A stretch of DNA of 64,000 nt, taken from contig CBDFJJ010000010.1 in NCBI GenBank assembly GCA_965248285.1, positions 133,062 to 197,061 of the forward strand, given 5' to 3'. This stretch comes from Gemmatimonadales bacterium (lineage in GTDB: Bacteria; Gemmatimonadota; Gemmatimonadetes; Gemmatimonadales; GWC2-71-9). The translations under genes and the position numbers were made by a program. The notes beneath the pieces were generated by a model that was not told where the DNA came from, did not search any database, and worked only from the letters and a program-made list of their open reading frames with translations. Shown here piece by piece: positions 1 to 64,000 of the stretch (its first letter is position 1; the number at the start of each line of letters is the position of its first letter).

Positions 1-423
1 GTGGCGACCGACGTGACGCAGCCCGGCTACGAGGCGGAGTGTGCGAGTGCGCTGGCGATGGTGGGGAGCTTACCGCCGACGGCCCGGCGACGGACGTTGG
101 GGGCGGACAAGGGTTATGATCGGTGCGGGTTTGTCGACACGCTGCGGGCGTTGGGCTGGACGCCCCACGTCACGCCGAACGTGCACCGCACGCGGTTGCG
201 GAGCGCGGTGGATGGCCGGACGACGCGCCATCCCAGCTATGCGATCAGTCAACGGCAGCGCAAAAAAGTGGAAGAGATCTACGGGTGGGGCAAGACGATT
301 GGGTTGTTACGCAAACTCCGACATCGCGGGACCCCGCGGGTCGGGTGGGTGTTTACGTTCACGGCCGCGGTCTACAATCTGATGCGGATACGCACCCTGA
401 CCCTGGCCGAAGGCAGCCCCTGA
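1..423 (+). pseudogene. IS5-family DDE transposase, C-terminal fragment
   Basis: The 140-aa ORF equals the last third of the 16218-17145 transposase frame, apart from one or two substitutions. Confidence 0.8.
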
Positions 424-553
424 TGGGGCAGTGTGGGCCGCATTCGTCACGCCGACCGCACCGCGGGGGCGGTAATAGGGGACCGCACGCTGGTACACCG
501 TCGTGTTACCCGGACAAACGCGGCCCACCATGAATTTTTCCGCAACCTGCTAG
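1..553 (+). mobile_element. IS5-family insertion sequence, 3' part (copy A, cut by window edge)
   Basis: nt 1-553 match 16723-17275 almost base for base. Identity stops after ...CAACCTGCTAG in both copies. The ORF carries a DDE-type GADKGYD motif. Confidence 0.8.
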
Positions 554-940
554 GGTTTCGGCCACGGCTTCTTCGACGATCGCTGCGGTAATGTTACCGT
601 CGCCGGCTTTCTCAACGGCCAGCTCCCACACCACGGGTTGTTCTTCGGGTTCGAGTTTGGTGAGAGGACGGGCCTGGGCTTCGTTGGCTGGAATTTGTAC
701 GCAATTGCGTACAATCAAATTCTCCACCACTCTGGCGCCCGCGATCAATTCGTAGGCACGTTGACGGCCCAAGTCGCATTGGGCTCTGCAATAGGCGTCG
801 AATGTGTCGTACTCGACGGCATAGATGCCATCGTCGCGCATTTCGCGGAGTGCGTTGCCCGTGTTGACGAAACTCTGGAGTCCGCGCCCAATGACCGCGT
901 TTAGTTCCTCGTAGCGTGTCCGTGCAAGTTGTGTCGTCAT
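506..940 (-). CDS. hypothetical prophage early protein (possibly DNA-binding); native 3' end replaced by IS copy A
   Basis: The ATG at 938-940 overlaps the stop of the upstream gene (ATGA). The last ~15 codons run into the IS (junction 553/554). No family recognised. Confidence 0.4.
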   Translation of the reverse strand: MTTQLARTRYEELNAVIGRGLQSFVNTGNALREMRDDGIYAVEYDTFDAYCRAQCDLGRQRAYELIAGARVVENLIVRNCVQIPANEAQARPLTKLEPEEQPVVWELAVEKAGDGNITAAIVEEAVAETLAGCGKIHGGPRLSG

Positions 941-1365
941 AGCCGGAATTCGTCGTCGCCCGCCGCGATCAACTGGTACTCCATACCGATGGCGATGAGC
1001 TTGGCACGTCGCAGCGGCAACCACGTCGCGCGGCACTTATTCACCCGAAACGCTTCCTCGATTGCGTCCTCGGTGATGTCGGCCTGTTGCGTCTCGGAGA
1101 TGAGTTCGGGTGTGAGGTCGCGTGATCGCTGCGTTACTTCCCGCAGCCGCGCATGGAAATGCTCAACGATGTCAGGCCGGTCGCTGTTCGCAGCCGTCGC
1201 GGCCATCGTCAACACGTCGGCGAGCGGCCCGCATCGTCCACTGAAATAATCCTCGGCCGTGCGCTCTGAGATCTTCTTCAACGAGGCGTACCGTTGAAAC
1301 ACCAAACGGCTGGTGACGCGTTTCCCGTTGGCGCCCCAATGACGCCGGCGTAGAGTGGTCGCCAT
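937..1365 (-). CDS. hypothetical prophage early protein
   Basis: ORF starting MATTLRRRHW. Its first 27 codons plus the upstream region are duplicated at 3267-3440. Confidence 0.45.
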   Translation of the reverse strand: MATTLRRRHWGANGKRVTSRLVFQRYASLKKISERTAEDYFSGRCGPLADVLTMAATAANSDRPDIVEHFHARLREVTQRSRDLTPELISETQQADITEDAIEEAFRVNKCRATWLPLRRAKLIAIGMEYQLIAAGDDEFRL

Positions 1366-1458
1366 GTCAGCACACACCCAACCATTCATCTACCCGCTGG
1401 CATTCGGCCAAGGCTGCCTTCGCCGATTCGTACCGCTCAGGCAGAGGAGCATGCGCGA
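1285..1458. repeat. 174-bp direct repeat, partner 3267-3440
   Basis: Read by eye as identical, offset 1982 nt. Similarity decays over the next ~20 nt. Confidence 0.8.
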
Positions 1459-1714
1459 CGTCGACATCCGGAGGAGGATGAACCGAGACAGCAACCGATG
1501 TCGTCATGACAACACGCGCCGACCGCTGGTGAGCAACCCGGCGTCCATGGCGAGGTTGAAGTGGAATGAGCCCTTGCCGATGCCATTCACCTCAGGCTTC
1601 CACACTCCATCCTCGAACTGCACAAGGAGTTCCCGCAGGTAGGACAGGTCGCGCTTCACGAGGCGGCCTCGAGGAAGGTCCGGAGACGGGTCTGAGGGTG
1701 GATGTGGAGGACGC

Positions 1715-1972
1715 TCATGCGTCCCACCCGTGGTTGGCTGGCCCTGCGCCTTGTACGCGCCTAGCTTCGGCACGTAAAGACTCTCGGGCACGCTGGATAT
1801 GCACGTCGCCAACCCACATATGAACGGCGATGATCAAGAACGACATTACGAGGCCCCACGCAAGGAGCAGGGCCACTAATACGTATTCGGGGAGATCGCT
1901 CACCAAGGCGACACCGATACCCACACATGCGAGAATCCCGACGACCACAATCCACCGGGGGAAGCTGGCCAT
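1715..1972 (-). CDS. small two-TM membrane protein (paralog of 2548-2853)
   Basis: MASFPRWIVVVGILACVGIGVALV...HMWVGDVHIQRA aligns with MAGFPKWIAVVGTLVCVGIGAALV...HMWVGDGHIQRA. The start is uncertain (1972-1987). Confidence 0.45.
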   Translation of the reverse strand: MASFPRWIVVVGILACVGIGVALVSDLPEYVLVALLLAWGLVMSFLIIAVHMWVGDVHIQRARESLRAEARRVQGAGPANHGWDA

Positions 1973-2444
1973 GTCAGACATTCTCATATCGACGTTCCTC
2001 ACCATCGGGGGCATGTTCGGGGTGGCCGCGCTTGGCGCTCGGGTGCAGATCGTGGTGACGCGAAAGGTCATCGAGGCCGAGCACCGGAAGGTGATGGCCC
2101 AGATCGACGCCGAATCGCGAGTCAAGCGGAGCGAATCCAGGCTCGATCGACTGCACGACACCGTGAGCGACCTGATCGCCGAGTCGGACCCCGACAGCTT
2201 CCCGATCGATCCGAACGCCCAACGTCTCGCTCAACTCATTTCCAGGACACAGATCTTGTTGGATACCCGTATTCCCACACAGGCGGCTCTCAACACCGCT
2301 GTCAACGAACTCGGACTGACCCTCCGGGGCTGGAGGGACCTTCCCGATTCCGTAGAAGCCTTCCGGGCCCATGCGAGGGTCGTCGAGCTCGCCAAGGCCG
2401 TACTCAGGGGCGAGACCGGACGGAGCATCGAGCGCACAGGGTAG
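1971..2444 (+). CDS. membrane-anchored helical protein, unknown function
   Basis: 157-aa ORF with consistently G/C third positions. N-terminal TM (ILISTFLTIGGMFGVAALGA) followed by a helical region. It diverges from 1715-1972 through a shared CATG. Confidence 0.5.
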   Translation: MSDILISTFLTIGGMFGVAALGARVQIVVTRKVIEAEHRKVMAQIDAESRVKRSESRLDRLHDTVSDLIAESDPDSFPIDPNAQRLAQLISRTQILLDTRIPTQAALNTAVNELGLTLRGWRDLPDSVEAFRAHARVVELAKAVLRGETGRSIERTG

Positions 2445-2547
2445 GGCTGCTGTCACGGAGCCGGTCTGCGGATGTATTCGCCAACCCGAGAGATGGGCGA
2501 ACGGCGACGGGTCGATCAGTTCGAGAGATACGAAGCAGTCGCTCATG

Positions 2548-2853
2548 CTAGACATCCCACCGTCGCTCTGCGCTCTCGATGCGCCTAGCTTCGATGCGCC
2601 TAGACTCTTGGGCACGCTGGATATGCCCATCGCCAACCCACATATGAACGGCGACGTTCAAGAACGACATGACGACGGCCCACGCGAATACCAGGACTTT
2701 CAGCACGTGCAGGGGGAGATCGAACACAAGGGCGGCACCGATCCCAACGCATACGAGAGTCCCAACGACTGCGATCCACTTGGGGAATCCGGCCATGTAG
2801 CGGCGTGGACGCAATTCGTGGTGGACCGCCGCCACACGCTGCGCCGAGCTCAT
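2548..2853 (-). CDS. small two-TM membrane protein (paralog of 1715-1972)
   Basis: Paralogy as above. The ATG at 2851-2853 overlaps the upstream stop (ATGA). Confidence 0.45.
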   Translation of the reverse strand: MSSAQRVAAVHHELRPRRYMAGFPKWIAVVGTLVCVGIGAALVFDLPLHVLKVLVFAWAVVMSFLNVAVHMWVGDGHIQRAQESRRIEARRIESAERRWDV

Positions 2854-3134
2854 GACGCCACCCCCGAGGAGCTGCGGACCGTCTTCGAAGACGAAGTCCG
2901 GAAGAGGTTCTCGTAGAGGGTGGGCACGTGACGCCCGACCCACTGAACCGCCTGGTCCGTGGTCAAGATGAGCTTCCGGTCCGGTGTGTCGGGGAGGAAC
3001 TGGCATATGAAGGTCGTCGCGTAGACGACGCAGAGCTCTCCGGGCGTCGCGTCGGGGGTCCAAGCCCAGAACATGTGGAGCCGTGCCTTCGCGTGGGCGG
3101 ATGTCACTTCGGCCTCCCGTAGGCGCTCCATCAC
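2850..3134 (-). CDS. hypothetical prophage protein
   Basis: High GC3 from (V)MERLREAEV to the stop. The longer 173-aa track ORF is a chimera created by the 174-bp repeat. Confidence 0.45.
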   Translation of the reverse strand: MMERLREAEVTSAHAKARLHMFWAWTPDATPGELCVVYATTFICQFLPDTPDRKLILTTDQAVQWVGRHVPTLYENLFRTSSSKTVRSSSGVAS

Positions 3135-3266
3135 GAGAGTCCGCCTTCCATGCTTCGCCTCAGGGCGTCGCGTCTCCGCGCCCCTCACGACACCCCTCCC
3201 TCCCCCGCCAGCACACGCTCGCGAGCCTCCTGTTGGGCCTGCTTGATCCGTTCTTCTCTCCTGCAC

Positions 3267-3440
3267 GGCGTACCGTTGAAACACCAAACGGCTGGTGACG
3301 CGTTTCCCGTTGGCGCCCCAATGACGCCGGCGTAGAGTGGTCGCCATGTCAGCACACACCCAACCATTCATCTACCCGCTGGCATTCGGCCAAGGCTGCC
3401 TTCGCCGATTCGTACCGCTCAGGCAGAGGAGCATGCGCGA
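3267..3440. repeat. 174-bp direct repeat, partner 1285-1458
   Basis: See partner. Confidence 0.8.
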
Positions 3441-3506
3441 TGTCGAGATCCGGGGGAGGAGAAACGGAGTCGCGTCGAGCGACCTCAGTTGCGATGGTCA
3501 CGATGA

Positions 3507-3713
3507 TTATGCGGAGGCTGGATTTGCTTTACGAACGATTTGCAGGGCGCGCTCAAACGCACTCTCCACGACGAAGTGCGCGCGTTTCTTGCCGAGCATT
3601 GCGCAGGCGATGTCGATCGTCCGGCGTTCCTCCTCGGTCGCCCAGCCGCCAACCACTGTTTTCTTGTCGGGGTCGTTAGCGTCGGGTAGATTGCCTACGT
3701 TGCTGGAAGCCAT
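3507..3713 (-). CDS. small ribbon-helix-helix-type DNA-binding protein (Cro-like or antitoxin-like)
   Basis: 68 aa, motif DKKTVVGGWATEEERRTIDIACAMLGK. Divergent from an XRE gene. Positional analog of 61562-61777. Confidence 0.5.
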   Translation of the reverse strand: MASSNVGNLPDANDPDKKTVVGGWATEEERRTIDIACAMLGKKRAHFVVESAFERALQIVRKANPASA

Positions 3714-3818
3714 TGCGTACCTTGGACTTAAAGGGATAGCGCAACTCCATCTAAGGGGAGTTACGCATGATAGTATCCCCTTAAAAGGATTTTGTCAAGA
3801 AAGGGAGTATCCCCTTAA
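3714..3818. promoter_or_regulatory. divergent promoter/operator region of prophage L immunity switch
   Basis: TATCCCCTTAAA at 3774-3785 and 3808-3819. Inverted relatives at 3728-3738 (TTAAAGGGATA) and 3751-3760 (CTAAGGGGAG). TTGTCA at 3792-3797. Confidence 0.5.
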
Positions 3819-4730
3819 ATGGACTGGAAAGTTGCCGAGAACGTCGGCGCGAGGATCGCAGATCTCAGAAAAGCTCTTGGGGGTATATCCCAGCGAAAAC
3901 TGGCCGCGCGAGTAGGGGTGGGCAGCAAGCAGGTGTCAAAATGGGAAAACGGGGACCAGGTTCCGCCTCGAACCCGCCTCGCCTCCTGGGTAGAGCGCGA
4001 AGGTTGGCCGATTGAGATGTTCGCGGAGGGCGGTCCAATGCCCTCCACGGTTGTTAACAAGCCCGTTAACGACCTTTCCGGAGAGGGTCGGGCCCTTTAT
4101 GTGTCGACCATAGCAGGAAGACCGCGCGTGCGTGTAAAGGAGCTTGTCGAGGAGGTTCAGAACAGGATCATGCAAGAGCTTTTTGAGCATGGCCTTGAGC
4201 CCGTGCCGCGAGACAGCATAATCTGGGCCGACACTGAAGCGGCCGAACGGAAGACGAGACTTCTACTCAGGCGGATGGACGATGCTATGGATGAGTTGGT
4301 GGGTGGAAAAATGGGGACAAACGCCAAAATTGGCTTATTTATGGCGAAAACATCGTTCGTGAAGGCCGTCGAGGATCAAAGTCGGCATGCAGGCTTGGAG
4401 CCCACCAAGTGGGTTGCTGATTTGGGGGCGGAGGTCGAGGAAAACCGATCGTCCATAATCGACAAACACATCCAATGGTTGGGGCAGGGCCTCCCGGCCA
4501 TGGTTAAACGGCACGTGGACGAGGTCATAGACGAGATGACACCGGGCCTAGCAGAGGACGATCTAGTTGATGTAGTGATGAATGTAGCAACAGAGGGCGA
4601 GGAGGGACCTAAAGCCTCGGTGATCGCCTCAGGCTCGCGACACGGCGATACTTCGAAGCAGGTGCGGCAGAGCGAATCCACCGACGAGGAGGAAGAGGCA
4701 CCTCCGCAGCAGAAGGAATCAGGCGAATAG
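3819..4730 (+). CDS. XRE-family HTH regulator (CI-like) with long acidic C-terminal extension
   Basis: N-terminus RIADLRKALGGISQRKLAARVGVGSKQVSKWENG is a classic HTH_3. Shares GGPMPS-VVN with 60983-61435. Confidence 0.7.
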   Translation: MDWKVAENVGARIADLRKALGGISQRKLAARVGVGSKQVSKWENGDQVPPRTRLASWVEREGWPIEMFAEGGPMPSTVVNKPVNDLSGEGRALYVSTIAGRPRVRVKELVEEVQNRIMQELFEHGLEPVPRDSIIWADTEAAERKTRLLLRRMDDAMDELVGGKMGTNAKIGLFMAKTSFVKAVEDQSRHAGLEPTKWVADLGAEVEENRSSIIDKHIQWLGQGLPAMVKRHVDEVIDEMTPGLAEDDLVDVVMNVATEGEEGPKASVIASGSRHGDTSKQVRQSESTDEEEEAPPQQKESGE

Positions 4731-4782
4731 CGTCGGACTCGAGGATCGCCTTGATGTCATACTTGTCCAGGTAGCGCTGCAA

Positions 4783-5196
4783 TTGGTAGTTGCTGTTGCC
4801 GCCCTCTGCGACCACGCGAACGTGTCGAAAGAAGGCCACCTCAATATCTCTGGGATCTGGGACACGATTGGGGCACCAGATTTTCCTTGTACCCATGCCG
4901 TCATGCATCTCGCGTTGCGCTTCCGATTTGGCTTCGACGACTCCGACAAGGAACACACGGTCTACGTCGAACTACGTGACCCGGAAGAGAACGTGCGGTG
5001 GGGCATGCAGGGAAGGCTGCGAGCCCGTCAGATTCCCGCTGGACGGTTTCATCACCTGAATCAGATCATCCGGCTGACCGGCGTGCAATTCCCGGGTCCT
5101 GACGACTACCATTTCATCATTCGTGGCGAGACGATCGCCGAAACAAAAGTCCCGTTTCAGGTCCTACAGATTGAGGACACTCCGGCCACACCGTGA
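4783..5196 (+). CDS. hypothetical protein (DUF6941-like by recollection only)
   Basis: 137-aa ORF with TTG start. Its stop overlaps the next start (GTGA). An antisense ORF competes for this region. Confidence 0.4.
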   Translation: MVVAVAALCDHANVSKEGHLNISGIWDTIGAPDFPCTHAVMHLALRFRFGFDDSDKEHTVYVELRDPEENVRWGMQGRLRARQIPAGRFHHLNQIIRLTGVQFPGPDDYHFIIRGETIAETKVPFQVLQIEDTPATP

Positions 5197-5465
5197 CCCG
5201 GCGGCGGCGGCTCTTAGAAGAGATGCGTGACGATTCTCACGGATGGTCATGGCTCGATGCGGAATACTTGTTGCAGGAATGGGGATTCAAGCCCCATGAG
5301 GACCTGGACGATACTCGACCTGACGGGGCCTATTTATGGGAACATCCAGACGTACCCGGCGTTATATTCGACGTGCCGAGGTGGGAGCCGCTCGCTTCGG
5401 GGGTTATTCGGGCACTTGTTCGGTACGTTGACATCGTTCGTGAAAGACTCGGAATCGAAGACTGA
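5193..5465 (+). CDS. HicA-like putative toxin
   Basis: 90 aa. Layout LLQEWGF...GAYLWEHPD...VIFDVPRWEPL...VIRALVRYV resembles the HicA fold order. Sits immediately upstream of a HicB-like gene. Confidence 0.4.
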   Translation: MTRRRRLLEEMRDDSHGWSWLDAEYLLQEWGFKPHEDLDDTRPDGAYLWEHPDVPGVIFDVPRWEPLASGVIRALVRYVDIVRERLGIED

Positions 5466-5477
5466 GGTTTTAGAATC

Positions 5478-5804
5478 ATGCCCCGAATACTGGCAAACTA
5501 CACGATCAAGACACAGTGGGAGCCCGCACCCAACGGCGATGGCCTCCTGTTCTTGCTCACACTCGAAGAGATCCCTGGATGTATGGCACAGGGTCGCAGC
5601 TATCGTGAGGCGCGGCGCCAACTCCAGAGAATCTTTCCAAAGTTTCTTGAGGCCATGCGCGCACGCGGCATTGAGCCCCCCGCCCCACGAGAGGGCACCG
5701 TCCGCGTCGCTGATCTGCTTATCGGAATCGACAACAATCTGCGCATTCCGCTCCGACCTGGGCTTCGATCGGATCGCGTAGTTCGAGAGTACGAGTTCGT
5801 GTAA
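5478..5804 (+). CDS. HicB-family antitoxin-like protein
   Basis: LLTLEEIPGCMAQGRSYREARRQLQRIFPKFLEAMRARGIEPPAP matches the HicB N-domain pattern (pelpGC.aqG.t.eEA). Confidence 0.6.
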   Translation: MPRILANYTIKTQWEPAPNGDGLLFLLTLEEIPGCMAQGRSYREARRQLQRIFPKFLEAMRARGIEPPAPREGTVRVADLLIGIDNNLRIPLRPGLRSDRVVREYEFV

Positions 5805-6043
5805 CCGTTGTTGTAAGGTTGTTGATATCGACGACACATAAAAGCTCCTTGACCCCCGCAGGGCAGGGGAAAAGAAAAGCCTCCTTGCGGGGGCTCTGTC
5901 CTGATGGACTAAGACACCGCCGGTCTGACGCAGCCCTTTGTGGTCGGTGCCCTGGCGCGGTAAGATTAATCAACTGCTATCATACAAGCTAACGTTTCTT
6001 GGTGTATGTCATTTATATACAATGACTTATCACTAACACTCTT

Positions 6044-7458
6044 AGAGGTATTGTCAAATGTTGTGGATCGGTGAGTGATCAAGCGGCGACCTTCCGATCC
6101 GTGTTCTCTTTGTCAGTTTCCTGCATACCATCTTTGAATTGTTCTCCTGCCAACACCAGGGGGAGAAGTTCTGGAGCGTTGAGTTTCCGCCAACGTTGCT
6201 GCGCCATCTCCAACAGCTTGAACGCCATCGTCAGCCCTTTGCTCCGCGAGCCCGCTCCCTTGGTCACGCGCTGTCGTAACCGGACCGTCGCGAAGGCAGA
6301 CTCGATCACGTTCGTCGAACGGATATGTTTCCAATGCTCGGCCGGAAAATCAAAATGGCTGTACAGGTGCTCCTGGTCCCGCGTGAGCGAGGCGACCGCC
6401 TTGGGATACTTGGCCGCATACGCGGTGGCGAAACGCTCGACCAGCGCCTCGGCCTCCGCACGCGACTCCGCATACATCATCTCGCGCAACACCCGCTTCG
6501 CCGCCGGCTGCAAACGTTTCGGAAGCTTGTCCAACACGTTGGCCATCCGGTGCACCCAGTCGCGCTGCTGCCGCGTCGCCGGCCACACCTCCCGCACCGC
6601 TGCCCAGAACCCCAACGCGCCATCCCCAATCGCCAGCACCGGGGCCCGCATCCCCCGACGCTTCAGATCGCGCAACACCGCCAACCAGCTCTCCGTGCTC
6701 TCCCGATAGCCGTCCTCCACCGCGATCAGCTCTTTCGTCCCATCCGCCCGGGCGCCCAGCATCACCAGCGTACACAGCCGGTCGGCCTCGAGGCGAATGT
6801 TGAAGTGGATCCCGTCGACCCAGACGTACACATACTCCCGATCACGCAGATCACGCTGGCGAAACGCCTGGTATTCCCCCTCCCACGCCGCCGTCAATCG
6901 CGTGATCGTCGTCGGGGACAAGCCTGATGCGTCCTCACCCAACAAGATCGGCAACGCCTCGCGAAAATCTCCCGTCGACAGACCGCGCAGATACAACACC
7001 GGCAAGACCTCCGCCACCTTCGGCGACCGCCGCATATAGGGAGGCAAAATCTTGCTCGTGAACTGCGCCCGCATACGACGGTCATGCACCCGTGGCGCGG
7101 TCACCGTGACCGTACCAGCACCCAGCGTCACCTTGCGGGGACGGGCTTTGCCATTGCGCACCACCAGGGCGCGGCCCTCTCCGTCTCGCTCAATCCGATA
7201 TCGCTCGACATACTCGGTCACTTCCGCGTCCAACGCACTCACCAGCATCCGCCGAGCTCCCTCTCTGGCAAGCTCGTCCAGGTCTGCGAACAGTCCGTTC
7301 CCTTTGCTCTCAGACGCATTCTCTATTATCCTCAACATCGGTGGCGTGTCCTTTCTCCGGTCGTCACAACCGGATCTCGTGTACGTTTCAACTGACTACA
7401 CGAAAGGATACGCCGCCTTTCTCATTCCTCCAATCCACAACTTTCGAAAATAACTCCC
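6044..7458 (-). mobile_element. IS256-family insertion sequence, full length
   Basis: Imperfect terminal IRs (GAGGTATTGTCAAATGTTGTGGATCGG vs GGAGTTATTTTCGAAAGTTGTGGATTGG). Second copy at 15098-16217. I could not find a TSD. Confidence 0.8.
6079..7338 (-). CDS. IS256-family (mutator-type) transposase
   Basis: 419-aa ORF with typical IS256 N-terminus (LDELAREGARRMLVSALDAEV) and DDE region. Confidence 0.95.
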   Translation of the reverse strand: MLRIIENASESKGNGLFADLDELAREGARRMLVSALDAEVTEYVERYRIERDGEGRALVVRNGKARPRKVTLGAGTVTVTAPRVHDRRMRAQFTSKILPPYMRRSPKVAEVLPVLYLRGLSTGDFREALPILLGEDASGLSPTTITRLTAAWEGEYQAFRQRDLRDREYVYVWVDGIHFNIRLEADRLCTLVMLGARADGTKELIAVEDGYRESTESWLAVLRDLKRRGMRAPVLAIGDGALGFWAAVREVWPATRQQRDWVHRMANVLDKLPKRLQPAAKRVLREMMYAESRAEAEALVERFATAYAAKYPKAVASLTRDQEHLYSHFDFPAEHWKHIRSTNVIESAFATVRLRQRVTKGAGSRSKGLTMAFKLLEMAQQRWRKLNAPELLPLVLAGEQFKDGMQETDKENTDRKVAA

Positions 7459-7509
7459 CGTGGGGGGCGACTCCCACCCCACCCCTTATCTAAGACCGGG
7501 AGGCTGCAA

Positions 7510-7998
7510 ATGCGAACCTCTTATCTCGTCCTCGCACTCGTGTGTGTCCTGCGCCCAGATTCAGTATTGGGACAAGACGTGGTATCTGAACGCTCCATCG
7601 GGTTCTATGCGGGCGCCGATATCACACAAATCGATGAATGGAAACACCGCCGGATCGGTGTCACCTATCCAGTGCCGTTGGTCGGTGTACTCGAGTTCTA
7701 CCCGCAGGTCGATCTCGTCATCGGAAATGAGCGTTTTTGGCAGGCGCTGATGAACGTACGCGTTCGACTTCCCGTGGGGCGTGACGACCACATCCGGGGG
7801 TGGTGGTATGTTGGGACCGGTCTGGCGGTTTGGTCCGGGGGATCAAGGCCCGCTTTGTTCTCGGGGATTCAGATCCTTCCTTCGCTTGGCATGCAACCGT
7901 TCGCCGAGCTCCGTGTTTACGAGAGGAATTCCACGGCTCCGTTCGAGGACGGCGGAGGACTTGAGTTGATTGGAGGAATGACTATCCGTTTGCGTTAG
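7510..7998 (+). CDS. secreted small protein, possibly outer-membrane beta-barrel-like
   Basis: Signal peptide [14 protein letters not shown]. Alternating hydrophobic C-terminus ending [17 protein letters not shown] upstream. Confidence 0.45.
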
Positions 7999-8029
7999 TG
8001 TGGCTTTTGATGGCACTGGGCACCACCTA

Positions 8030-8522
8030 GTGTAGTGCGCCGCTAAAGCGGTTAGCACGAGTGATTTTTGCCAGAATGTCTTTCGCGGTGGCGGTCCAGA
8101 CGAAGGGTTTCGGGGCACGGTTTCTGTCGTCGATGTAGGCCGTGATCGCGTGCACGAGCTGGCCGACGCTGTGGACTGCGAGGCGCTTGAGCTGGCGCTG
8201 CGTGAGTTCGGAGGAAGCGCTCGACGAGGTTCAGCCACGAAGACGAGGTGGGCACGAAGTGGAAGTGCACCCGGGGGTGCCTGTCCAGCCAGGCCTTCAC
8301 CTTGGCATGCTTGGGCGTGGCGAAGTTGTCGAGGATGAAGTGCAGGTCGAGTTCCGGGTCGGACCGTTTCTCGGAGGAACTCCAGGTGGATGACCTCTCC
8401 GGTGCGATGTCCCAGCGCCGCGAACAGCGTCGTGGTCCCGTGCCGCTTGTAGTCGTGCGTCATGGTGTCCGCCCGCCCCTTCTTGAGCGGCAGCCCCGGC
8501 TGCGTCCGGTCCAGGGCCGGCC
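8030..8522 (-). pseudogene. IS630-family transposase remnant (frameshifted, 5'-truncated)
   Basis: [15 protein letters not shown] and [22 protein letters not shown] lie in two different frames. Confidence 0.7.
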
Positions 8523-8810
8523 TGGATTGATGAACTCGAAGGTTGCAAGGCCGACGGGGAGACACAAGTTGAGGCGTTTGCGAACCTCGAAGAAGTGTTC
8601 CATGACTATATCGCAGCCAAAAGGGAATGGGACAGCATCATCCCAGAACCGGCCAGGCCCCCGGTGCGCTATCCTCCGTCGGCTACCACAAACGCGGATA
8701 CCGGAATGGACGTCATCATGCAAGAGCATCCAGAGTTGACGGATGTCGCAGGAGTGTTCGCGCCAGAGAATGAAGCCGCAATAACTGGCGGAACCCTTGT
8801 AGCAGCATAA
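8523..8810 (+). pseudogene. HicB-like antitoxin fragment, N-terminally cut by the IS630 remnant
   Basis: The open frame without a start reads [42 protein letters not shown]. Confidence 0.45.
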
Positions 8811-8851
8811 GGACTCCCGTGATTTGATGACTGTTCATAGTGCAAGACTAG

Positions 8852-8884
8852 ACTCTCGGGACACTGTTCCCGGGAGTTTTTTTA
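8852..8884 (+). terminator. intrinsic terminator
   Basis: ACTCTCGGGA / TCCCGGGAGT stem followed by T7. Confidence 0.6.
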
Positions 8885-8977
8885 TGAGCACCGTAAACCT
8901 GGATCTACTCCGGCTGGCTCACACCACTACCTCACCGCACCGACGCGAGCCCCTTCTATCCCTGGCCGGAAAACTGG

Positions 8978-9400
8978 CTAGAAAAACGGGTCGACGGCCT
9001 TGACCAACTCGGGCCGCGCTGGCCGGACCTTGATGTAAGCGTTCTGTTCCTCGGCATCGGTTTCAGTTTGGGTTCGCGACCCACCACCAGCCGCCCCGAT
9101 CGTCAGGACGCGCTCACCGACGACGTGCCAAACGATCTCGACGTGTCCAATCTTCGACCCGCGAAACCAGAAGAGTAGGCAGCCCGGTTTGAGCCTTGTC
9201 ACCTCACGGCCCTGAAAACGCTTGGCGAGTCCGTCGGCCGTCCAATCGCCTTGCGCCGGTAGGATTCCGACCGACTTGAGGTGCTCGATCACCAAGCCCG
9301 AGCAGTCGAAGCCCGCGATCGGGTCGTCGCCGCCCCAGCGGTACGGCTTGCCGAGCTCTCGCTCCCAGAGGTAGAGCGCGATCGAGCGGAGGTTCTTCAC
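8978..9400 (-). CDS. NlpC/P60-family peptidoglycan hydrolase (endolysin), prophage L
   Basis: PYRWGGDDPIAGFDCSGLV catalytic Cys motif and GHVEIV His. About 95% identical to 56616-57038. Confidence 0.85.
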   Translation of the reverse strand: MKNLRSIALYLWERELGKPYRWGGDDPIAGFDCSGLVIEHLKSVGILPAQGDWTADGLAKRFQGREVTRLKPGCLLFWFRGSKIGHVEIVWHVVGERVLTIGAAGGGSRTQTETDAEEQNAYIKVRPARPELVKAVDPFF

Positions 9401-9660
9401 TTCTTTCCGTTCTTCCAGCCGCGCAACACGGCGGTAAAGCTGTGCGTGTACGCCGTGCCGAGCCCAAAGGCAATCAACGGCACGGCCACCGGCCCGCCGA
9501 TCCGCTCGAGCAACAACCCGGCCACGCCTGCCAACGCCACGAGGCTCCCGGTGATCATCCGGGGGATCTTGTCGCCGACGAGGCGCCGGTCCACCACTTG
9601 GGGAATCGGCTCACCGCACTTCGGACACGTGTTCACCGACGGGATCATCATGTTGGTCAT
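9397..9660 (-). CDS. zinc-ribbon two-TM membrane protein of the lysis cassette
   Basis: CPKCGEPIP plus two TM stretches. Protein identical to 56356-56619. Confidence 0.55.
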   Translation of the reverse strand: MTNMMIPSVNTCPKCGEPIPQVVDRRLVGDKIPRMITGSLVALAGVAGLLLERIGGPVAVPLIAFGLGTAYTHSFTAVLRGWKNGKK

Positions 9661-9884
9661 CGTTCACTCCTTACTGCGGGACAGCTCGGCCACGGTGGGA
9701 TATCCAACGCCCGCTCGATCCGACACATGCGCGTGTTCATCTCGGCGACCGAACGCTGCGTGTCGTTCCAGGTGCGGCCGAGACTAAATCCCGTGGTGAG
9801 GACGGCGATGATGAGCACGATCGCCGCAATCGCCCAGCCGGGGATGTGGACGCCGTGGTTCAATCGCGATATCGTCATCATCAT
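9657..9884 (-). CDS. holin-like single-TM protein
   Basis: 75 aa with one TM, immediately upstream of the lysin. Homolog at 56132-56359. Confidence 0.5.
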   Translation of the reverse strand: MMMTISRLNHGVHIPGWAIAAIVLIIAVLTTGFSLGRTWNDTQRSVAEMNTRMCRIERALDIPPWPSCPAVRSER

Positions 9885-12643
9885 CGACCCCGGTACAAGA
9901 GTTCAAACGTGCTTTGCTGCACATCTCCACCATCAATCGTCACCGTCATATTTCCACCCCCGATGACGACCAACAGCAGGCTAACCTCGACGTAATCATC
10001 TTTGGCGAGTTCGGCTGTCAGATCGAAAGGCCAGGCGCCCTCGGTGTCGGTTTGTGAGCTATACAGATTCCCAATCGAACCCAAGTAGCTGGACCCGTTT
10101 AGTTTGATTCGAAACAGCATGTTCGCCGTCGCCACCGCCGACCACCCGGACCACCGAAGAACACCACGAATCGTATAAGTCCCGGCAAACGTGGCCGTGA
10201 GCCGGCTGTTGTTCGTCGCCGTGTCGTGATGACTTTCGTTATCGAACACCTCCGAATCCCACGCCAAGAAATTTTCGCTCGCCGGGTTAACGTACGTGAC
10301 GTTGCTGCCGTGGAACACCCGCACGGTCGGCCCTTTCCGGAGCTCGATCGTCACCGCCTCGCTACTCGCGAGGATGTCCGAGAGACTGCGCACCCAGAGC
10401 GTAAACGCGGTTCCCAACGCATCGTGGACACCGACGATCGTCCCAATCACCCAGAGCTGACCGCGCAATTCACGGCTGCCGATCGGATCCCGCATCACGA
10501 ATTGTTTCGTGGGCACAATCACCCGATCGCCGAATTGCAGTTCGGGGTAGGGGTAGATGCACCGAAAGCGCCACAACCGGACGCCCATGCCAAACGCGTT
10601 GAAGTGGCGTTCGACGACGGTTTCGGCCAGCGTGGTGTCGTCGATCCATTTGCCGACCGTATCCGAGAGCCGTTTCGGCGGTCCCAAGTTCGAGATCCCG
10701 AGGGCGGTCAATGCCACCCCATGAAACCCGCGATGCTCCAAGGTGTACTGGCGACTCTGCACGTCGTAATCGTACGCGAGAAACACTTCGGGCGTGCGCA
10801 GCGCGAGGCCGGGACTCACGGACTCGACGGTGATCTCCCGCTCATGAAAGAGCATGACGACGAAGTCGTCAGCAAACAGATCGAAGAACCGCACCCGTCC
10901 TGCGTCCGTCCCCCATGCGCCGCCGGCAATAAACGCAACCGCGTCAGCCTCGGTCTTCGCATCGGACAAAGCCGTGACGACCGCATCGGGATCCCGCTCC
11001 CCGATCCGCTTGGCGATCGTGGTGGTGTCGTCGGTGATGCCTTGCCCGCGGTACTTGCCCGCGAGCCCAATCTGCCCGTCGAGGAGGTCATCGCTCACCT
11101 CCTTGAGCGTCTCGATCCCCACGGTGGCGTTGTAGTTCAGGATGTCGCGCGTCAGCGGCGAACCAGAGGCCACCGGCAGGGCCGCCCGCAGCAAAGTGAG
11201 GGCCGAATCCCACTGGCATTCGATCTCCGTCGCGCGCGGATCGTAATCGTAGGCGATCGGAAACGTGTCGATGTGCAGCCACTTGTGGCGATCGAGATCC
11301 GGGTGCCCGATCATGATCCGCCAGGCAATCTCGGCCACGTCGTAGTCGACCAGTAACTCGGTAATCTGGTCGTTGAAATCCTCGCGGCCGTCGCGCATGC
11401 TCGTGATCACCGCGCGGCTGATCTCGCTCCGCATCTCGTACGGATGCACATTCCACTCGACGTCGACGGTGGCGAGGCGGTCGAAGGAGATCCGGGTGAG
11501 CTCGCGCACCCCCAACTGTTTTAACCGCGGAGTCGTGTTCAGCGCGGTGTTGGTTTTCAGTTGGGCGCGAATCTCGTACGTTTGCTGTGTCGGTGTAAGA
11601 CCAGACAGGTCCTTGCCACCGGTGCCACCAGGTAGCGAATTATCGACACCGATGAGATCACCGTCCAAAAACTCCGTCCAGGCGTCGGGCGCCGCTTTGC
11701 GAATCTCGCCCACGATCGCGGTGTCACTGGGGGTCCGTCCCACCAGGACACACTCGAGATCCTTCGTCGGCGCGGCCCCGAGATTGATAATCGTGCCCCC
11801 GCCGGCGACGGAAAACGTGACCGTCGCATCCGAATAGCTTTCCGCTATGATCGCCAGGCGGGGACACTCGTCGACAGGGACATCGGGCTCCGACCAGCGC
11901 CCGCGTCCGTCCCCAACCGCGTTCTCGGTCAACGTGGTTTGCTCAAGCGTCACGCCTGACGTAGTGACACTCGGTGTCGCCGTATCGGCGCTGAATCCCA
12001 CGTTACCCGCGGCGGATCCATCGGCCTTCAACGCCAGGATGCGGATGTAGGTCGTGGGACGGATCGCCATCGCCCCCGGCATGATGATGGGCCGCTCGAG
12101 CTTCGGCTTGGCCCCGTTATCGCTACCGCTGAAGTCGAAGATGTATTCCGCTTCCGCGGTCCCCGTGGCCGCGACGCGTTTGGCCGAGCCGATCGCCTGG
12201 ATCTCCAACGTTTGCGCGATGAACACGCTTGCCGGCCACACCCGATGCACGCGGTAGAGTATCATCTTCCACCAGACGACTTCTTTCGCCGCCGCGGTCC
12301 GTTTCGGGTGCAGGTACGCTTTGACTTGCTGGATCTCGAAGTCGCGGTCCAGCGTGCCTGCCCACGTGACCTTGGCAACCGACCAGGGCGAGGCCCGGTC
12401 GAGATCGGTCATGTACGTATCGCTATTGGTGTGCTCGACCGTAGTCGAGAACGACCCCGTGAGCCGCAGGTCGCCGTTCGGCGCGACCTGGAGGCCGGTC
12501 GGCGAATCGGCGTTGTTCCAGTCGGTGTCGAAGGCCCGCACGTCTTCATTAACGGGCACGATCGCTTCGGGGATCACACGCGCACGTCCGGTAATCGGGG
12601 CCTTGCGCAACATGCGGACGAGCTCGGGATGAATCGCTCTCAT
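9881..12643 (-). CDS. phage tail host-specificity protein, prophage L copy
   Basis: 920 aa, last large gene before the lysis cassette. The first ~770 aa are near-identical to 53363-56131. The last 150 aa are unrelated in sequence. Confidence 0.75.
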   Translation of the reverse strand: MRAIHPELVRMLRKAPITGRARVIPEAIVPVNEDVRAFDTDWNNADSPTGLQVAPNGDLRLTGSFSTTVEHTNSDTYMTDLDRASPWSVAKVTWAGTLDRDFEIQQVKAYLHPKRTAAAKEVVWWKMILYRVHRVWPASVFIAQTLEIQAIGSAKRVAATGTAEAEYIFDFSGSDNGAKPKLERPIIMPGAMAIRPTTYIRILALKADGSAAGNVGFSADTATPSVTTSGVTLEQTTLTENAVGDGRGRWSEPDVPVDECPRLAIIAESYSDATVTFSVAGGGTIINLGAAPTKDLECVLVGRTPSDTAIVGEIRKAAPDAWTEFLDGDLIGVDNSLPGGTGGKDLSGLTPTQQTYEIRAQLKTNTALNTTPRLKQLGVRELTRISFDRLATVDVEWNVHPYEMRSEISRAVITSMRDGREDFNDQITELLVDYDVAEIAWRIMIGHPDLDRHKWLHIDTFPIAYDYDPRATEIECQWDSALTLLRAALPVASGSPLTRDILNYNATVGIETLKEVSDDLLDGQIGLAGKYRGQGITDDTTTIAKRIGERDPDAVVTALSDAKTEADAVAFIAGGAWGTDAGRVRFFDLFADDFVVMLFHEREITVESVSPGLALRTPEVFLAYDYDVQSRQYTLEHRGFHGVALTALGISNLGPPKRLSDTVGKWIDDTTLAETVVERHFNAFGMGVRLWRFRCIYPYPELQFGDRVIVPTKQFVMRDPIGSRELRGQLWVIGTIVGVHDALGTAFTLWVRSLSDILASSEAVTIELRKGPTVRVFHGSNVTYVNPASENFLAWDSEVFDNESHHDTATNNSRLTATFAGTYTIRGVLRWSGWSAVATANMLFRIKLNGSSYLGSIGNLYSSQTDTEGAWPFDLTAELAKDDYVEVSLLLVVIGGGNMTVTIDGGDVQQSTFELLYRGR

Positions 12644-12996
12644 GGGGCGTAGTCCGCCGGATCGTCCCCGAACCAGATCACCGCAGGAATATCGACGGCC
12701 TTCTCGACGTCCGTCGGTCGCTTGTCGGCGACCTTGACCTGCGCTCGGATCTTCCCGTCGGGACTGTCGCGCTCGACCTCGACACGAAGAAAATTCGCTC
12801 GCTCGCTCGGGTTGAGTTCTCGCACGGTCTGACCGAGTCGCGTGCCGATCGCCGCGATGTCGGGGCGGTCGGCTTCCGCCGCGATGACGTGGAGAAATTG
12901 CGGCGTCTCGTGATACACGCGGGCGTTATCGAAGACCTCTACGCCGTTTCCGTCGAGCCACTCAGCGCGGGGAATCCGCCAAAAGGATCGGGTCAT
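12640..12996 (-). CDS. small phage tail-associated protein
   Basis: 118 aa, ATGA-coupled on both sides. Homolog at 52998-53366. Confidence 0.55.
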   Translation of the reverse strand: MTRSFWRIPRAEWLDGNGVEVFDNARVYHETPQFLHVIAAEADRPDIAAIGTRLGQTVRELNPSERANFLRVEVERDSPDGKIRAQVKVADKRPTDVEKAVDIPAVIWFGDDPADYAP

Positions 12997-13802
12997 TGTT
13001 GGGTCGCCTTCCGACAGTCGCCGAGCGAATGGACCCCAGCCACGGACATGAGGTCGATCAAGTTGAAATAGCCCGGCGTCCCGACGAGCGAGACGCTCAG
13101 AATCGCCGAGCCCCATTTTTTATCGGTCGCGAGCGCTTGCGCGGCCGACGCGGAACCGCTCGCCTCGGTCCCACTGTTGATCGATTGATGCATCTGCACG
13201 CTCCCGTCGGCGTTCAGTACGGCACGGAGTTCGACGACATCGTTGATCGCCGGAAGCGCGGCGGAAGTCGACTCAACGCTCGCGGCGGCCCCGTCGGTGT
13301 GCCGGACCCGCCATCCCGTTTCCGCTCGGATGTGCAGACTTGGATTCGAGGCTGCGATCTGCATGAGCCGCAGCCCCGAATCGGCGATGATCGCGCCCCG
13401 CTCGCGGAATCGCGCGTAAAAGGTCGCCTCCTGCATCCCGACGTCGAAGGGAAACGTCATCGATTCCGTCGCGCGAATGACGGGGCTTCCCGCCGTCTCG
13501 ATGTAGGACGAGGCAAACGGTACGTTGACCTCCCCCTGCCCGCCCCACAGAATCACGTAAGACGCACCATCCCCGTTGTACGTGACGCTGGCGTCGGTTG
13601 TTGCCAGATAGCAGATGAGCCGGGCCGTCGTGACGCCGCCGCCGATGCTGCCGACGACGACACAGCGATACCAGTCATTACCGAGGGCTTCGATGTACGA
13701 ACGAGCGTGGGATCCCGTCCCGCCAACCGTGCCCTCGGTGCCCTTCGCGCCCGTACTGAGAAAAGCGCCACACTGGCAGGAAATTCGAGGGTGGGGGGGC
13801 GT
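12993..13802 (-). pseudogene. 5'-truncated homolog of tail gene 51673-53001
   Basis: The open frame has no start upstream of 13556. Homology to the R copy begins near 13765. The C-terminus ...GVHSLGDCRKATQQ is shared. Confidence 0.7.
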
Positions 13803-13984
13803 CTACTTTCTCTTGCACACCGAGGCCGGGCCCCCACAGGGGGGAGAATCGAATCGCCCGACTAGTCGCACGCCCGCGCAGATTTTCACAACGAAATTCT
13901 GGCACCGTGCCAGATCCGAATGGCGGAGAAGGTGCTCGCCGCAGTAATTTCTAGGGTGCTCGCGGGTGCCCGCCCACGAGCGTT

Positions 13985-14290
13985 CAAAAACGTGGTGGAG
14001 TTATTTTCGAAAGTTGTGGATTGGCGGAATGAGAAAGGCGGCGTATCCTTTCGTGTAGTCGCTTGAAACTCACACGAGATCCGGTTTGTCACAACCGGAG
14101 AAAGGACACGCCACCCGATGTTGAGAATAATGGGGGATGGCTCCGGAAGCAAAGAGAACGGACAGTTGGCCGACCTGGACGAGCTTGCCAGAGAGGGAGC
14201 TCGGCGCATGCTGGTGAGTGCGTTGGACGCTGAGGTTGGCGCGTATGTGGAGCGCCACCGGAGCGATCGAGACGCGGAGGGCGGTGAAAC
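13985..14290 (+). mobile_element. diverged IS256-family left-end fragment (IR plus first ~57 codons)
   Basis: GGAGTTATTTTCGAAAGTTGTGGATTGG end, then MLRIMGDGSGSKENGQLADLDELAREGARRMLVSALDAEV. Homology then stops. Confidence 0.7.
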
Positions 14291-14312
14291 GGCCCAAACC
14301 AAGGAGGGAAGT

Positions 14313-15097
14313 ATGCGATTCCAAGCGGGGTTTTTTGGGGGCCTGCTTCTGGTGTTCAGTGCGTGTGGTGATCCCACGATCGCAAACTTGGACCATGATA
14401 GTGGCGTCATGCTGGAAAGCCGTTCCGGCACCATAGTTGCAAAAGAAGTGATGCAAGACGGGCTGAGCCAGATTACCCGAGAGGTGGCATTGGCACTGGC
14501 CAATCCCATGGTTCGTCAATCTGTTTTTAAGGCGCTCCACGCGTCGCCGTATCCTGAACACAAGCTCCACTTAGGCACCTTCCTACGACAGAGGGACGCG
14601 ATATTGGGACCCGCCATGGCTACTGCCCGCGGCCAAGCGGCTACCGTGGCGGATGTGCTAGCGACGTTGGACGGCATCATTGACCTCGAATTCTACATGC
14701 CCGTGAAGGATCATTTTGCCGAATGGGAAGGAGGCAACAATCTTATTGTGGCTAGTGTTCTTCGGGACGATGGAACGATACCGATCGCGTTTGATCTTTC
14801 AGGAGACCGTTTTCCGATCGCGTCCGCCGAAGACCCCCCAGAAGTTCCGGCACTAGTGCTGGTGCCGGTAGAAACAGATTTTTCTCGCCCGCAGGTTTCG
14901 ACATACGAGGCCGGGGCTGCAGCTAGCGCGGCAACCACCCCCGGAATCTACATGATGAGTGAGTATATTCCGGACGACCATGAGGGTTGGTCGGCGGGCG
15001 ATCCGGAGTTTGAGGTGCACGTCTTTCCTGAGGTATCTGGCGAGTTTGTGGATAAGTATTGTTCTGGTAACGGAAAGACCGGTTCGCGCAACTATGA
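14313..15097 (+). pseudogene. lipoprotein gene, 3'-truncated by IS256 copy 2
   Basis: Lipobox LLLVFSAC. The frame runs straight into the IS256 end at 15098. Confidence 0.6.
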
Positions 15098-16217
15098 GAG
15101 GTATTGTCAAATGTTGTGGATCGGTGAGTGATCAAGCGGCGACCTTCCGATCCGTGTTCTCTTTGTCAGTTTCCTGCATACCATCTTTGAATTGTTCTCC
15201 TGCCAACACCAGGGGGAGAAGTTCTGGAGCGTTGAGTTTCCGCCAACGTTGCTGCGCCATCTCCAACAGCTTGAACGCCATCGTCAGCCCTTTGCTCCGC
15301 GAGCCCGCTCCCTTGGTCACGCGCTGTCGTAACCGGACCGTCGCGAAGGCAGACTCGATCACGTTCGTCGAACGGATATGTTTCCAATGCTCGGCCGGAA
15401 AATCAAAATGGCTGTACAGGTGCTCCTGGTCCCGCGTGAGCGAGGCGACCGCCTTGGGATACTTGGCCGCATACGCGGTGGCGAAACGCTCGACCAGCGC
15501 CTCGGCCTCCGCACGCGACTCCGCATACATCATCTCGCGCAACACCCGCTTCGCCGCCGGCTGCAAACGTTTCGGAAGCTTGTCCAACACGTTGGCCATC
15601 CGGTGCACCCAGTCGCGCTGCTGCCGCGTCGCCGGCCACACCTCCCGCACCGCTGCCCAGAACCCCAACGCGCCATCCCCAATCGCCAGCACCGGGGCCC
15701 GCATCCCCCGACGCTTCAGATCGCGCAACACCGCCAACCAGCTCTCCGTGCTCTCCCGATAGCCGTCCTCCACCGCGATCAGCTCTTTCGTCCCATCCGC
15801 CCGGGCGCCCAGCATCACCAGCGTACACAGCCGGTCGGCCTCGAGGCGAATGTTGAAGTGGATCCCGTCGACCCAGACGTACACATACTCCCGATCACGC
15901 AGATCACGCTGGCGAAACGCCTGGTATTCCCCCTCCCACGCCGCCGTCAATCGCGTGATCGTCGTCGGGGACAAGCCTGATGCGTCCTCACCCAACAAGA
16001 TCGGCAACGCCTCGCGAAAATCTCCCGTCGACAGACCGCGCAGATACAACACCGGCAAGACCTCCGCCACCTTCGGCGACCGCCGCATATAGGGAGGCAA
16101 AATCTTGCTCGTGAACTGCGCCCGCATACGACGGTCATGCACCCGTGGCGCGGTCACCGTGACCGTACCAGCACCCAGCGTCACCTTGCGGGGACGGGCT
16201 TTGCCATTGCGCACCAC
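15098..16217 (-). mobile_element. IS256-family copy 2, truncated
   Basis: Matches 6044-7163 of copy 1. Identity ends at ...GCGCACCACC (16217). Confidence 0.85.
15132..16217 (-). pseudogene. IS256 transposase lacking the first ~58 codons
   Basis: The 361-aa ORF is identical to residues 59-419 of 6079-7338. Confidence 0.85.
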
Positions 16218-17275
16218 CCCGGAACATTTGTTACGCGCGTTATTGCTGCAGGTGGTGTATACGATCCGGAGCGAGCGGCAGCTGATGGAGCAGCTCGATT
16301 ACAACATCCTGTACCGATGGTTTGTGGGGTTGAATCTGGACGACGCGGTGTGGGTGCCGACGGTCTTTACGAAGAATCGGACGCGGCTGGTCGAGGGGGG
16401 CATCGCGGATGCGTTTCTGGCCGAAGTGTTACAGGAGGCGGAGCGGCGGGCGTTGTTGTCGAATGAGCATTTCACCGTCGACGGGACCTTGCTGGACGCG
16501 TGGGCGAGTCAGAAGAGTTTTCAGCCGAAGGCCGGCACCCGCCCGCCAACGGACGATGATCCGGGGAATCCGAGCGTGACGTTTCGCCAGGAGAAACGGA
16601 CGAATGCGACGCATGCGTCGCGGACGGACCCGGAGGCGCGGTTGACGCGGAAGAGTGGGGGGCAAGGCGCGCAATTGGCGTACTTGGCGAGTGTGTTGAT
16701 GGATAATCGGCACGGGCTCGTGGTGGCGACCGACGTGACGCAGCCCGGCTACGAGGCGGAGTGTGCGAGTGCGCTGGCGATGGTGGGGAGCTTACCGCCG
16801 ACGGCCCGGCGTCGGACGTTGGGGGCGGACAAGGGTTATGATCGGTGCGGGTTTGTCGACACGCTGCGGGCGTTGGGCTGGACGCCCCACGTCACGCCGA
16901 ACGTGCACCGCACGCGGTTGCGGAGCGCGGTGGATGGCCGGACGACGCGCCATCCCAGCTATGCGATCAGTCAACGGCAGCGCAAAAAAGTGGAAGAGAT
17001 CTACGGGTGGGGCAAGACGATTGGGTTGTTACGCAAACTCCGACATCGCGGGACCCCGCGGGTCGGGTGGGTGTTTACGTTCACGGCCGCGGTCTACAAT
17101 CTGATGCGGATACGCACCCTGACCCTGGCCGGAGGCAGCCCCTGATGGGGCAGTGTGGGCCGCATTCGTCACGCCGACCGCACCGCGGGGGCGGTAATAG
17201 GGGACCGCACGCTGGTACACCGTCGTGTTACCCGGACAAACGCGGCTCACCATCAATTTTTCCGCAACCTGCTAG
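16218..17275 (+). mobile_element. IS5-family copy B, 5'-truncated, abutting IS256 copy 2
   Basis: Frame starts mid-domain (PEHLLRALLLQVVYTIRSERQLMEQLDYNILYRWFVGL). The 346-aa track ORF is a read-through chimera. Confidence 0.8.
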
Positions 17276-18069
17276 AGAATGCCCGCCAACTCGAAAGACA
17301 GGGGGGCAATCTCCATTTTCACCACGCGCCGCGGATCGGCCTTCGAAACCATGAATATCCATGGGAGTTGGCCGCTCATGTTGACCTGCCAAGTGTCGAA
17401 CTCGCCTGCGGGGACGGTCACCATGCCGCCGTCGGTGACGTTTAACGTCTCTTGCGAAAATGTTTGCGTGGGGGGCTGAAAAATGCCCAGCGTAAAGCTC
17501 GCCCCGTCTGCCAAGGCCATGGTTGGCACGATCGTGCTCAGCATGTCGAGATCGTAGACCCGGGTACCAAACACGGTGTCGATCGTGGCTTCGATGGCTC
17601 CGGAGACGGATCCGGTCACCCGGCCACCCTCGTCGTACGTCAGCTGCGCCTGAATCGTCTGTCCCATCTGGCTGGCCGCCTGTTCATATGTGATGGGGTC
17701 CAAGGAGGCAGCATCGAGCACGTACTCTACGGATTGCCCTCCCAGCGCGCCGACTTGGATTTCGGATTTGACCGAGAAGACCGGACGATCGCCATGCATG
17801 CTGCTTTCAATGGTTCGCGTCAACGCGCCGAGCAGACTGCCTTGTGTCATGACCGAAAAGGAATCGCGCCCGACCACCAACTGACTCGGATCGAATACGA
17901 TCGCTTGATTGTGCAGAATCGCATTCATCTGCCCGCTGGCGCGTTCAACGAGTTGCAGCGTTCCGGGCTTGTTGAGCCGATAGTCACCGAACGCGATGGG
18001 CTGCTGGGCGGCGGACGGCGCTGTGGCAAGGAGGGAGACAAGAGCGGCGAAGAGGGCCAGACGGAACAT
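17272..18069 (-). CDS. secreted protein, unknown function (C-terminus possibly IS-truncated)
   Basis: Signal peptide MFRLALFAALVSLLATAPSAAQQ. The stop codon (17272-17274) lies within the last bases of IS5 copy B. Confidence 0.5.
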   Translation of the reverse strand: MFRLALFAALVSLLATAPSAAQQPIAFGDYRLNKPGTLQLVERASGQMNAILHNQAIVFDPSQLVVGRDSFSVMTQGSLLGALTRTIESSMHGDRPVFSVKSEIQVGALGGQSVEYVLDAASLDPITYEQAASQMGQTIQAQLTYDEGGRVTGSVSGAIEATIDTVFGTRVYDLDMLSTIVPTMALADGASFTLGIFQPPTQTFSQETLNVTDGGMVTVPAGEFDTWQVNMSGQLPWIFMVSKADPRRVVKMEIAPLSFELAGIL

Positions 18070-18127
18070 GGACAGCCTCAGAAGGCATTGATGGCGTTGC
18101 TTACGCTACTGGGGTTGGAAGGGTGCG

Positions 18128-19609
18128 TCAATCACCCGTTCGGCTGACGGCGATCCAATCCGCAACATGGGAAGCATCGGGCGGTCGCGAGGAGAGTGAG
18201 ACCACGACCAGAATGACGATGTTGACAGCGAGTCCCACCAGACCCTCATGGAGATCGAAGGGCCTCCAGCCGGGTCGCAAAATGAGCAGCCCGGTCACCG
18301 AGATTCCTGAGAGCAACCCCGCTACCACTCCTGACGCGGTCGCTCTACGCCATAGAAACGCCGCATACACGGGTGGAGCGAGTTGGACGATGGCCCCGTA
18401 CGCGGCCAGCAACATGCCCACGAGCGATAGGCCGCTCGGCAGAGCGATGCCGTAACCGAGGATTCCGACACCAACGGCCGACCATCGGATCAGCCGGCGC
18501 TGGTCGTGCTGGCTCAGTCTGTCGCCGCGCGTCGCACCGTAGACGTCGGTCACGGCGATCGAGGCGGCCCCGTGCACCAACGCGTCTCCGGTAGACATGG
18601 AGGCAGCAAGCGCGCCGGCGCAGAAGAGCCCAACGACAATTGCGGGAAGTCCGGACGTGAGCATGATGTGCGGCATGATCGCGTCGGAATTCGAGGGAGA
18701 CGACGCGTAGAGGATTCCGGCGAATCCCACCAGGAAGAGGGGGAGGAGGAAAACCTGAAAGGTCGGAAACAACAGGATCGTTCGTCGGATGGTGGCGTCG
18801 TCCTTTGCCGCAAACGCTTTCATGAATAGATGCGGCCACATCATCAAGCCGATGGAAGAAACGATGACGGCCGACGTGTACGCGACCGGCGTCCATGGTT
18901 CACCGGATGCGTCGAGGCCCGGTGCGGTCAGCATTCCCGGCCTGGTTGCGGCGATTTGTTCGAACATCGGGCCTATGCCGCCGTATAGCTTGTACGGGAT
19001 GTAAATCCCGAATGCCCAGGCGATGCCGAGCATCAGCACGCCCTGAAAAACGTTGGTCCAGCCGACGCCCATCACTCCACTGCGCCACACGTAGATCAGC
19101 ACGACGCCGTAAGCGACCGCCGCCCCAACCGGTTGCGGAACGTGACCGTCGGTGACCTGCTCCAGCACGATGCCCGCACCTCGCATCTGCAATGCGACGT
19201 AGGGAAGGATGGCGATGACGCTGATGATGCCGGCGGTGACGGCCACCCACCGGCTCTGGAACCGGTGCGCCAGCATGGCTCCTTGCGTGACGTATCCGTG
19301 CTTGCGACCGAGCCGTGCGGCCCACGGGCCCAGGGCAAAGTACGGCGCCATACCGAGAACGCCGTAACCAAGGATGTAAAAAGCTGCCGCACCGCGGCTA
19401 AACGCCCACCCGGGACCACCCAAGAACGCGAACGCGGAAAAAACCGACGCACCGGTGACGAAATACATGACCAACGTGCCGAACTCGCGGTCGCCGGCGA
19501 CGTAGCCGGCAACGGTATCGCTGGACCGAGCGCTGGGCAGAAGACCCACGATCAGATTGGTCACGAGGTAGGCCGCGACTACGGCGACCACGATTTGCCA
19601 ACTGGTCAC
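18128..19609 (-). CDS. sodium:solute symporter (SSS) family transporter
   Basis: 493 aa, polytopic, SSS-like. Preceded by a small DUF3311-type partner gene. Confidence 0.7.
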   Translation of the reverse strand: MTSWQIVVAVVAAYLVTNLIVGLLPSARSSDTVAGYVAGDREFGTLVMYFVTGASVFSAFAFLGGPGWAFSRGAAAFYILGYGVLGMAPYFALGPWAARLGRKHGYVTQGAMLAHRFQSRWVAVTAGIISVIAILPYVALQMRGAGIVLEQVTDGHVPQPVGAAVAYGVVLIYVWRSGVMGVGWTNVFQGVLMLGIAWAFGIYIPYKLYGGIGPMFEQIAATRPGMLTAPGLDASGEPWTPVAYTSAVIVSSIGLMMWPHLFMKAFAAKDDATIRRTILLFPTFQVFLLPLFLVGFAGILYASSPSNSDAIMPHIMLTSGLPAIVVGLFCAGALAASMSTGDALVHGAASIAVTDVYGATRGDRLSQHDQRRLIRWSAVGVGILGYGIALPSGLSLVGMLLAAYGAIVQLAPPVYAAFLWRRATASGVVAGLLSGISVTGLLILRPGWRPFDLHEGLVGLAVNIVILVVVSLSSRPPDASHVADWIAVSRTGD

Positions 19610-19803
19610 TTACGATAGATCCGATAGAGGATGAAAAAAATCACCATGGATCCGGCGACCCAGGAAAGGACCCACGCAAAGACGAAGGGGATGCCGAGGA
19701 TGAGCGGTTGAATGGTATTGAAGGGCCGAATGCCGGGGAAGGTGATCGCGATGGCCATGGCCGTGAAGTACACCATCGCGATCCACACGGCATTACGTTT
19801 CAT
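19606..19803 (-). CDS. small two-TM protein (DUF3311-like SSS accessory subunit)
   Basis: 65 aa, overlaps the symporter start by 4 nt. Confidence 0.5.
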   Translation of the reverse strand: MKRNAVWIAMVYFTAMAIAITFPGIRPFNTIQPLILGIPFVFAWVLSWVAGSMVIFFILYRIYRK

Positions 19804-20260
19804 TCGACGTCTTTCCCTCGAGTCGAGCGGTTTTGAGTGACTTCAGTTTGCGCCTGGCCTTGGATGCTCTTCTCGCAAAGAAAGTGAAAGGGATCAGGGC
19901 CAGCCCGCCGATCGTTCCCATCACAAGAGTGACCCCCAGATCGTAACTCCCGGCGTTCATGAGTGTCCAGACCGCGCCGACCTCGCTGGCAAGTACGAGA
20001 GTCGCGAATCCGTCGCGGATATGGACCATGTCGTCCTTGAAGCCGCGGAGACGCATCTCGACATTCGTCTCGGCGGCGCCGGTGGCAACCAGCACCCCAG
20101 CAGATGTGTAGATCGAGCCACATTGCGCGCACAGCCGAAGTGGTTGGGAGAACAGGCTGGCCACACCGCGCCACCAATAACGCGTCCAACGCAAACGCTT
20201 CAGGGGCCGCCTGAGAATCTCGAGCGGCGTTCCACACTGCTGGCAGTTGGTGGTGGTCAT
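19793..20260 (-). CDS. zinc-ribbon membrane protein
   Basis: CQQCG...CAQCG pair followed by two TM helices. Confidence 0.45.
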   Translation of the reverse strand: MTTTNCQQCGTPLEILRRPLKRLRWTRYWWRGVASLFSQPLRLCAQCGSIYTSAGVLVATGAAETNVEMRLRGFKDDMVHIRDGFATLVLASEVGAVWTLMNAGSYDLGVTLVMGTIGGLALIPFTFFARRASKARRKLKSLKTARLEGKTSNET

Positions 20261-20308
20261 CGGCCTCAGTTATGCCTTACGGCGCCGTGGCCGGCGGGTT
20301 GCAACCCT

Positions 20309-21211
20309 CTATGGCCGAGTGCGCCGAACAAACAACTCGTACAATCGTCGTTGGACGGGCCCGGGCTGTCCGTTGCCAACCGACCGTCCGTCGACTTCAA
20401 CGATCGGCATGATTTCCATGGTAGTGCCGGCAAGAAACAACTCATCGGCTGACACGAGGTCGGTGAGTTGGATGGGGGCCTCGATGGCGCTGATTCCGGC
20501 TTCTCGGCAGATGTCCAAGGCCACCTGACGTGTGATGCTCGGCAAGATGTAGTTACTCTTCGGGGCCGTTCGAACTTCTCCGTTGAATACGCCGAAGAAG
20601 CTCGACGCCGTCGCCTCCAAAGCCACGCCGTCGCGCACGAGGATCGCCTCGGTGGCCCCTGCTTCTTGCGCACGCTGGTTTGCAAGACAGTTGGCAAGGA
20701 GATTAACACTCTTGATGTCACACCGTGCCCACCGCATGTCGGGAGCCGTAATGACTTTTACCCCTCTTGTGACGTCCCCTTTGGGTTGAAACAGCAACGG
20801 CACCGCGTATGAAGTGGGTTGGATACGGACGTTGGGAAACGCGTGGCCACGGGGTGCCGCGCCGCGCGTGACCTGCATGTACACGAGCGCATCATCTTGA
20901 CCCAGATCGTTTTTTGCCAGAAGTTGCTCGCAGATCTCGCCAAATGCGGCGGCGTCTATTCCCCGAATCTGCAACTCGCACAGGCCGTTGTGCAGGCGCT
21001 GGAGATGAGCCTCGAGGGCAAAAAACCGTCCGCCGTAACTTCGCACGACCTCGTACACCCCGTCGCCGAAGAGAAATCCTCGATCGTCGGGTGATATGCT
21101 GACCGATTGCTTGGCAACATAGTCGCCGTTGAAGAAAACGGTGGGGTTTGTCACGTGTTTGATGGGCCGGATTGCACCGCCGTCATCCTCGACTGCGATA
21201 GCAAACTCCAA
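20309..21211 (-). CDS. class IV aminotransferase (D-amino-acid or branched-chain type)
   Basis: RGFLFGDGVYEVVRSYGGRFFALEAHLQRL and later fold-type IV motifs. Confidence 0.8.
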   Translation of the reverse strand: MEFAIAVEDDGGAIRPIKHVTNPTVFFNGDYVAKQSVSISPDDRGFLFGDGVYEVVRSYGGRFFALEAHLQRLHNGLCELQIRGIDAAAFGEICEQLLAKNDLGQDDALVYMQVTRGAAPRGHAFPNVRIQPTSYAVPLLFQPKGDVTRGVKVITAPDMRWARCDIKSVNLLANCLANQRAQEAGATEAILVRDGVALEATASSFFGVFNGEVRTAPKSNYILPSITRQVALDICREAGISAIEAPIQLTDLVSADELFLAGTTMEIMPIVEVDGRSVGNGQPGPVQRRLYELFVRRTRP

Positions 21212-21564
21212 AACATGGCCCCCCAGCCGATGAGGAAACAGACCCCACCAATCGGTGTGATGGCACCAAGCCAGCCGATTCCCGTGAAGGCGAGAAGGTA
21301 AAGACTACCCGAAAAGACAACCGTCCCCGCCACGAAAAGTTTCCCCGCCCACTGAAGCAGCGCTGTCGGATGGTTGGCCGAAAACGCCCCGACCAACAGG
21401 AGGCCAAAGGCATGATACACCTGATACTGGACCGCCGTGTCAAACACCTCCAGCGACTCACCCGAGATCCGGCCTTCCAGCACGTGGGCACCAAACGCGC
21501 CCGCGCCAACCGCAAGCAGGGCCGACCCGGCCCCGATCGCCGCCAAGGCACGTCCGTCCGTCAC
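21151..21564 (-). CDS. DUF423-family membrane protein
   Basis: GAGAFGAHVLEG...YQVYHAFGLL pattern. GTG start at 21564. The 341-aa track ORF is an upstream over-extension. Confidence 0.6.
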   Translation of the reverse strand: MTDGRALAAIGAGSALLAVGAGAFGAHVLEGRISGESLEVFDTAVQYQVYHAFGLLLVGAFSANHPTALLQWAGKLFVAGTVVFSGSLYLLAFTGIGWLGAITPIGGVCFLIGWGAMFWSLLSQSRMTAVQSGPSNT

Positions 21565-21791
21565 GCGGCGTCCTCCGGTTGGGCATCGTCCGGGGGTTTC
21601 CCAATTACCGCTCGGGCATGCGGCGCCGCTGCTTCGCCCACCAGAAGCGTTGCACCTGGGTTGATGGGCCCGTGGAGAATCCCCTCCGTGGACTGAATGA
21701 GGTAAGGGATACCAGCGGCCTCCAGCAGGCCGCCCGCCATTTCGGCCTCCGCCTTCGTGTGAAAGTTGGCAATCGCCACCAAATCGCTCAT
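21561..21791 (-). CDS. small DUF2007-like protein
   Basis: VAIANFHTKAEAEMAGGLLEAAGIPYLIQ is typical of this family. Confidence 0.45.
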   Translation of the reverse strand: MSDLVAIANFHTKAEAEMAGGLLEAAGIPYLIQSTEGILHGPINPGATLLVGEAAAPHARAVIGKPPDDAQPEDAA

Positions 21792-21818
21792 TTGTCTTAA
21801 TTCCCGCCGCTATCAAGG

Positions 21819-23249
21819 CTATCCAACTCGAATGCTGATCACGAAAGTTACCACGAAAATGGCGACGACGTTGAGCCACCAACCCGCCCGGGCCATGTCC
21901 GCGGAGCGTATTCGCCCCGACCCGAACACGATCGCGTTGGGAGGAGTCGCCACCGGGAGCATAAAGGCCATCGAAGAGGCCATGGCGGCCACCATCATGA
22001 GGGGCAAGGGGTCGAGGTTCAGCCCGGCCGCAACCCCCGCCATGAGCGGCATGCCGAGCGCCGCTGTGGCTGTGTTGCTTGTCAGCTCGGTCAGGAAGAC
22101 AAAGACGGCCGCCGTTGCCAAGTACACGACGGTGGTAGGGGCTCCACGGAGTCCTTCCAAGAATCCTCCAACCCACTGGGTCAGCCCGCTGTCGGCAAAT
22201 GCGGCCGCAAGCGCCAGGCCGCCTCCAAAAAGCAGGAGAATACCCCAGGGGATCTTCTTGGCCGACTCCCAGTTCAAGGCCACGCCGTGACGGCTTTTGG
22301 GCAGTGGAATGACGAACAACAGGAGTGCGGCCCCGATAGCGATTCCCGCATCGGTGAGGTTGGGGAGAAAATCGGTCAGACCCGGAATGCTGACACCCCC
22401 GATGAGCTTGGGGGCGCGTAGGATCCAGGCGAGGGCGGTCAGGGTGAAAACCCCGAGGATATACTTTTCGGCCGCTGACAACCGGCCGAGCTGCGCCCGT
22501 TGTTTCTCTACGGTGGATGCCAGCGCGGGAAGATCGCCCCGCACATGGAAAAGACGGATCAACACAAACCAGCAGATTGCGAGCATCGGAACGGCGGCCA
22601 GCATCCCGATCATCATCCAGCTTCCGAAGCCGACATCGACATTCAGTATGTCGCTCGCCGCGGCTGCCAGAATCGCGTTCGGCGGCGTGCCGATGAGCGT
22701 TGCAACGCCACCGATCGAACAGGAGTAGGCGATGCCGAGCATGAGCGCCACGGCAAATTTTCCGTTTCCGGCGCTATCGGACGTCTCGGCACCCTCCACG
22801 ACCGCGCCGGCAATGGGCAGCATCATGACGGCGGTGGCGGTGTTCGAGATCCACATGCTCAGAAACGCCGCTGCCAACATGAATCCGAGGAGGACACGCG
22901 GTGCTTGCGTTCCCGAGATTCGCACCGTTGCCAAGGCAAAGCGTTTGTCCAAGTTCCAACGCTCGAGTGTGGCGGCGAGAAAAAAGCCGCCAAGAAACAA
23001 GAACATGATGGGGTTGGCATACGATACGGTTACGTCGCCGACGGCCTTGTCGGTGATCAACGGCAACGCAACGACGGGGAGCAACGCCGTTGCCTCCAGC
23101 GGCACGATCGCCGTCAGCCACCAGAGGGCCATCCAGGCGGCCAATCCCGCCACGTGCCAGGCCTCTTCGCTGAGAGTACCGGGCGCTGGCAACAACGCGG
23201 TGACGATCAGTAGAATCGGGCCGGCTGGTAGGATTAGTTTCTTCAGCAT
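21819..23249 (-). CDS. DASS-family (SLC13-type) sodium-coupled anion symporter
   Basis: 476 aa, polytopic, with paired SNTA/TPPN hairpin motifs (WISNTATAVM, GTPPNAI, TSNTATAA, ATPPNAIV). Confidence 0.8.
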   Translation of the reverse strand: MLKKLILPAGPILLIVTALLPAPGTLSEEAWHVAGLAAWMALWWLTAIVPLEATALLPVVALPLITDKAVGDVTVSYANPIMFLFLGGFFLAATLERWNLDKRFALATVRISGTQAPRVLLGFMLAAAFLSMWISNTATAVMMLPIAGAVVEGAETSDSAGNGKFAVALMLGIAYSCSIGGVATLIGTPPNAILAAAASDILNVDVGFGSWMMIGMLAAVPMLAICWFVLIRLFHVRGDLPALASTVEKQRAQLGRLSAAEKYILGVFTLTALAWILRAPKLIGGVSIPGLTDFLPNLTDAGIAIGAALLLFVIPLPKSRHGVALNWESAKKIPWGILLLFGGGLALAAAFADSGLTQWVGGFLEGLRGAPTTVVYLATAAVFVFLTELTSNTATAALGMPLMAGVAAGLNLDPLPLMMVAAMASSMAFMLPVATPPNAIVFGSGRIRSADMARAGWWLNVVAIFVVTFVISIRVG

Positions 23250-23400
23250 GACGGGGGTCGGGGGTCGGGGGTCGGGTCTCGACTGCGGGATTCGGGGATC
23301 GGGGATCGGGGGTCGGGTCGTGGGTTGTTGGGTGGCGGATCCATTCGCATCGGTCTCGGCATTGAAACCCGACCCCCGACCCCCGACCCCCGACCCCCGT
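23250..23400. repeat. intergenic hairpin H1 built from (GGGGTC)n and its complement
   Basis: + strand ACGGGGGTCGGGGGTCGGGGGTCGGGT (23251-23277) pairs with ACCCGACCCCCGACCCCCGACCCCCGACCCCCGT (23368-23400). It fills the whole gap between a stop and the next start. Confidence 0.9.
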
Positions 23401-24266
23401 CATACAGGTATGAGCGCCAGCGGATTCGTTCGAGTGATTTTGTTCTTCACGTCGTCCGGCAACGGCAACGCCAAGAACTGATCGAGATTCCGCCGCAGAT
23501 CTTTGACGCCCGGGCTCGGCCAATCGGTCCCCCACACGACTCGGTCGGCGATTTCCTCCAATCGTGGGAAATACTCGAGCAACCGCTTCGGTGGTATGCC
23601 CGACAGCTCGAGGTGAACCCTCTTGTGGCGTCGGAGCACGAAGAACGCTTCGTCCATCCACAGTGGCCGTCCGCCGTGCGCCATGACGATGGTGAGATCG
23701 GGAAAGTCGATGGCGACGTCGTCGATTTCCATCGGCCGCCCGTACTTGCTTCGCGCCCCGGGGAAGATGCTCGTCCCGGTATGAATCAAGACCGGCAAGC
23801 CGCGATCCTCGCAACGCCGATAAATCCGGCCCAGGTTGTCGAGACCCATCGTGTGAGCGTTCGCTGGATAGACTTGATGAGGTGGATGAATCTTGAGACA
23901 TCGGATTCCCATGTCGAGTAGCGCTTCGACCTGCCCTTCGGGATCGGTGGTGAAGCGCGGGTGGACGCCACCGAACGGAAGCAGACGCTCCGGATCTGCG
24001 GAGGCATACTCTGCTGCAAATGAATTTGTTTCGTCGGTAAATCCCATGAGGTCGGGACTCGGGTAGTTGATGAGCCCGACGCGCCAGATGTCTGCTTTGT
24101 CGAGTATGTCGAGCAGGAGCTTGGGATCGTCCATAATCGCTTGGAGACGATCCCGTTTCTCTTCCTGGCCACTCCACATGACTTTCGCAACTTCCGGCTT
24201 GAGCTGACGCCACGGCTGAATGTGGATGTGGAGGTCGGAGATGCCGGGGAGTTGTCTAGTCGTCAC
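23400..24266 (-). CDS. amidohydrolase-family (TIM-barrel metal hydrolase) protein
   Basis: ISDLHIHIQPW...HTGTS...MAHGG motifs. GTG start chosen at 24266 because the upstream extension only translates repeat H2. Confidence 0.65.
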   Translation of the reverse strand: MTTRQLPGISDLHIHIQPWRQLKPEVAKVMWSGQEEKRDRLQAIMDDPKLLLDILDKADIWRVGLINYPSPDLMGFTDETNSFAAEYASADPERLLPFGGVHPRFTTDPEGQVEALLDMGIRCLKIHPPHQVYPANAHTMGLDNLGRIYRRCEDRGLPVLIHTGTSIFPGARSKYGRPMEIDDVAIDFPDLTIVMAHGGRPLWMDEAFFVLRRHKRVHLELSGIPPKRLLEYFPRLEEIADRVVWGTDWPSPGVKDLRRNLDQFLALPLPDDVKNKITRTNPLALIPV

Positions 24267-24288
24267 GGAGCGAGTCGAATCCGGATAA

Positions 24289-24420
24289 GGGAGGAGGGAG
24301 GAGGGAGGAGGCCGTCGCCCCACACCGTTCCCAACCCAAGGGAGGAGGGAGGAGGGAGGAGGCCCCCCACCCTTCCACCCGGGGGGGTGGACGGGCGGGG
24401 CCTCCTCCCTCCTCCCTCCC
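24289..24420. repeat. intergenic hairpin H2 built from (GGGAGGA)n and its complement
   Basis: GGGAGGAGGGAGGAGGGAGGAGG at 24289-24311 and 24340-24362. Complement GGGGCCTCCTCCCTCCTCCCTCCC at 24397-24420. Confidence 0.9.
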
Positions 24421-24461
24421 AAACTCCTCCCTGAGGTGGGGCAAGGGAAAGGGGAGCTTAG

Positions 24462-25244
24462 TCATCGTCCGGTGAAGGTTGGCTTCCGTTTGTTCAAAAA
24501 CGCATCAACGCCTTCTTTCTTGTCTTCCGAGGCAAAGGCCAGCGAGAAGAGCGTCACCTCTTGCTTCAAACCCTCGTCCAATGACGTACGCATGCTGGTT
24601 CGCACGGCTTGCTTGATCATGCGCAAGGCCACGGGGCTCTTTGACGCGATGGAGTCTGCCAGTTCTTTGGCGCGTGCTTCGAGTTGATCAGGGGGTACTA
24701 CCTCGTCGACCAGCCCTATGCGGTGGGCCTCGTCCGCGCGGATGAAATCCCCCGTGTACAGCATTTTCAACGCGGCACCCATGCCCACCAGTCGTGGCAG
24801 GCGTTGTGTTCCGCCGCCTCCGGGTAGCAGACCCAGGTTGATCTCCGGCTGACCCAGCTTGGCCTTTTCCGAGGCGATGCGAATGTCGCAGGCCAGGGCG
24901 AGCTCGCAACCACCGCCGAGACAGAAACCATTGATGGCGGCGATGATGGGCTTCGGAAATTGGTCAACGGCAAGGAACGCGGACGAGTCGGTCATCACCC
25001 GGAATTGTTCTACCGAGCTTCGGCCCTCGAACTCGGCGATGTCGGCGCCCGCCACGAACGACTTCTCGCCGGCGCCGGTGAGGATCACCACCCGGATGTC
25101 GTCGTTCGCCGCCAGGTCGTTCAACTCCTCCACGATGCGGTTGCGGGTGGCGATGTTGAGTGCGTTGAGTTTATCGGGACGGTTGATTGTGAGCGTCGCA
25201 ACGTGACCGTCGATATTCTTGAGAACTACTTGTTCGGTGGCCAT
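24462..25244 (-). CDS. enoyl-CoA hydratase/isomerase (crotonase) family
   Basis: TINRPDKLNAL...FVAGADI...GGGCELALACDIRIA. Confidence 0.85.
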   Translation of the reverse strand: MATEQVVLKNIDGHVATLTINRPDKLNALNIATRNRIVEELNDLAANDDIRVVILTGAGEKSFVAGADIAEFEGRSSVEQFRVMTDSSAFLAVDQFPKPIIAAINGFCLGGGCELALACDIRIASEKAKLGQPEINLGLLPGGGGTQRLPRLVGMGAALKMLYTGDFIRADEAHRIGLVDEVVPPDQLEARAKELADSIASKSPVALRMIKQAVRTSMRTSLDEGLKQEVTLFSLAFASEDKKEGVDAFLNKRKPTFTGR

Positions 25245-26080
25245 TCGTAGAACCCTTTTCCGGTTTTTTTCCCAAGCTCGCCCGCGGCGACCTTATCCCG
25301 CAGCAGGGCAGGGGGCTCGTAGTGGGGTTGCTTGAGTTCTTGATGTAAGTAATCGGCGATCGCCAATCGTACGTCGAGTCCGACGAGATCCGATACCCTG
25401 AGCGGTCCCATCGGATGACCATACCCCAGCTCGAGCGCCTTGTCGATGTCTTCGGGTCTTGCGACGCCTTGCTCGACCATGCGCATCGCTTCCAGTCCCA
25501 AGACAACACCAAGACGCGACGACGCGAATCCGGGGGAGTCGGTGACGACGATCGGTTGCTTTCCCATCTTTATGGTGATCTCGCGTGCGCGTTCGATCAC
25601 ATCGGAGTCGGTCTGTTGGTGGCGCACCAACTCCACCAACTTCATGATATGCACCGGATTGAAAAAGTGCATGCCCAGCACGCGACCAGGCTGTTTTGTC
25701 ACCTCGGCAATCGATGTCACGGAAAGCGACGAGGTGTTCGTCGCGAGGATGGCCGACGGGAGCGTCGCGGAGTCCAATCGCACAAACAGCTCACGTTTGA
25801 TATCCAGGTCTTCGATCACAGCCTCGATGACCACGTCGGCGCCCGACACGGCGGCTTCCAATTCCTCGATCATGGCAAGGCGCCCCAGCGCGTACTGAGC
25901 GTCCTGTGCCGAGATTTTTCCTCGCTCGACGCCCCCGTCGAGGTTTTTCTGTATCATGCCCGCGGCAGCGGTCAACGCATCAATGTTGCTATCGGTGAGG
26001 GCGGTCTCGTAGCCCGCCAGGGCTGCTACCTGCGCGATACCGTGCCCCATGGTACCTGCTCCCACAACGGCCACATTCAT
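25226..26080 (-). CDS. 3-hydroxyacyl/3-hydroxybutyryl-CoA dehydrogenase
   Basis: VAVVGAGTMGHGIAQV Rossmann motif and typical HBD body. Confidence 0.9.
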   Translation of the reverse strand: MNVAVVGAGTMGHGIAQVAALAGYETALTDSNIDALTAAAGMIQKNLDGGVERGKISAQDAQYALGRLAMIEELEAAVSGADVVIEAVIEDLDIKRELFVRLDSATLPSAILATNTSSLSVTSIAEVTKQPGRVLGMHFFNPVHIMKLVELVRHQQTDSDVIERAREITIKMGKQPIVVTDSPGFASSRLGVVLGLEAMRMVEQGVARPEDIDKALELGYGHPMGPLRVSDLVGLDVRLAIADYLHQELKQPHYEPPALLRDKVAAGELGKKTGKGFYEWPPNK

Positions 26081-26745
26081 GACAAGAGTTTCCTCAGACG
26101 ATCGGGATAGTCTGTGCAGATGCCATCAACACCCATGTCGATGAACTCCTCCATACGTGCGGGGTCGTTGACGGTCCACGGGATGATCCTCGCCCCGAAC
26201 GCATGAACCGCCGCGACCAACTCATCGTCAATCAACTCTTGGCTTTGCCACAACTCTGCGGCGCCCGACTGCTCGAGTTGGATAAGCGGGTTGAGGGGGT
26301 ACGACGCCGACAGCACCCCGCCCACCAACCCGTCGCGCGCCTGCAACAGTCGACGTACGATCCGGTGGTCGAAGGAATGTACGTGGTAGTTATCCGGGAC
26401 CGGTCCGGAAGCAAGCATTTCTAAGAACCGGGCTTGGTGTTCGGTGTCCAAGGTCTTGACCTCGACGAAAACCGTCGGCCCCGTGCCGAGGAGCTCGAGC
26501 ACCTCGGACAACGTGGGAACGTGTTCACCATTGGGTAACCGCTGCTGCCGGACCCGCTCGAGGGGCGACGTGGGGATATGTGCGTTACCGACCGTCTCGT
26601 GGTGGTGCACCACCACCGATCCATCCGCGGTCGCGTGAACGTCCAGTTCAATCGCGTCGGCTCCCAGGTCTATGGCCGCGCGAAACGCGGCAAGTGAATT
26701 CTCGGTCTCCGCGCCCGACGCGCCTCGGTGCGCGATAACTAACAA
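26077..26745 (-). CDS. glycerophosphodiester phosphodiesterase family protein
   Basis: VIAHRGASGAETENSLAAFRAAIDLGADAIELDVH. Confidence 0.85.
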   Translation of the reverse strand: MLVIAHRGASGAETENSLAAFRAAIDLGADAIELDVHATADGSVVVHHHETVGNAHIPTSPLERVRQQRLPNGEHVPTLSEVLELLGTGPTVFVEVKTLDTEHQARFLEMLASGPVPDNYHVHSFDHRIVRRLLQARDGLVGGVLSASYPLNPLIQLEQSGAAELWQSQELIDDELVAAVHAFGARIIPWTVNDPARMEEFIDMGVDGICTDYPDRLRKLLS

Positions 26746-26755
26746 CTAACGGCTC

Positions 26756-27562
26756 CTATTTGCCGCTAAATCGGGGTTGACGTTTTTCCAGGAAGGCCTT
26801 GAGGCCTTCGGTGGCATCTTCGCTCGAGAAGCAGCTCAACTGATGATCCAACTCCAAGTCGAGCATGCCACTCAAGTCTTGGTCTTCACTTCGATAGATC
26901 GCTTTCTTTGCCAGTGCCAGCGCTAGCGGGGGCTTCTGCGCCAGCGCTCGCGCGAGTTGGTGGGTTTCGGCCTCGAGCTGTTCGTGTGGCACTACCGTGT
27001 TGAACAGACCGATGCGATGACCCTCCTCAGCACCGATCATTTCGCCGGAGAAGATCAATTCGAGCGCTTTGGCGGATCCCACGAGCCGCGGAAGGAAGTA
27101 GGTGCCGCCCCAGTCCGGGTGGAGTCCGATCCTGTTGAACGTTTGGCCGATGGACGCCTTCTCGGAGGCGATGCGAATGTCGCATGCCAGCGCCATGTTG
27201 GCGCCGCCGCCCGCCGCCGGTCCGTTGACACTTGCCACCACCGGCTTCGGTGTCGTGCGAATCGTCGTCACCACCTCGCGCCCGGCCTCGACCAGTTCGT
27301 GGAACGCATCGGTGTCGTTGCGCTCCATCAGCTCTTTCATGTACCCGATATCCGCACCAGCGCAAAACGCACGCCCCGCGCCCGTAATGACCAACACGCG
27401 CACGTCGTCGTGATCCGCCATTTCCCGTACCGCTTGGGTGACTTCTTGCCGCATCGAGCCCGCGAATGCGTTGAGTTTTTCGGGTCGGTTGAGTGTAATC
27501 GTCCCGACGCCATCTTCTACCGACGTCAGGACGTTTTCGAATGTCGTGATACCCGTCGTCAT
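26756..27562 (-). CDS. enoyl-CoA hydratase/isomerase family
   Basis: ATG at 27562 (MTTGITTFENV...). TLNRPEKLNAF, GGGANMALACDIRIA. Confidence 0.85.
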   Translation of the reverse strand: MTTGITTFENVLTSVEDGVGTITLNRPEKLNAFAGSMRQEVTQAVREMADHDDVRVLVITGAGRAFCAGADIGYMKELMERNDTDAFHELVEAGREVVTTIRTTPKPVVASVNGPAAGGGANMALACDIRIASEKASIGQTFNRIGLHPDWGGTYFLPRLVGSAKALELIFSGEMIGAEEGHRIGLFNTVVPHEQLEAETHQLARALAQKPPLALALAKKAIYRSEDQDLSGMLDLELDHQLSCFSSEDATEGLKAFLEKRQPRFSGK

Positions 27563-28752
27563 ACCCGCTCCACGATCATCGCGACGCCTTGGCCGACGCC
27601 GATGCACATGGTGGCGAGGCCGAACTGGCCGTCGGTCCGCCGGAGGGCGTGCACGAGTGTGGTGAGAATCTTGGCACCGGTACAGCCCAGCGGGTGGCCG
27701 AGGGCGATTCCCCCACCATACACGTTCACCTTGGAAGCGTCGAGGTTCAATTCGCGGATGCACGCGATAGCCTGCGCGGCAAACGCTTCATTCAACTCGA
27801 TGAGATCGATATCGTCGATCGAAAGATTTGCTCGCTGTAAGGCTTTTTTCGTCGCCGGGATCGGGCCCAAGCCCATGCACGAGGGATCCACTCCAGCCAC
27901 CGCCGTGGTGACCACGCGGGCGAGCGGCTCGGCACCATCCGGAAGCGAGGCGTCATCCGTAACCAATAACGCGGCAGCGCCGTCGTTGATCCCGCTCGAG
28001 GTTCCGGCGGTCACGGTGCCTTCCTTCATGAAAGCCGGCTTGAGCTTCGCGAGCTTTTCCCTGCTTACGTCGGGTCGGGGATGCTCGTCCCGCTCGAACA
28101 TCACCTCGCTGCCGTCTCGCTGGGGTAGGGGTACGGGCACGATTTCATTTTGGAAAACGCAGCTGGCCTGCGCTTCCTTGGCGCGTCGCTGGCTTTCGAG
28201 TGCAAATGCATCTTGATCTTCACGCGTGATACCGTGCTGTTTTGCGACCACTTCCGCCGTCTCGCCGAGCGAGATCGTCCACTCTTTGCGCAGCTTCGGA
28301 TTGACGAAGCGCCACCCGACGGTCGTGTCGGCCACCTCGGGCACGCGCCGGTCCCACGATTTTCCTTTCTTGAGCATGACGTAGGGTGCGCGCGTCATGC
28401 TGTCGACTCCCCCCGCCAGGAACGCACTACCCTCGCCGGCCTTGATCGCGTGCGCCGCGTTGGTCACCGCTTGCAATCCCGAACCGCACAATCGATTCAC
28501 GGTCTGCGCGGGAACGTCGACGGGAAAGCCGGCCAAGAGCGTGGCCATTCGCGCAACGTTGCGGTTGTCTTCGCCGGACTGATTCGCGCATCCCAGAATC
28601 ACGTCGTCGAGCTTGGCCGGGTCGAAACCCGTTCGTTCAATCACCGCTTTCATCGGAATGGCGGCAAGGTCGTCGGGCCGGACCCCGGCCAGGGAACCGC
28701 CGTGGGTGCCGACGGGTGTGCGAACCGCGGCGACGATGAAGGGCTCGCTCAC
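27559..28752 (-). CDS. acetyl-CoA C-acyltransferase (thiolase)
   Basis: VNRLCGSGLQAV, NEAFAAQ, GGGIALGHPLGCTGA. GTG start at 28752. The longer ORF only translates repeat H3. Confidence 0.9.
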   Translation of the reverse strand: MSEPFIVAAVRTPVGTHGGSLAGVRPDDLAAIPMKAVIERTGFDPAKLDDVILGCANQSGEDNRNVARMATLLAGFPVDVPAQTVNRLCGSGLQAVTNAAHAIKAGEGSAFLAGGVDSMTRAPYVMLKKGKSWDRRVPEVADTTVGWRFVNPKLRKEWTISLGETAEVVAKQHGITREDQDAFALESQRRAKEAQASCVFQNEIVPVPLPQRDGSEVMFERDEHPRPDVSREKLAKLKPAFMKEGTVTAGTSSGINDGAAALLVTDDASLPDGAEPLARVVTTAVAGVDPSCMGLGPIPATKKALQRANLSIDDIDLIELNEAFAAQAIACIRELNLDASKVNVYGGGIALGHPLGCTGAKILTTLVHALRRTDGQFGLATMCIGVGQGVAMIVERV

Positions 28753-28770
28753 CGCTACCCCCAACCCATG

Positions 28771-28855
28771 GACGGAAGGACGGAAGGACGGAATGTAAGT
28801 GCGATGTGGCCTGAGGGAGGAGCCTTCCGTCCTTCCGTCTTTCCGTCCTTCCGTC
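28771..28855. repeat. intergenic hairpin H3 built from (GGACGGAA)n and its complement
   Basis: GACGGAAGGACGGAAGGACGGAA (28771-28793) pairs with TTCCGTCCTTCCGTCTTTCCGTCCTTCCGTC (28825-28855). Confidence 0.9.
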
Positions 28856-28856
28856 A

Positions 28857-30287
28857 TCACAACCCCACCCACACGGTCTTCGTCTCGAGAAACCCGTCGA
28901 GCGACTCGCGGCCAAGGTCGCGCCCAAACCCGCTAGCCTTGTAACCGCCGAACGGGGCGGCCGGATCGTACATGTTATAGGTGTTGATCCACACGGTCCC
29001 GGCTCGGATATCCCGTGCGACGCGATGCGCCTTTTTTAAATCCTTCGTCCAGATGCCGGCCGCCAATCCGTACATGGTATCGTTGGCCAAGGCGATCCCG
29101 TGTTCGACGTCGTCGAACGACATGACCGCAAGCACGGGTCCGAAGATCTCTTCGTCTACGATCTTCATCCCGGGCTTGGTGTCGTCGAACACCGTCGCTT
29201 CGACAAAGTATCCTTTTCCGTTCACGTCGCGCGCGTTTCCGCCCGCAACCAGGGTTGCCTCTTTTTTGCCGGATTCGATGTATGAGAGGACGGTCTCCTG
29301 TTGTGCTTTCGACACGACGGCACCAAGGCGGCTATTCTTGTCCAACGGGTCGCCGGGTTCGAGTTTTTTCGACCGCTCGACCAATTGCTCGACGACCTGG
29401 TCCTTCACCGACTGTTCCACTAAGAGTCGAGAACCCGCTGCGCACACTTCACCTTTGCCGTAGAAGATGCCGGTCTGCGCACCGCGCACCGCGCTCTTCA
29501 AGTCGGCGTCGGCGAAAATGATGTTCGGGCTCTTCCCTCCGAGTTCCAGCGTCACTCGCTTCACCGTATCCGTGGCGTCGTGCATGACCTGCTTGCCGAT
29601 TTCGGTGGAACCGGTAAACGTTATCTTGTTGACGCCAGGGTGACGCACCAACGCTGTTCCGGCGGTGGATCCGCCTCCCGGCAGCACGTTGAACGCACCG
29701 GGCGGGAATCCCACGTCGAGCATGATCTCGGCCATGGCCAACGCGGTGAGAGGCGTCTCCGAAGCGGGTTTGAGAATCACCGTGCAACCGGCAGCGAGCG
29801 CCGGAGCAAACTTCCACGTCGCCAAGTTGAGTGGGAAATTCCACGGGACGATCGCTCCTACCACACCCATCGGCTCGCGCAGCGTGTAGACGAAGAACGG
29901 GCCGTTCACCGGCAGCGTGTCGCCGGTAATCTTGTCGGCCCATCCCGCGTAGTATCGCATCGTTTCGACGCTCATCGCCACGTCGATCTTCGATTCGAAC
30001 AGCAACTTGCCGTTTTGCAACGTCTCCAGCTTGGCCACTTCCGGCATGCGCTCCGCCAACAGATCCGCGGCCTTGGTCAGCAATTTGCCGCGCTTGCGTG
30101 CGTCCATCTGGCGCCACTCGTCGCTCTCGAAACACGTGCGGGCGGCGTCTACCGTCGCGTCGACGTCGGCGGCGTTGGCTTTCGCCACCTGTGCGATGAC
30201 TTCTTCCGTCGCCGGGTTGGTGACGTCGAACCGTTCGCCCGAAGCCGCGGCGCACCATTCGTTGTTTATAAAGAGATCGGTTTTCAC
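28857..30287 (-). CDS. NAD(P)-dependent aldehyde dehydrogenase
   Basis: 476 aa with FTGSTEIGK, LELGGKSP, EEIFGPV motifs. Confidence 0.9.
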   Translation of the reverse strand: MKTDLFINNEWCAAASGERFDVTNPATEEVIAQVAKANAADVDATVDAARTCFESDEWRQMDARKRGKLLTKAADLLAERMPEVAKLETLQNGKLLFESKIDVAMSVETMRYYAGWADKITGDTLPVNGPFFVYTLREPMGVVGAIVPWNFPLNLATWKFAPALAAGCTVILKPASETPLTALAMAEIMLDVGFPPGAFNVLPGGGSTAGTALVRHPGVNKITFTGSTEIGKQVMHDATDTVKRVTLELGGKSPNIIFADADLKSAVRGAQTGIFYGKGEVCAAGSRLLVEQSVKDQVVEQLVERSKKLEPGDPLDKNSRLGAVVSKAQQETVLSYIESGKKEATLVAGGNARDVNGKGYFVEATVFDDTKPGMKIVDEEIFGPVLAVMSFDDVEHGIALANDTMYGLAAGIWTKDLKKAHRVARDIRAGTVWINTYNMYDPAAPFGGYKASGFGRDLGRESLDGFLETKTVWVGL

Positions 30288-31117
30288 TATTTGCCTTTGA
30301 ATTCGGCCGTGCGTTTGTCCACGAAGGCGGCGATTCCTTCCTTCGCGTCCTCACTTTGGAACAGGAGTTGTTGCAATTCGCGCTCGATCGCCAAACCCGA
30401 CTCCATCGGCACTTCTACACCGGATTGTACGGCACGCTTGATGTGCCCCACCGCCTTGGCGGGTTTGTTGGGTGGGCAGAACTGCTTGGCATAGAGCATC
30501 ACGTCCTCCCAGAAGCTCTTGTTCGGGAGAACCTTGTTGACGATTCCCATTTCCAACGCGGTGTCGAAGGAAACCAGCTCGCCGGTGATCATGAACTCTA
30601 TCGCCTTCGACTTGCCGAGGATTCGACCGAGTCGCTGCGTGCCGCCGGTACCGGGGAGCACCCCGTAGTTCACCTCGGGTAGACCAATTCGACCGGCATT
30701 CTCCCGCGCGAGGCGGATATCGCAGGCTAACGCAATCTCGAGACCGCCGCCGACCGTGTGTCCGTTCATCGCGGCGATCGTCAATTTCGGGGTGTGCTCG
30801 AGACGCAGCAACGTCTCGTTCGCGTGGAGGCAGAAGCAATACTTGAACTGCGGAGTAACCGAGTTCAGCATACCGAAGTTGGCGCCTGCCGAAAAGAACT
30901 TGTCTCCCTTACCTCGCAGGACGATCACGAACGCGGAAGGGTCCATACGGGCTTTGAGTATGGCCGCGTCGAGTTGCAGATTCATTTCGTAGGTGTAGGT
31001 GTTGGCGGGCGGATCGTCCATTTCGATTACCGCGATACCGTCCTCCGCAGTGTAATGAATGAGCTCGCCGGTTTCCGTATCGGTGGTCGGAGCAGCGGTC
31101 GTCGCCATGTGGGTCAT
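30287..31117 (-). CDS. enoyl-CoA hydratase/isomerase family
   Basis: FFSAGANFGML...GGGLEIALACDIRLA. Confidence 0.8.
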   Translation of the reverse strand: MTHMATTAAPTTDTETGELIHYTAEDGIAVIEMDDPPANTYTYEMNLQLDAAILKARMDPSAFVIVLRGKGDKFFSAGANFGMLNSVTPQFKYCFCLHANETLLRLEHTPKLTIAAMNGHTVGGGLEIALACDIRLARENAGRIGLPEVNYGVLPGTGGTQRLGRILGKSKAIEFMITGELVSFDTALEMGIVNKVLPNKSFWEDVMLYAKQFCPPNKPAKAVGHIKRAVQSGVEVPMESGLAIERELQQLLFQSEDAKEGIAAFVDKRTAEFKGK

Positions 31118-31722
31118 CCTCCGGGTAAGACCGGGGCGTGAAAGTGCGTGGCCAACCCGCTCAGGAAGAGTCGAGAGAATTGCTCGGACAAGGCCTCCGG
31201 AGAGACCGATCCAGTCGGGTCATACCAGTTGTATATCCAGTTCATCATGCCGAACAGCGCGTAGCTCGCTACGTGCGGATCGATTCCGGACTCGTGGGCG
31301 CCGTCTGCCGATTGGATGAGGTCCGTCAACAGTGCGACATAACGACGCTTGAGTGCGTTGATGGTATCGAGGCGCTCTCCCTGCAGGCTCTCGGCCTCGT
31401 GCGACAGCACCTTCGTTTCACTCATGTGTCCTGCAAAAAACATAACGTGGTGGCGTATGAAACGTTCGAGTCGTTGCCGGGGGTCGGTGCCCGGCGCGAG
31501 GGCCGTCTCGGCGCCCGAGAGGACCCGTGTGAAGCAGCGTTGCTGGATGAGGAAGAGCAGTTCGGCTTTGCCTTCTACGTAATGGTAAATACCGGCGAGG
31601 CTCATGCCGGTCTCGCGCGCCGGGTCTCGCATGGTCGTCCGATGGTACCCCTTGTCGGCAATGACCCGGGCCGCGGTAGCCAGTAGGCGATCGACTCGTT
31701 GGTCGTAGGAGAGCATTACCAT
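31114..31722 (-). CDS. TetR-family transcriptional regulator
   Basis: N-terminal HTH (AARVIADKGYHRTTMRDPARETGMSLAGIYHYV). Heads the acyl-CoA cluster. Confidence 0.85.
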   Translation of the reverse strand: MVMLSYDQRVDRLLATAARVIADKGYHRTTMRDPARETGMSLAGIYHYVEGKAELLFLIQQRCFTRVLSGAETALAPGTDPRQRLERFIRHHVMFFAGHMSETKVLSHEAESLQGERLDTINALKRRYVALLTDLIQSADGAHESGIDPHVASYALFGMMNWIYNWYDPTGSVSPEALSEQFSRLFLSGLATHFHAPVLPGG

Positions 31723-32893
31723 TCGAACGTTCGTTCGGGGAGCCTAAAGGATAGGCTAGGAAAGGTCAAGCCGCTCGTCTGGATGACCTTATATTGCTAT
31801 ATGACAAGTGTTTACGATGCCTCACTTAACATGCCGCCCTCGCCGGCGTCTACCGGTTTGTGACGACACCGGTGCCCCTCGGTGATTCGCCGCCCGATGG
31901 CGATCTCATCGAGGCCTGGCGCGACGGAGACGAAGCCGCTGCCGGCGCGCTGGTCCGGCGCCACGCCACGGCTCTGGCACGGTTTCTATCCGGGGCCGGG
32001 GCGGGTGAGGATGTCGATGACCTGGTTCAGGAGACTTTTTTCCGCGCCTTCAGACGGATCGAGACGTTCAAGGGGGCTTCCAGTTTCCGGACGTGGCTCA
32101 TGACGATTGGGTCGAACATCCTGAAGGATGCATGGCGCCGCCGATCGCGGCGACCGGTGGTGGCGCTCGAGGATCGCGAGATCGTCGACCAGGCCAGCGA
32201 CCCTCAGGGCGAGGCCGTCGCCGAGGATGTCGCGGCCCGGCTGGGAGCGTGCGTCAAGACCCTCCCCAGACTGCAACGCCCGGGCCGCGGTAGCCAGTAG
32301 GCGATCGACTCGTTGGTCGTAGGAGAGCATTACCATTCGAACGTTCGTTCGGGGAGCCTAAAGGATAGGCTAGGAAAGGTCAAGCCGCTCGTCTGGATGA
32401 CCTTATATTGCTATATGACAAGTGTTTACGATGCCTCACTTAACATGCCGCCCTCGCCGGCGTCTACCGGTTTGTGACGACACCGGTGCCCCTCGGTGAT
32501 TCGCCGCCCGATGGCGATCTCATCGAGGCCTGGCGCGACGGAGACGAAGCCGCTGCCGGCGCGCTGGTCCGGCGCCACGCCACGGCTCTGGCACGGTTTC
32601 TATCCGGGGCCGGGGCGGGTGAGGATGTCGATGACCTGGTTCAGGAGACTTTTTTCCGCGCCTTCAGACGGATCGAGACGTTCAAGGGGGCTTCCAGTTT
32701 CCGGACGTGGCTCATGACGATTGGGTCGAACATCCTGAAGGATGCATGGCGCCGCCGATCGCGGCGACCGGTGGTGGCGCTCGAGGATCGCGAGATCGTC
32801 GACCAGGCCAGCGACCCTCAGGGCGAGGCCGTCGCCGAGGATGTCGCGGCCCGGCTGGGAGCGTGCGTCAAGACCCTCCCCAGACTGCAACGC
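31666..32893. repeat. 614-bp tandem duplication, no differences seen (31666-32279 and 32280-32893)
   Basis: The unit contains the TetR 5' end, the divergent promoter region and the first ~140 codons of the ECF sigma gene. Junction ...CTGCAACGC|CCGGGCCGCGG. Confidence 0.9.
31860..32300 (+). pseudogene. truncated ECF sigma factor copy (region 2 only), product of the duplication
   Basis: First 140 aa identical to 32474-33028, then 6 junction-derived codons and a stop. Confidence 0.8.
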
Positions 32894-33028
32894 GATGTGT
32901 TCCTGTTGCGTGCGCAACAGGGAATGCCATATGAAGAGATCGCGGGCGCGCTCGGCACCACGCCGGGAGCGGCACGCGTACATTATCACCATGCCATCAA
33001 GCGGCTGAAGGCGCAATTGAGAGACTGA
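32474..33028 (+). CDS. ECF-type RNA polymerase sigma-70 factor
   Basis: 184 aa. Region 2 (DVDDLVQETFFRAFRRIETF) and region 4 (MPYEEIAGALGTTPGAARVHYHHAIKRL). Confidence 0.85.
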   Translation: MTTPVPLGDSPPDGDLIEAWRDGDEAAAGALVRRHATALARFLSGAGAGEDVDDLVQETFFRAFRRIETFKGASSFRTWLMTIGSNILKDAWRRRSRRPVVALEDREIVDQASDPQGEAVAEDVAARLGACVKTLPRLQRDVFLLRAQQGMPYEEIAGALGTTPGAARVHYHHAIKRLKAQLRD

Positions 33029-33465
33029 TGAACGAGCGCGACATTGAGCGGGCAGGCGCTGCTGAGAGACTCATGAACGAGCGCGACATCGAGCAGGCAG
33101 CGGCGCAGCTGGGATCCGACGTCCACATCGACGTCGAACAGACGGCGCAACGGGTGGTTGCGCGGCTACGCGAAGCACCTCGTCGCGCGGCGTGGTGGCA
33201 AGGCACTGCGGCGCTTCGAGCGGCGGCGGCGGTGGCGGTGCTCGTGACGGGAGGCGTGCTCGTCGATCGTGCCATCGACAACTCCGCCGCACGAGACGGT
33301 GCCATTGCGCTGCCTGTTGGACTCGAGGAACTCTCGACCACAGGACTCACAGAGGTTCTCGATTCGTTGGACCTGTTTACGCCGGCTTCAGAGTTCATAC
33401 CGCCTTCGTTTAACGAATTGGACGAAGGGCAACTGCGCACACTGTTGGCGGCGATGGAGGGATAG
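33028..33465 (+). CDS. putative single-TM anti-sigma factor
   Basis: ATGA-coupled to the sigma gene. One TM (ALRAAAAVAVLVTGGVLV). The N-terminus contains a 45-bp tandem repeat, so the start is ambiguous (33028 or 33073). Confidence 0.5.
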   Translation: MNERDIERAGAAERLMNERDIEQAAAQLGSDVHIDVEQTAQRVVARLREAPRRAAWWQGTAALRAAAAVAVLVTGGVLVDRAIDNSAARDGAIALPVGLEELSTTGLTEVLDSLDLFTPASEFIPPSFNELDEGQLRTLLAAMEG

Positions 33466-33954
33466 ATGCGGAAAACAATTTTGGGCGTGTTGTTGGTCTT
33501 CGTGATCGGGCCACTTGCTGCGCAGGACCAAGGACCACCCGCACGCGAGGCGTTGCGTCGTCAGGTGATGGAGCGGTTCGTGCAGAACTTCATTCGGCAG
33601 GCGGGACTGGACGACGAGCAACGCCTCGAGTTCCAAGAAACCATGCAACGTCAATTTCGCGATAGGGCCCAGCAAGAGCAGCGGCGGCGCCAACTCATTC
33701 GGGCGCTCGACGAGCAGATGCGGCCCGGCGTTGCGGCCAGCCCGGACAGCGTGTCTGCGCTGCTCGAGTCGCTTGTGGTGTTGGGAGAAGACGTGGCTGC
33801 CGCCGTCCGGACACAACAGGAGGAGTACGCAGCGTTTCTCTCACCGATACAGCGGGGCGTGTTTGTGATTCACTACGAGCGATTCCGACGGCAGATCGAG
33901 AACGTGCAACGCCGCCAGATGCCCCGCCGGGGTAACCGGCCGCCCGGGAGCTAG
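33466..33954 (+). CDS. periplasmic helical protein (Spy/CpxP-like by composition)
   Basis: Signal peptide MRKTILGVLLVFVIGPLAAQ, charged helical repeats, third gene of the sigma operon. Confidence 0.4.
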   Translation: MRKTILGVLLVFVIGPLAAQDQGPPAREALRRQVMERFVQNFIRQAGLDDEQRLEFQETMQRQFRDRAQQEQRRRQLIRALDEQMRPGVAASPDSVSALLESLVVLGEDVAAAVRTQQEEYAAFLSPIQRGVFVIHYERFRRQIENVQRRQMPRRGNRPPGS

Positions 33955-34192
33955 CGCTTAACGATTGCAGATTTCAGACTGCAGATTTCAGAACCGTACC
34001 ATCGATACCCCGGCCTTGGCTTTAATGGGCAGGGGGTGGATCCGCGTTCTCTAAAGCTTTAGCGTCATCCGTGGCTGCTTGCGCTCGGGGTTTGTTGTTT
34101 GAGGTGGGGCGGGGGATCCGCGTCCTAAGGCTTTAGCGTCATACGCGGCTGATTTTCCGCTCCGGAGATTTGGCTATATTCCCGACCCACTT

Positions 34193-34231
34193 GCCCGAGT
34201 GGCGGAATGGCAGACGCGCCGGACTCAAAAT
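34193..34231 (+). pseudogene. tRNA-Leu(CAA) 5' half, ending in the anticodon loop
   Basis: GCCCGAG-TG-GCGG-AATGGCAGA-CGC-G-CCGGA-CTCAAAA-T. The next bases (ACGAC) cannot close the anticodon stem, and no T-arm or acceptor 3' strand follows. Confidence 0.7.
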
Positions 34232-34495
34232 ACGACGCCCAGAGTTTCGACGTTTTCCCTTTGTTGGTTTCTCTAGTAAAAACGTTCCCTCAGTAACACC
34301 GCGTTCCCTCCGAGAACCTGCTGACGTCACCGAGACGTCACCGAGCGGGGTTGCGATATGATGATCCGCCCCCTCCCCTACGGCGAAGATCGTCCCTCCG
34401 ATTTCACTGGTGATCACCCCACTCGACGGCCTCGAGCTTCCGAGCCCCCAATCTGGTAGGGGCTCCCCCACCAGGTCTCAAGGAGAACCATTTAA

Positions 34496-34825
34496 ATGAC
34501 GACGACTGAAGGTCTCGCCCGCGATGCCCTACTCGGCATCGACGTTGAGCTCCCGGACGGCTCGACCGTCCGGTGTAAGGCGCTCCCGCTCGCGACGTCG
34601 ATCGAGTTCCTCGAGCTGATCGAGAAGTACGGCCAAGGCGACATCGGGGCGTTGCGGAGGATCCTTCGCGAGTTCCCGAACGCTGTCGAGGCGGACGGCG
34701 CCTTCGAAGCACTGACGCCAGGCGAAGTGATCGACATGCTCATACGTTTTTTCGCGGCCCGGCGGTCGACGCCGCCGTCCGGGCCGACACCCGAGACGCC
34801 GAGCCCCTCCGGATCGACGACATGA
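34496..34825 (+). CDS. phage tail assembly chaperone-like protein
   Basis: 109 aa, AAGGAG RBS, two genes upstream of the tape measure. Confidence 0.4.
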   Translation: MTTTEGLARDALLGIDVELPDGSTVRCKALPLATSIEFLELIEKYGQGDIGALRRILREFPNAVEADGAFEALTPGEVIDMLIRFFAARRSTPPSGPTPETPSPSGSTT

Positions 34826-35091
34826 TTGCCGAGTACGCGCTTGCCTACGGCCCACCCGATCCATCGATGCCGTGGCCGATGTTCGTGTTGCTGGTTCAAC
34901 GAACTAACCAGGCGTTTGCGCGCCGGCTGCTGGCCACTATGCATGGTGTCGGATGGGCGATCGGGAAGGCATTCGGCGGGAGTCAAACCCTGCAGCTCGA
35001 CATGATGCGTGTGCAGGTTGAGCGCGTTGCGTTCCCAGGGCAGAAGTCGAAAGGGTCGGTGTTCGGGCTCAAGCAATCCCAGGGAGGATAA
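34822..35091 (+). CDS. small phage protein (second chaperone position)
   Basis: ATGA-coupled, lies between the chaperone and the tape measure. Confidence 0.35.
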   Translation: MIAEYALAYGPPDPSMPWPMFVLLVQRTNQAFARRLLATMHGVGWAIGKAFGGSQTLQLDMMRVQVERVAFPGQKSKGSVFGLKQSQGG

Positions 35092-35093
35092 CG

Positions 35094-35276
35094 ATGGTTG
35101 ATTTTGCCGGCGCCAATAGTCCACCCACGGCTTCGAACGCACCAACGACACGGAAGGCGAACCGCGCTGGACGCGTCGCCGCGAGCGGGCTCCTGTGGGG
35201 ATGCATGGGTGTCTGCGCGCTCCTGCTCTTCGTCGCTGGTCTCGGGCTCGTCCGACTCCTGCAATGGCTTTGGTGA
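35094..35276 (+). CDS. small membrane protein
   Basis: 60 aa with C-terminal TM LLWGCMGVCALLLFVAGLGLV. Confidence 0.3.
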   Translation: MVDFAGANSPPTASNAPTTRKANRAGRVAASGLLWGCMGVCALLLFVAGLGLVRLLQWLW

Positions 35277-35284
35277 GGTGATGT

Positions 35285-37045
35285 ATGGTCGATAAAAAAG
35301 TCGGCATCACGCTGAAGGGCCGAGACCTCGCGTCCAAGGCGCTCGGTAAAGTCCGCGGCACGATCAACCGCATCAAGTCTGCGGTGTTCTCGCTGCAGGG
35401 CGCCTTGGTGGGGGTCGGCGTCTTGATGGTCGGACGCATCACGCGTTCGTTCGTCACCGCCTTCACCAAGCAGCAGGATGCCGTCGAGGGTCTCCGAGCC
35501 TCGCTCATCGCCACCGGCAAGGACGGAGAAGCGTCACTTCGCCGTCTCACCGAGCACGCTGCCGAGCTCCAGAAGGTGACCAAAGTCGGCGATGAGGCGA
35601 CGATCGCGGCCATGGCCTCGCTTGCGCTGATGGCGCCGTCGCTTGACGTCCCGGCCCTCGAGCGGGCGCAGCGGGCCATGATCGGGCTCGCTGATGTGTT
35701 TTTCAAAGGCGACTTGGAGGCGGCCGCGCTCCAAATCGGGAAGACGGTCGGGGGCACTACGAACGCGCTCAGTCGGTACACCATCGAGGTCGACATGGCG
35801 GGAGACGCCAACGCGCGGATGAATCAGATCGTTGAGCAAGCGAATCGGTTCTTTGACGTCTCCAAAGCCCGAGCGCAAACGCTCGCCGGCCGGTTGGCAC
35901 GACTCGGCAACAGTTGGGGCGACCTGAAAGAACGGATCGGGCAGTTCCTCGGCGAGTCGCCGCTGGTCAACGCTTTTCTCGACGAGATACGCACGATCGT
36001 CGAGGATGTGACCGGCGCGCTCAACCGGGGCGGACCGCAGATCTTCGAGGCGTTTGCGGCCCTCGGGCAAATCGCCGGCAACGCATTCGTCGAGGCGTTC
36101 CTGCGGGTCGTGCAACTCCTCCACGCCTCGATGGACAACGTCGTCGACTTCCTCGGCGATAAGATCGAGGCGACGTTCAAGCGGAAATTCCCGGCGCTCA
36201 AGGTGGCGTTCGACATCATCACGAAGAAGGTCGACATCGCCGGTCCGGAGACGGCACGCCCAGAGACCGGACCCACGCTCATCGACCGCATGATCGCCGA
36301 GCGCCAGGCGGCGCGCATCGCGGCGCGGGAACGCCTCGCCGCGGCCGGCGCCGGATTCGCGCCTCCCCCTCCCCCCACCACTCCGCCCCCTCCCCCCACC
36401 ACTCCGCCACGTCCCCCGACGGACGCAGAAATCCGTCGTGCTGACCTCACGGCCCGGTTCGGCGGACAACTCCCTGGGGTGCAAGGTGCCGTGACCCGTG
36501 GGGTGGCGGGTGGTGTGAACATGAGCCCACTCCTGCCGCGACCCGCGGACCTGAAAGCGCTCGTGACCTCATCGAAGGAATACGGCGAGGCCCTGAGGAA
36601 ATCGAACGCCTTGCTCATCGAGGCGAAGCGGCGCCAAGAGGAAGCCGCGGAGGCGGCGCGTGCTGCGGCGGTGGCGGCCTTGCAGTCCTGGGCGTTCGCC
36701 GCCAGCGAGTTGATTAGATCGCTCCAGGGCGGCGGTCTGTTCGGCATCCTTGGCGCCATCGGTGGGATCGCCTCACTCCTTCCTGGCGGGCAGATCCTCG
36801 GCGGGGCATTGTTGGCTGGATCGGCCGTGGGCGGTGCGCTGTCTAACAGGAACGGCCAGCCGGTGCGCGTGGACGTGGAACGGTTCGGTAGTCAGGCAGA
36901 GGGGCAGCTCTCGAACACCCGCCGAGGTCTGGAGCGTGTCGAGATCACGATCGTGGACCCGCGCACCGACTTTCGACGGGTCGTCCAGGAGATTCAGGCG
37001 CTCGAGGCGCGCGACGGTATAGCCCGAACGACGGTGAGGCCCTGA
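35285..37045 (+). CDS. phage tail tape measure protein
   Basis: 586 aa, helical. TMP-type N-terminus (...GDEATIAAMASLALMAPSL...). PPPPTTPPPPPTTPP repeat and Gly-rich C-terminus. Confidence 0.8.
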   Translation: MVDKKVGITLKGRDLASKALGKVRGTINRIKSAVFSLQGALVGVGVLMVGRITRSFVTAFTKQQDAVEGLRASLIATGKDGEASLRRLTEHAAELQKVTKVGDEATIAAMASLALMAPSLDVPALERAQRAMIGLADVFFKGDLEAAALQIGKTVGGTTNALSRYTIEVDMAGDANARMNQIVEQANRFFDVSKARAQTLAGRLARLGNSWGDLKERIGQFLGESPLVNAFLDEIRTIVEDVTGALNRGGPQIFEAFAALGQIAGNAFVEAFLRVVQLLHASMDNVVDFLGDKIEATFKRKFPALKVAFDIITKKVDIAGPETARPETGPTLIDRMIAERQAARIAARERLAAAGAGFAPPPPPTTPPPPPTTPPRPPTDAEIRRADLTARFGGQLPGVQGAVTRGVAGGVNMSPLLPRPADLKALVTSSKEYGEALRKSNALLIEAKRRQEEAAEAARAAAVAALQSWAFAASELIRSLQGGGLFGILGAIGGIASLLPGGQILGGALLAGSAVGGALSNRNGQPVRVDVERFGSQAEGQLSNTRRGLERVEITIVDPRTDFRRVVQEIQALEARDGIARTTVRP

Positions 37046-37689
37046 TGCCCCCCCTCCTCGATGTCGAATTCGACTCCCGGGACACGGAACGGTTTCTCGG
37101 TGGCCTGGCCAAGCAAACCTCGTTCGCGTTGTCCGTTGCCATCAACGACACACTCAAAGACGCACAGAAGGTGCAGCGATCGCACCAACGGCGCGTGTTC
37201 ACGGTTCGCCGGCCGCAGTTCGTCGATCGGTCGGTCAAGATCAAACCCTTCGCGACGAAGCGGACGCTCGAGGGCACGATGGCGATTGATCCGCCTGGTG
37301 GGCAGCAGCGCTCCGACATTATCGCGAAGTTCGAACGCGGTGGACAGAAACGCCCTCGAGACGGACGCCACCTTGCCGTGCCCATCGACGTGAAGCGCAC
37401 GAAGGCCGGCGTGGTCACCCGCCGCAATCGTCCCAAGGGCTTCCTCTTCAAACGCGTCGGGCGATCGATACGCGGAGAGCGTCGCACGTTCATCATCCCC
37501 GGTGTGGGGATTTTCCAGCGCGTTGGTAGGCGGAAGAACTCGCGGATCCGTTTGCTCTATGCGTTCAAGACGCAAGTCCGGATTGATCGACGGCTCGATT
37601 TCATCACCAACGCCGAGCGGGTGGTGCGGCAGATGTTTGACCGGAATTTCGATCGCGCGTTTGATCGTGCAGTGGCGACGGCACGATGA
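37045..37689 (+). CDS. basic phage structural-module protein, unknown function
   Basis: 214 aa. The start overlaps the TMP stop (TGATG). Not homologous to 50822-51673. Confidence 0.4.
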   Translation: MPPLLDVEFDSRDTERFLGGLAKQTSFALSVAINDTLKDAQKVQRSHQRRVFTVRRPQFVDRSVKIKPFATKRTLEGTMAIDPPGGQQRSDIIAKFERGGQKRPRDGRHLAVPIDVKRTKAGVVTRRNRPKGFLFKRVGRSIRGERRTFIIPGVGIFQRVGRRKNSRIRLLYAFKTQVRIDRRLDFITNAERVVRQMFDRNFDRAFDRAVATAR

Positions 37690-37813
37690 AGCGCAGACCC
37701 GACGACGATCGCGAAGCGGATCGGCGAGCGGGATCCCGATGCAGCCGTGTTCCCGGGTCACTTCAAGACGGAATTCGCGCGCGCCCTGAGAACGGCAAGG
37801 AGATAGGACGAGT

Positions 37814-38230
37814 ATGACAACAACACAGACGAAACCAGAACCCAAGACCGGCAGCGTCGGTGCGCTGATCCAGCAAGCCGAGGAAGCGCAGGCACGCGGA
37901 CGCGAGATCCTCGATGAACTGAACGAGATGAACAGGGTGTACGTGCAGCTGCTCGAAGCGTTGGAGGTACACGAAGCCACCATCGCCCGTATATGCGCGA
38001 CGAGGTCAGTACGCTCAACGCATATCACGGAAGAAGCCTGTCGAGTTGCCGCGCTGAGCGTCAACGCCTTGCTACGGCACCCACATCGGTCACCGGCATG
38101 TTGCGATGGGTGGTGTTGTTGCGATGGGTGGTGTTACCGCAGGTCGTTGCGGATGGACCGTATTGGGTCGGACAGTCACCAACGCACGCGCGGTTTCAAG
38201 GAGAGGTTTAGGGGTCGCTGCGGTCCCTGA
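37814..38230 (+). CDS. hypothetical; may be two short genes (37814-~37990 and 37993-38211)
   Basis: GC3 signal is good only for the first ~55 codons. An 18-bp tandem repeat lies at about 38101-38136. Confidence 0.25.
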   Translation: MTTTQTKPEPKTGSVGALIQQAEEAQARGREILDELNEMNRVYVQLLEALEVHEATIARICATRSVRSTHITEEACRVAALSVNALLRHPHRSPACCDGWCCCDGWCYRRSLRMDRIGSDSHQRTRGFKERFRGRCGP

Positions 38231-38259
38231 CGTACCGTCCCGATCTCCATGTACCAGGA

Positions 38260-38475
38260 ATGGACGAGATCCGCGCACGAAAGAAGGTGGCCCATGGATT
38301 GTTCCTTGGGAGGATCGTCAAGCCGAAGTGTTGTTCGCGGTGCGGTGCGGTGCCACCAAGGCATCGACCGCACGGACACCACGAGGATTACGAGTATCCC
38401 CTGGGCGTTGCACGGCTTTGTGCCGACTGCCACACAGCGCACCATGGGCATACGTGTTGCAAGAAAAAAACGTAA
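38260..38475 (+). CDS. HNH endonuclease, last 2 codons supplied by the inserted transposon
   Basis: CSRCG...HGHHEDYEYPL...LCADCHTAHH. Sits in the position upstream of the terminase, typical of HNH-assisted cos phages. Confidence 0.75.
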   Translation: MDEIRARKKVAHGLFLGRIVKPKCCSRCGAVPPRHRPHGHHEDYEYPLGVARLCADCHTAHHGHTCCKKKT

Positions 38476-38508
38476 TAACATACTTGACTCACCCAGTCGG
38501 GGTATGCC

Positions 38509-39369
38509 ATGATTGAGGCGTACCACTTCTACAGGCTGGGATGTCTCATGGAGTTGATCGAAACAGGGATGCTAGTTCATCAGGGGTATCTCTTGGGGAC
38601 GGTGCAGTATGTAACCGAGGGATTGTCGATTCGTAGCATGAGAATCGGTACGCAAGAACCCATTGACCTAGAAAGGCTCATTACGCGAACCGAAGGTGAG
38701 CCACTATCCGCAGAGTGGAGGGGTGCTTGGAAAGGACTTTTGGAACGGCTGCAAAGTGAATGTCAAAAACTGCATCTGAAAGCTTCGCTCTATTCGATCC
38801 GTGGAGCGCTGGAACACCTCAAAGACGAAGAGGCGACTTTAGACTTGTTCAAAAAGCATTGTGAACAGATTGCGGGGCGATTGGCGGACGAGCTTCGCGA
38901 AACGGTATGTGTCGCTATTGATCCAATGCACGCCAAATTTTTATCAGATAATCAATTACCGTTTGGCTCAGAGGTGGCTGACCGGTTTCCAAGGGCACAG
39001 GTAGACATAGAAGAAGCCGGCATATGTCTTGCTTTTCATCGCGGAACTGCTTGCGTATTCCACCTAATGCGCGTGCTAGAGGTTGCCCTTCAAGTTCTGG
39101 GCGCCGATCTCAACATTCCAAAACCCGACCGTAATTGGCAGAACCTCTTAAACGAAATTGACAAAGCGGTGAAAGGGTTACCATACCAGTCGCAAGCCGA
39201 TAAGGACGCCCGCGCCCTACGATCAGAGGCGGCGGTCCATCTTCGACAGGTTAAGGACGCGTGGCGTAACTACGTAATGCACCCGAGAGACACCTATACT
39301 GTTGATCAGGCCACAGATGTTTGGAACCACACCAAGGCGTTTATGTCGAGCCTTGCAAAGTTCCTCTAG
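38509..39369 (+). CDS. HEPN-like protein (passenger; candidate defence/abortive-infection RNase)
   Basis: 286-aa ORF (alternative start 38548). C-terminal helical domain with WRNYVMHP (Rx4H). The two 60-nt lines I counted gave 48-52% G+C, against 67% in a terminase line. Confidence 0.45.
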   Translation: MIEAYHFYRLGCLMELIETGMLVHQGYLLGTVQYVTEGLSIRSMRIGTQEPIDLERLITRTEGEPLSAEWRGAWKGLLERLQSECQKLHLKASLYSIRGALEHLKDEEATLDLFKKHCEQIAGRLADELRETVCVAIDPMHAKFLSDNQLPFGSEVADRFPRAQVDIEEAGICLAFHRGTACVFHLMRVLEVALQVLGADLNIPKPDRNWQNLLNEIDKAVKGLPYQSQADKDARALRSEAAVHLRQVKDAWRNYVMHPRDTYTVDQATDVWNHTKAFMSSLAKFL

Positions 39370-39527
39370 GGAAGATGACTGTCGCTATCTGTTTGCTTGC
39401 GCGCATCCGTCAGCAGTTCCGATTTGGGGACAGATACGATCTTGCGTACCAGTTCGGCGGTACGTCGCAACGCCTCATCCCCGTCCGGCTCGGGGTCCGG
39501 ACGGGGTTTCTCTTTCCTGTCGGTCAT
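39366..39527 (-). CDS. 53-aa hypothetical protein downstream of the transposase
   Basis: My own translation: MTDRKEKPRPDPEPDGDEALRRTAELVRKIVSVPKSELLTDARKQTDSDSHLP. Below the track's size cut-off. Its stop overlaps the HEPN-like stop (CTAG). Confidence 0.3.
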   Translation of the reverse strand: MTDRKEKPRPDPEPDGDEALRRTAELVRKIVSVPKSELLTDARKQTDSDSHLP

Positions 39528-39566
39528 TTGCGTTTCTTCGGTCCGCGTTTCAGGTATGGCCCTCGC

Positions 39567-40541
39567 TCATCCTGGCGTCGTCGCCGGGTCCAGGTCCGCG
39601 CCGATCAGTTCGGCGTAGGTCAGCCGCTTGCCGATGATCCGCCGCATCACGTCGATGAACCGGGCCACGTCCTTGGTCTTGCGGTTGTTGAACCGGAACA
39701 CCTGTTCATCAAGGTAGCGGAACAAATGAAACGGCTCCACCGAAACGTACGTGCCGCGCATCCCGCGCTTCAACAGGCTCCAGAAGTTCTCCAGGCCGTT
39801 GACGTGGATCTTCCCTTTGGCGTAGGACGTGGCGTGGTTGATGACCTTGTGGACGTAGAGCCGCCGCAGCGAGACGTAGGAGCGGAGTTGGTCGGTGTAG
39901 ACGGTGGCCCCGGGCTCGACATGTTCATCCACGACGCGGCTCACTGTCTCTTTCCGAATGTTGGGGACGATCTCGGTACGGACGGTGCTGTGGCCCTTCC
40001 GTGCCTTCCGGTCCAGCACGCCCATGACGGCAGTCTTGCCGCTGGTCCCGGCCCGCCGACCGACCATGACCCGCTGTTTCCGCGCCAATGGCATGAACCG
40101 CGCCTTGCCACCGATGAAGGTCTCGTCAATCTCGACCTCACCGTCAATGCGATCGAAGGTCTGGGTCTGCATCGCCAACCGGATACGGTGGAGCATAAAC
40201 CACGAGGTTTTCTGCGTCACGCCGAGCGCCCGACCCAGCTCGTAGGAACTGATGCCGTTCTTGGCATTGGCCAGCATCCAGATGGCGGGCAACCACTTGG
40301 ACAGCGCAACCGGGGAATCTTCGAAGATCGTCCCGACCTTCGCCGAGAATTGCCGCTTACAGCTACGGCACTTCCATATGCGGCGGGTCTTGAGGAAAGA
40401 CGGCTCTGTGGCCTCGCAGCGCGGGCAGGTGACGCCCTCGGGCCACCGCATGGCGACGATGAAATCCAAGGCCACCTGGGGGTTCTGGAAGAAGGTCACG
40501 GCTTCGAGCAGGGATCGGGGAGCAGCGATTGTCTTGTTCAT
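39567..40541 (-). CDS. IS1595-family (ISXO2-like) transposase
   Basis: N-terminal zinc ribbon CPRCE...CRSCKRQFS, then IDETFIGGK and a DDE body. Confidence 0.9.
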   Translation of the reverse strand: MNKTIAAPRSLLEAVTFFQNPQVALDFIVAMRWPEGVTCPRCEATEPSFLKTRRIWKCRSCKRQFSAKVGTIFEDSPVALSKWLPAIWMLANAKNGISSYELGRALGVTQKTSWFMLHRIRLAMQTQTFDRIDGEVEIDETFIGGKARFMPLARKQRVMVGRRAGTSGKTAVMGVLDRKARKGHSTVRTEIVPNIRKETVSRVVDEHVEPGATVYTDQLRSYVSLRRLYVHKVINHATSYAKGKIHVNGLENFWSLLKRGMRGTYVSVEPFHLFRYLDEQVFRFNNRKTKDVARFIDVMRRIIGKRLTYAELIGADLDPATTPG

Positions 40542-40705
40542 GTACCCAATCTAAGGGCATAGGCTGGGTGTGTCAAGTATATTAGAGCGGAAAAAAAGGT
40601 ACTTCTGGCGCTTGAAGCCGTGAGGGTAACGCACGAGCACAGACGATCACTATATACGGCATGTGCGCAAGTCTATGTCGTGTCGTGTGTTCGGGAAGGC
40701 TGTTC

Positions 40706-41215
40706 ATGGTAACAAAGAGATCGACCCAGGCGACATCGCGCAACGCGCGGGTCACGCAAACAGCGTTGGCCAAATTATTCCGCGTTGACGTGCGAACGAT
40801 TCAGCGGTGGACCAAAGCCGGTATGCCGCGAGAGGGCGCCAGCCGGTCCTCCAAGTACGACTTGCCCCAGTGCATCGCGTGGCGACGGGAGGAAGACCGG
40901 AAAGAGGCCGAGGATCTCCGGCACCCCAAGACGTTCGAGGAAGCCCGGGCGCGGAAGATGGCGGCCGAGGCGGAATTGGCAGAACTCGACGTGATGGAGC
41001 GGCGCGGTGAGCTTGGCACGGTCGAGGAGATGGACGAAGTGATCACGACGGGGTTCGGTCGGATGCGGGCGTACGGCTTGGGTGCACCCTCTCGCCATGC
41101 TCGGGACTTTGTTGGACTCAAGACCGTGACGGCTGCGCGCAACGCCGTCCGACACCTGATCACCGAATTGTTCGACGCGTTCCATCGCATGGGCGAGGAA
41201 GACGAGGCTGCGTGA
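40706..41215 (+). CDS. terminase small subunit (Nu1-like HTH)
   Basis: VTQTALAKLFRVDVRTIQRWTKAGMP. Its stop overlaps the TerL start. The start could also be 40661. Confidence 0.65.
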   Translation: MVTKRSTQATSRNARVTQTALAKLFRVDVRTIQRWTKAGMPREGASRSSKYDLPQCIAWRREEDRKEAEDLRHPKTFEEARARKMAAEAELAELDVMERRGELGTVEEMDEVITTGFGRMRAYGLGAPSRHARDFVGLKTVTAARNAVRHLITELFDAFHRMGEEDEAA

Positions 41216-43128
41216 GTGTGGCGCTGGAGAACCTCACTGGTCCCGCGGAGGTCAGTGACCGATTTCGCGAGCACGCCCAGGCGATCTTTGCCCCGCCGGA
41301 GGATCTAACCGGGAGCGAGTGGGCCGATAAGTACCGCGTGATCAGCCCCGGCAACCCGGAGCCCGGTCCCTGGCGCACCGATCGCGCGCCCTACCTGCGC
41401 GAGATCATGAACGTCTGTACCGACCAAAGCGTCGGCGACAAACGTGTGGTGTTCATGAAGTCCGCCCGGGTGGGTGGGACCCAGGCCGGATGTAATGTGA
41501 TCGGGTTCTATACCCATGAAGTCCCGTCCCAGATGCTCGTGGTCCAGCCTACCAAGGAAGACGCCGAAGGATTTTCGAAAGAACAGTTGAAGCCCATGAT
41601 CGACGACACGCCCGTCCTCCGGGAGACCTATTACCCTGAAACGGGCCGGCGAGATTCCCGCAACACCATCCTCAAGAAGTCGTTCCCCGGGGGATTCTTG
41701 GTCATGGTGGGATCGAACAGCGCCTCGGGTTTTCGACGGCGCGACATTCAACGGGTGTTCTTGGAAGAGGTCGACGGTTACGGGCGGGTGGCGCGCGGGA
41801 GTTCGACCAATGCGGAAGGTGACCCGGTCACCCTGGCCGTCAAACGCACCCAGAACTACGACGACCGGCTGATCTACGAGAACTCCACCCCGACCATCAA
41901 GGGGCAGTCGCGCATCGAGCACGACTTCACCCTCTCCGATCAGCGTCGGTATTTCGTCCCCTGCCCCTTCTGCGGCCACATGCAGGTGTTGCACTGGCGC
42001 AACCTGCGCTGGGTGGACAATGACCCGGCGACGGTGCAGTACACCTGCGGGGAGATTTCCAACGAGGGCGAACTCGAGGCAGGATGCGGGAAACCGATCG
42101 AGGAACACCAGAAGCAATGGATGCTCCGCCGTGGGGAGTGGCGGGCCTCCCATGCGGGCCGGCGGATTATCGGCTTTCACCTCTGGGCGGCGTATTCACC
42201 CTTTACCACGTGGGAACGCTTGGTCGAGGAGTGGCTCAACGCCCAGGGCAACAACGAGCTCCTGCAGGTCTTCGTTAACACCGTGCTCGGGGAGACATGG
42301 GAGGGGCCCGCCGGCGAACAAATCGACCACACGGGACTCCTGGCCCGGCGCGAGCGGTATGCCACCGACGTGCCGGCCGGCGTGGGGCTGCTGACCGCAG
42401 GAACGGACGTGCAGGGCGATCGCCTCGAGGTCAGCGTGTGGGGGTGGGGAAAGGGAGAGGAGCAGTGGCTGATTGATCACCAAGTGCTTTTTGGCGACCC
42501 ACACCACGACGAGGTGTGGCGGCAGTTGGACGTGGTGCTCGATCGTCCGTGGAAGCACGCCTCCGGAGCCGACCTCCATCTCCGCGCCATGGGTGTCGAC
42601 GCGGGGGGGCATCATACCCTTGAGGTCCATCAATACTGTGCGGCTCGCTTTTCCCGGGGGGTGATGGCCATGCGAGGGGCCAACGTCCCGGGCGCGGCCG
42701 CGCTCCAGACACCGAGCACGAAAAGCAAAGCGAAAGGGAAACTGTGGACGACGGGCACGGAGGCGCTGAAGGATCTCTTGTATGCCCGGTTGAAACTCAC
42801 CACATCCGCACCGGGGTACGTCCATTTCCCGGTGCACATTGAGGACGAGTACTTCCGGCAACTCACGGCCGAGAAGGCGGTCACGCGCTATGTGAAGAGT
42901 CGGCCGGTGCGCAGGTACGACTTAAAACCCGGCCACCGGAACGAGGCGCTCGACTGTGCGGTCCTGGCGATCGCGGCGTTGATTGCGCTGGGGCCTATTC
43001 GCGACCATCTCGGCGTGTTGGTTGAACAGGTCAACGAAGCTGGCCGGTCGGGGCGGAAGGCCCCGGCGGGCAGGAGGCGACGACGCCTCCGCCGGACGGG
43101 GACCCTTTCCCGTGGCGTTGAGGTGTGA
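41212..43128 (+). CDS. terminase large subunit, lambda GpA family
   Basis: 638 aa. GSEWADKYRVISPGNPEPGPWRTDRAPYLREIMN is the GpA signature region. Confidence 0.9.
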   Translation: MSVALENLTGPAEVSDRFREHAQAIFAPPEDLTGSEWADKYRVISPGNPEPGPWRTDRAPYLREIMNVCTDQSVGDKRVVFMKSARVGGTQAGCNVIGFYTHEVPSQMLVVQPTKEDAEGFSKEQLKPMIDDTPVLRETYYPETGRRDSRNTILKKSFPGGFLVMVGSNSASGFRRRDIQRVFLEEVDGYGRVARGSSTNAEGDPVTLAVKRTQNYDDRLIYENSTPTIKGQSRIEHDFTLSDQRRYFVPCPFCGHMQVLHWRNLRWVDNDPATVQYTCGEISNEGELEAGCGKPIEEHQKQWMLRRGEWRASHAGRRIIGFHLWAAYSPFTTWERLVEEWLNAQGNNELLQVFVNTVLGETWEGPAGEQIDHTGLLARRERYATDVPAGVGLLTAGTDVQGDRLEVSVWGWGKGEEQWLIDHQVLFGDPHHDEVWRQLDVVLDRPWKHASGADLHLRAMGVDAGGHHTLEVHQYCAARFSRGVMAMRGANVPGAAALQTPSTKSKAKGKLWTTGTEALKDLLYARLKLTTSAPGYVHFPVHIEDEYFRQLTAEKAVTRYVKSRPVRRYDLKPGHRNEALDCAVLAIAALIALGPIRDHLGVLVEQVNEAGRSGRKAPAGRRRRRLRRTGTLSRGVEV

Positions 43129-43341
43129 ATGTTTGACGGGATTCCCACAAGGCCGGTGCGAAAGTGTCCGCACTGTCACCGAGCCCTCAACGTACGGGTC
43201 GCTCGACACGCCCGGGGAAAACTGGAATACGATCCCGGCGAAGTCGTGATCACCGTACGGTGCCACCGGTCGGATTGTGGGAGGATCGTGCCGCTCACAG
43301 CGGAGGATCTCCACTTCGTCGAACGTCAGGGGATTGCGTAA
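43129..43341 (+). CDS. small zinc-ribbon protein
   Basis: CPHCH...CHRSDC. Confidence 0.4.
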   Translation: MFDGIPTRPVRKCPHCHRALNVRVARHARGKLEYDPGEVVITVRCHRSDCGRIVPLTAEDLHFVERQGIA

Positions 43342-43488
43342 CGTATTGGCTGTCCCTAGCTTTGAGCGTAACAACACAGTAGGGCCACAGGCGCCTTGGA
43401 GCGCCACAGATGCCTTGGAGCGTCACAGGCCCCCGCTTTCGACATGCGTGTCGAGCGGGGGCTTTTCTTCGTTTTGGGCGGGCAGGCC

Positions 43489-43812
43489 ATGGCCGGAACG
43501 TTCTTCGCCGACAAACGCGACGCGGTGCAAACCGCCATTACTCAGGTCGAGACGGTTGCGTCGGCGACGCTCGACGGCACGACCTACGGGAAGACGGATC
43601 TTCCGTACCTCTATGATCTTGAGGAACTCCGGTCGCTCCAGGCCGCGCGCCAGGACATCCTCGAGCGCAACCAAGCTGCGGCGATCGCTGGTCGGCGCGT
43701 TGATCGGGCTGGCTTGGATCAGGTCAACGCGCAAATCGAAAAGGTCCGCGCCCGCGTGAACCGGCACGCGCGCAAGGGGCTCACGGTCCGCCGGGTTGTA
43801 CCGGTCGCCTGA
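43489..43812 (+). CDS. gpW-like head-tail joining protein
   Basis: Lies between terminase and portal as in lambda. Start chosen at MAGTFFADKRD. Confidence 0.45.
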   Translation: MAGTFFADKRDAVQTAITQVETVASATLDGTTYGKTDLPYLYDLEELRSLQAARQDILERNQAAAIAGRRVDRAGLDQVNAQIEKVRARVNRHARKGLTVRRVVPVA

Positions 43813-45428
43813 TGTTCGGTATTGAATTCCCCGCCCCAACGGCCGTCGATCGCCTAGTCGGGATGTTTTCCCCCAAAGCAGAGCTGAATCGGCTCAAAGC
43901 CCGTGCGGCCCTGCGGTTCTTCGGCCCCGGCGGGTACAGTGGGGCCAGCAAAACCCGCCCATCCCTCAAGGCCTACCATCCGCGGGCACGAAGCGCCGAC
44001 GAGGATATCCTCGGCGACGTCGTCGACCTGCGTGCGCGCAGTCGCGATTTGGTGCGCAATACGCCCATCGCGACCGGTGCCCTGAACACGATGACCACCC
44101 ATGCGGTGGGATCCGGGCTCGCGCTCCAATCACAAATCGATCGCGAATTCCTCGGCTTGTCGGACGACGACGCCGATGCGTGGGAGCGTCAGGCCGAACG
44201 CCTCTGGCGCGCATGGTCGGCCACCTCGGCCTGCGACATCACCGGCCATTCGGATTTCGGTGCCCTGCAGGACCTGGTCCTTCGATCGACGCTCGAAAGC
44301 GGCGATATCCTCCCGGTGCGGCGTTTTGTCGAGCGACGTGGGGACGTACTCGGGCTCAAGGTGCAACTGATCGAAGCGGACCGGATTTCCAACCCTGAGC
44401 GTGAACCGAACACGGACCGGCTCGTGGACGGCGTCGAGTTCGACGCCAACGGCCGTCCGGTCCGCTACCACGTGGCCAACCGTCACCCCAACGCGCTGTC
44501 GCTCGGCTTCACCGACATGTTGGTATGGACGGCCATCCCTGCGGTGGATCGTCGCAGCGGCGAACGGCGCGCGTTGCACGTCTTCCGGAAGATCCGCCCG
44601 GGGCAAACCCGGGGGGTCCCGATCTTTGCCCCGGTCATCGAACCGTTGAAACAGCTTGGTCGATATACAGACGCCGAGCTCATGGCCGCCGTGGTTGCGT
44701 CGTTCTTCACGGTCTTTGTGAAATCGGGATTGGCCGAACAAGGGCTGGATTTCGCGCCACTCGATCCGGACGACACCAACCCGCCGAAGGACTACGAGTA
44801 CAAGCTGGGGAGTGGGTCCGTCGTGGGTTTGGCGGACGGCGAAGAGGTGCAGATCGCCGATCCCAAGCGACCCAATGACCGCTTCGATCCGTTCGTCATG
44901 GCGGTGTTGCGGCAGGTCGGGGCGGCGATCGAGGTCCCGTTCGAACTCCTCGTCAAACATTTCACGTCGAGCTACAGCGCCTCGCGAGCCGCGCTGCTGG
45001 AGGCGTGGCGGGCGGTCATGACGCGTCGGACGTGGCTCGCGCGGATGTTCTGCCAACCCTCGTACGAATGGGCCATCGCCGAAGCGGTCACGCGTGGGAT
45101 GCTCCGCGCTCCCGGATTCTTTGCCAACCCGATGTTCCGTCGCGCCTGGTGCGGCACGCGGTGGATCGGTCCGGCCCAAGGCCAGATCGATCCGTTGAAG
45201 GAAATCAATGCGGCCGAGAAACGGCTGGACGTCGGTGTCTCGACCATCGCGGAAGAAACCGCCCAGTTCACCGGCGGCGATTGGGAGCGGAACCACGCGC
45301 AGCAGGTGAAGGAAAAGACCATGCGGCAGCGCGACGGTCTCGGGGGCGCACCAACTCCTCCTACGGCCACGGCCGTGCTCGAGGAACCTGCGGACGCGGT
45401 GGACAAGGAAGAGGACGACGATGCGTAA
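43812..45428 (+). CDS. portal protein, lambda family
   Basis: GYSGASKTRPSLKAYHPRARSADEDILGDVVDLRARSRDLVRNTPIATGAL. Confidence 0.9.
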   Translation: MFGIEFPAPTAVDRLVGMFSPKAELNRLKARAALRFFGPGGYSGASKTRPSLKAYHPRARSADEDILGDVVDLRARSRDLVRNTPIATGALNTMTTHAVGSGLALQSQIDREFLGLSDDDADAWERQAERLWRAWSATSACDITGHSDFGALQDLVLRSTLESGDILPVRRFVERRGDVLGLKVQLIEADRISNPEREPNTDRLVDGVEFDANGRPVRYHVANRHPNALSLGFTDMLVWTAIPAVDRRSGERRALHVFRKIRPGQTRGVPIFAPVIEPLKQLGRYTDAELMAAVVASFFTVFVKSGLAEQGLDFAPLDPDDTNPPKDYEYKLGSGSVVGLADGEEVQIADPKRPNDRFDPFVMAVLRQVGAAIEVPFELLVKHFTSSYSASRAALLEAWRAVMTRRTWLARMFCQPSYEWAIAEAVTRGMLRAPGFFANPMFRRAWCGTRWIGPAQGQIDPLKEINAAEKRLDVGVSTIAEETAQFTGGDWERNHAQQVKEKTMRQRDGLGGAPTPPTATAVLEEPADAVDKEEDDDA

Positions 45429-46758
45429 GCGCGTGATGAAGAAGCAGCTTGCGCAGATGCAGGCCGCCCATGCCACTCGCCGACCGGCGGGACATGCGCT
45501 CGAGTTGGCCCTCGAGGCCCCGTGGGCCATCACCGAAGAAGCCTTGCGCAACATCCTGGCCATTGCAGGCCGGGAAAATCCGTCACCCGAAGCCATCGCG
45601 GCGACACTCGGGCGCGAACTCGACAACACGCAGCGGACGACTGTTCGGGACGGGGTCGCCACGATTCCTGTCACCGGCCCACTCTTCCGGAAAGCCAACC
45701 TGCTCACGCGGATCAGTGGCGCGACATCAATGGAAGTGTTGGCCCAAGACATCACGACGGCCCTGGAATCCCCAGAGGTCGATGCGCTGCTGTTCGACTA
45801 CAACAGTCCGGGCGGGATGGTCGACGGCACGTCGGAGCTTGGGGATCTGATGTTCGACGCGCGCGGCAAGAAGCCCATGGTTGCCTTTGTGTCGTTCCAG
45901 TGCAACTCCGGCGCGTTTTGGCTGGCGAGTGCCGCGGACGAGATCGTGGTCGGCGACACCGCCATCGTGGGGAACCTCGGCGTGCGATTCACCTACCTCG
46001 ACGAGACGAAGGCGCTGGCGATGGCCGGTCTTCGCGAGATCGAGATCATTTCGAGCCAAACCCCCCGCAAGGCCATGGATCCCGCCAAACGAGACGGCCG
46101 GGCGCAGATCCAAGAAATGGCGGATCATCTCGCGGAGGTCTTTCTGGCAAAAGTCGCGCGGAACCGCGACGTGTCGTTCGACACCGTCCTCAACGCATAC
46201 GGCCAGGGCGGCGTGTTCGTCGGAGAAGCCGCCGTTGACGCGGGGGTCGCGGAGCGTACGGCCACCTACGAAACGCTACACGCCGAACTCGTCGCGCGCG
46301 GCAAGCCGACGACGGCGTTGTTCACCGGCGCGTCCGGCGCCATCAACCAGGAGACGCTCTCCATGGACACCGAGAACAAGGATGTGACGCCGGAAGCCAA
46401 GGCGCTCACGAAAGAAGAGCTTGAAGCGCAATACCCCGCGTTCGTCACGGCGTGCAAGACCGACGCAGCGACGGCGGAACGTGATCGCTTGGCCGGGATC
46501 GACGCGCTCGCCGAGCCAGGGCACGAGACGCTCATCACCGCGTGCAAAAACGATCCCGACTGTACGCCCGAAACGGCAGCCTTCCGGATCAAGCTCGCCG
46601 AGAAGACCGCCAACGCCCGCCGCCTCGAGGCGTTGCAGACGGACGAGGAGGAACTCGAGAAGCCAAACCCGTTGGCGTCCGATGCGACCGACGAAAACGG
46701 TGAAACCATGGGCAAGCGGATTGCGGCCCAGTTCCAGCAACTGACCCAGTCGGCCTAA
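45421..46758 (+). CDS. S49-family head maturation protease with scaffold-like C-terminus
   Basis: FDYNSPGGMVDG motif. Acidic helical C-terminal half. Confidence 0.8.
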   Translation: MRKRVMKKQLAQMQAAHATRRPAGHALELALEAPWAITEEALRNILAIAGRENPSPEAIAATLGRELDNTQRTTVRDGVATIPVTGPLFRKANLLTRISGATSMEVLAQDITTALESPEVDALLFDYNSPGGMVDGTSELGDLMFDARGKKPMVAFVSFQCNSGAFWLASAADEIVVGDTAIVGNLGVRFTYLDETKALAMAGLREIEIISSQTPRKAMDPAKRDGRAQIQEMADHLAEVFLAKVARNRDVSFDTVLNAYGQGGVFVGEAAVDAGVAERTATYETLHAELVARGKPTTALFTGASGAINQETLSMDTENKDVTPEAKALTKEELEAQYPAFVTACKTDAATAERDRLAGIDALAEPGHETLITACKNDPDCTPETAAFRIKLAEKTANARRLEALQTDEEELEKPNPLASDATDENGETMGKRIAAQFQQLTQSA

Positions 46759-46803
46759 GTGCGGGCCGTCGACACACCCGAACGGCGTTCGTAGGAGGAA
46801 TCC

Positions 46804-47466
46804 ATGACGACCTCGTCTTATAGCCAGACCTCGTTTACTCCGGATCGCCTGTTCGGTGATCCGCCACCCAAGCTGTCGCGCAAGATCACCCTGTTGAGCG
46901 GACAAAACCTCGCGCGCGGTGCCGTCCTTGGCAAGATCACCGGTGGGGTCGGCGCGACCGACGACGATGGCGTGGTCGATGCCGGGAACACCGGCGATGG
47001 CACGATCGGCACCGTGAGCGCGGTCGCGGGGGCGCAACCTGGCGTCTACACGATCACGTTCATCGAACCTGCCGCCAACCTCGGCACGTTCACGGTCGAA
47101 GATCCCAACGGGGTCGAGATCGGGACGGGTGTGGTCGGGACGCAGTTCTCGAAGCAAGTCCAGTTCACCATCGCGGATGGCGCAACGGACTTCATCGCGG
47201 GTGACATTTTCCGAATCACGGTCACGGCGGTGGCGACCGAGAAGTACACGCTATCGGCGGCGGCGGCGACCGACGGGTCGGAAACTCCGGACGCCGTACT
47301 GGCGGAAGCCACGGATGCCAGCGCGGGCGACAAGGGAGCGATGGCGTACTTCGATGGCGCCTTCAACGAAGACCGTGTGGTGCTCGGTGCCGGACATACG
47401 GTGGCGAGCATCCGCGACGGCCTCCGGGAAAAGAACATCGAGCTCGGGAAACCCCTCAGCGCGTAA
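46804..47466 (+). CDS. head decoration protein
   Basis: Lies between the protease and the capsid gene. LSGQNLARGAVLGKITGG pattern. Confidence 0.55.
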   Translation: MTTSSYSQTSFTPDRLFGDPPPKLSRKITLLSGQNLARGAVLGKITGGVGATDDDGVVDAGNTGDGTIGTVSAVAGAQPGVYTITFIEPAANLGTFTVEDPNGVEIGTGVVGTQFSKQVQFTIADGATDFIAGDIFRITVTAVATEKYTLSAAAATDGSETPDAVLAEATDASAGDKGAMAYFDGAFNEDRVVLGAGHTVASIRDGLREKNIELGKPLSA

Positions 47467-47495
47467 CCCTGTGCACTACGGAGGCAACGAGACCC

Positions 47496-48530
47496 ATGCC
47501 TGATCTTTTTTCCACGGACGTGCTGAACGGTATTGTCCGCAACCTGAAGATTCCCCAAACGGGCATCTTGGATCGGTATTTCCCGGACGTCCAGACAGAA
47601 GACTCCGAGGAAATCCACTTCGACCGCGAGACCGGAAAGCGACGGGTATCGCCGTTTGTCAGCCCGCTCGTCGAAGGCCAGATCGTCGAAGAAGAGGGCT
47701 TTCAGACCGATTCGTTCAAGCCGGCCTACATCAAGGACAAGCGTCCGTTCGATGCCAATCGCCCGTTCAAGCGCGTGATCGGCGAGCAGATCGGCGGCAC
47801 ACTGTCCCCGCAGGCGCGGATGGAACAGGTCGCCGCCACGACGCTACGCGATCAACTGACCATGCTCACGCGGCGCTTCGAGCTGATGGCGGTCAAGACG
47901 CTGGTGGACGGACAAATCACGATCGTCGGCGACAAGTATCCCACGAAGGTGGTCGACTTCAACCGCGACGCCACGTTGGATCCTGCGGATCTCACCGGCA
48001 CGGCACGCTGGAGCCAAGCCGGCTCCGCGCCGCTCGATGACCTCCAGACGTGGAGCGATCTCTGCGTGGTCAAGGAAGGGGTCGCGCCGGTCGATGTCAT
48101 CCTGGCCGTCGACGTGTGGAAGGAATTCCGGAACCACGCGGACGTGAAGGATCGGCTCGACACGCGGCGTGGGGTCGGTGGGGGCCCGCTCGATCTCGGA
48201 GCGCAGCTCGGCGAAGGCATGACGTTCCGCGGCACCATTGATGGCTTCAACCTCTTCACGTACGCCGGATGGTACGTCGATCCGGTCGACGACACGGAAA
48301 AGAAAATCTTTCCCGATGGTGGGGTGTTGATGGTGGGTCCGGTCGAAGGCGTTCGCGCCTTCGGGGCGATCCGAGACCATGACACCCTGATGGCCGTGCC
48401 GTGGTTCGTGAAGTCGTGGCTCGAGGAGGATCCGTCGGTCCGGTTCATCCTCTTGCAGAGCGCGCCCCTCATGGTGCCGTACCGCATCAATGCGACCCTG
48501 TCGGTTGATGTGCTGAACGGTGGCGCGTAA
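47496..48530 (+). CDS. major capsid protein, lambda gpE family
   Basis: MPDLFSTDVLNGIVRNLKIPQTGILDRYFP... is typical of the gpE N-terminus. 344 aa. Confidence 0.85.
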   Translation: MPDLFSTDVLNGIVRNLKIPQTGILDRYFPDVQTEDSEEIHFDRETGKRRVSPFVSPLVEGQIVEEEGFQTDSFKPAYIKDKRPFDANRPFKRVIGEQIGGTLSPQARMEQVAATTLRDQLTMLTRRFELMAVKTLVDGQITIVGDKYPTKVVDFNRDATLDPADLTGTARWSQAGSAPLDDLQTWSDLCVVKEGVAPVDVILAVDVWKEFRNHADVKDRLDTRRGVGGGPLDLGAQLGEGMTFRGTIDGFNLFTYAGWYVDPVDDTEKKIFPDGGVLMVGPVEGVRAFGAIRDHDTLMAVPWFVKSWLEEDPSVRFILLQSAPLMVPYRINATLSVDVLNGGA

Positions 48531-48539
48531 TCGCCGTCG

Positions 48540-48830
48540 ATGGTGTTTATGGATGAGGACCGGGATGCCTTGCTGGCTGACTTCGGCGTCGACGTGACCG
48601 TCGGCGCCGAGACGGTCAAGGGCATCTACGACATCGACGAGTTAATCGGTGAGGCACCAGAAGGGTTGCAGGTGGCAGGCACCGAAGAACTCGTTGTGGC
48701 CAAAGCCCCATTGCCCGCGTCGTTTGTCCGTGAGGCGCCGGTGACGATTCTCGGCGTCGGCACGCGCGTGATTCGAAAGCTGGCCCCGTGGCCCCCGGAT
48801 GGACGCTTCACCGGCATGGTGGTGGCCTGA
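48540..48830 (+). CDS. head-tail connector/adaptor-like protein
   Basis: 96 aa, immediately after the capsid gene. LADFGVDVTVGAETVKGIYD pattern. Confidence 0.4.
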   Translation: MVFMDEDRDALLADFGVDVTVGAETVKGIYDIDELIGEAPEGLQVAGTEELVVAKAPLPASFVREAPVTILGVGTRVIRKLAPWPPDGRFTGMVVA

Positions 48831-49376
48831 ATGCGTGCCGCCGTGATGACCATTCGCATGGTGAGCGATTGGCTCGCCGACGCGAACAACGGGGTGAATG
48901 CCGAGATCGCCAAGCTCGTAACCGAAGACTTGCTCGACGCCGGCGACGCCGTGCCGCCGAACGTGGAGGCGATCTTGACGGCCACGAAGGATGACATTGC
49001 CACACGTCGCGAGCTGCCGACGGATACCAAGACGCCCATCCTGATGGTCGTGCAAGGTGACGCGCTGAATGTACCGCAAGCACACACGCAAAACCGGATC
49101 GACGTCAGCGATCTTCCGGTCGGCGTGTTGTACGGCACCCGCGCCGTGATGACCGCAGCTGGCGAAGAGGACGCGTACTACACACTGGATGCGGCCATGC
49201 GATCGCTGAACAACCTGTGGGCTGGACCGAATGAGAGCGCACGGACACGCAAAGGCATCGAGATCAGCAAACTGAACGGCTATCAGGTTCTGCCCACAGA
49301 CAGCGAGACCGCGGACCGTGGTCTCCAACTCGCGCTGATCGCACGATTCCACGTGCGGGAGACGACACCAATATGA
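48831..49376 (+). CDS. hypothetical phage head-tail protein
   Basis: Position only. Confidence 0.35.
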   Translation: MRAAVMTIRMVSDWLADANNGVNAEIAKLVTEDLLDAGDAVPPNVEAILTATKDDIATRRELPTDTKTPILMVVQGDALNVPQAHTQNRIDVSDLPVGVLYGTRAVMTAAGEEDAYYTLDAAMRSLNNLWAGPNESARTRKGIEISKLNGYQVLPTDSETADRGLQLALIARFHVRETTPI

Positions 49377-49657
49377 GCAAGAAGACCTCCCCGCCGACCC
49401 CTCCAGCGAGAACCCAAGTGCCACCGCGCCGCCGAGGGGGCTTGTACGTCGACGGCGCGCGTGTCGAACCCGAGACCACCGGGAAAACGCATACCGAGAT
49501 CGAAGAGGAGCGGCAGAAGAAGCGTGCCAAGGCACGAGCGGCCCGACGTTCCGACCCGATGCCTGGCGAGGCCGAGGAGGCTTCGATGACAACCGATGTG
49601 GCGCAAACGGCAGACACCCAACCCGAGGTGAGCGATGCCCCATCCGATCCTGATTGA
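49373..49657 (+). CDS. low-complexity Pro/Arg/acidic phage protein
   Basis: ATGA-coupled ORF. Composition only. Confidence 0.3.
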   Translation: MSKKTSPPTPPARTQVPPRRRGGLYVDGARVEPETTGKTHTEIEEERQKKRAKARAARRSDPMPGEAEEASMTTDVAQTADTQPEVSDAPSDPD

Positions 49658-50582
49658 GGCCGTCGCCGCGAAGATCGAGTCGACCTATCGCACGGACCCC
49701 ACGCCCACGGCGGCGAACGACATCATCCGGCTGGCCGAGCCGTTTCTGCAATCGTTTGAGATCGAGCACCTCGCGCCCAACCGGCGTGAGAATGTGATCT
49801 CGGGTGGCCTCGCTCCAGTGGCACCGGGCGTCCCGCATGGCCGTGTCGCGCGTGGACGATTGGTCGCGGAGGTCCGGGGCGCGGGTGCGGCGTACAGTGC
49901 GTCTGTCCGACCAGAGGTGGATGTCTGTCTTCGGGCCGGCGGATACGCCGCGACCATCGATACGACACCCAGCGCAGAGAAAGCCACCTACGCCCGCGCG
50001 GACACCGGCCACGAATCGATGACGCTCTACATCTGGGGCGAGGGAAATCTGTTCAAGGTCGTTGGGACGCGGACGGCGATCGAATGGCTCGCCACAAACG
50101 GCGAGCACAGCCTGTTCGCGTTCGATTGGATGGGGTTCCTGGATGCCGATCCCGCCACGGCCGCGAAGCCGACCGAAACGTTTGTGACGGCGGTCCAACA
50201 AGCGGCCGTCGGGATGGCGTTCGCCGTGGGCGCTTGGAGCCCCGATCACGCCACCGCCACGTGGCGCTCTGGGGCGGAGTTGATGGCGATTCCGAGCGGC
50301 AACCACTCCACGGGGTGGTCCGAAATCGCGATCGCGAAGTTCAATCCCGAACTCGAGTTCTCCGCGCAGAGCGTACCGCTGGCGACCTACGATCCTTACG
50401 GCGATTTCAAAGCCGCTACCGCACGGCAGATCGACTGGACGGTGGGTGGGTCGCAATACAGCCGCGCCGATTTGGCCGCTGCGGCTGCGTATCTGCGCGA
50501 GAACCCCGGACACGGCGATATCGACGGGTTTACCGCCTGGCCGGTGACGTACCTGGCCGATGGATCGATCGTGTTCGACTGA
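49635..50582 (+). CDS. putative major tail protein
   Basis: 315 aa, in the last slot before where the chaperone/TMP genes are expected. Confidence 0.35.
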   Translation: MPHPILIEAVAAKIESTYRTDPTPTAANDIIRLAEPFLQSFEIEHLAPNRRENVISGGLAPVAPGVPHGRVARGRLVAEVRGAGAAYSASVRPEVDVCLRAGGYAATIDTTPSAEKATYARADTGHESMTLYIWGEGNLFKVVGTRTAIEWLATNGEHSLFAFDWMGFLDADPATAAKPTETFVTAVQQAAVGMAFAVGAWSPDHATATWRSGAELMAIPSGNHSTGWSEIAIAKFNPELEFSAQSVPLATYDPYGDFKAATARQIDWTVGGSQYSRADLAAAAAYLRENPGHGDIDGFTAWPVTYLADGSIVFD

Positions 50583-50737
50583 GCCCACGTAGTGCCTCGG
50601 TCCGTCGTCGCCCTCCGGGCGGCGGCGAGACCGAGTGCCCGACAAGCCCTACCAGCTCTCCCCCGTGAGCGGGAGAGTCGCCCAACGTCTCCGAACCGCA
50701 ACCTGTGGGAGGTGGGTGGCGTGCCCGATACCGCCTG

Positions 50738-50822
50738 TTATGACTCGTATGATGCTGTCCAAGACATCCGCAGTCTTGAGGCGCGTGACGGCGTGTCGCG
50801 TATTCCGGCGAGCTTCGGCTGA
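50738..50822 (+). pseudogene. 3' remnant of a tape measure gene
   Basis: ...DAVQDIRSLEARDGVSRIPASFG* parallels the TMP end ...RVVQEIQALEARDGIARTTVRP*. Both have the same TGATG junction to the next gene. Confidence 0.6.
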
Positions 50823-51673
50823 TGGGTCAGGGGCTCTTTCTTGCCGACAACGTCTTCAATGGGGGTTTTCCTGGCTCCCAATACCCTGACCACGTCATCA
50901 CCGCCGAAGAAGAGGCGACCGACCACGAAGTCTGGCGGGTCGCCGATGGCCGACGGTCGCCCACGGATTACTGGACGTCGACGACGGCCAACTCGGACAC
51001 GTGGATAGAGGTGAAGTGTGATCGTGCGCGCGGTGCCAACATGGTCGTGATCGACGCCGGGCACAACCTCGCCGGCGAAACGGTGAAGATCGAAGGCTCC
51101 GATGACAACTTCACCACGATCGACACGATCCACAACGACGTGATGCCGTCCGTAAGCTCGCCCGGCAACATCGATAACACCCTCGGCATCGTGACCGAGG
51201 AAGGCGCGTGGCTCCGACGCTTCCCGCTTCGTGCCCATCTCTACTATCGCGCCTTCATTCCCGCGATGGGCGCGAACCTCACACCCGAGATTGTCGGGCT
51301 CTGGCTGGGCCTCGCGTGGGAAACGGAAGTCGCGTGGCCGCCGGTCGCGGAAAACCAAATGGAGCTCGCGGGCCAAGAATCCCTCAGTCCCGATCTCTGG
51401 CGTGGACGCAGCGGGCTCGCGATCGGGCGTACCGATGTGATGACGTTGAAACTCCCGAGTTTCTTTGCCTACGATCAGGCCCGCTTCCATATCGAGGGGT
51501 TGTTCGCGGCCAACCATCCGACCTGGATCCTCTACAACACCGATCAGGCGGACCGTGCGGTCCTGGCCGGCCCACGTCTCGGCCGCATCGGGTTCCGTTT
51601 TGGCTCCCCGACGGATTGGGGCTACCAGCAAATTGGGCTGGATTGGGTTGAACACGAGCCGTTGAGGATCTAA
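50822..51673 (+). CDS. phage tail protein with a discoidin/galactose-binding-like segment
   Basis: WTSTTANSDTWIEVKCDRARGANMVVIDAGHNLAGETVKIEGSDD. Confidence 0.4.
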   Translation: MGQGLFLADNVFNGGFPGSQYPDHVITAEEEATDHEVWRVADGRRSPTDYWTSTTANSDTWIEVKCDRARGANMVVIDAGHNLAGETVKIEGSDDNFTTIDTIHNDVMPSVSSPGNIDNTLGIVTEEGAWLRRFPLRAHLYYRAFIPAMGANLTPEIVGLWLGLAWETEVAWPPVAENQMELAGQESLSPDLWRGRSGLAIGRTDVMTLKLPSFFAYDQARFHIEGLFAANHPTWILYNTDQADRAVLAGPRLGRIGFRFGSPTDWGYQQIGLDWVEHEPLRI

Positions 51674-53001
51674 TGGCGATTCATCCTTCGCAGATCCTGT
51701 TCTACGCCGGCGGCCGCTCGCTCGAGTTGTTTGGGCCTCCGTCACGGCGCACCGCGCCGATCGCGCGGCGCGGCGAAGACATTATCGAAACGTTCAGCCG
51801 AGCGTCCACCGGCAGTTACGTCGACGCCAAGGGCGAGGTGAAGCTGGCGGAATCCGCCGTGCAGCGTATCGAGATGGCCGATATTGTTACCGCCGGCGTC
51901 TTTGATACCCCGACGTTCTTGCTGGAAAAACGCCGAACCAACGGGGTCATACGCGCGGCGGAGTTCGATAACGCCTCCTGGACGAAGACGCGCGCGAGCG
52001 TGAGCGCGAACGCCGACACGGCTCCAGACGGCGCGACGGTCGCCGATCGACTGATCGAGGATAGCACGGCGTCGGCCACCCACTTCACGCGCCAAGACAT
52101 CACGATCACGGCGGACGGCAACGTCGTCTGGTCCGTCTTCGCCAAAGCGGGGACGCGGAGTATGATCGCCCTGCGGATCGAGGACACGACAGCGGCGGAT
52201 ACCGTCACGACGTGGTTCAATCTCAGTACGGGCGCGAAGGGCACGGAGGGCACGGTGACCGGGACGGGCGCACACGCGCGGTCGTTCATCGAGGCGCTGG
52301 GGAATGGGTGGTATCGGTGCGTGATCGTGGGCAACATCGGCGGGGGTGTGACGACGGGCCGCCTCCGTCTTTTTCTGGCAACCGTGGACGCTCAGACGGG
52401 CTATAGCGGCGACGGGTCCTCTTACGTGATCCTCTGGGGCGCGCAAGGCGAGGTCAACGTCCCGTTTCACTCTTCCTACAACGCCACGGTGGGGAGTACG
52501 GTCGCAGGATCCCACGAGCAGATGCACTACACGTTCACCGCGCGACCCCAAGCGATGACGGCCTACCTGCGCTTTGTCGAGCGGGGAAACATTATCGCCT
52601 CGACGACGGCGCGACTGCTACACATTGGGAGCGGTACGCAGGGCGCTACTCCCCGCTTCGAGATACAGGAATCGGGCGGGTTCTATCGCGTGCGCCACGA
52701 TAACGGCACCATTGTCAACGTCAAGAATTTGGCCGCCGCGCCTGCGTTCGGGGACACCGTCGAATTGGTGGGACAGTTAAACGCCAACGGTAGCATCAAG
52801 ATTATTCAGTCTATTAACGGTGCTGCCGCCACGGAGCAGGAGCAGACCACCGCTGCCACACTCGCGGCGGCGTGGGCCGGCACGGAGATTTGGATTAACA
52901 GTGTTGCCACGAGTAGCCCCGGCTTCGCGAAGTATCTGGACGTCGCGGTCTTCGCGGGCGTCCACAGCCTAGCCGATTGTCGGAAGGCCACCCAACAATG
53001 A
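51673..53001 (+). CDS. phage tail/baseplate protein
   Basis: 442 aa. The C-terminal half is paralogous to 12993-13802. Confidence 0.5.
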   Translation: MAIHPSQILFYAGGRSLELFGPPSRRTAPIARRGEDIIETFSRASTGSYVDAKGEVKLAESAVQRIEMADIVTAGVFDTPTFLLEKRRTNGVIRAAEFDNASWTKTRASVSANADTAPDGATVADRLIEDSTASATHFTRQDITITADGNVVWSVFAKAGTRSMIALRIEDTTAADTVTTWFNLSTGAKGTEGTVTGTGAHARSFIEALGNGWYRCVIVGNIGGGVTTGRLRLFLATVDAQTGYSGDGSSYVILWGAQGEVNVPFHSSYNATVGSTVAGSHEQMHYTFTARPQAMTAYLRFVERGNIIASTTARLLHIGSGTQGATPRFEIQESGGFYRVRHDNGTIVNVKNLAAAPAFGDTVELVGQLNANGSIKIIQSINGAAATEQEQTTAATLAAAWAGTEIWINSVATSSPGFAKYLDVAVFAGVHSLADCRKATQQ

Positions 53002-53366
53002 CCCGTTCGTTTTGGAAGATTCCGCGCGCCGCCTGGCTGACCACCGACGAAGAGGGCACGATCGTCAACGCCTTCGAGAACGTCGTCGTCTACCACGAGA
53101 CGCCGCAATTTCTCCACGTCATCGCGGCGGAAGCCGACCGCCCCGACATCGCGGCGATCGGCACGCGACTCGGTCAGACCGTGCGAGAACTCAACCCGAG
53201 CGAGCGTGCGAATTTTCTTCGTGTCGAGGTCGAGCGCGACAGTCCCGACGGGAAGATCCGAGCGCAGGTCAAGGTCGCCGACAAGCGACCGACGGACGTC
53301 GAGAAGGCCGTCGATATTCCTGCGGTGATCTGGTTCGGGGACGATCCGGCGGACTACGCCCCATGA
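52998..53366 (+). CDS. small phage tail-associated protein
   Basis: ATGA-coupled on both sides. The C-terminal ~85 aa are identical to 12640-12996. Confidence 0.55.
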   Translation: MTRSFWKIPRAAWLTTDEEGTIVNAFENVVVYHETPQFLHVIAAEADRPDIAAIGTRLGQTVRELNPSERANFLRVEVERDSPDGKIRAQVKVADKRPTDVEKAVDIPAVIWFGDDPADYAP

Positions 53367-56131
53367 GAGCGATTCATCCCGAGCTCGTCCGCATGTTGCG
53401 CAAGGCCCCGATTACCGGACGTGCGCGTGTGATCCCGGAAGCGATCGTGCCCGTTAATGAAGACGTGCGAGCCTTCGACACCGACTGGAACAACGCCGAT
53501 TCGCCGACCGGCCTCCAGGTCGCGCCGAACGGCGACCTGCGGCTCACGGGGTCGTTCTCGACTACGGTCGAGCACACCAATAGCGATACGTACATGACCG
53601 ATCTCGACCGGGCCTCGCCCTGGTCGGTTGCCAAGGTCACGTGGGCAGGCACGCTGGACCGCGACTTCGAGATCCAGCAAGTCAAAGCGTACCTGCACCC
53701 GAAACGGACCGCGGCGGCGAAAGAAGTCGTCTGGTGGAAGATGATACTCTACCGCGTGCATCGGGTGTGGCCGGCAAGCGTGTTCATCGCGCAAACGTTG
53801 GAGATCCAGGCGATCGGCTCGGCCAAACGCGTCGCGGCCACGGGGACCGCGGAAGCGGAATACATCTTCGACTTCAGCGGTAGCGATAACGGGGCCAAGC
53901 CGAAGCTCGAGCGGCCCATCATCATGCCGGGGGCGATGGCGATCCGTCCCACGACCTACATCCGCATCCTGGCGTTGAAGGCCGATGGATCCGCCGCGGG
54001 TAACGTGGGATTCAGCGCCGATACGGCGACACCGAGTGTCACTACGTCAGGCGTGACGCTTGAGCAAACCACGTTGACCGAGAACGCGGTTGGGGACGGA
54101 CGCGGGCGCTGGTCGGAGCCCGATGTCCCTGTCGACGAGTGTCCCCGCCTGGCGATCATAGCGGAAAGCTATTCGGATGCGACGGTCACGTTTTCCGTCG
54201 CCGGCGGGGGCACGATTATCAATCTCGGGGCCGCGCCGACGAAGGATCTCGAGTGTGTCCTGGTGGGACGGACCCCCAGTGACACCGCGATCGTGGGCGA
54301 GATTCGCAAAGCGGCGCCCGACGCCTGGACGGAGTTTTTGGACGGTGATCTCATCGGTGTCGATAATTCGCTACCTGGTGGCACCGGTGGCAAGGACCTG
54401 TCTGGTCTTACACCGACACAGCAAACGTACGAGATTCGCGCCCAACTGAAAACCAACACCGCGCTGAACACGACTCCGCGGTTAAAACAGTTGGGGGTGC
54501 GCGAGCTCACCCGGATCTCCTTCGACCGCCTCGCCACCGTCGACGTCGAGTGGAATGTGCATCCGTACGAGATGCGGAGCGAGATCAGCCGCGCGGTGAT
54601 CACGAGCATGCGCGACGGCCGCGAGGATTTCAACGACCAGATTACCGAGTTACTGGTCGACTACGACGTGGCCGAGATTGCCTGGCGGATCATGATCGGG
54701 CACCCGGATCTCGATCGCCACAAGTGGCTGCACATCGACACGTTTCCGATCGCCTACGATTACGATCCGCGCGCGACGGAGATCGAATGCCAGTGGGATT
54801 CGGCCCTCACTTTGCTGCGGGCGGCCCTGCCGGTGGCCTCTGGTTCGCCGCTGACGCGCGACATCCTGAACTACAACGCCACCGTGGGGATCGAGACGCT
54901 CAAGGAGGTGAGCGATGACCTCCTCGACGGGCAGATCGGGCTCGCGGGCAAGTACCGCGGGCAAGGCATCACCGACGACACGACCACGATCGCGAAGCGG
55001 ATCGGGGAGCGGGATCCCGACATGGTCGTCACGGCTTTGTCCGATGCGAAGACCGAGGCTGACGCGGTTGCGTTTATTGCCGGCGGCGCATGGGGGACGG
55101 ACGCAGGACGGGTGCGGTTCTTCGATCTGTTTGCTGACGACTTCGTCGTCATGCTCTTTCATGAGCGGGAGATCACCGTCGAGTCCGTGAGTCCCGGCCT
55201 CGCGCTGCGCACGCCCGAAGTGTTTCTCGCGTACGATTACGACGTGCAGAGTCGCCAGTACACCTTGGAGCATCGCGGGTTTCATGGGGTGGCATTGACC
55301 GCCCTCGGGATCTCGAACTTGGGACCGCCGAAACGGCTCTCGGATACGGTCGGCAAATGGATCGACGACACCACGCTGGCCGAAACCGTCGTCGAACGCC
55401 ACTTCAACGCGTTTGGCATGGGCGTCCGGTTGTGGCGCTTTCGGTGCATCTACCCCTACCCCGAACTGCAATTCGGCGATCGGGTGATTGTGCCCACGAA
55501 ACAATTCGTGATGCGGGATCCGATCGGCAGCCGTGAATTGCGCGGTCAGCTCTGGGTGATTGGGACGATCGTCGGTGTCCACGATGCGTTGGGAACCGCG
55601 TTTACGCTCTGGGTGCGCAGTCTCTCGGACATCCTCGCGAGTAGCGAGGCGGTGACGATCGAGCTCCGGAAACGCCTCGTCGCCCGGTGCTACCATAGCG
55701 TGGCCACGGTCTCGTATAGCGCGGGCGGAACGGGTAGCGGTTCGCTGGCGTGGGATAACGAAGTCTTCGACCCCGAAGGGATGCACGACAACTCGACCAA
55801 CAACGAACGGTTCACCGTCCCGACGACGGGCACCTATCGCATTCAAGGCGCCATCAAGTATTCGAATTACGCCGTGACCGGCAGCGGGTACGTGCTTCTC
55901 GAGATCAAGAAAAACGGCGCCACCACCCTGCACTACATCCTCAACGCCGGCAATACCTTTCCACCCGCTGCGTCAGGTTCCCTGCCCTACACCGCGTTGG
56001 TTGATCTCACGGCCGGGGACTACATCACGCTCGATATCCGCTGCGCCGTGATCGTCTCCGGGTCTGCCCAGATGGACATCGAGGGCGGCGCGGCGACGGA
56101 TTCGACCTATGAGATCGCCTGGGAAGGCTAG
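53363..56131 (+). CDS. phage tail host-specificity protein, prophage R copy
   Basis: 922 aa from the ATG at 53363. The track ORF from 53012 is an over-extension. Confidence 0.75.
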   Translation: MRAIHPELVRMLRKAPITGRARVIPEAIVPVNEDVRAFDTDWNNADSPTGLQVAPNGDLRLTGSFSTTVEHTNSDTYMTDLDRASPWSVAKVTWAGTLDRDFEIQQVKAYLHPKRTAAAKEVVWWKMILYRVHRVWPASVFIAQTLEIQAIGSAKRVAATGTAEAEYIFDFSGSDNGAKPKLERPIIMPGAMAIRPTTYIRILALKADGSAAGNVGFSADTATPSVTTSGVTLEQTTLTENAVGDGRGRWSEPDVPVDECPRLAIIAESYSDATVTFSVAGGGTIINLGAAPTKDLECVLVGRTPSDTAIVGEIRKAAPDAWTEFLDGDLIGVDNSLPGGTGGKDLSGLTPTQQTYEIRAQLKTNTALNTTPRLKQLGVRELTRISFDRLATVDVEWNVHPYEMRSEISRAVITSMRDGREDFNDQITELLVDYDVAEIAWRIMIGHPDLDRHKWLHIDTFPIAYDYDPRATEIECQWDSALTLLRAALPVASGSPLTRDILNYNATVGIETLKEVSDDLLDGQIGLAGKYRGQGITDDTTTIAKRIGERDPDMVVTALSDAKTEADAVAFIAGGAWGTDAGRVRFFDLFADDFVVMLFHEREITVESVSPGLALRTPEVFLAYDYDVQSRQYTLEHRGFHGVALTALGISNLGPPKRLSDTVGKWIDDTTLAETVVERHFNAFGMGVRLWRFRCIYPYPELQFGDRVIVPTKQFVMRDPIGSRELRGQLWVIGTIVGVHDALGTAFTLWVRSLSDILASSEAVTIELRKRLVARCYHSVATVSYSAGGTGSGSLAWDNEVFDPEGMHDNSTNNERFTVPTTGTYRIQGAIKYSNYAVTGSGYVLLEIKKNGATTLHYILNAGNTFPPAASGSLPYTALVDLTAGDYITLDIRCAVIVSGSAQMDIEGGAATDSTYEIAWEG

Positions 56132-56359
56132 ATGATGATGACACTCCCTCGCTTAAATCACGGTGTCCACATTCCCGGCTGGGCCATCACCGCGATTGTC
56201 TTAGTGGTGGCCGTGCTGACGGCGGGGTTCAGCGTCGGCCGCACCTGGAACGACACGCAGCGTTCGGTCGCCGAGATGAACACGCGCATGTGTCGGATCG
56301 AGCGGGCGTTGGATATCCCACCGTGGCCGAGCTGTCCCGCAGTAAGGAGTGAACGATGA
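56132..56359 (+). CDS. holin-like single-TM protein
   Basis: Homolog of 9657-9884. Confidence 0.5.
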   Translation: MMMTLPRLNHGVHIPGWAITAIVLVVAVLTAGFSVGRTWNDTQRSVAEMNTRMCRIERALDIPPWPSCPAVRSER

Positions 56360-56619
56360 CCAACATGATGATCCCGTCGGTGAACACGTGTCCGAAGTGC
56401 GGTGAGCCGATTCCCCAAGTGGTGGACCGGCGCCTCGTCGGCGACAAGATCCCCCGGATGATCACCGGGAGCCTCGTGGCGTTGGCAGGCGTGGCCGGGT
56501 TGTTGCTCGAGCGGATCGGCGGGCCGGTGGCCGTGCCGTTGATTGCCTTTGGGCTCGGCACGGCGTACACGCACAGCTTTACCGCCGTGTTGCGCGGCTG
56601 GAAGAACGGAAAGAAGTGA
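56356..56619 (+). CDS. zinc-ribbon two-TM lysis-cassette protein
   Basis: Identical protein to 9397-9660. Confidence 0.55.
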   Translation: MTNMMIPSVNTCPKCGEPIPQVVDRRLVGDKIPRMITGSLVALAGVAGLLLERIGGPVAVPLIAFGLGTAYTHSFTAVLRGWKNGKK

Positions 56620-57038
56620 AGAACCTCCGCTCGATCGCGCTCTACCTCTGGGAGCGGGAGCTCGGCACGCCGTACCGCTGGGGCGGCGACGACCCGATCG
56701 CGGGTTTCGACTGCTCGGGGTTGGTGATCGAGCACCTTAAGGCGGTCGGGATCCTGCCGGCGCAAGGCGATTGGACGGCCGAGGGGCTCGCCAAGCGGTT
56801 CGAGGGCCGCGAGGTGACCAAGCTCAAACCGGGCTGCCTACTCTTCTGGTTCCGCGGCTCGAAGATCGGGCACGTCGAAATCGTATGGCACGTGATCGGG
56901 GAACGCGTCCTGACGATCGGGGCGGCTGGTGGTGGGTCGCGCACCCAGACTGCAGCCGACGCCGAGGAGCAAAACGCCTATATCAAGGTCCGGCCAGCGC
57001 GGCCGGAGTGGGTCAAGGCCGTCGATCCCTTTTTCTAG
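56616..57038 (+). CDS. NlpC/P60-family endolysin, prophage R
   Basis: PYRWGGDDPIAGFDCSGLV and GHVEIV motifs. Confidence 0.85.
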   Translation: MKNLRSIALYLWERELGTPYRWGGDDPIAGFDCSGLVIEHLKAVGILPAQGDWTAEGLAKRFEGREVTKLKPGCLLFWFRGSKIGHVEIVWHVIGERVLTIGAAGGGSRTQTAADAEEQNAYIKVRPARPEWVKAVDPFF

Positions 57039-57273
57039 CCAGTCTTCCGGCCAGGGATAGAAGGGGCTCGCGTCGGTGCGGTGCGGTGGTGGTGTGAGCC
57101 AGTCGCTGTAGATCCACTGAGTGATGCCCACAAAAAGGTATGGGTCAGTTTGAAATCTGACCCTGTTGCCCTCCCGCCCGTAGGTCCCCTAGCTTTCAGC
57201 TATGCCGAAGAAGAAACCCGAACCGGGCAAGCTCCGCGAGGATGTTGTGCCTCTCTCGCTACCCGCTCTGGTG
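57030..57273. repeat. 244-bp inverted repeat, left arm (partner 60807-61050)
   Basis: I reverse-complemented the right arm and compared it base by base: identical over 244 nt. Confidence 0.9.
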
Positions 57274-57535
57274 CCGGGGCGTTCTGCCTGAGTAGATAGA
57301 GCCGGTACGCAGTATCAAGATTCATCCAGAACTGAGCGCTAGTGCCCAACGCGGCACTGAAAAGCACTGCTGCGTCTGGCGACAGGGTGCGCTTGCCGGA
57401 GATGATACTACTTACAAAGCTCTGGTGGCGGCCAATGATTCTCGCAAACTGCTTTTGTGTCCAACCCCGCTCTTCCAACTCGTCCCGTAAGAACTCACCA
57501 GGGGGGAACGCTTCAGCCGGTGCAAATTCCGTCAT
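57200..57535 (-). CDS. HigA-type HTH antitoxin; last ~24 codons read into the repeat arm
   Basis: GEFLRDELEERGWTQKQFARIIGRHQSFVSSIISGKRTLSPDAAVLFSAALGTSAQFWMNLDTAY. Confidence 0.7.
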   Translation of the reverse strand: MTEFAPAEAFPPGEFLRDELEERGWTQKQFARIIGRHQSFVSSIISGKRTLSPDAAVLFSAALGTSAQFWMNLDTAYRLYLLRQNAPAPERVAREAQHPRGACPVRVSSSA

Positions 57536-57550
57536 GCTGCTCTCCCTCCG

Positions 57551-57848
57551 TTAGTGGTAATCTTCAATCGCAATTATTCCAACCTTCTTGTTTGGGCTCT
57601 CGCCTCTGAGTTCAACCACAAGTCGCCATTGTTTGTTGATACGAAGAGATCGCTGGTGCTTGCGTTTCCCTTTCAGTTTTTCGAAGCGTAGCGATTTGTG
57701 CTTGTATAGGTCCCGTTCGTCGGCCGCCGCTCGGATAGCCTGCATCACCTTTCGGAATCCTCGATCTACGGCGTCCCCCGAACCACCCGTAGCACCACGA
57801 TCAGCCTCTAGTTTTTGAAGGGCGGCGTCCCTCGTGCTCTACTTCCAT
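57551..57848 (-). pseudogene. HigB-type toxin with an apparent 1-nt frameshift
   Basis: C-terminus LRFEKLKGKRKHQRSLRINKQWRLVVEL...IEDYH. The N-terminal homology (DAALQKLEAD...FRKV) has no start. The ATG at 57846-57848 is one frame off. CCC run at 57829-57831. Confidence 0.6.
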
Positions 57849-57945
57849 GTCCAAGGATAGTCGATTACCGTAAAATTATCGGTAGTGGGTCATTTTGAAT
57901 TGTTGAGGCTCTGCGCGACGAGCTTGCCCCTGTTAGCTTTCATAT

Positions 57946-58200
57946 ATGCCGAAAAAGAAGCCCATTGCGAAAACCAAGCTCCGTCCCGACATGAACGAGA
58001 CGGCGCATCGCGTGATGCTGGAAGCGACAGGCCAGGTCCCTAAGACTGTCCCGCCCGGTGAGCGCGAGGATAGCGAAAAAAACCCCGAGGCGGTGAAACG
58101 TGGGGCGAAGGGCGGCGAGGCCCGGGCTAAGGTACTGACCGACGAGGAGCGCGAAAGAATCGCGCAGACGGCCGCCCTGGCGCGGTGGAAGAAGGACTAG
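57946..58200 (+). CDS. small basic protein (MPKKKP..., C-terminal KGGEARAKVLTDEERERIAQTAALARWKK)
   Basis: 84 aa. Its start context is homologous to the truncated ORF inside both 244-bp arms. Confidence 0.5.
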   Translation: MPKKKPIAKTKLRPDMNETAHRVMLEATGQVPKTVPPGEREDSEKNPEAVKRGAKGGEARAKVLTDEERERIAQTAALARWKKD

Positions 58201-58688
58201 TAGTCCGACCCGGACTCAGCCATTCCGCGTGCGATCCGACGCAGCTCCACGTCGAGGGTGAAGTCTTTCTCGACAGTGATAGGTTCTTGGTCGGGATTGA
58301 TACGATTCCAGTGGTCCATGTCGAAGGTAAGCTGGGTGATGTCGCCGACGGTCTGTTCACGGCGCATCGTCTTCGACGCCTCCATCGGTGTCCGGTCGGC
58401 CTCGTCGATGTCGATCCACAGGTGTAGCTGGTCCCGATTCTCGTCGGTCACGACGTACATGTGGTTGACCCGGTAAGGCTCTCCCGTCTCGGGGTCCGTC
58501 CGCGTCTCCTCGCGCGCCGCTTGGGAGAATCTACGGACGAGTTGTTCACGCGGGTCCTTCGGCTCCGGCAACGGATACCCCATCGTATCAATGGCCCAGG
58601 CGACCACGGCCTTCATATCCACCGACGGATTACCGGTCTCGTCTCGGTAGTGACGAATGAGTTTCTGCATCTCTTGATTCTGGCTCAT
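58197..58688 (-). CDS. hypothetical 163-aa protein, no family recognised
   Basis: Second gene of an operon with the XRE-M78 fusion (20-nt gap). Confidence 0.55.
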   Translation of the reverse strand: MSQNQEMQKLIRHYRDETGNPSVDMKAVVAWAIDTMGYPLPEPKDPREQLVRRFSQAAREETRTDPETGEPYRVNHMYVVTDENRDQLHLWIDIDEADRTPMEASKTMRREQTVGDITQLTFDMDHWNRINPDQEPITVEKDFTLDVELRRIARGMAESGSDY

Positions 58689-58708
58689 TGTGCTTGGTCC
58701 TGAAGTGA

Positions 58709-59854
58709 CTAGGAAACGATTGGAGCGACATCACCCCATCCGTCGTGCATGACGTTGGGCAGGACGACTGACCGCACCCTGGCCAAATGCTTTTGAAAGC
58801 GGTCGTATCGCTCTGTGGCGTGTTGGATCTGGCCAGCCACTAGGCCAGGGTGAACATTCACCAGTTTAGCAAAGCTCAGAAGGTCCCTTTCGGTGAATAT
58901 CGGGGCCTTGCACGCTATGAATTGATTTAGGGTCTTCGTTGGAACGCAAAAATCAGCCGCAGCCTTGTTGGCGATACGTTCCTGTTCCTCTACGTCGGGG
59001 CCGATGCCCGCTCGATCGCCTTCAAGTTCGGCGTCGAAAGCGACGGTGGCCCGGCCATCTCCACGCAGGACGTGCTCACATTCGTGACGGAGCACGAACC
59101 AAAAGTTATCGATGCGGTCGTGCCTCATTGTCAGGCCAATCACCGGAGACCGATCGTCGAGCCAGAAGCACACCCCATCAATCTTGGCCGACTTCAGCGA
59201 CTCAACGATCACTAGTCTGATCCCCGCTTCGGCCAAGATGCGTGGAGCCCTCCGTGCCTCTTCGGCTGAAGCCAATAGGGTACGGAGCTGCCTGATCGCC
59301 CTTTGCATCGCCTTCGTCGAGTATCGGGGCACCACCATCACGGTGGCGATCTGCCTGACGCGATACAGCCAGGCAAGCTGTGCCGGGGTCACGTCGCTGT
59401 TGACGGAGGTCTTCTTCGTTGCGTGCGGCAAGATCTCGATGTTGGATGGTGACTCCACGTCGAAAAAACTGGCCAGCGCGGATTCCACTTGCTCGGTGTT
59501 CTTCATGTCGTCGATAGCCAACCATCCTCGGCAAGTCATCTCTTTGACAGGTAGGTCGCCGTATAACTGAGCACGTCGAGCCCGACTTGGGTCGGGCATT
59601 GTCTCGATGCGTGCGCGAGCCAGGTCATAGTTCTTTTGAAGGCCCAGGAAGGTTTCGGCTGGCACACCAAAAACCTCCGACAAAGCGAGCGCCTTGGGGG
59701 CATCGAGGGGTTGCCTGTCGGTGGCAATCCGGGCCACATGGGCACGACTTATTTCCAAGACCGTCGCGAGCACTTCTTGGGTCCAGTCCTTCTGCGAAAG
59801 AAGCCACCGGATGAGTTGCCCTGGCGTCTGGAAGTCCGGCGGGTTGTTTGACAT
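58709..59854 (-). CDS. HTH (XRE/HigA-like) fused to ImmA/IrrE-type M78 metallopeptidase
   Basis: N-terminus WTQEVLATVLEISRAHVARIATDRQPL...FLGLQKNYDL. C-terminus has HEXXH (RHECEHVLRGD). Confidence 0.75.
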   Translation of the reverse strand: MSNNPPDFQTPGQLIRWLLSQKDWTQEVLATVLEISRAHVARIATDRQPLDAPKALALSEVFGVPAETFLGLQKNYDLARARIETMPDPSRARRAQLYGDLPVKEMTCRGWLAIDDMKNTEQVESALASFFDVESPSNIEILPHATKKTSVNSDVTPAQLAWLYRVRQIATVMVVPRYSTKAMQRAIRQLRTLLASAEEARRAPRILAEAGIRLVIVESLKSAKIDGVCFWLDDRSPVIGLTMRHDRIDNFWFVLRHECEHVLRGDGRATVAFDAELEGDRAGIGPDVEEQERIANKAAADFCVPTKTLNQFIACKAPIFTERDLLSFAKLVNVHPGLVAGQIQHATERYDRFQKHLARVRSVVLPNVMHDGWGDVAPIVS

Positions 59855-59927
59855 GGGAGGAATGTATGCGATGTTCGAAATAATACAACAACATTGCTTG
59901 TGCTTAGCAGTTGACTATATTATAGAC

Positions 59928-60797
59928 ATGAACAGACTGTCAGATGCCAAGCGCGCAGCAATCCTACGGTGCCTCACCGAAGGCAATTCCATCCGGTCCA
60001 CGGCCCGCATTACCGGCACCGTGAAAGCCACCGTCCTAAAGTTGCTGGTCGAAACGGGCGAGTTCTGCTCGAACTATCAGGAGCAAGTTCTACGGGATCT
60101 GGACTGCAAGCGTATCGAAGCCGACGAAATTTGGGCCTTCATCGGAGCGAAACAGAGGAACCCGAAGAAGGCGGGGGACGGTGACATTTGGACGTTCACG
60201 GCTCTCGACCCCGATTCCAAGCTGATGGTCGCATGGCTCGTTGGCGACAGAAGCCCCAAGAGTGCCACCATTTTCATGAAGGATCTGGCGTCACGAGTCT
60301 CGGACAAGATCCAGCTAACGACGGATGGTCACGGGATGTACCTGAGCGCCGTACGTGCGGCTTTCAGTTTCCTCGACGTAGACTACGCACAAGTTGTGAA
60401 AAAATACGGCCAGCTAGGGACCACAGAGGAACGGCGGCGTTACTCACCACCGACATGCACCGGGGCCAAGAAGGTCAGAATGATCGGCAACCCCAACCCG
60501 GACCTGATCTCAACATCCATGGTCGAGCGCAGCAACCTACAGCTTCGGATGTCTTCACGGCGATTCACCCGCTTGACGAGCGGATTCAGCCGGAAGGCCG
60601 AGAATCACGCCCACGCGGTCAGCCTGACCTTCATGGCGTACAACTTCTGCACGCTCCACGGGACCCTCACGAAGGCGCGCGGTGGCCTCAAGACGACCCC
60701 AGCGATGGCCGCTGGCCTTACAAAGCGCCCTTGGAAGATTGAGGACGTCCTGGCCCTCATGGATGGGGCGTACCGTACGACCGCGAATTCAAAATGA
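59928..60797 (+). CDS. IS1-family transposase (single-ORF type)
   Basis: N-terminal HTH (AAILRCLTEGNSIRSTARITG), then ADEIWAFIGAKQ...WTFTALD...TTDGHGMY. Confidence 0.8.
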   Translation: MNRLSDAKRAAILRCLTEGNSIRSTARITGTVKATVLKLLVETGEFCSNYQEQVLRDLDCKRIEADEIWAFIGAKQRNPKKAGDGDIWTFTALDPDSKLMVAWLVGDRSPKSATIFMKDLASRVSDKIQLTTDGHGMYLSAVRAAFSFLDVDYAQVVKKYGQLGTTEERRRYSPPTCTGAKKVRMIGNPNPDLISTSMVERSNLQLRMSSRRFTRLTSGFSRKAENHAHAVSLTFMAYNFCTLHGTLTKARGGLKTTPAMAAGLTKRPWKIEDVLALMDGAYRTTANSK

Positions 60798-60806
60798 CCC
60801 ACTACC

Positions 60807-61050
60807 CACCAGAGCGGGTAGCGAGAGAGGCACAACATCCTCGCGGAGCTTGCCCGGTTCGGGTTTCTTCTTCGGCATAGCTGAAAGCTAGGGGACCTAC
60901 GGGCGGGAGGGCAACAGGGTCAGATTTCAAACTGACCCATACCTTTTTGTGGGCATCACTCAGTGGATCTACAGCGACTGGCTCACACCACCACCGCACC
61001 GCACCGACGCGAGCCCCTTCTATCCCTGGCCGGAAGACTGGCTAGAAAAA
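60807..61050. repeat. 244-bp inverted repeat, right arm
   Basis: See the left arm. Confidence 0.9.
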
Positions 61051-61435
61051 CGGAACTCGCAGCACGAGACCTAAGTTCCTCGTCGGTCAACACGCTGTCG
61101 GGCGCTTCCCGTAAAATCGCTCCGGCCCTAACGACCGCCTCAGACAACACCGCGATCGCCTCCCCTGCCCGTGTGACTCGCTCCATGCCGTTCTTGCCGT
61201 AGGAGACGTAAACGGGACCGTTGACGACACTAGAGGGCATCGGCCCACCGTCTGAAAACACCCTCAGCGGTGCCCCTATGAGCTTGGCTAGTTGCCGTAC
61301 AAACTCCGGCGGGACCTCGTTCCGTCCTCGCTCCCACGACTGAACGGTACTACGGCCACGAAAGACGACGTCCCCAAAGTCGTCCTGGCTCATATCAAAG
61401 ATGTTCTTCCGGACGTCGCGAAGTCGCTCTCCCAT
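60983..61435 (-). CDS. XRE-family HTH regulator (CI-like), 3' end replaced by the repeat arm
   Basis: MGERLRDVRKNIFDMSQDDFGDVVFRGRSTVQSWERG. Alternative TTG start at 61480. From 61050 downward the frame translates the arm. Confidence 0.6.
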   Translation of the reverse strand: MGERLRDVRKNIFDMSQDDFGDVVFRGRSTVQSWERGRNEVPPEFVRQLAKLIGAPLRVFSDGGPMPSSVVNGPVYVSYGKNGMERVTRAGEAIAVLSEAVVRAGAILREAPDSVLTDEELRSRAASSVFLASLPARDRRGSRRCGAVVV

Positions 61436-61473
61436 ATCCTTTGCTGGACGCCAAGTTTGAGCCACATTCCCTC

Positions 61474-61524
61474 TTGACAATCTCTAATATTGAGCATATT
61501 ATAGTACCATAAGCTCAACATTAG
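61474..61524 (+). promoter_or_regulatory. sigma-70-type promoter with flanking operator half-sites
   Basis: TTGACA (61474-61479), 17 nt, TATTAT (61497-61502). Inverted CTAATATTGAGC (61484-61495) / GCTCAACATTAG (61513-61524). Confidence 0.55.
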
Positions 61525-61561
61525 ATGTTTTGGCGATAAAGGCTTAACCGACGGTAAATCG

Positions 61562-61777
61562 ATGACTTCCAACAATCTGCCTCTCGTAAACGACCCCGAC
61601 AAGAAGGAAAACTGGCTCCCGGCATCGACCCGACTCCGGTCGTCGGATCGTACGCTCATCAAGCGCGCGGTACTGGAGATCGAGAGCCAAGGACGAAGCG
61701 GCTACACGCTCTCGGACTTCTTGCGGGAATCCGCGCTTGAGAGGGCAGAGGCGATTCTCGAAGGCGCAGCGGCCTAG
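61562..61777 (+). CDS. small ribbon-helix-helix-type protein (DUF1778/Cro-like)
   Basis: NDPDKKENWLPASTRLRSSDRTLIKRAVL. Positional analog of 3507-3713. Confidence 0.5.
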   Translation: MTSNNLPLVNDPDKKENWLPASTRLRSSDRTLIKRAVLEIESQGRSGYTLSDFLRESALERAEAILEGAAA

Positions 61778-61787
61778 GTCTCTCCTC

Positions 61788-62189
61788 ATGAGCACCAGAG
61801 TAAAGCCGCGTTGGATTCGGCCCAACGACAAACGGAGCACCTGTCGTGCGGTGTACGCTCGGCTGGCTGAGTTGGAGGGGATCGCCGAGTCCACCGCCCG
61901 TGATCAGTTCGTCGGCTACCTCACGCCGGCGGAACGACTCGCTGGTCGCCTCTCGAATCAGATCGCCGCCTGCCAGGATGTCCAGCGGTACGACATGATC
62001 GTCGAGCTGCTGATGGACCTCTGGAAAGTGGCGCTCGGCATCCCGCCTGACTGGGAAACCGCGAAACACGACTACGACGTCGCGGACTCGACGGAAGAAA
62101 CCGACCAAGCGGACTTCGATCACCTCGAACGCAATGGGTCTCGTGAAGCGCCTGCATTGGGTTCGGCGTCGCCGGGTCGTGTCGCGTGA
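61788..62189 (+). CDS. hypothetical prophage early protein
   Basis: 133 aa from MSTRVKPRW. Same slot as 937-1365. Confidence 0.4.
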   Translation: MSTRVKPRWIRPNDKRSTCRAVYARLAELEGIAESTARDQFVGYLTPAERLAGRLSNQIAACQDVQRYDMIVELLMDLWKVALGIPPDWETAKHDYDVADSTEETDQADFDHLERNGSREAPALGSASPGRVA

Positions 62190-62465
62190 GATCGCTCGCG
62201 CCCAACGATACATCGCCGCCGGCGACCAGCGGTTTCTCGCGTGAGCCAGACCGAACTCGTGCTCTCGTTTGTGCTCGTGGCTCTGCGCCGGATGGGTGCT
62301 CGGCTACCGCTACCACGTGCTCAAGGTGCGGGAGATACAGGCCCGTCGCATCAAGCGGATGGCGTTCGAGTGGCTGTGCTGGCGCGCCGCCGTGCAGGAG
62401 AGAAGAACGGATCAAGCAGGCCCAACAGGAGGCTCGCGAGCGTGGTGCTCAGGAGGAAGAGGGGG

Positions 62466-62987
62466 CTATTTGCAGTGGTTTAGAGATCCGATCGCTTCCG
62501 GGGCACCGTTCAGGCCGAATACCACGGTGTACGTGTTTGCGCTGTGTCCAAAACGCAACGCGACACGATTCTGACCTTGGGCTAGTGCCTCAACGAACTT
62601 GCTTGCCGTCTCGTCCAAAGCAGCCATTCCGCCATCCATCGACCTCCAATTCTCGGTGACTGGCTCATTCCGATCGGTGCGCCAAGTCATCGATCGATTC
62701 CATGTCTCGCCGATGATATCGAGCCGAATTGACGAGTTGCTCAGTGAACTCTGGTCGACCATTACGCCCACGCTGAATGTGCCCTCGACGCAATAAATCG
62801 CCAAGATCCACTTTTCGGCCTCGTCCTGCGTGACGGCCCGCGACGCGTTGGCGTCCGTGATCGGATCTAACGACTCTTGGTAGAACCAATCGCCCATGGC
62901 TACGATATCCTGGCCGTTGGCAATATCCGGAAGCAACAAAAATGACACGCAGGCCCCTAGGGTCCGAAGGAAAAGGGATCGTTTCAC
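62466..62987 (-). CDS. secreted protein, unknown function
   Basis: Signal peptide MKRSLFLRTLGACVSFLLLPDIANGQ. GTGA-coupled to the upstream gene. Confidence 0.5.
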   Translation of the reverse strand: MKRSLFLRTLGACVSFLLLPDIANGQDIVAMGDWFYQESLDPITDANASRAVTQDEAEKWILAIYCVEGTFSVGVMVDQSSLSNSSIRLDIIGETWNRSMTWRTDRNEPVTENWRSMDGGMAALDETASKFVEALAQGQNRVALRFGHSANTYTVVFGLNGAPEAIGSLNHCK

Positions 62988-63187
62988 CGATCGTCCTTCC
63001 GAAAAATCAGGAGGAAAACGTCTTTGTCGCCCAGCCCCATAAACCGAGCGGTGTCCCCGGCAACGATCCGATCAAGCGTCCATCCGTCTTTTGCGGTGTG
63101 ATTAATGAGGTTCTCGAGGTCCCCAGAAGTGAGTCGGCCCGAGATGAACGATTTCTTTTTCTTCTCGATGACTTTGTAGGTAGGCAC
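62984..63187 (-). CDS. DUF4177-like small protein
   Basis: VPTYKVIEKKK...LINHTAKDGWTLDRIV...FLLIFRK. GAGAGGG RBS before the GTG at 63187. Confidence 0.55.
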   Translation of the reverse strand: MPTYKVIEKKKKSFISGRLTSGDLENLINHTAKDGWTLDRIVAGDTARFMGLGDKDVFLLIFRKDDR

Positions 63188-63434
63188 AGTGCCCTCTCGG
63201 TCGCGTTGATTAGGCCATCCGGCCCCACATCTCGTGAAACACCCCTGTAACACCCCCCCAGCAGAGCCCACCTTAAATTTCCTATATTCATAGGGTTACG
63301 CGCCTGGCAGGGGTGTAACACTCCTGCCCAGGCTGCTGTCCCCAGCTCCGAAGATGCACCACGGGACAGCGAGGTCAAGGCGGGCCGTCTCTGGCCCAAA
63401 TCTCAGAGGAATTGTTGACAATGCGTCAGAGCCC

Positions 63435-64000
63435 TCACCCCTTATCCGTGTGCGCCCACCAGACGACGCGCCCCATGATTCGGGCTCGATCATCGAGCGG
63501 CTGCGGCTCGTACTCTTCGTTGTCGCTGTCCGCCCACCAGCGGTGCTTGCGTTTGCGGAGACGCTTGACCACCGGGCCTTCGTCCGTCCGTAGCGCGTAG
63601 ATCCAGCCGCTGCGCGGTGCGCAGCGAGTCTCATCGACCAGCGCCGCGTCTCCGTCGAAGATCGTGCGCTCCATACTATCGCCTGATACATCGACCAGGG
63701 AGACGTCCTTGGCCCTCAGCCTTTGCTTGCGCAGCCAGCTTGTGCGGAATTTGACCTCACCGGCGACGGGCTCTTGGTCGGCGAACGTTCCGGTTCCCGC
63801 CGCTAGCCGGACATCCTCGGACTCGTAGCGTCTGACGGACTCGTAGTCTTCGTCCCGCCAGCCCGGCGCTGACTGGATCGGGGACACGTCGGGGTCGGTG
63901 AGGTCGGCTGCTGCCTGCAGCCGCTCCAGCTCCGCCTCGGTACGCTCCAGCGCAGCTTCCAGCTGCTCGCGCTTGCGCGCCTCCTCCCGGCGGATCCGGG
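63435..64000 (-). CDS. S24-peptidase (LexA/CI-type) repressor, N-terminus beyond the window
   Basis: VSGDSMERTIFDGD...GPVVKRL Ser/Lys dyad. My translation shows the frame stays open to nt 64000 through a coiled-coil (RIRREEARKREQLEAALERTEAELERLQAAAD). Confidence 0.75.
   Translation of the reverse strand, partial: RIRREEARKREQLEAALERTEAELERLQAAADLTDPDVSPIQSAPGWRDEDYESVRRYESEDVRLAAGTGTFADQEPVAGEVKFRTSWLRKQRLRAKDVSLVDVSGDSMERTIFDGDAALVDETRCAPRSGWIYALRTDEGPVVKRLRKRKHRWWADSDNEEYEPQPLDDRARIMGRVVWWAHTDKG

Follow-up and report, generated by a model that had tools for sequence, protein, structure and literature searches.

A HEPN-like passenger gene in an IS1595-family element inserted into a prophage HNH endonuclease gene

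Insertion sequences (IS) are generally regarded as free of cargo. In the case described here, a minimal IS appears to bring a probable RNase effector, predicted as such, into a prophage beside its packaging genes. The locus lies in a 64-kb stretch of DNA from a Gemmatimonadales bacterium (the whole stretch analyzed, hereafter the window) and raises two questions: did a transposase gene and the HEPN-like gene next to it arrive together as one mobile unit, and what would such a passenger do? The original prediction, made from the letters of the sequence, was an IS1595-family transposon carrying a passenger gene and inserted into the 3' end of a phage HNH gene. We find terminal repeats and an 8-bp duplication that enclose both transposase and passenger, and we consider it very probable that positions 38471 to 40589 are a complete, apparently functional copy of an ISNwi1-like transporter IS (tIS) of the IS1595 family, with movement as a unit, end-borne promoters and an RNase-type passenger as the inferred parts of that reading.

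Boundaries and target site

The element is discrete and 2,119 bp long. Its ends are marked by the longest inverted repeat of the region, with arms of 21 nt at 38476 to 38496 and 40564 to 40584 that are 90% complementary (19/21). When the termini are compared inward (from 38471, against the reverse complement of the sequence ending at 40589), 20 of the first 28 positions agree. The left terminal repeat, at the passenger end (38471 to 38498, plus strand), reads CGTAATAACATACTTGACTCACCCAGTC, and the right one, at the transposase end (40562 to 40589, minus strand), reads CGCTCTAATATACTTGACACACCCAGCC inward. Repeats of 26 nt had been proposed; the repeats are real, but with 19/21 matches in the core and 20/28 from the termini they are imperfect, and their core spans 21 nt. 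In the window, this core motif is confined to two sites, the ends of the element (0 expected in 100 shuffles). Directly outside the repeats, GAAAAAAA is present as an exact 8-bp target-site duplication at 38463 to 38470 and 40590 to 40597, as was first noticed. The ends of this copy are CGTAATAAC and CGCTCTAAT. Its outermost bases are CG, versus GG in most relatives, and its two repeats mismatch at 3 of the first 5 positions; because of these differences, the mobility of the window copy itself is only putative.

The interrupted gene can be read across the element. The 5' part of the phage HNH endonuclease gene, codons 1 to 70, occupies 38260 to 38470 on the plus strand, and its open reading frame (ORF) now runs to 38475, giving 71 amino acids that end in CCKKKT. 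The displaced last 8 codons and stop (RYFWRLKP) are found at 40598 to 40623 on the same strand. Joining 38470 to 40598 restores the frame, as had been claimed, and yields a 78-amino-acid protein, MDEIR...CCKKKRYFWRLKP, which matches the phage endonuclease family phrog_2340 (E value, 1.9e-10); the HNH sequence shows an HH..D..C..CH..HH motif. The predicted empty-site junction, with the flanks joined and the element removed, is TGTTGCAAGAAAAAAAGGTACTTCTGG.

Outside the element follow, on the plus strand, the terminase small-subunit gene terS (40661 to 41215, with a probable start at 40706; Phage_Nu1 and, at 8.1e-27, phrog_57) and the large-subunit gene terL (41212 to 43128; GpA ATPase and nuclease domains). 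The element thus separates the HNH gene from both terminase genes, in line with the first reading of the locus. In cos-type phages, an HNH endonuclease is reportedly encoded beside the terminase genes, as is HK97 gp74. The likeness lies in a small HNH protein encoded directly upstream of terS and terL; in contrast to the HK97 arrangement, the HNH gene here lacks its last 8 codons and stands 2.1 kb further from terS. The insertion may affect HNH-assisted DNA packaging of the prophage.

A search for empty-site alleles of the phage, in viral contigs, a protein index, exact look-ups and one close relative, found none. The restored HNH protein had no match among the viral contigs and no shared words in the 5.8-billion protein index, and looking up terS, the transposase, the passenger and P0001 by exact match gave no record. 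L088, the sole close relative among phages (84% nucleotide identity), begins 13 nt past the restored HNH stop and is therefore uninformative on the insertion site.

Recurrence of the unit and assignment to the IS1595 family

Dozens of unrelated genomes, spread over many phyla, have elements of the same architecture that share the inverted-repeat consensus GGCAATAATATACTTGAC and are flanked by 8-bp duplications; the pattern of repeats and duplication that had been proposed for one site thus recurs at dozens of independent loci and survives the refutation test set with the original prediction. With the passenger as query, the loci recovered have both genes, passenger and transposase, within their best inverted repeat (consensus GG(C/T)AAT(A/T)ATATACTTGAC), and identical 8-bp flanks lie at, or within 1 to 2 bp of, the predicted ends in about 14/31. 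Complete elements found through the transposase have identical 8-bp flanks in 22/35 cases. One Blastocatellia genome holds two copies at different sites (L009 and L010), and a 1,540-bp copy (L015) lacks a transposase yet is bounded by both repeats and by the duplication CTTAATAA. An IS1595 transposase lies at most 5 kb away from 48 (about 60%) of the top 80 genomic relatives of the passenger and is convergent and downstream in 42 of the 48. Because architecture, repeat consensus and 8-bp duplications recur together in dozens of unrelated genomes, we infer that the unit transposes whole. The DDE transposase would recognize both terminal inverted repeats and move the entire 2.1-kb unit.

The transposase gene (39567 to 40541, minus strand) is full length and intact and encodes 324 amino acids. 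Its catalytic domain matches PF12762 (4.6e-39, 134 bits; cut-off, 27) and its N-terminal zinc ribbon matches PF12760 (7.1e-14, 51.9 bits; cut-off, 25.4), and the protein matches NF033547 of NCBIfam (3.8e-56, 190 bits; cut-off, 75). Both domains exceed the curated cut-offs, which bears out the family named in the original prediction, and all residues invariant in 25 relatives are kept (D139, D217, E251...K258 and E279...R283). With its ISXO2-like catalytic domain, zinc ribbon, inverted repeats and 8-bp duplication, the element has the features of the IS1595 family. It is also a tIS by definition, since its passenger (38509 to 39369) lies between the inverted repeats (bioRxiv 10.1101/2021.05.26.445724); the same preprint states that transporter IS occur only in the IS1595 and IS66 families. 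In common with other tIS of the IS1595 family, it has a single zinc-ribbon DDE transposase, short inverted repeats, an 8-bp duplication and internal passenger genes. Within that family, the ISNwi1 group reportedly comprises tIS with passenger genes. We take this group to be characterized by ends of the form ggnnatTAT, a DDEK + ER4 signature and lengths of 1,750 to 4,750 bp with passengers. The ends of the present lineage, GG(C/T)AAT(T/A)AT, its sizes of about 1.8 to 4.5 kb and the E251...K258 and E279...R283 spacings of the transposase all fit, whereas the outermost bases of the window copy are CG rather than GG. The element is most like the ISNwi1 group, an assignment made from features in ISfinder tables and not from comparison with reference sequences.

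Passenger gene and conserved small protein

The passenger gene (38509 to 39369, plus strand; an alternative ATG start at 38548 is possible) is convergent to the transposase gene and encodes 286 amino acids. Its product has a variable, helical N-terminal half of ~140 residues and a conserved C-terminal domain at about residues 140 to 286. That domain bears the motif R253-N254-x3-H258, an instance of the Rx4-6H motif of the HEPN superfamily; its R, N and H are unchanged across 60 homologues. Against curated Pfam and NCBIfam models, the passenger reaches no threshold (best, DUF4145; E value, 0.073; 13.6 bits; cut-off, 23.1), and the sub-threshold Pfam matches of its homologues are led by DUF4145, Hypoth_Ymh, HEPN and Csm6-HEPN. 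When PDB sequences were searched with a profile of the passenger alignment, only spurious coiled-coil matches came up. The model of the C-terminal domain has four helices (pLDDT, 91.8), and its top-probability Foldseek matches are the HEPN structures 3o10 (probability, 0.95; TM-scores, 0.52/0.55), 1ufb (0.92; 0.51/0.58), 4nqf and 1wol, which are non-significant (E values of at least 0.28) and have TM-scores of only around 0.5 to 0.58. The ranking was useful only once this domain was modeled alone; the full-length model gave none.

The invariant motif, the sub-threshold HEPN-type matches and the non-significant structural matches agree with the label HEPN-like that the gene had been given, and the passenger probably belongs to an uncharacterized HEPN-like family whose members have an RNxxxH motif. 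It would by analogy most likely be a metal-independent RNase of the conflict type, e.g., an abortive-infection effector, defense protein or toxin. Two solo homologues have neighbors of that type: one (L001) lies between SLFN/AlbA_2 and SIR2_2 genes, and another adjoins HipA and VapC genes on a Rhizobium plasmid. With the HEPN proteins of abortive-infection and toxin systems (the HEPN/MNT toxin, Csm6/Csx1 HEPN, DUF4145 and Hypoth_Ymh), it shares a predicted all-helical bundle and a conserved R-N-x3-H after a long helix, besides the structural matches; it differs from them in its extra N-terminal half and in having no threshold Pfam HEPN match and no MNT, CARF or other usual partner. PADLOC models match neither the passenger nor the small ORF downstream of the transposase, so the description of the passenger as a candidate defense gene is kept as a prediction of a defense or toxin role.

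This small ORF, of 53 codons (39366 to 39527, minus strand), ends in a stop that overlaps the passenger stop by 4 nt. It has no Pfam match. Its product is part of a conserved family of small proteins that share the motif (T)PFxKFxxLAxxIVxVPKxE and, usually, a basic tail (E value of the window match, 5.4e-16). Two types of small ORF accompany two transposase clades, and a link between them is statistically unsupported (hhalign probability, 3%). The best-surviving alternative to our reading is that the passenger and the small ORF are a toxin-antitoxin (addiction) pair that stabilizes the element or the prophage and does not protect the host from other phages. HEPN domains are common as toxins, the 4-nt overlap of the stops recurs at a second locus (L004), and Tn3-family transposons carry toxin-antitoxin modules, HEPN toxins included (TnCentral preprint). 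About 30/80 passenger homologues are found alone, without repeats in the vicinity, and some of these have toxin-antitoxin genes as neighbors, as on the Rhizobium plasmid. However, the small-ORF model matches in 47/80 loci found through the transposase, most of them without a HEPN passenger, no small ORF is detectable near three solo HEPN homologues on plasmids, and the element has no MNT-type nucleotidyltransferase, the usual HEPN antitoxin. The small ORF thus tracks the IS lineage and not the HEPN gene, and we reject it as the HEPN antitoxin. The original prediction listed the 286-codon gene and the 53-codon ORF together as contents of the element; both are there, with the refinement that the latter belongs to the IS lineage. 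The likeness to the Tn3-family elements, a small nuclease- or toxin-type gene that moves along inside a transposable element, stops at a different transposase family and mechanism (Tn3 is replicative, with a resolvase), at the lack of a recognizable cognate antitoxin and at a single-gene passenger in a variable cargo position. We regard an addiction pair as unlikely and prefer a tIS with a putative RNase-type passenger.

Variable cargo and inward promoters

Sibling elements recovered through the transposase carry both the same and different cargo. Only about 9/80 elements found through the transposase carry a HEPN-like passenger. The 35 complete siblings measure 1,839 to 4,521 bp, and none consists of the transposase alone. 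Their cargo, where sampled, includes a RelA_SpoT gene that matches PADLOC PDC-S33 (5e-115), an AbiL-like ATPase that matches PADLOC AbiLi (1.7e-43), methylase-nuclease fusions (N6_N4 methylase fused to Mrr), DUF3800 proteins (in four elements) and many proteins without any family match. Judged by such matches, some sibling cargo is known or candidate defense genes. A 239-amino-acid convergent gene in a PIN-carrying element of Methylobacterium was considered and is not a HEPN relative. The passenger does lie inside the transposon, as first proposed; it is not a unique cargo, as the cargo position of this lineage has several alternative occupants, and it would fill the place that siblings give to other genes.

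Could the passenger instead be an accessory to transposition or its regulation, e.g., in processing transposase mRNA, with no role in conflict or defense? Convergent, overlapping transcription units could permit cross-talk at the RNA level, and linkage to IS1595 transposases in about 60% of the family would fit. The rarity of HEPN-like passengers among closely related transposases, the others carrying unrelated cargo, argues against this, as do the solo homologues and the weak co-divergence of HEPN protein and transposase (Mantel r, 0.27; HEPN identity, 0.31 within transposase clades versus 0.30 between them), and we give the proposal little credence. The same weak correlation leads us to reject a single ancient capture followed by HEPN-transposase coevolution. 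Least credible of all is that the transposase alone is mobile and the HEPN-like gene a resident phage (moron) gene amid coincidental repeats: its G+C content differs from that of the transposase, and 11 viral contigs hold homologues, not all of them together with a transposase, but this reading is already contradicted by repeats that are unique in the window to the element ends and that, with the duplication, enclose both genes, by an HNH frame restored on removing both together, and by the same two-gene unit, repeats and duplications at dozens of unrelated chromosomal sites. The cargo is, as noted at the outset, lower in G+C (0.475 to 0.54 for the passenger, 0.585 to 0.66 for the transposase and 0.60 to 0.68 for the flanks).

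For the tIS that we favor, the repeats suggest how a changing cargo may be expressed. By consensus match, the left repeat contains an inward-pointing, promoter-like TTGACT followed 18 nt on by CATGAT, and the right repeat contains TTGACA, 17 nt and TAGATT, aimed at the transposase gene. Across the lineage, a -10-like hexamer lies 16 to 19 nt after the TTGAC of the repeat at 48/63 transposase ends and 28/60 cargo ends (6 to 9% in shuffled controls). The conserved core TTGAC may also serve as a -35 box, paired with a -10 that faces inward; transcription of the passenger would then start from one end, and that of the transposase and small ORF from the opposite one. Such end-borne promoters would explain why passengers are usually convergent to the transposase and beside the far repeat. 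A G+C-rich hairpin of 10 pairs followed by a T-rich run (39479 to 39506, plus strand), found by consensus scan only, sits within the small ORF on the opposite strand and is a candidate terminator of the passenger transcript. Siblings with PDC-S33/RelA-SpoT, AbiL-like and restriction-modification-like genes, and promoter-like sites inside both repeats, were observed in the lineage as a wider pattern.

Implications

We propose that a unit of transposase, conserved small protein and convergent passenger landed in the last codons of the prophage HNH gene and would thereby have duplicated 8 bp of target just upstream of terS. A tIS of the IS1595 family is a known kind of element; the passenger family is undescribed. 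In the searchable literature on IS1595 with HEPN, defense or tIS, we found no description of this HEPN-like family, nor of the conserved small ORF or repeat-borne inward promoters.

More tentatively, and as a possibility that we hold to be rather doubtful, the ISNwi1-like tIS lineage could be a dedicated shuttle for single-gene defense or toxin cargo in at least 8 phyla and in prophages. Its repeats would provide an inward promoter at the cargo end, its small protein would aid transposition or cargo control, and the HEPN-like family would represent a novel RNase of abortive infection, which phages could gain when such an IS inserts. If so, the cargo position would be a discovery site for new defense genes, many unannotated passengers included, and a cheap place to seek them. 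Should this wider pattern be borne out, transposable elements of the smallest size can carry conflict genes among chromosomes, plasmids and phages.

An IS1595-family transposon interrupts a prophage HNH gene

The element at window positions 38471-40589 (2,119 bp) is bounded by imperfect inverted repeats (arms 38476-38496 and 40564-40584; 21 nt, 90% complementary), which form the longest inverted repeat within 38300-40800. Its termini, CGTAATAACATACTTGACTCACCCAGTC and CGCTCTAATATACTTGACACACCCAGCC, match at 20/28 positions, and the repeat core motif occurs at only two sites in the 64-kb window, both of them element ends (0 expected from 100 shuffles). Directly outside the repeats, on both sides, lies an 8-bp target duplication, GAAAAAAA (38463-70 and 40590-97). 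Joining the flanks with a single copy of the duplication yields an open reading frame (ORF) ending in ...CCKKKRYFWRLKP and a stop; the restored 78-amino-acid (aa) HNH protein matches phage endonuclease family phrog_2340 (E = 1.9e-10). At present, the HNH gene ends in ...CCKKKT and a stop. A tandem repeat (two copies of the 18-nt unit TTGCGATGGGTGGTGTTG, 38101-38136) lies inside a 138-aa ORF just 5' of this gene.

Three genes occupy the element. The 324-aa transposase (39567-40541, minus strand) matches DDE_Tnp_IS1595 (4.6e-39), Zn_ribbon_IS1595 (7.1e-14), and NCBIfam transpos_IS1595 (3.8e-56), all beyond the curated cut-offs; it is full length, and all positions that do not vary in 25 relatives are conserved in it, D139, D217, E251...K258, and E279...R283 among them. 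The passenger is a 286-aa ORF (38509-39369, plus strand) for which Pfam, NCBIfam, and PADLOC give no family above threshold. A 53-aa small ORF (39366-39527) lies between these two genes on the same strand as the transposase (minus), and its stop overlaps that of the passenger by 4 nt. G+C content is 0.475 to 0.54 in the passenger, 0.585 to 0.66 in the transposase, and 0.60 to 0.68 in the flanks. All parts of the original prediction for this interval, from the repeats, duplication, and restored frame to the genes and the low G+C content, are thus present in the sequence.

Downstream of the element are the terminase small subunit (terS; phrog_57, 8.1e-27) and large subunit (terL; GpA ATPase and nuclease domains), followed by portal, protease, and major head protein genes; a minor tail protein and a short tape-measure-like protein are encoded upstream of HNH. 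Ordinary bacterial genes (for transporters, a 3-hydroxyacyl-CoA dehydrogenase, an aldehyde dehydrogenase, and a TetR regulator) occupy ~13 to 32 kb of the window, and the contigs on which the 286-aa passenger is recorded are as long as 465 kb; the phage region thus lies in the chromosome of a bacterium and is either a prophage or the remnant of one. The tail genes (35285-37689, plus strand; the 586-aa tape-measure-like protein has a PPPPTTPPPPPTTPP tract) directly precede HNH-terS-terL, which is not the order usual in structural modules of prophages; a second tail block lies at 51.6 to 56.1 kb. A second, unrelated insertion sequence (IS) is represented by a 419-aa Mutator-family (IS256-like) transposase (6079-7338, minus strand; E = 1.3e-61).

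The insertion would have cost the HNH protein its 8 C-terminal residues, with the HNH motif kept, and would have put an extra 2.1 kb between the gene and terS. The nearest phage relative, the IMG/VR contig L088, is collinear from terS onwards at 84% nucleotide identity, and its position 1 corresponds to window position ~40636, 13 nt past the restored HNH stop. This start may mark the cos end of the phage genome or no more than a break in the assembly. In the first case, cos would be no more than ~40 bp away from the insertion, with a possible effect on packaging. No empty-site allele was found by exact look-ups or by searching the restored HNH protein against viral contigs and a 5.8-billion protein index.

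Passenger and transposase recur as a unit

Searching with the passenger returned 346 homologues, none of them named, and several of their neighborhoods share a layout of passenger followed by a convergent IS1595 transposase. Four loci (L004-L007) have a 52-aa ORF at the equivalent position with the identical 4-nt overlap, and passenger and transposase both lie within the best inverted repeat in three (L002, L003, and L004), where the repeat has the ...ACTTGAC... core of the window element. With each species represented by one genome, a scan gave 328 relatives, distributed over Acidobacteriota, Chloroflexota, Planctomycetota, Verrucomicrobiota, Nitrospirota, Gemmatimonadota, Alphaproteobacteria, "Deltaproteobacteria," and one archaeal metagenome-assembled genome. 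Among the best 80 of these, an IS1595 transposase lies no more than 5 kb away in 48, and in 42 of the 48 it is convergent and downstream. In 31 transposase-linked loci, passenger and transposase lie between paired repeats (consensus, GG(C/T)AAT(A/T)ATATACTTGAC); ~14 of these loci have identical 8-bp flanks (e.g., AGCGAATC, CAAGCCAT, TATACAAG, TTTAGTTT, TTTACGTG, and GGATTTTG) at the predicted termini or within 1 to 2 bp. The pattern of repeats and duplication, on whose recurrence the original prediction had staked its reading, was therefore found again across passenger-linked loci.

Two further cases point to movement as a unit. A single 7.9-Mb Blastocatellia contig carries two copies at different sites (L009 and L010), and a 1,540-bp copy (L015, 4778-6317) has the HEPN-like gene, the repeats at both ends, and an exact 8-bp duplication, CTTAATAA, with no transposase; it is likely a non-autonomous derivative mobilized in trans.

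In several elements (L012, L020, L023, L029, L075, and L078), the repeats run outwards at both ends into palindrome-like CCCCCTTT..AAAGG sequence, reflecting either longer repeats in that sub-lineage or a preference for a repeated palindromic target. Other HEPN-carrying copies are located in phage-like surroundings that contain DUF551, DUF932, and numerous small ORFs (L003, a 113-kb metagenome contig, and 11 IMG/VR contigs, L091-L101); in 6 of the 11 viral contigs, a transposase or remnants adjoin the HEPN gene, so prophage insertion by this type of element recurs. The intact 286-aa passenger (protein record P0121) is recorded on two contigs. A 263-aa variant on another contig of 450,640 bp (P0001) is identical over residues 1 to 243 and then diverges (…AAVQSYFRKLWIGGMRKAAYPFV), ahead of the RNxxxH motif; it is a second passenger copy with its catalytic end disrupted.

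The passenger is one of several exchangeable cargoes

A metagenome scan seeded with a transposase alignment reached relatives at 48 to 68% identity in 80 loci. Both repeats were present in 35 elements (1,839 to 4,521 bp), 22 with perfect 8-bp duplications, and none of the 35 consisted of a transposase only. The HEPN-like gene was found in only ~9 of the 80 loci. Elsewhere, the cargo included a RelA_SpoT protein matching PADLOC candidate PDC-S33 (5e-115), an AbiLi-like AAA_15/AAA_21 ATPase (1.7e-43), DUF3800 proteins in four elements, a fusion of N6_N4 methylase and Mrr nuclease in two, and many proteins without any family. On plasmids of cultured bacteria, IS1595 elements that are less closely related have PIN/VapC or AAA_15 genes as cargo. 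HEPN and transposase show scant co-divergence (Mantel r, 0.27; mean HEPN identity, 0.31 within transposase clades versus 0.30 between them), with which the low G+C content of the window passenger is consistent. Given these alternative occupants of the same position and the scant co-divergence, the passenger is one among several cargoes exchanged between elements.

About 30 of 80 passenger homologues are solo genes without repeat remnants; one (L001) is flanked by SLFN/AlbA_2 and SIR2_2 genes, and another, on a Rhizobium plasmid, adjoins HipA and VapC genes. Two IS1595 elements with transposases ~37% identical, on a Roseomonas plasmid (L105) and Methylobacterium oryzae pMOC1 (L107, ~693-4105), carry a 266- to 288-aa unknown protein, a PIN/VapC nuclease, and a ~60-aa ORF that by eye resembles the small ORFs of HEPN elements in the second transposase clade (L027, L058, and L085).

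Predicted roles of the passenger and small ORF

Invariant passenger residues in an alignment of 60 homologues include R253, N254, and H258, an RNxxxH motif of the Rx4-6H type, and the commonest sub-threshold Pfam matches among these homologues are DUF4145 (11/60), Hypoth_Ymh, HEPN, and Csm6-HEPN. The full-length AlphaFold model is all-helical (pLDDT, 88). Modeled separately (pLDDT, 91.8), the C-terminal domain is matched with highest probability by HEPN structures: sacsin HEPN 3o10 (probability, 0.95; TM, 0.52/0.55), TT1696 1ufb (0.92; 0.51/0.58), 4nqf, and 1wol. Because all structural E values are at least 0.28, HEPN-like is a reasonable label rather than a proven one. The motif, the company at the cargo position, and the context of solo homologues suggest that the passenger may be an RNase with a defense or toxin role.

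A profile built from 15 copies of the small ORF shows the motif (T)PFxKFxxLAxxIVxVPKxE, usually with a basic tail after it, and scores up to 1.8e-20 in passenger-seeded loci (window copy, 5.4e-16). It matches in 47/80 transposase-seeded loci, on either strand and mostly adjoining the transposase. Since most of these loci lack a HEPN gene and the small ORF was not detected near three solo HEPN genes on plasmids, it is a feature of the IS lineage rather than a partner specific to HEPN, which argues against a simple toxin-antitoxin pair. Our favored guess is a role in transposition or regulation.

The conserved repeat core holds TTGAC. Reading inward in the window, the transposase end has TTGACA, 17 nt, and TAGATT, and the cargo end has TTGACT, 18 nt, and CATGAT; a G+C-rich hairpin with a T-run (39479-39506, plus strand) lies 3' of the passenger. 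Across the lineage, a -10-like hexamer occurs 16 to 19 nt past the repeat TTGAC at 48/63 transposase ends and 28/60 cargo ends (6 to 9% in shuffled controls). Judged by these consensus matches, each repeat may carry the -35 element of an inward-pointing promoter. Such promoters would account for the usual convergent cargo beside the far repeat, and transposase binding at the ends could influence both.

A transporter IS with a variable cargo position

IS-like elements that carry passenger genes are termed transporter IS and are stated to be restricted to the IS1595 and IS66 families (bioRxiv 10.1101/2021.05.26.445724). The window element is an IS1595-family transporter IS, a known kind of element; the transposon with a passenger gene proposed in the original prediction is real, and that interpretation is supported. 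The literature searched contained no description of this HEPN-like passenger, the small ORF, or a defense-cargo theme for IS1595 elements. In the ISfinder family table, the ISNwi1 group is characterized by "ggnnatTAT" termini, 8-bp duplications, and the DDEK + ER4 signature, and members with passengers measure 1,750 to 4,750 bp. The lineage found here agrees with all four features. The outermost bases of the window copy are CG, not GG. By these group features, the lineage probably belongs to this group. Beyond the known type, the added interest lies in a broad lineage in which the content of the cargo position varies and is in some cases of defense type, and in an uncharacterized HEPN-like family that travels mostly on this IS1595 lineage.

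Follow-up and report, generated by a model that had tools for sequence, protein, structure and literature searches.

HEPN proteins canonically place the arginine of their active-site motif where helix 3 ends and the histidine in a loop, and a conserved acidic residue of helix 2 adjoins the active site (Anantharaman et al., 2013; PMC3710099). Monogenic members of the DUF4145 type are proven defence proteins, whose R/H mutants are dead (PMC13017515; bioRxiv 10.64898/2026.07.06.735840). RAZR (PD-T7-4) joins a zinc finger to a DUF4145 HEPN RNase in which R and H are essential, and it follows an abortive-infection logic (Nature 2026; PMC13017515), while the Ishtar anti-plasmid proteins combine an HEPN domain of the DUF4145/DUF3644 kind with a C-terminal beta domain (bioRxiv 10.64898/2026.07.06.735840). 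On the side of the mobile elements, the transporter IS (tIS) is a recognised category for the IS1595 family. Siguier et al. are said to have delineated, in 2009, the passenger-bearing IS1595 subgroups ISNwi1 and ISPna2. The word 'transposase' is absent from the 2013 HEPN survey (PMC3710099), and our search of the literature on IS1595, ISNwi1, ISPna2, HEPN, passengers and anti-phage functions found no description of an HEPN cargo.

Here we analyse a 64,000-nt stretch of DNA from a Gemmatimonadales bacterium (the window), in which a gene for a 286-aa HEPN-type protein sits inside a 2,119-bp IS1595-family tIS (38471-40589). Taken as a whole, our explanation, a two-domain HEPN protein that travels as a tIS passenger and would act as a trigger-activated defence RNase, has in our estimate a probability of about 0.55; its structural and transposon parts, considered alone, are highly probable.

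The two-domain protein and its predicted HEPN fold

The gene and the parts of its protein are positioned in the window as follows.

38509-39369, + strand: HEPN passenger gene; 286 aa, ATG-to-TAG ORF, two domains
38509-38949, + strand: N-terminal domain, aa 1-147; helical, fast-evolving, family unrecognised
38950-39366, + strand: HEPN domain, aa 148-286; core of four helices, interrupted between helices 2 and 3 by a helical insert
39046-39081, + strand: helix-2 block TACVFHLMRVLE, aa 180-191; H185, R188 and E191 near-invariant
39265-39282, + strand: Rx4H catalytic-type motif R253-N254-Y-V-M-H258; R, N and H each invariant in 254/254 homologues

A sequence-only reading of this DNA had described the ORF, which is present from ATG to TAG as it proposed, as encoding an orphan HEPN-like protein. 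A possible second start lies at M14 (38548), and some homologues use the equivalent start. Since one search returned 346 homologues and another 6,247 representative clusters (50% identity), the ORF is a genuine gene; the possibility that it is spurious was considered and rejected. With relatives this widespread, the term 'orphan' holds only in the sense that a curated family is absent: the homologues are all unnamed, no Pfam, NCBIfam or PADLOC family model covers the protein (PADLOC gave no match at E ≤ 1), and it matches none of the known Abi HEPN families (AbiD/F, AbiJ, AbiU2, AbiV) in PADLOC, Pfam or NCBIfam.

The structure of the whole protein was predicted with a pLDDT of 84.8, and the C-terminal domain modelled separately (139 aa) reached a pLDDT of 94.0 and a pTM of 0.88. 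The helical character that had been ascribed to the C-terminal half is seen in these models. When the C-domain model was compared with the PDB by Foldseek, the five best matches were all HEPN domains (1wol, 2hsb, 3o10 and 1ufb among them), with probabilities of 0.97-0.99, TM-scores of 0.50-0.59 and, despite these high probabilities, weak E-values of 0.08-0.2. Further HEPN toxins ranked lower, the HEPN-MNT structures 8xdj and 8xeh were also among the matches, and HEPN ranked first as well when the search was carried out with the entire 286-aa protein. When the PDB was searched by sequence and by profile, chance matches alone were obtained, and the viral structures of BFVD gave no meaningful match.

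The Pfam profiles point in the same direction at scores that all lie under the gathering thresholds of the HEPN-clan models. The family consensus aligned over the full model length with PF05168 (HEPN; E 0.002, 18.7 bits against a cut-off of 22) and with PF13643 (DUF4145; E 0.0025, 18.3 bits against 23.1); the 286-aa protein itself scored 13.6 bits with DUF4145 (cut-off 23.1), and single family members matched the DUF4145, Hypoth_Ymh, NTase_sub_bind and Csm6-HEPN models. The HEPN fold, which the sequence-only reading had proposed and had itself named as the point on which it could fail, is thus the fold that the model predicts for the C-terminal 139 aa.

The octapeptide WRNYVMHP, previously described as the end of the protein, occupies residues 252-259 (nt 39262-39285) and is followed by 27 more residues. 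In the predicted structure, R253 closes a helix (229-253) and H258 is located in the loop ahead of the next one (265-285), which is the canonical HEPN arrangement (PMC3710099). The invariance of R, N and H, the second check that had been named in advance, is accompanied by near-invariance in helix 2, where H185 is kept in 253, R188 in 251 and E191 in 253 of the 254 homologues. This residue pattern is the mark of an active site that is under strong purifying selection. A testable active site (R253 and H258, and also H185, R188 and E191) can now be assigned, on these grounds, to a very large family that the model libraries do not cover.

It is quite improbable, in our judgement, that this HEPN domain is non-catalytic and serves as a binder of nucleotide or RNA ligands or as a scaffold, in the manner of sacsin or of the C-domains of kanamycin nucleotidyltransferases. 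The best structural matches do include HEPN domains that are not nucleases, for example those of sacsin (3o10) and TT1696 (1ufb), and inactive HEPN families are listed in the superfamily survey (PMC3710099). However, such families typically lose R or H, which the present family retains without exception, with the three helix-2 residues near-invariant as well.

The N-terminal domain evolves in a different manner. Its mean pairwise identity across homologues is 19.7%, as opposed to 48.7% for the C-domain, and this hypervariable region (aa 1-147) found no match in Pfam, the PDB or BFVD. Its only cysteines are C12, C85, C118 and C134, and these form no CxxC pair. We regard it as a candidate sensor or regulatory domain.

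The IS1595-family element and its site in a prophage

The carriage by a mobile element had been recognised correctly from the sequence, and the element can now be identified as a tIS of the IS1595 family. It begins with IRL, followed by the HEPN gene (+), a 53-aa gene (-), the transposase gene (-) and IRR. Its features, and those that flank it, are listed below.

38260-38475, + strand: interrupted target gene, a prophage HNH-type endonuclease; PHROG endonuclease match 2.1e-10
38463-38470, no strand: left 8-bp target-site duplication GAAAAAAA; the same 8-mer abuts both element ends
38471-38496, + strand: IRL CGTAATAACATACTTGACTCACCCAG, 26-bp terminal inverted repeat; contains an inward-facing, -35-like TTGACT
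38484-38513, inward-facing: promoter-like site by IRL with the -35-like box TTGACT (promoter scan)
39366-39527, - strand: small backbone gene; 53 aa, conserved motif ...RKIVSVPKSEL...
39479-39506, + strand: terminator-like hairpin and T-run; G+C-rich 10-bp stem with 9 G-C pairs (terminator scan)
39567-40541, - strand: IS1595-family DDE transposase; 324 aa, N-terminal zinc ribbon
40548-40576, - strand: promoter-like site in IRR; TTGACA, 17 nt, TAGATT, 10/12 matches in the promoter scan
40564-40589, - strand: IRR, 26-bp right terminal inverted repeat
40590-40597, no strand: right 8-bp target-site duplication GAAAAAAA, a perfect copy of the left one

The 53-aa ORF had been taken for the only neighbour of the HEPN gene; the transposase gene, 200 bp downstream of the latter and within the same inverted-repeat-bounded element, shows that it is not. 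The transposase matches the Pfam models DDE_Tnp_IS1595 (PF12762; 4.6e-39) and Zn_ribbon_IS1595 (PF12760; 7.1e-14) and, above its cut-off, the NCBIfam model transpos_IS1595 (NF033547; 3.8e-56). The left and right ends of the element are identical at 22 of 30 positions, and their core AATATACTTGAC is common to the inverted repeats of about 20 related elements; 20 related elements have canonical inverted repeats and perfect 8-bp target duplications. The repeats start with GGCAAT(T/A)AT, which resembles what we take to be the ISNwi1 consensus and serves us as a lead only. The HEPN gene lies inside the inverted repeats, between IRL and the transposase gene, the position of a tIS passenger. In another genome, two copies (L002 and L003) that share the whole 2,039-bp unit with perfect inverted repeats are 99.95% identical and 230 kb apart; because of this pair, it is evident that the unit moves as one piece.

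Because both inverted repeats contain inward-facing -35 boxes, transcription of the cargo and of the transposase may start from the respective ends of the element, where either gene could also be regulated. The promoter-like site in IRR stops 7 nt ahead of the transposase ATG, and related elements are arranged alike. A terminator-like hairpin, putatively that of the HEPN transcript, is situated in the non-conserved 5' part of the 53-aa ORF. It is present in the MFE fold of the intergenic region, which as a whole is not significantly more stable than its shuffles (z = -1.75). Neither Rfam at a permissive threshold nor a scan for tandem repeats revealed an RNA family, a repeat array or an RNA antitoxin candidate.

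The element has inserted at the 3' end of the HNH gene, just upstream of terS, and has replaced the last HNH codons; the reconstructed empty site lengthens the HNH ORF by 7 codons. Around it lie prophage genes for tape measure, minor tail, HNH, terS, terL, portal, protease and major head proteins. The prophage location that the sequence-only reading had brought forward for defence cargo is therefore accurate as a location, but it carries no weight for such a role: because the HEPN family is absent from the 50,697 phage genomes searched, the prophage is a chance landing site of the IS and the gene is not phage-encoded cargo. We consider it extremely improbable that the gene is a moron, a phage-beneficial or counter-defence gene that merely adjoins the IS, as its position inside the packaging region could imply. 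It is contained in an IS bounded by inverted repeats and target duplications and not in phage DNA, it has no match in those phage genomes and no structural match in BFVD, and related HEPN copies also occur in non-phage contexts.

The G+C content had likewise been called atypical, and at 50.5% against 62-64% in the flanks it is. Yet the HEPN gene is lower in G+C than its partner transposase gene in 39 of 39 elements; low G+C is a trait of the gene family and therefore no sign of a recent arrival in the present host.

The cargo slot, the small gene and the likely function

Of 67 informative genomic loci, 38, from several phyla, show this arrangement of the HEPN gene with an IS1595 transposase. 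The family is found without any transposase in 24 of the 67 and also on plasmids; the neighbours of these transposase-less copies are mostly housekeeping genes and not defence islands, and neither there nor on plasmids was a recurrent partner gene detected. Conversely, this IS backbone and its inverted repeats carry entirely unrelated genes in sister elements. Their cargo slot holds PD-Lambda-5_A (8e-126), one dCTPase, DUF3800 (five times) and Panacea (twice), and the HEPN gene was present in 7 of 76 elements sampled by their inverted repeats. Most sister cargoes are of unknown nature, and PADLOC matched 2 of 31 (PD-Lambda-5_A and the dCTPase model). PD-Lambda-5_A is an experimentally validated anti-phage protein. 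The co-divergence of HEPN and transposase is weak but significant (Mantel r = 0.20), so that a strong co-phylogeny was rejected; such a value fits a swappable cargo and is uninformative on function.

These distributions bear on the idea that the HEPN RNase is an accessory factor of transposition, which would process or degrade the transposase mRNA or another RNA, perhaps inside the convergent transcription unit, and so tune transposition. The convergent arrangement kept in more than half of the informative loci, the apparent use of promoters embedded in the inverted repeats by both genes and the significant co-divergence are in its favour. We nevertheless find it improbable, given a backbone that works with entirely unrelated cargoes, a HEPN family that often dispenses with the transposase, and the small share of sampled elements that carry the gene.

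The 53-aa ORF is convergent with the HEPN gene, and the two stop codons overlap in CTAG at 39366-39369, as had been observed before. No model in Pfam, PADLOC or NCBIfam covers its product. A profile HMM built from the small ORFs of other elements nevertheless recognised it (E = 1.6e-14), and its unnamed family comprises 799 members. In four of four independent look-ups this family adjoined IS1595 transposases, and across elements the small gene, found with many unrelated cargoes, separates cargo from transposase and may be encoded on either strand. No further conserved gene was found when longer cargo-transposase gaps were inspected for one. The ORF hence encodes a real, conserved small protein of the transposon backbone, a hitherto unstudied part of transposons of the IS1595 type. 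As a backbone gene seen with many unrelated cargoes, it is unlikely to play the proposed part of a neutraliser, that is, of a dedicated antitoxin.

This assessment affects a selfish addiction module in particular, in which a HEPN toxin would penalise the loss or inactivation of the transposon and would be neutralised by the 53-aa protein or by its own N-domain. Tn3-family transposons are documented to carry toxin-antitoxin pairs as passengers, HEPN toxins included, and a small ORF whose stop overlaps that of the HEPN gene does lie between it and the transposase gene. One recorded copy of the HEPN gene (P0001) is, moreover, truncated just before the catalytic motif, a possible outcome of counter-selection against a toxin; a frameshift as the source of its divergent tail was rejected, since the tail is a junction with unrelated sequence. 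We still judge the module unlikely. The small protein stands beside IS1595 transposases whatever the cargo, its orientation flips between elements, and among 24 transposase-less loci with an intact HEPN gene 23 lack the small gene. Furthermore, segregational loss of a chromosomal IS is rare, which leaves little for post-segregational killing to act on.

The neighbours of the HEPN gene contain no MNT by Pfam, PADLOC and NCBIfam searches, in agreement with the sequence-only reading, and an MNT or other nucleotidyltransferase is equally absent across 80 related loci; no MNT was found among 90 neighbour ORFs of related loci. Exact-sequence look-ups of the genomic context of the 286-aa protein, the transposase, P0001 and P0029 returned nothing. 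The earlier suggestion of a single gene without dedicated antitoxin fits these data, as no conserved partner was found. The most likely function, we infer, is that of a single-gene, trigger-activated HEPN RNase in defence or abortive infection. All characterised HEPN proteins whose Rx4-6H motif is intact are metal-independent RNases that act as dimers, and by analogy the C-domain is probably one too. Because a conserved antitoxin partner is lacking, we propose that the enzyme is held inactive by its own N-terminal domain, although this auto-inhibition is conjecture. A trigger would switch the HEPN domain on and thereby lead to cleavage of RNA and arrest of growth, according to the logic of monogenic HEPN immunity known from RAZR. 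Cargo that is useful to the host or hard to lose would favour retention of the transposon.

For the defence or abortive-infection role as such, which we place a little below even odds, the defence genes in sister cargo slots and the characterised monogenic DUF4145-type HEPN immunity proteins would speak by analogy; the hypervariability of the N-domain and the absence from phage genomes may be counted on the same side.

A wider proposal is tentative. The IS1595 lineage with inverted repeats that begin with GGCAATAATATACTTGAC and with a transposase and a ~60-aa 'VP(K/H)SE' protein might be a dedicated shuttle for swappable one-gene cargoes, whose slot would mostly hold immune or toxin effectors encoded by single genes. 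In that case the HEPN family would be a new defence RNase of the monogenic kind, disseminated by such transposons and, apparently, by an IS1-like element and a transposase-less cassette as well, and the small protein a new factor for transposition or cargo expression. Independently of function, a very large HEPN family spreads here as the cargo of a 2-kb IS, which is among the smallest vehicles possible. Should the defence reading be true, minimal tISs would have to be counted, next to integrons, Tn7-like elements and prophages, among the carriers of the bacterial immune repertoire, and the variable cargo slot would be a cheap hunting ground for new defence or toxin proteins encoded by single genes.

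Comparison with known systems

Among HEPN proteins, the DUF4145-like and PF05168 branches (PMC3710099) share with the 286-aa protein the four-helix core, the insert between helices 2 and 3 and the acidic residue of helix 2; the latter protein is set apart by its own conserved ACVFHLMRVLE and KDAWRN signatures and by its unrecognised N-domain. RAZR/PD-T7-4 resembles it in being a single-gene protein with a non-catalytic domain at the N-terminus and a divergent HEPN domain at the C-terminus. However, it has an N-terminal Cys4 zinc ribbon that the 286-aa protein lacks, and its motif is spaced as R146...H154 in contrast to Rx4H (PMC13017515). An assignment as RAZR orthologue was rejected in view of the missing Cys4 zinc finger and of the failure to obtain a PADLOC match at E ≤ 1. 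PADLOC includes models for PD-T7-4. The Ishtar immunity proteins are likewise monogenic and patchily distributed HEPN proteins, but their HEPN domain is N-terminal, whereas it is C-terminal here, and the partner domains differ. With HEPN-MNT systems only the HEPN fold is shared: the 286-aa protein is roughly double the size of the MNT-associated toxins and has no adjacent MNT, and a HEPN-MNT toxin-antitoxin pair was rejected, as no MNT gene was found in the window or among the neighbours in related loci.

The element agrees with IS1595 tISs in its DDE and zinc-ribbon transposase, its inverted repeats, the 8-bp target duplication and the one or few passengers inside the repeats. It is distinguished by the HEPN-family passenger, by a swappable cargo slot with defence-type genes and by the conserved small backbone protein, none of which is described in the literature that we searched. 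HEPN-type toxins are similarly found on mobile elements in the Tn3-family toxin-antitoxin transposons and in an integron-cassette HEPN protein (PDB 3jrt); the Tn3 elements carry the cognate antitoxin and 3jrt stems from an integron cassette, whereas at the present locus a single cargo gene is carried by a minimal IS.

The insertion sequence in the window and its recurrence

The 286-aa reading frame and its surroundings are resolved into the features listed below.

Features of the HEPN gene, the surrounding element and the insertion site (window coordinates)
38471-40589, element between its true ends, 2,119 bp, with 26-bp imperfect inverted repeats (IRs)
38509-39369, plus strand, HEPN gene, 286 aa, ATG to TAG (ORF call)
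39366-39527, minus strand, 53-aa ORF (ORF call)
39567-40541, minus strand, IS1595-family transposase, 324 aa (Pfam and NCBIfam matches)
39479-39506, G+C-rich hairpin followed by a T-run, terminator-like
38260-38475, phage-type HNH endonuclease, 71 aa (PHROG endonuclease, 2.1e-10)
40661-41215, terS, with the HNH gene directly upstream

The sequence-only reading had correctly described the ORF, its WRNYVMHP string (residues 252-259 of the 286-aa protein), its atypical G+C content (50.5%, versus 62-64% in the flanks) and the 53-aa ORF, whose stop codon overlaps that of the HEPN gene (CTAG; 39366-39369). This small ORF had been taken for the only neighbor; however, the transposase gene had been overlooked 200 bp further downstream (Pfam DDE_Tnp_IS1595, 4.6e-39; Zn_ribbon_IS1595, 7.1e-14; NCBIfam transpos_IS1595, 3.8e-56), and the transposon context of the HEPN gene is more informative than was then realized. 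An inverted repeat (38476-38496/40564-40584) encloses all three ORFs, and each end of the element abuts a copy of a perfect direct repeat of 8 bp (GAAAAAAA). Its excision in silico yields a slightly longer ORF of the HNH endonuclease, whose gene is positioned directly upstream of the terS, terL, portal, protease and major head genes. Since the HNH ORF is restored in this way and the packaging genes lie alongside, the IS was inserted into a prophage packaging region. Despite this location, which might suggest a phage moron, the HEPN gene is not phage-encoded; an IS landed in a prophage, and a search of 50,697 phage genomes with the HEPN family gave no match.

The prophage gene order is itself unusual (35285-43128): the HNH gene, terS and terL are directly preceded by a tape-measure-like gene (35285-37045) and one for a minor tail protein (37045-37689). 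This points either to a junction of two phage-derived modules or to one genome joined end to start. Outside the IS, the ORF at 37814-38230, which also lies upstream of the HNH gene, contains an 18-nt unit in perfect tandem duplication (38099-38135; TGTTGCGATGGGTGGTGT, 2.1 copies). Elsewhere in the window, stretches of low G+C content (4001-6000, 14001-15000 and 57001-60000; 0.55-0.57 versus about 0.61-0.64) may be further foreign insertions.

Both IRs carry an inward-reading −35-like TTGAC at positions 14-19. The one on the transposase side is followed, 17 nt on, by a good −10, with the start of the ORF another 5-25 nt away; in the window, this promoter-like site (TTGACA-17-TAGATT) ends 7 nt ahead of the ATG. 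The −10 on the cargo side is weaker. If the promoter in the left IR is used, translation of the HEPN protein may begin at M14 (38548), a start shared by several homologs. The hairpin at 39479-39506 could end the cargo transcript; no terminator was seen for the transcript opposing the cargo gene, so that antisense read-through into the latter is possible.

From 329 relatives in species-representative genomes, 80 loci were retained, spanning Acidobacteriota, Chloroflexota, Alphaproteobacteria, Planctomycetota, Gemmatimonadota, Nitrospirota and other phyla. An IS1595-type transposase is encoded within 6 kb in 48 of them, and where 1.5 kb or more of downstream sequence is available (67 loci), it is downstream and convergent, as in the window, in 38. 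One Blastocatellia contig holds two copies, 230 kb apart, of a sharply bounded 2,039-bp unit (99.95% identity) with perfect 23-bp IRs and, at one copy, a perfect 8-bp target-site duplication (TSD). Twenty elements with perfect 8/8 TSDs yielded the IR consensus GGCAATAATATACTTGAC, whose core (AATATACTTGAC) is present in the window IRs, the tips of which are degenerate. Collectively, these data show that the HEPN gene is the only passenger of a mobile IS1595-type transporter IS (tIS), a recognized category of IS-like elements with passenger genes that is restricted to the IS1595 and IS66 families; such elements are the most common mobile setting of the HEPN family. The cargo gene has a lower G+C content than its own transposase gene in 39 of 39 elements (cargo 49.9%, transposase 54.7%, flanks 60.0%), and the low G+C content of the HEPN gene is hence a family trait.

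Database records place the window protein on two contigs and its transposase on three. A third recorded gene copy (P0001), from the source genome or a related one, is identical through residue 244 and then continues into unrelated sequence (QSYFRKLWIGGMRKAAYPFV) without the catalytic motif; we rejected a frameshift of the window sequence as the origin of this tail, given the junction to unrelated sequence. Unlike the usual convergent layout, locus L042 (4638-8784) has a transposase upstream of the cargo, its single HEPN gene lying between two transposase-plus-small-ORF units of the same orientation. The transposase regions of L005 (2493-3257; a MAG labelled as archaeal, Woesearchaeota) and L068 (7056-7820; a Dehalococcoidia MAG) are 85% identical in DNA sequence, reflecting either a recent cross-domain transfer or a binning artefact.

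A divergent HEPN domain with an invariant motif

No model in Pfam, NCBIfam or PADLOC reaches its threshold for the HEPN protein. The window protein matches DUF4145 with E = 0.07, and the weak matches among 37 members fall into HEPN-clan families (DUF4145 in six, Hypoth_Ymh in three, and further HEPN, NTase_sub_bind and Csm6-HEPN). The C-terminal consensus aligns with positions 10-113 of the 117-position PF05168 HEPN model (E 0.002) and with 1-87 of 88 in DUF4145 (E 0.0025), both under the gathering score. AlphaFold modeled the whole protein with a pLDDT of 84.8 and residues 148-286 with a pLDDT of 94.0 (pTM 0.88). When this domain model was used in Foldseek, the top five PDB matches were all HEPN domains (1wol, 2hsb, 3o10_C, 1ufb, 3o10_A; probability 0.97-0.99, TM 0.50-0.59), with HEPN toxins lower in the list (4nqf, 8xdj, 8xeh, 1o3u, 2q00). 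We regard the domain as a divergent HEPN domain because the E-values are weak (0.08-0.2).

Its helices comprise residues 161-175, 179-200, an inserted 210-222, 229-253 and 265-285. The third core helix ends with R253, and the loop after it contains H258, exactly where a survey of the superfamily places Rx4-6H; inserts between helices 2 and 3 are frequent (PMC3710099, 2013). Among the 254 family members with a complete domain, the R, N and H of the motif are each invariant (254/254), W252 is conserved in 253, and H185, R188 and E191 of helix 2 in 253, 251 and 253, respectively. Fold and Rx4H conservation, the two points named beforehand as those on which the HEPN assignment could fail, both upheld it. 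A non-catalytic HEPN domain is an unlikely rival, because inactive HEPN families typically lose R or H; what these data show is an invariant catalytic-type constellation on a HEPN fold.

The N-terminal half, helical in the AlphaFold model with a flexible stretch at residues 38-57, found no match in Pfam, PDB or BFVD. It is hypervariable, with a mean pairwise identity of 19.7% versus 48.7% for the HEPN domain.

The protein had been called an orphan, but one search alone returned 346 homologs, and 1.84 billion cluster representatives, scanned exhaustively with HMMER, included 6,247 matches at E ≤ 1e-3 (4,183 at E ≤ 1e-10). The closest relatives outside its own cluster are only 45-51% identical, and none of the homologs carries a name or a Pfam domain. 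The HEPN protein represents a new, very large, unmodeled family within the HEPN superfamily.

The small backbone protein and the exchangeable cargo

ORFs in the gap between cargo and transposase genes share the pattern F-x2-F-x2-L-x2-[IV]-x2-VP-[KH]-[ST]-E-[ILV] ahead of a basic tail. An HMM built on them detects the family in 36 of the 80 loci and matches the 53-aa ORF of the window with E = 1.6e-14. The small ORF occurs on either strand, directly after the HEPN stop codon or, as in the window, after that of the transposase gene; it is a real gene, since its protein-level conservation holds whatever its orientation. All 799 members that could be detected for this family are unnamed and lack Pfam domains. 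Only one of 24 transposase-less HEPN loci has a match (L064), about 600 bp upstream of the HEPN gene and outside the usual slot, while the small ORF is found in IR-sampled elements with other cargo, and all four independent look-ups, covering six places, put it beside an IS1595 transposase. It goes with the transposase rather than with the HEPN gene and is a backbone gene; it is therefore unlikely to serve the HEPN protein as a dedicated antitoxin.

When metagenomic contigs were sampled by IR sequence rather than by cargo, the HEPN gene was present in only 7 of 76 sufficiently long IR-anchored segments. In most, a transposase gene was present, usually accompanied by the small protein, and the slot was occupied by a different ORF of about 250-330 aa. 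We compared the 31 slot proteins that reach 180 aa; these are mostly mutually unrelated, and those with a recognizable identity are DUF3800 (5), SocA/Panacea (2), Replic_Relax (1), DUF3226 (1), dCTPase (1) and a homolog of PD-Lambda-5_A, an experimentally validated anti-phage protein. This homolog, full-length (PADLOC, 8e-126), is encoded directly after the transposase in a sister element of IS1595 type (L183:6711-8006). The cargo protein of a further sister element (L136:647-1612), without a Pfam or PADLOC match and unrelated in sequence to the window protein, ends in ...FRNALIHNAG...; this second RNxxxH motif makes it a possible HEPN cargo as well.

Copies of the HEPN gene that lack a transposase are found on six alphaproteobacterial plasmids, annotated as "hypothetical protein", next to HipA and VapC modules, rep/par regions or SbcCD-like genes. 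The neighbors in the 24 transposase-less genomic loci are mixed: housekeeping genes predominate, four DNA methylases occur, and neither a recurrent partner nor an MNT is among them. Co-divergence of HEPN protein and transposase is weak (Mantel r = 0.20, reached by 8 of 2,000 permutations). Together, these observations fit a self-sufficient gene acquired as cargo. A transposition accessory factor, to which the frequently convergent transposase gene might point, is unlikely, since the HEPN gene also exists without a transposase.

At L015 (2614-3516), a 257-aa HEPN-family protein is all that is encoded by a 903-bp cassette, which lacks a transposase gene, is bounded by inverted repeats (18/22; GGTAATGTATCATTTTGA...) and a perfect duplication of 8 bp (GACTTCCT), and looks like a non-autonomous mobile insertion cassette. 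Two 72% identical elements (L017:3477-6381 and L047:5595-8218) have a different IR type (GGTA[CG]TGTCC...TTGCGTTGC), with a perfect 8-bp TSD at L017. They combine a HEPN-family gene with a co-directional one for a 321-aa protein starting CPTC...CAEC, which does not match the IS1595 transposase profile and by eye resembles an IS1-family transposase; if it is one, the same cargo was recruited by a second IS lineage.

Proposed function and known systems

The HEPN-like identity claimed by the sequence-only reading stands on the fold and the 254/254 motif, whereas the toxin or abortive-infection function is something we infer. In our proposal, the HEPN protein would dimerize, be auto-inhibited by its N-domain and, once activated by a trigger, act as an RNase through its HEPN domain in defense or abortive infection. 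We favor this function because HEPN proteins with intact Rx4-6H motifs generally act as dimeric RNases, because monogenic DUF4145-type HEPN immunity proteins exist (RAZR, Ishtar), and because sister elements hold defense-type genes in the same slot. An addiction toxin is a less likely reading. The HEPN protein was shown to lack a conserved partner, and neither an Rfam family nor a repeat array points to an RNA antitoxin.

We found neither IS1595 elements with HEPN cargo, nor the conserved small protein of their backbone, nor a defense-flavored cargo slot described in the searchable literature, a scope outside which the IS1595-defining paper of 2009 lies. HEPN RNases, monogenic HEPN defenses and IS1595 tIS are each already known kinds. 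Among the monogenic DUF4145-type immunity proteins, RAZR cleaves single-stranded RNA and its R/H mutants are defense-less (PMC13017515), and the Ishtar proteins provide a second example (bioRxiv 10.64898/2026.07.06.735840).

Follow-up and report, generated by a model that had tools for sequence, protein, structure and literature searches.

The phage invertible segments Mu G/Gin and P1 C/Cin, and bacterial invertons, recombine at crossover sites of 14–34 bp, with a serine or tyrosine recombinase encoded alongside, and generate alternative gene fusions. Tandem-inversion-duplication (TID) in Salmonella is the comparison system for fold-back rearrangements. Alternative or sister-chromatid transposition, as in IS10 adjacent deletions and maize Ac/Ds, in which the ends of a transposon act on a sister copy, yields flanking inverted duplications together with deletions; to our knowledge it has not been documented for IS1-family elements. 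In IS1/IS26-type intramolecular replicative transposition, attack in cis gives an adjacent deletion and attack in trans an inversion (He et al. 2015, PMC4471558), and for the IS1 family both replicative transposition and the deletion of neighbouring DNA have been reported (PMC4471558). The templated-insertion junctions of MMBIR provide a further comparison (PMC8421209). Here we compare with these systems an inverted repeat in a prophage of a Gemmatimonadales bacterium, located in a 64,000-nucleotide stretch of one contig (the window), and we lean toward reading it as a rearrangement scar of a resident IS1-family element rather than as a switch or a bracketed insertion.

In the assembly, positions 57026–57273 and 60807–61054 are reverse complements over 248 nt with a sole mismatch, at 57029, and 57030–57273 equals the reverse complement of 60807–61050 exactly (244 nt, perfect); such identity is not expected by chance at all. 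The two arms of this 248-bp inverted repeat are separated by 3533 bp (57274–60806). An earlier reading made from the letters of the DNA (the sequence-only reading) had claimed perfect 244-bp inverted repeats around HigBA and an IS1-type transposon. The repeats were borne out, with the extension to 248 nt, and the spacer was found to contain HigA-like and HigB-like ORFs and an IS1-family element.

The left arm begins within the endolysin gene (56616–57038, + strand; Pfam NLPC_P60, 8.7e-10), the final gene of the late operon, of which the stop codon and the last 9–13 nt fall inside the arm; paralogues of this endolysin occur in five other prophage copies. The arm (57026–57273) adjoins the lysin as it does in the prophage copies C13 and C9 and in prophage L of the window, and it runs without a break into the HigBA remnant, as in C8. 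Judged from these paralogues, the left arm is native and composite. After the lysin end comes a conserved, non-coding post-lysis element of ∼100 bp (57037–57136), with copies in several of this genome's prophages and in the relatives G003 and G007. We considered this element as a small protein gene (MGITQWIYSDW...) and rejected it on the frame-breaking indels between copies. The third part, 57137–57243 (+ strand), is a relic, the left end of an older passenger IS of the IS1 family; it aligns to 57881–57990 and consists of a degenerate left inverted repeat, GGTATGGGTCAGTTTGAAAT, and the start of an orf84-like gene (MPKKKP..., 14 codons). Homology to C13 ends exactly at 57137, and 57137–57184 also occurs in copy A of C8. 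The last 30 nt belong to a truncated antitoxin gene. The arms hold no known RNA, because Rfam gave no match over 56.5–62.6 kb, and no tRNA genes were found.

The antitoxin remnant (57200–57535, − strand; Pfam HTH_3) is of the HTH-M78, HigA type. It comprises 97 native codons, from 57535 down to 57244, followed by 14 foreign codons, so that what the sequence-only reading called "HigA" amounts to the opening 97 codons of an HTH-M78 gene for a 380-aa protein. A full-length 380-aa paralogue lies at C10:244034–245176, and homology to it begins at 57244, which places an old breakpoint at 57243/57244. The gene had been described as cut at the inner junction of the repeat; its true truncation lies 30 nt inside the arm. 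Next to it, the HigB-like toxin gene (57551–57841, − strand) is a pseudogene that matches the Pfam HigB-like profile over positions 33–78 only; in translation its N-terminus is broken by an in-frame stop and a frameshift, and the N-terminus of the C10b copy is MDMEVEHEDAALQ. The region 57200–57841 thus contains no intact type II HigBA module, with the toxin N-terminus interrupted and the antitoxin reduced to 97 of 380 codons.

The paralogous prophage on contig C8 carries the arm, the HigBA remnant and the IS contiguously (57037–58292 at 99.7% identity), and the C10b paralogue, from 57244 on, is continuous across 57273/57274. Because of the C8 arrangement, the left inner junction is not a breakpoint. 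Of the proposal that both inner junctions are breakpoints, the right one holds (60806/60807, the right terminus of the IS) and the left one does not. The small ORF said to be cut after codon 24 is a chimaera of 14 codons from the first gene of the relic IS and 10 antisense higA codons. To call the spacer a cargo bracketed by arms is likewise misleading, as the left arm and the cargo form one continuous ancestral sequence in C8; on this comparison, the cargo was not inserted between the arms. We also rejected the arms as the ends of an inserted element with terminal inverted repeats, since no duplication flanks them and, in other prophages, the sequence of the left arm is native to the region downstream of the lysin.

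The IS1-family element is a 2926-bp passenger-carrying IS (57881–60806, + strand) with perfect 21-bp terminal inverted repeats, GGTAGTGGGTCATTTTGAATT, at 57881–57901 (IRL) and 60786–60806 (IRR). It contains orf84 (57946–58200, + strand), orf163 (58197–58688, − strand), the HTH-M78 gene orf381 (58709–59854, − strand) and the transposase gene (59928–60797, + strand). The transposase matched Pfam DDE_Tnp_IS1 at 37.1 bits (cut-off 24.1 bits), and its best NCBIfam match, transpos_IS1, reached 59 bits against an equivalog cut-off of 100 bits; because of this lower score we class it, from its profile matches, as a distant member of the IS1 family. The terminal repeats begin with GGnnnTG, the terminus consensus of the IS1 family in ISfinder. 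We take the nearest kin to be the passenger-carrying IS (tIS) of the IS1 family, perhaps the ISMhu11-like group in ISfinder. The element resembles them in having an IS1-type transposase encoded by a single ORF, termini of the form GGnnnTG and passenger genes enclosed by the inverted repeats, and its C8 copy and G033 homologue also have the 8-bp duplication. Exact-protein look-ups with orf163, orf381, the transposase and the chimeric CI-like protein described below returned no record, and the passenger set (orf84, orf163 and HTH-M78) is, as far as we checked, undescribed.

The termini of the IS were defined by the 21-bp repeats, by target duplications in C8 and G033 and by copies between other flanks. 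In C8 the 8-bp duplication AAATTATC is intact and C10b has the empty site; a homologue in G033 is flanked by the 8-bp duplication CGACGCTG, and an identical element sits between different flanks in unrelated samples. The window copy has the same left flank as C8, AAATTATC, and its right flank is CACCAGAG; the right target duplication is absent. The genome contains the window and C8 copies only, one of them in this contig. The locus is not a composite transposon, having one intact IS and, in each arm, only a 107-bp relic IS end.

The right arm (60807–61054) is a secondary, inverted copy of 57026–57273. As the sequence-only reading had noted, it starts exactly at the right terminus of the IS: the last IRR base is joined to the complement of 57273 at junction J2 (60806–60807), with 0 nt of microhomology and no target duplication. 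Since IRR is fused exactly to the arm, the target duplication is lost. At its far side, the junction J-outer (61051–61055) is homology-free. Perfect identity stops at 61050 and CI-type sequence starts at 61055; the intervening CGGA (61051–61054) fully matches neither parent and includes 1–4 nt of filler, with at most an ambiguous 1–3 nt of microhomology around it. Beyond this junction lies a CI-like XRE repressor gene (60983–61480, − strand; Pfam HTH_31) composed of 142 native codons and 23 arm-encoded codons. Its native protein is 162 aa, and the C13 paralogue (358836–359324) ends ...SRAASAGRAAKKTRDVARKRKKKAG, by comparison with which the last 20 codons are gone; the earlier statement that the CI-like 3' end had been replaced was thus correct.

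The right arm holds the older junctions 57136/57137 and 57243/57244 and the lysin stop codon, and the arms are identical; it was therefore copied from the left-arm locus itself. At four positions where C8 differs, it carries the left-arm alleles. The identity of 100% also indicates that the event was recent. These features bear on a route in two or more ordinary steps, in which a copy of the lysin-downstream region was already present, inverted, on the right side of the IS (taken from some other prophage copy or part of a larger inverted duplication), a canonical cis adjacent deletion fused IRR to it at 57273, and a separate deletion trimmed the copy to 248 bp beside the CI-like gene. IS1-family elements are known to cause adjacent deletions (PMC4471558), the contig does have prophages in inverted relative orientation (L and R of the window), and there are further inverted duplications in the genome. 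We nevertheless consider the stepwise route unlikely: it still needs an extra, unexplained illegitimate junction, the stretch from the lysin to 57273 is contiguous only in the window's own left arm, and the arms are 100% identical against 2–8% divergence of the other prophage copies. Two simpler candidates were rejected as well. Insertion of the IS into one copy of a pre-existing inverted repeat, as at C8:58973/67482, does not fit the ancestral left flank with its C8-type duplication; and the relic IRL at 57137 was not the partner end in the event, since the right arm continues past it into old flank.

A prophage segment of a few kilobases between inverted repeats does resemble the phage invertible segments, and the arms, or the ∼100-bp element, might be crossover sites of a programmed inversion, driven by RecA or a phage recombinase, that toggles expression of the toxin-antitoxin remnant or the IS genes. 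The 248-bp arms are long enough for RecA recombination, and the conserved element recurs at module boundaries of several prophages. Its copies are, however, direct and not inverted in all other prophages, and the identity of the arms reaches 137 bp past it into relic-IS and higA debris. There is no invertase or integrase within or beside the segment, and a scan of the ten ORFs from 56.6 to 62.2 kb turned up no recombinase domain. The short crossover sites, adjacent recombinase and alternative gene fusions of the Gin/Cin systems have no counterpart here. The arms do not differ anywhere within the ORFs that span the junctions, and inversion would therefore be silent: it would alter no ORF, and the tails of the truncated higA and CI-like genes read alike in both orientations, with no gene ends or promoters exchanged. 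The enclosed toxin-antitoxin genes are, moreover, broken. A functional invertible segment is accordingly highly improbable, although RecA-mediated inversion of the 3.5-kb spacer is, to judge from the arms, physically possible.

Returning to the IS scar, an origin that the sequence-only reading had offered in general form, as the record of a fold-back or repair event, fits best: the right arm is an inverted copy, precise at the IS terminus and homology-free on the other side. The ancestor would have resembled C8, with the lysin, the post-lysis element, the relic IS end, the truncated higA and higB, the IS with AAATTATC on both sides, and a flank Y. The IS of the window has lost the duplication and the flank at its right terminus, which is joined, to the base, to an inverted copy of the 248 bp whose end lies 608 bp leftward of the IS; after 244–248 nt, this inverted copy meets the 3' end of the CI-like gene at a joint that lacks homology. 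We infer a nick or cut by the transposase at IRR, followed either by transfer of the IRR 3' end to the opposite strand at 57273/57274, an incomplete trans attack, or by capture of a sister-copy fragment at the break. The second end may then have been sealed by illegitimate joining, through Ku-dependent end joining or a second template switch, and this sealing would have removed flank Y together with the final 20 codons of the CI-like gene. An intact Ku is encoded in the genome.

This course shares features with each of the described systems and matches none fully. As in IS1/IS26 intramolecular transposition, one IS end keeps its flank and the other, without a duplication, is fused precisely to nearby DNA; as in the trans geometry, that end is joined to the opposite strand, and the transposase is of the IS1 family. 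A completed trans event, in contrast, leaves a second, inverted IS and inverted 8-bp duplications, whereas here there is one IS and no duplication, only 248 bp are inverted, and a second, homology-free junction is present. No second inverted IS copy brackets the inverted DNA, the genome having the window and C8 copies only, and no split inverted target duplication was found, the left-flanking AAATTATC being ancestral and CACCAGAG not its reverse complement. A completed trans inversion is excluded because the contig has one IS copy. The short inverted nearby copy at a deletion junction, with copies perfectly identical, is like TID and MMBIR; those events start at microhomology or quasi-palindromes, but J2 has 0 nt and lies exactly at a transposon terminus, and the microhomology at both junctions that marks a TID/MMBIR template switch was not found. 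An inverted duplication beside a transposon end, with a deletion, also recalls sister-chromatid transposition, which would be expected to give an open-ended duplication and not one of 248 bp. We know of no one-step IS1 pathway that gives such a product.

We searched for the junctions in Logan k=31 contigs from the four runs of the source sample (X1–X4), in which 248-bp arms hide orientation. A 60-nt k-mer contig spans 60777–60836, from the IS end into the arm, at depth 5 in X1 and depth 3 in X2. J2 was thus found in two of the four runs; because k − 1 = 30, this proves only that IRR is joined to the reverse complement of 57244–57273, 30 nt of the arm. J-outer, one of the four junctions, is without independent read support: 61051–61055 was in no contig and no indexed 31-mer in any of X1–X4, yet J2, both flanks and a lysin-type continuation (TCGACGGCC...) were seen. 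Neither junction was matched in exact-pattern scans of metagenome contigs from JGI.

Because J-outer was found in no k-mer contigs, an assembly or minor-variant problem is possible. On this alternative J2 is real, but there may be a mis-join to the CI region at 61054/61055, with the arm after the IS continuing into an inverted lysin or late region or belonging to a minor variant, and the 248-bp repeat would be absent from most cells. Contigs pass 61055 unbranched into the C13-type flank in X1–X3, continuing into the C13-type native CI 3' end, and the locus is composed of segments 96–99.9% identical to four other prophage copies. On the other hand, J-outer is non-homologous, so that repeats could not have led an assembler to create it, and it must be present in reads. 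The runs reach a genome depth of only about 2–5x, Logan contigs drop minor branches (the C10b empty site gives no break in X1–X3), and contig retrieval missed X1 contigs that the word index shows to exist. Moreover, the arms have roughly twice the depth of single-copy sequence, and it would be a coincidence for a random chimera to fall at precisely 248 nt from J2. We therefore regard such an artefact as doubtful, though a serious alternative to the IS scar.

A bolder form of the IS scar can be proposed, in which one aborted, one-ended trans transfer by the IS1-family transposase, with Ku-type sealing, made the perfect inverted repeat de novo. With a relic IS1-type terminus in each arm (at 57137 and at 60943), that single event would also have created a 3.8-kb unit (57137–60943) with 137-bp perfect terminal inverted repeats, perhaps mobilisable by the resident transposase and flippable by RecA. 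We consider this whole proposal rather unlikely. The genome is saturated with ISs (∼230 and ∼108 matches for two of them), and a genome-wide scan revealed several other IS-adjacent inverted repeats, none of which was verified to have the same anatomy.

Taken together, the inverted repeat does not look like a DNA switch built for a purpose, and no long-standing question is opened by it. Provided that the assembled structure is real, it would be a clean natural case of an IS making a long perfect inverted repeat beside itself without being duplicated, and the same event would have destroyed the C-terminus of the prophage repressor and deleted neighbouring DNA. The paralogous loci, which here show a scar, urge caution in reading inverted repeats of prophages and MAGs as "switches." The setting looks like a decaying prophage in an IS-riddled genome, with the repeat a mobile-element leftover, and it illustrates the decay of prophage accessory regions in an IS-saturated genome.

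Direct comparison of the two arms (57026-57273 and 60807-61054), which a repeat search returned as 248 nt each around a 3533-nt spacer, gave one mismatch, at 57029. The perfect 244-nt repeat (57030-57273 versus 60807-61050) reported in the sequence-only reading is therefore exact, and such a repeat cannot arise by chance. The spacer holds a HigA-like HTH ORF (57200-57535, minus strand), a HigB-like ORF (57551-57748, minus strand) and an IS1-family element. The element is bounded by 21-bp inverted repeats without mismatch (GGTAGTGGGTCATTTTGAATT; 57881-57901 and 60786-60806) and encodes orf84, orf163, a 381-aa HTH-M78 peptidase protein and a DDE_Tnp_IS1 transposase. Consensus scans returned only ordinary promoter-like and terminator-like matches.

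The source genome (6.45 Mb in 13 contigs, 93% complete, 3.9% contaminated; window at C10:133062-197061) carries at least six related prophage copies: window L, window R, C10b (contig C10, 239–264 kb), and those on contigs C9, C8 and C13. The region around the repeat is a mosaic whose segments each have a close paralogue elsewhere in the genome: 50758-57050 in C10b (98.6% identity), 57037-58292 and 58712-60806 in C8 (99.8 and 99.95%), and 61055-62449 in C13 (99.4%). The IS load is extreme, and the genome is IS-saturated; a 1.06-kb IS (window 16217-17276 and 1-553) gave ∼230 BLAST matches and an IS256-like IS (6038-7460) ∼108, and a 595-bp element (e.g. C13:358032-358626) has ∼35 copies. Further short perfect inverted repeats occur at C3:7768-7954/11889-12075, C8:58973-59412/65865-67725, C10:101800-102273/103558-104031 and C10:208529-209312/213625-214408. 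Several of these adjoin IS ends, and in the C8 case an IS256-like insertion (9-bp duplication) interrupts one of the two 440-bp repeat copies.

On C8, the equivalent of 57037-58292 is uninterrupted, so that arm, HigA′, HigB′ and IS left end form a single stretch, and the left flank of the window IS is of the C8 type. Thus, contrary to the sequence-only reading, there is no breakpoint at 57273/57274, and the segment was not inserted as cargo between two arms. Within the left arm, 57137-57243 aligns with the IS left end (57881-57990) and shows a degenerate IRL (GGTATGGGTCAGTTTGAAAT) followed by an orf84-like gene start (MPKKKP...); C13 homology stops exactly at 57137. This stretch is what remains of a related but older element, truncated after 14 codons. 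Homology to the C10b antitoxin gene, which encodes a 380-aa HTH-M78 protein, starts at 57244; the window and C8 “HigA” retain codons 1–97 of it and break off at 57243/57244, 30 nt within the arm. The HigB-like toxin gene lacks a proper N terminus, and the toxin-antitoxin pair in the window is debris. In C10b, higB is split by an IS256-like insertion (C10:242524-243783) whose flanks overlap by 9 bp (window equivalent 57659-57667); each copy of the module seen is inactivated, by a different route every time.

The right arm was recently copied, in inverted orientation, from the left-arm locus, because it reproduces base for base the lysin stop codon and three junctions of greater age (lysin/element, 57136/7 and 57243/4) that are all contiguous only in the window's own left arm, and both arms carry the same alleles at four positions differing from the C8 copy. 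Its inner junction (60806/60807) falls exactly at the IS terminus, as the sequence-only reading had placed it, with no microhomology. At the outer junction, perfect identity stops at 61050, CGGA fits neither parent fully, and CI-type sequence begins at 61055; the arm does replace the 3′ end of the CI-like gene, which keeps 142 codons followed by 23 arm codons, compared with the 162-aa native protein on C13.

Read evidence came from k=31 contigs of four runs (X1–X4) of the source sample, in which genome depth is ∼2–5x. A 60-nt contig covers the inner junction (60777-60836) in two of the runs, at depth 5 in X1 and depth 3 in X2, and none does in X3 or X4; it proves only that the IRR is joined to 57244-57273 (30 nt), because that stretch is exactly k-1 long and common to C10b. 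For the outer junction, we weighed an artefact or rare variant: no contig in X1–X4 covers 61051-61055, even at 88% likeness, and no run matched its junction words in the word index, although lysin-type continuation and C13-type CI flank are both present. However, depth is low, run contigs lose minor branches (the C10b empty site makes no break in X1–X3), the arms are covered about twice as deeply as single-copy sequence, and an assembler cannot invent a homology-free junction from repeats. Contig placement also missed X1 contigs listed by the word index: 62446-63240 had zero depth in X1 by placement, although 100% of sampled 62450-63430 words were indexed for that run. Negatives from placement are unreliable here. 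We consider an artefact or rare variant at the outer junction unlikely. Scans of JGI metagenome contigs for exact patterns of both junctions gave no match, and exact-protein look-ups (chimeric CI′, orf163, orf381, transposase) found no record. The assembly does contain the repeat.

The C8 IS copy has an 8-bp direct repeat, AAATTATC, at both flanks, and C10b is an empty site with one AAATTATC. The window IS shares the C8 left flank; its right flank, CACCAGAG..., is the inverted arm. The terminus at 60806 is set independently by the IR, by the duplications on C8 and in G033 (another genus of the order), and by copies elsewhere, the same 2.9-kb element lying between different flanks in unrelated samples X5, X6, X7 and X10. 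Copies (57881-60806; C8:227207-231862; L009:1224-4313 in G033, 65–68% identity, 8-bp duplication; other sites in unrelated metagenomes) always carry an HTH-M78 peptidase gene, a 155–163-aa partner and a small first gene; on C8, a 569-aa DNA-methyltransferase-like ORF replaces the 163-aa gene.

The arms include a conserved element (57037-57136) that follows lysis genes in several prophages here and in two genus relatives (87–90% identity). It is ∼85–100 bp and non-coding, has two conserved boxes but varies in the middle, and lies directly 3′ of unrelated endolysin genes; indels between copies disrupt any reading frame. Copies lie at 57037-57136, 60944-61043 and 8900-8989, at C13:349263-349373, C13:353100-353182, C10:241520-241619 and C10:63991-64092, and in the relatives at L010:1501-1583 and L004:1501-1584. 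Toxin-antitoxin cassettes lie between direct copies of the element in the same prophage; on C8, a 2.4-kb cassette of higB, higA(HTH-M78) and orf189 is enclosed by a perfect direct repeat of 30 bp. The element may serve in module exchange or as an att-like site.

An invertible switch is very unlikely: no recombinase domain was found among ORFs scanned from 56.6 to 62.2 kb, element copies in every other prophage are direct, and inversion would alter no protein, since the two arms do not differ within any junction-spanning ORF. RecA-mediated flipping of the spacer is possible as a by-product. Of the two ideas first raised, a repair event fits better than flip-flop inversion.

A precise joint between an IS terminus and nearby DNA, from which the target duplication has disappeared, is the mark of transposase action. 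Members of the IS1 family are reported to transpose replicatively and to cause deletions next to themselves; when they act in “trans”, an end attacks the opposite strand, and the product gains another IS copy in inverted orientation as well as inverted duplications (PMC4471558). The geometry here is likewise “trans”, but the contig holds one copy of this IS and just 248 bp are inverted; therefore, the event was not a completed canonical transposition. The sequence displays the product alone, from which we infer an event initiated at the IS end, as a one-ended strand transfer or, alternatively, a transposase break capturing or copying a sister fragment. The other end would then have been closed by illegitimate joining; the genome has an intact Ku gene, so end joining is available, and no microhomology favoring a template switch was found. 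The repeat is probably a scar left by the IS in an accessory region of a prophage, one that is decaying within a genome saturated with ISs.
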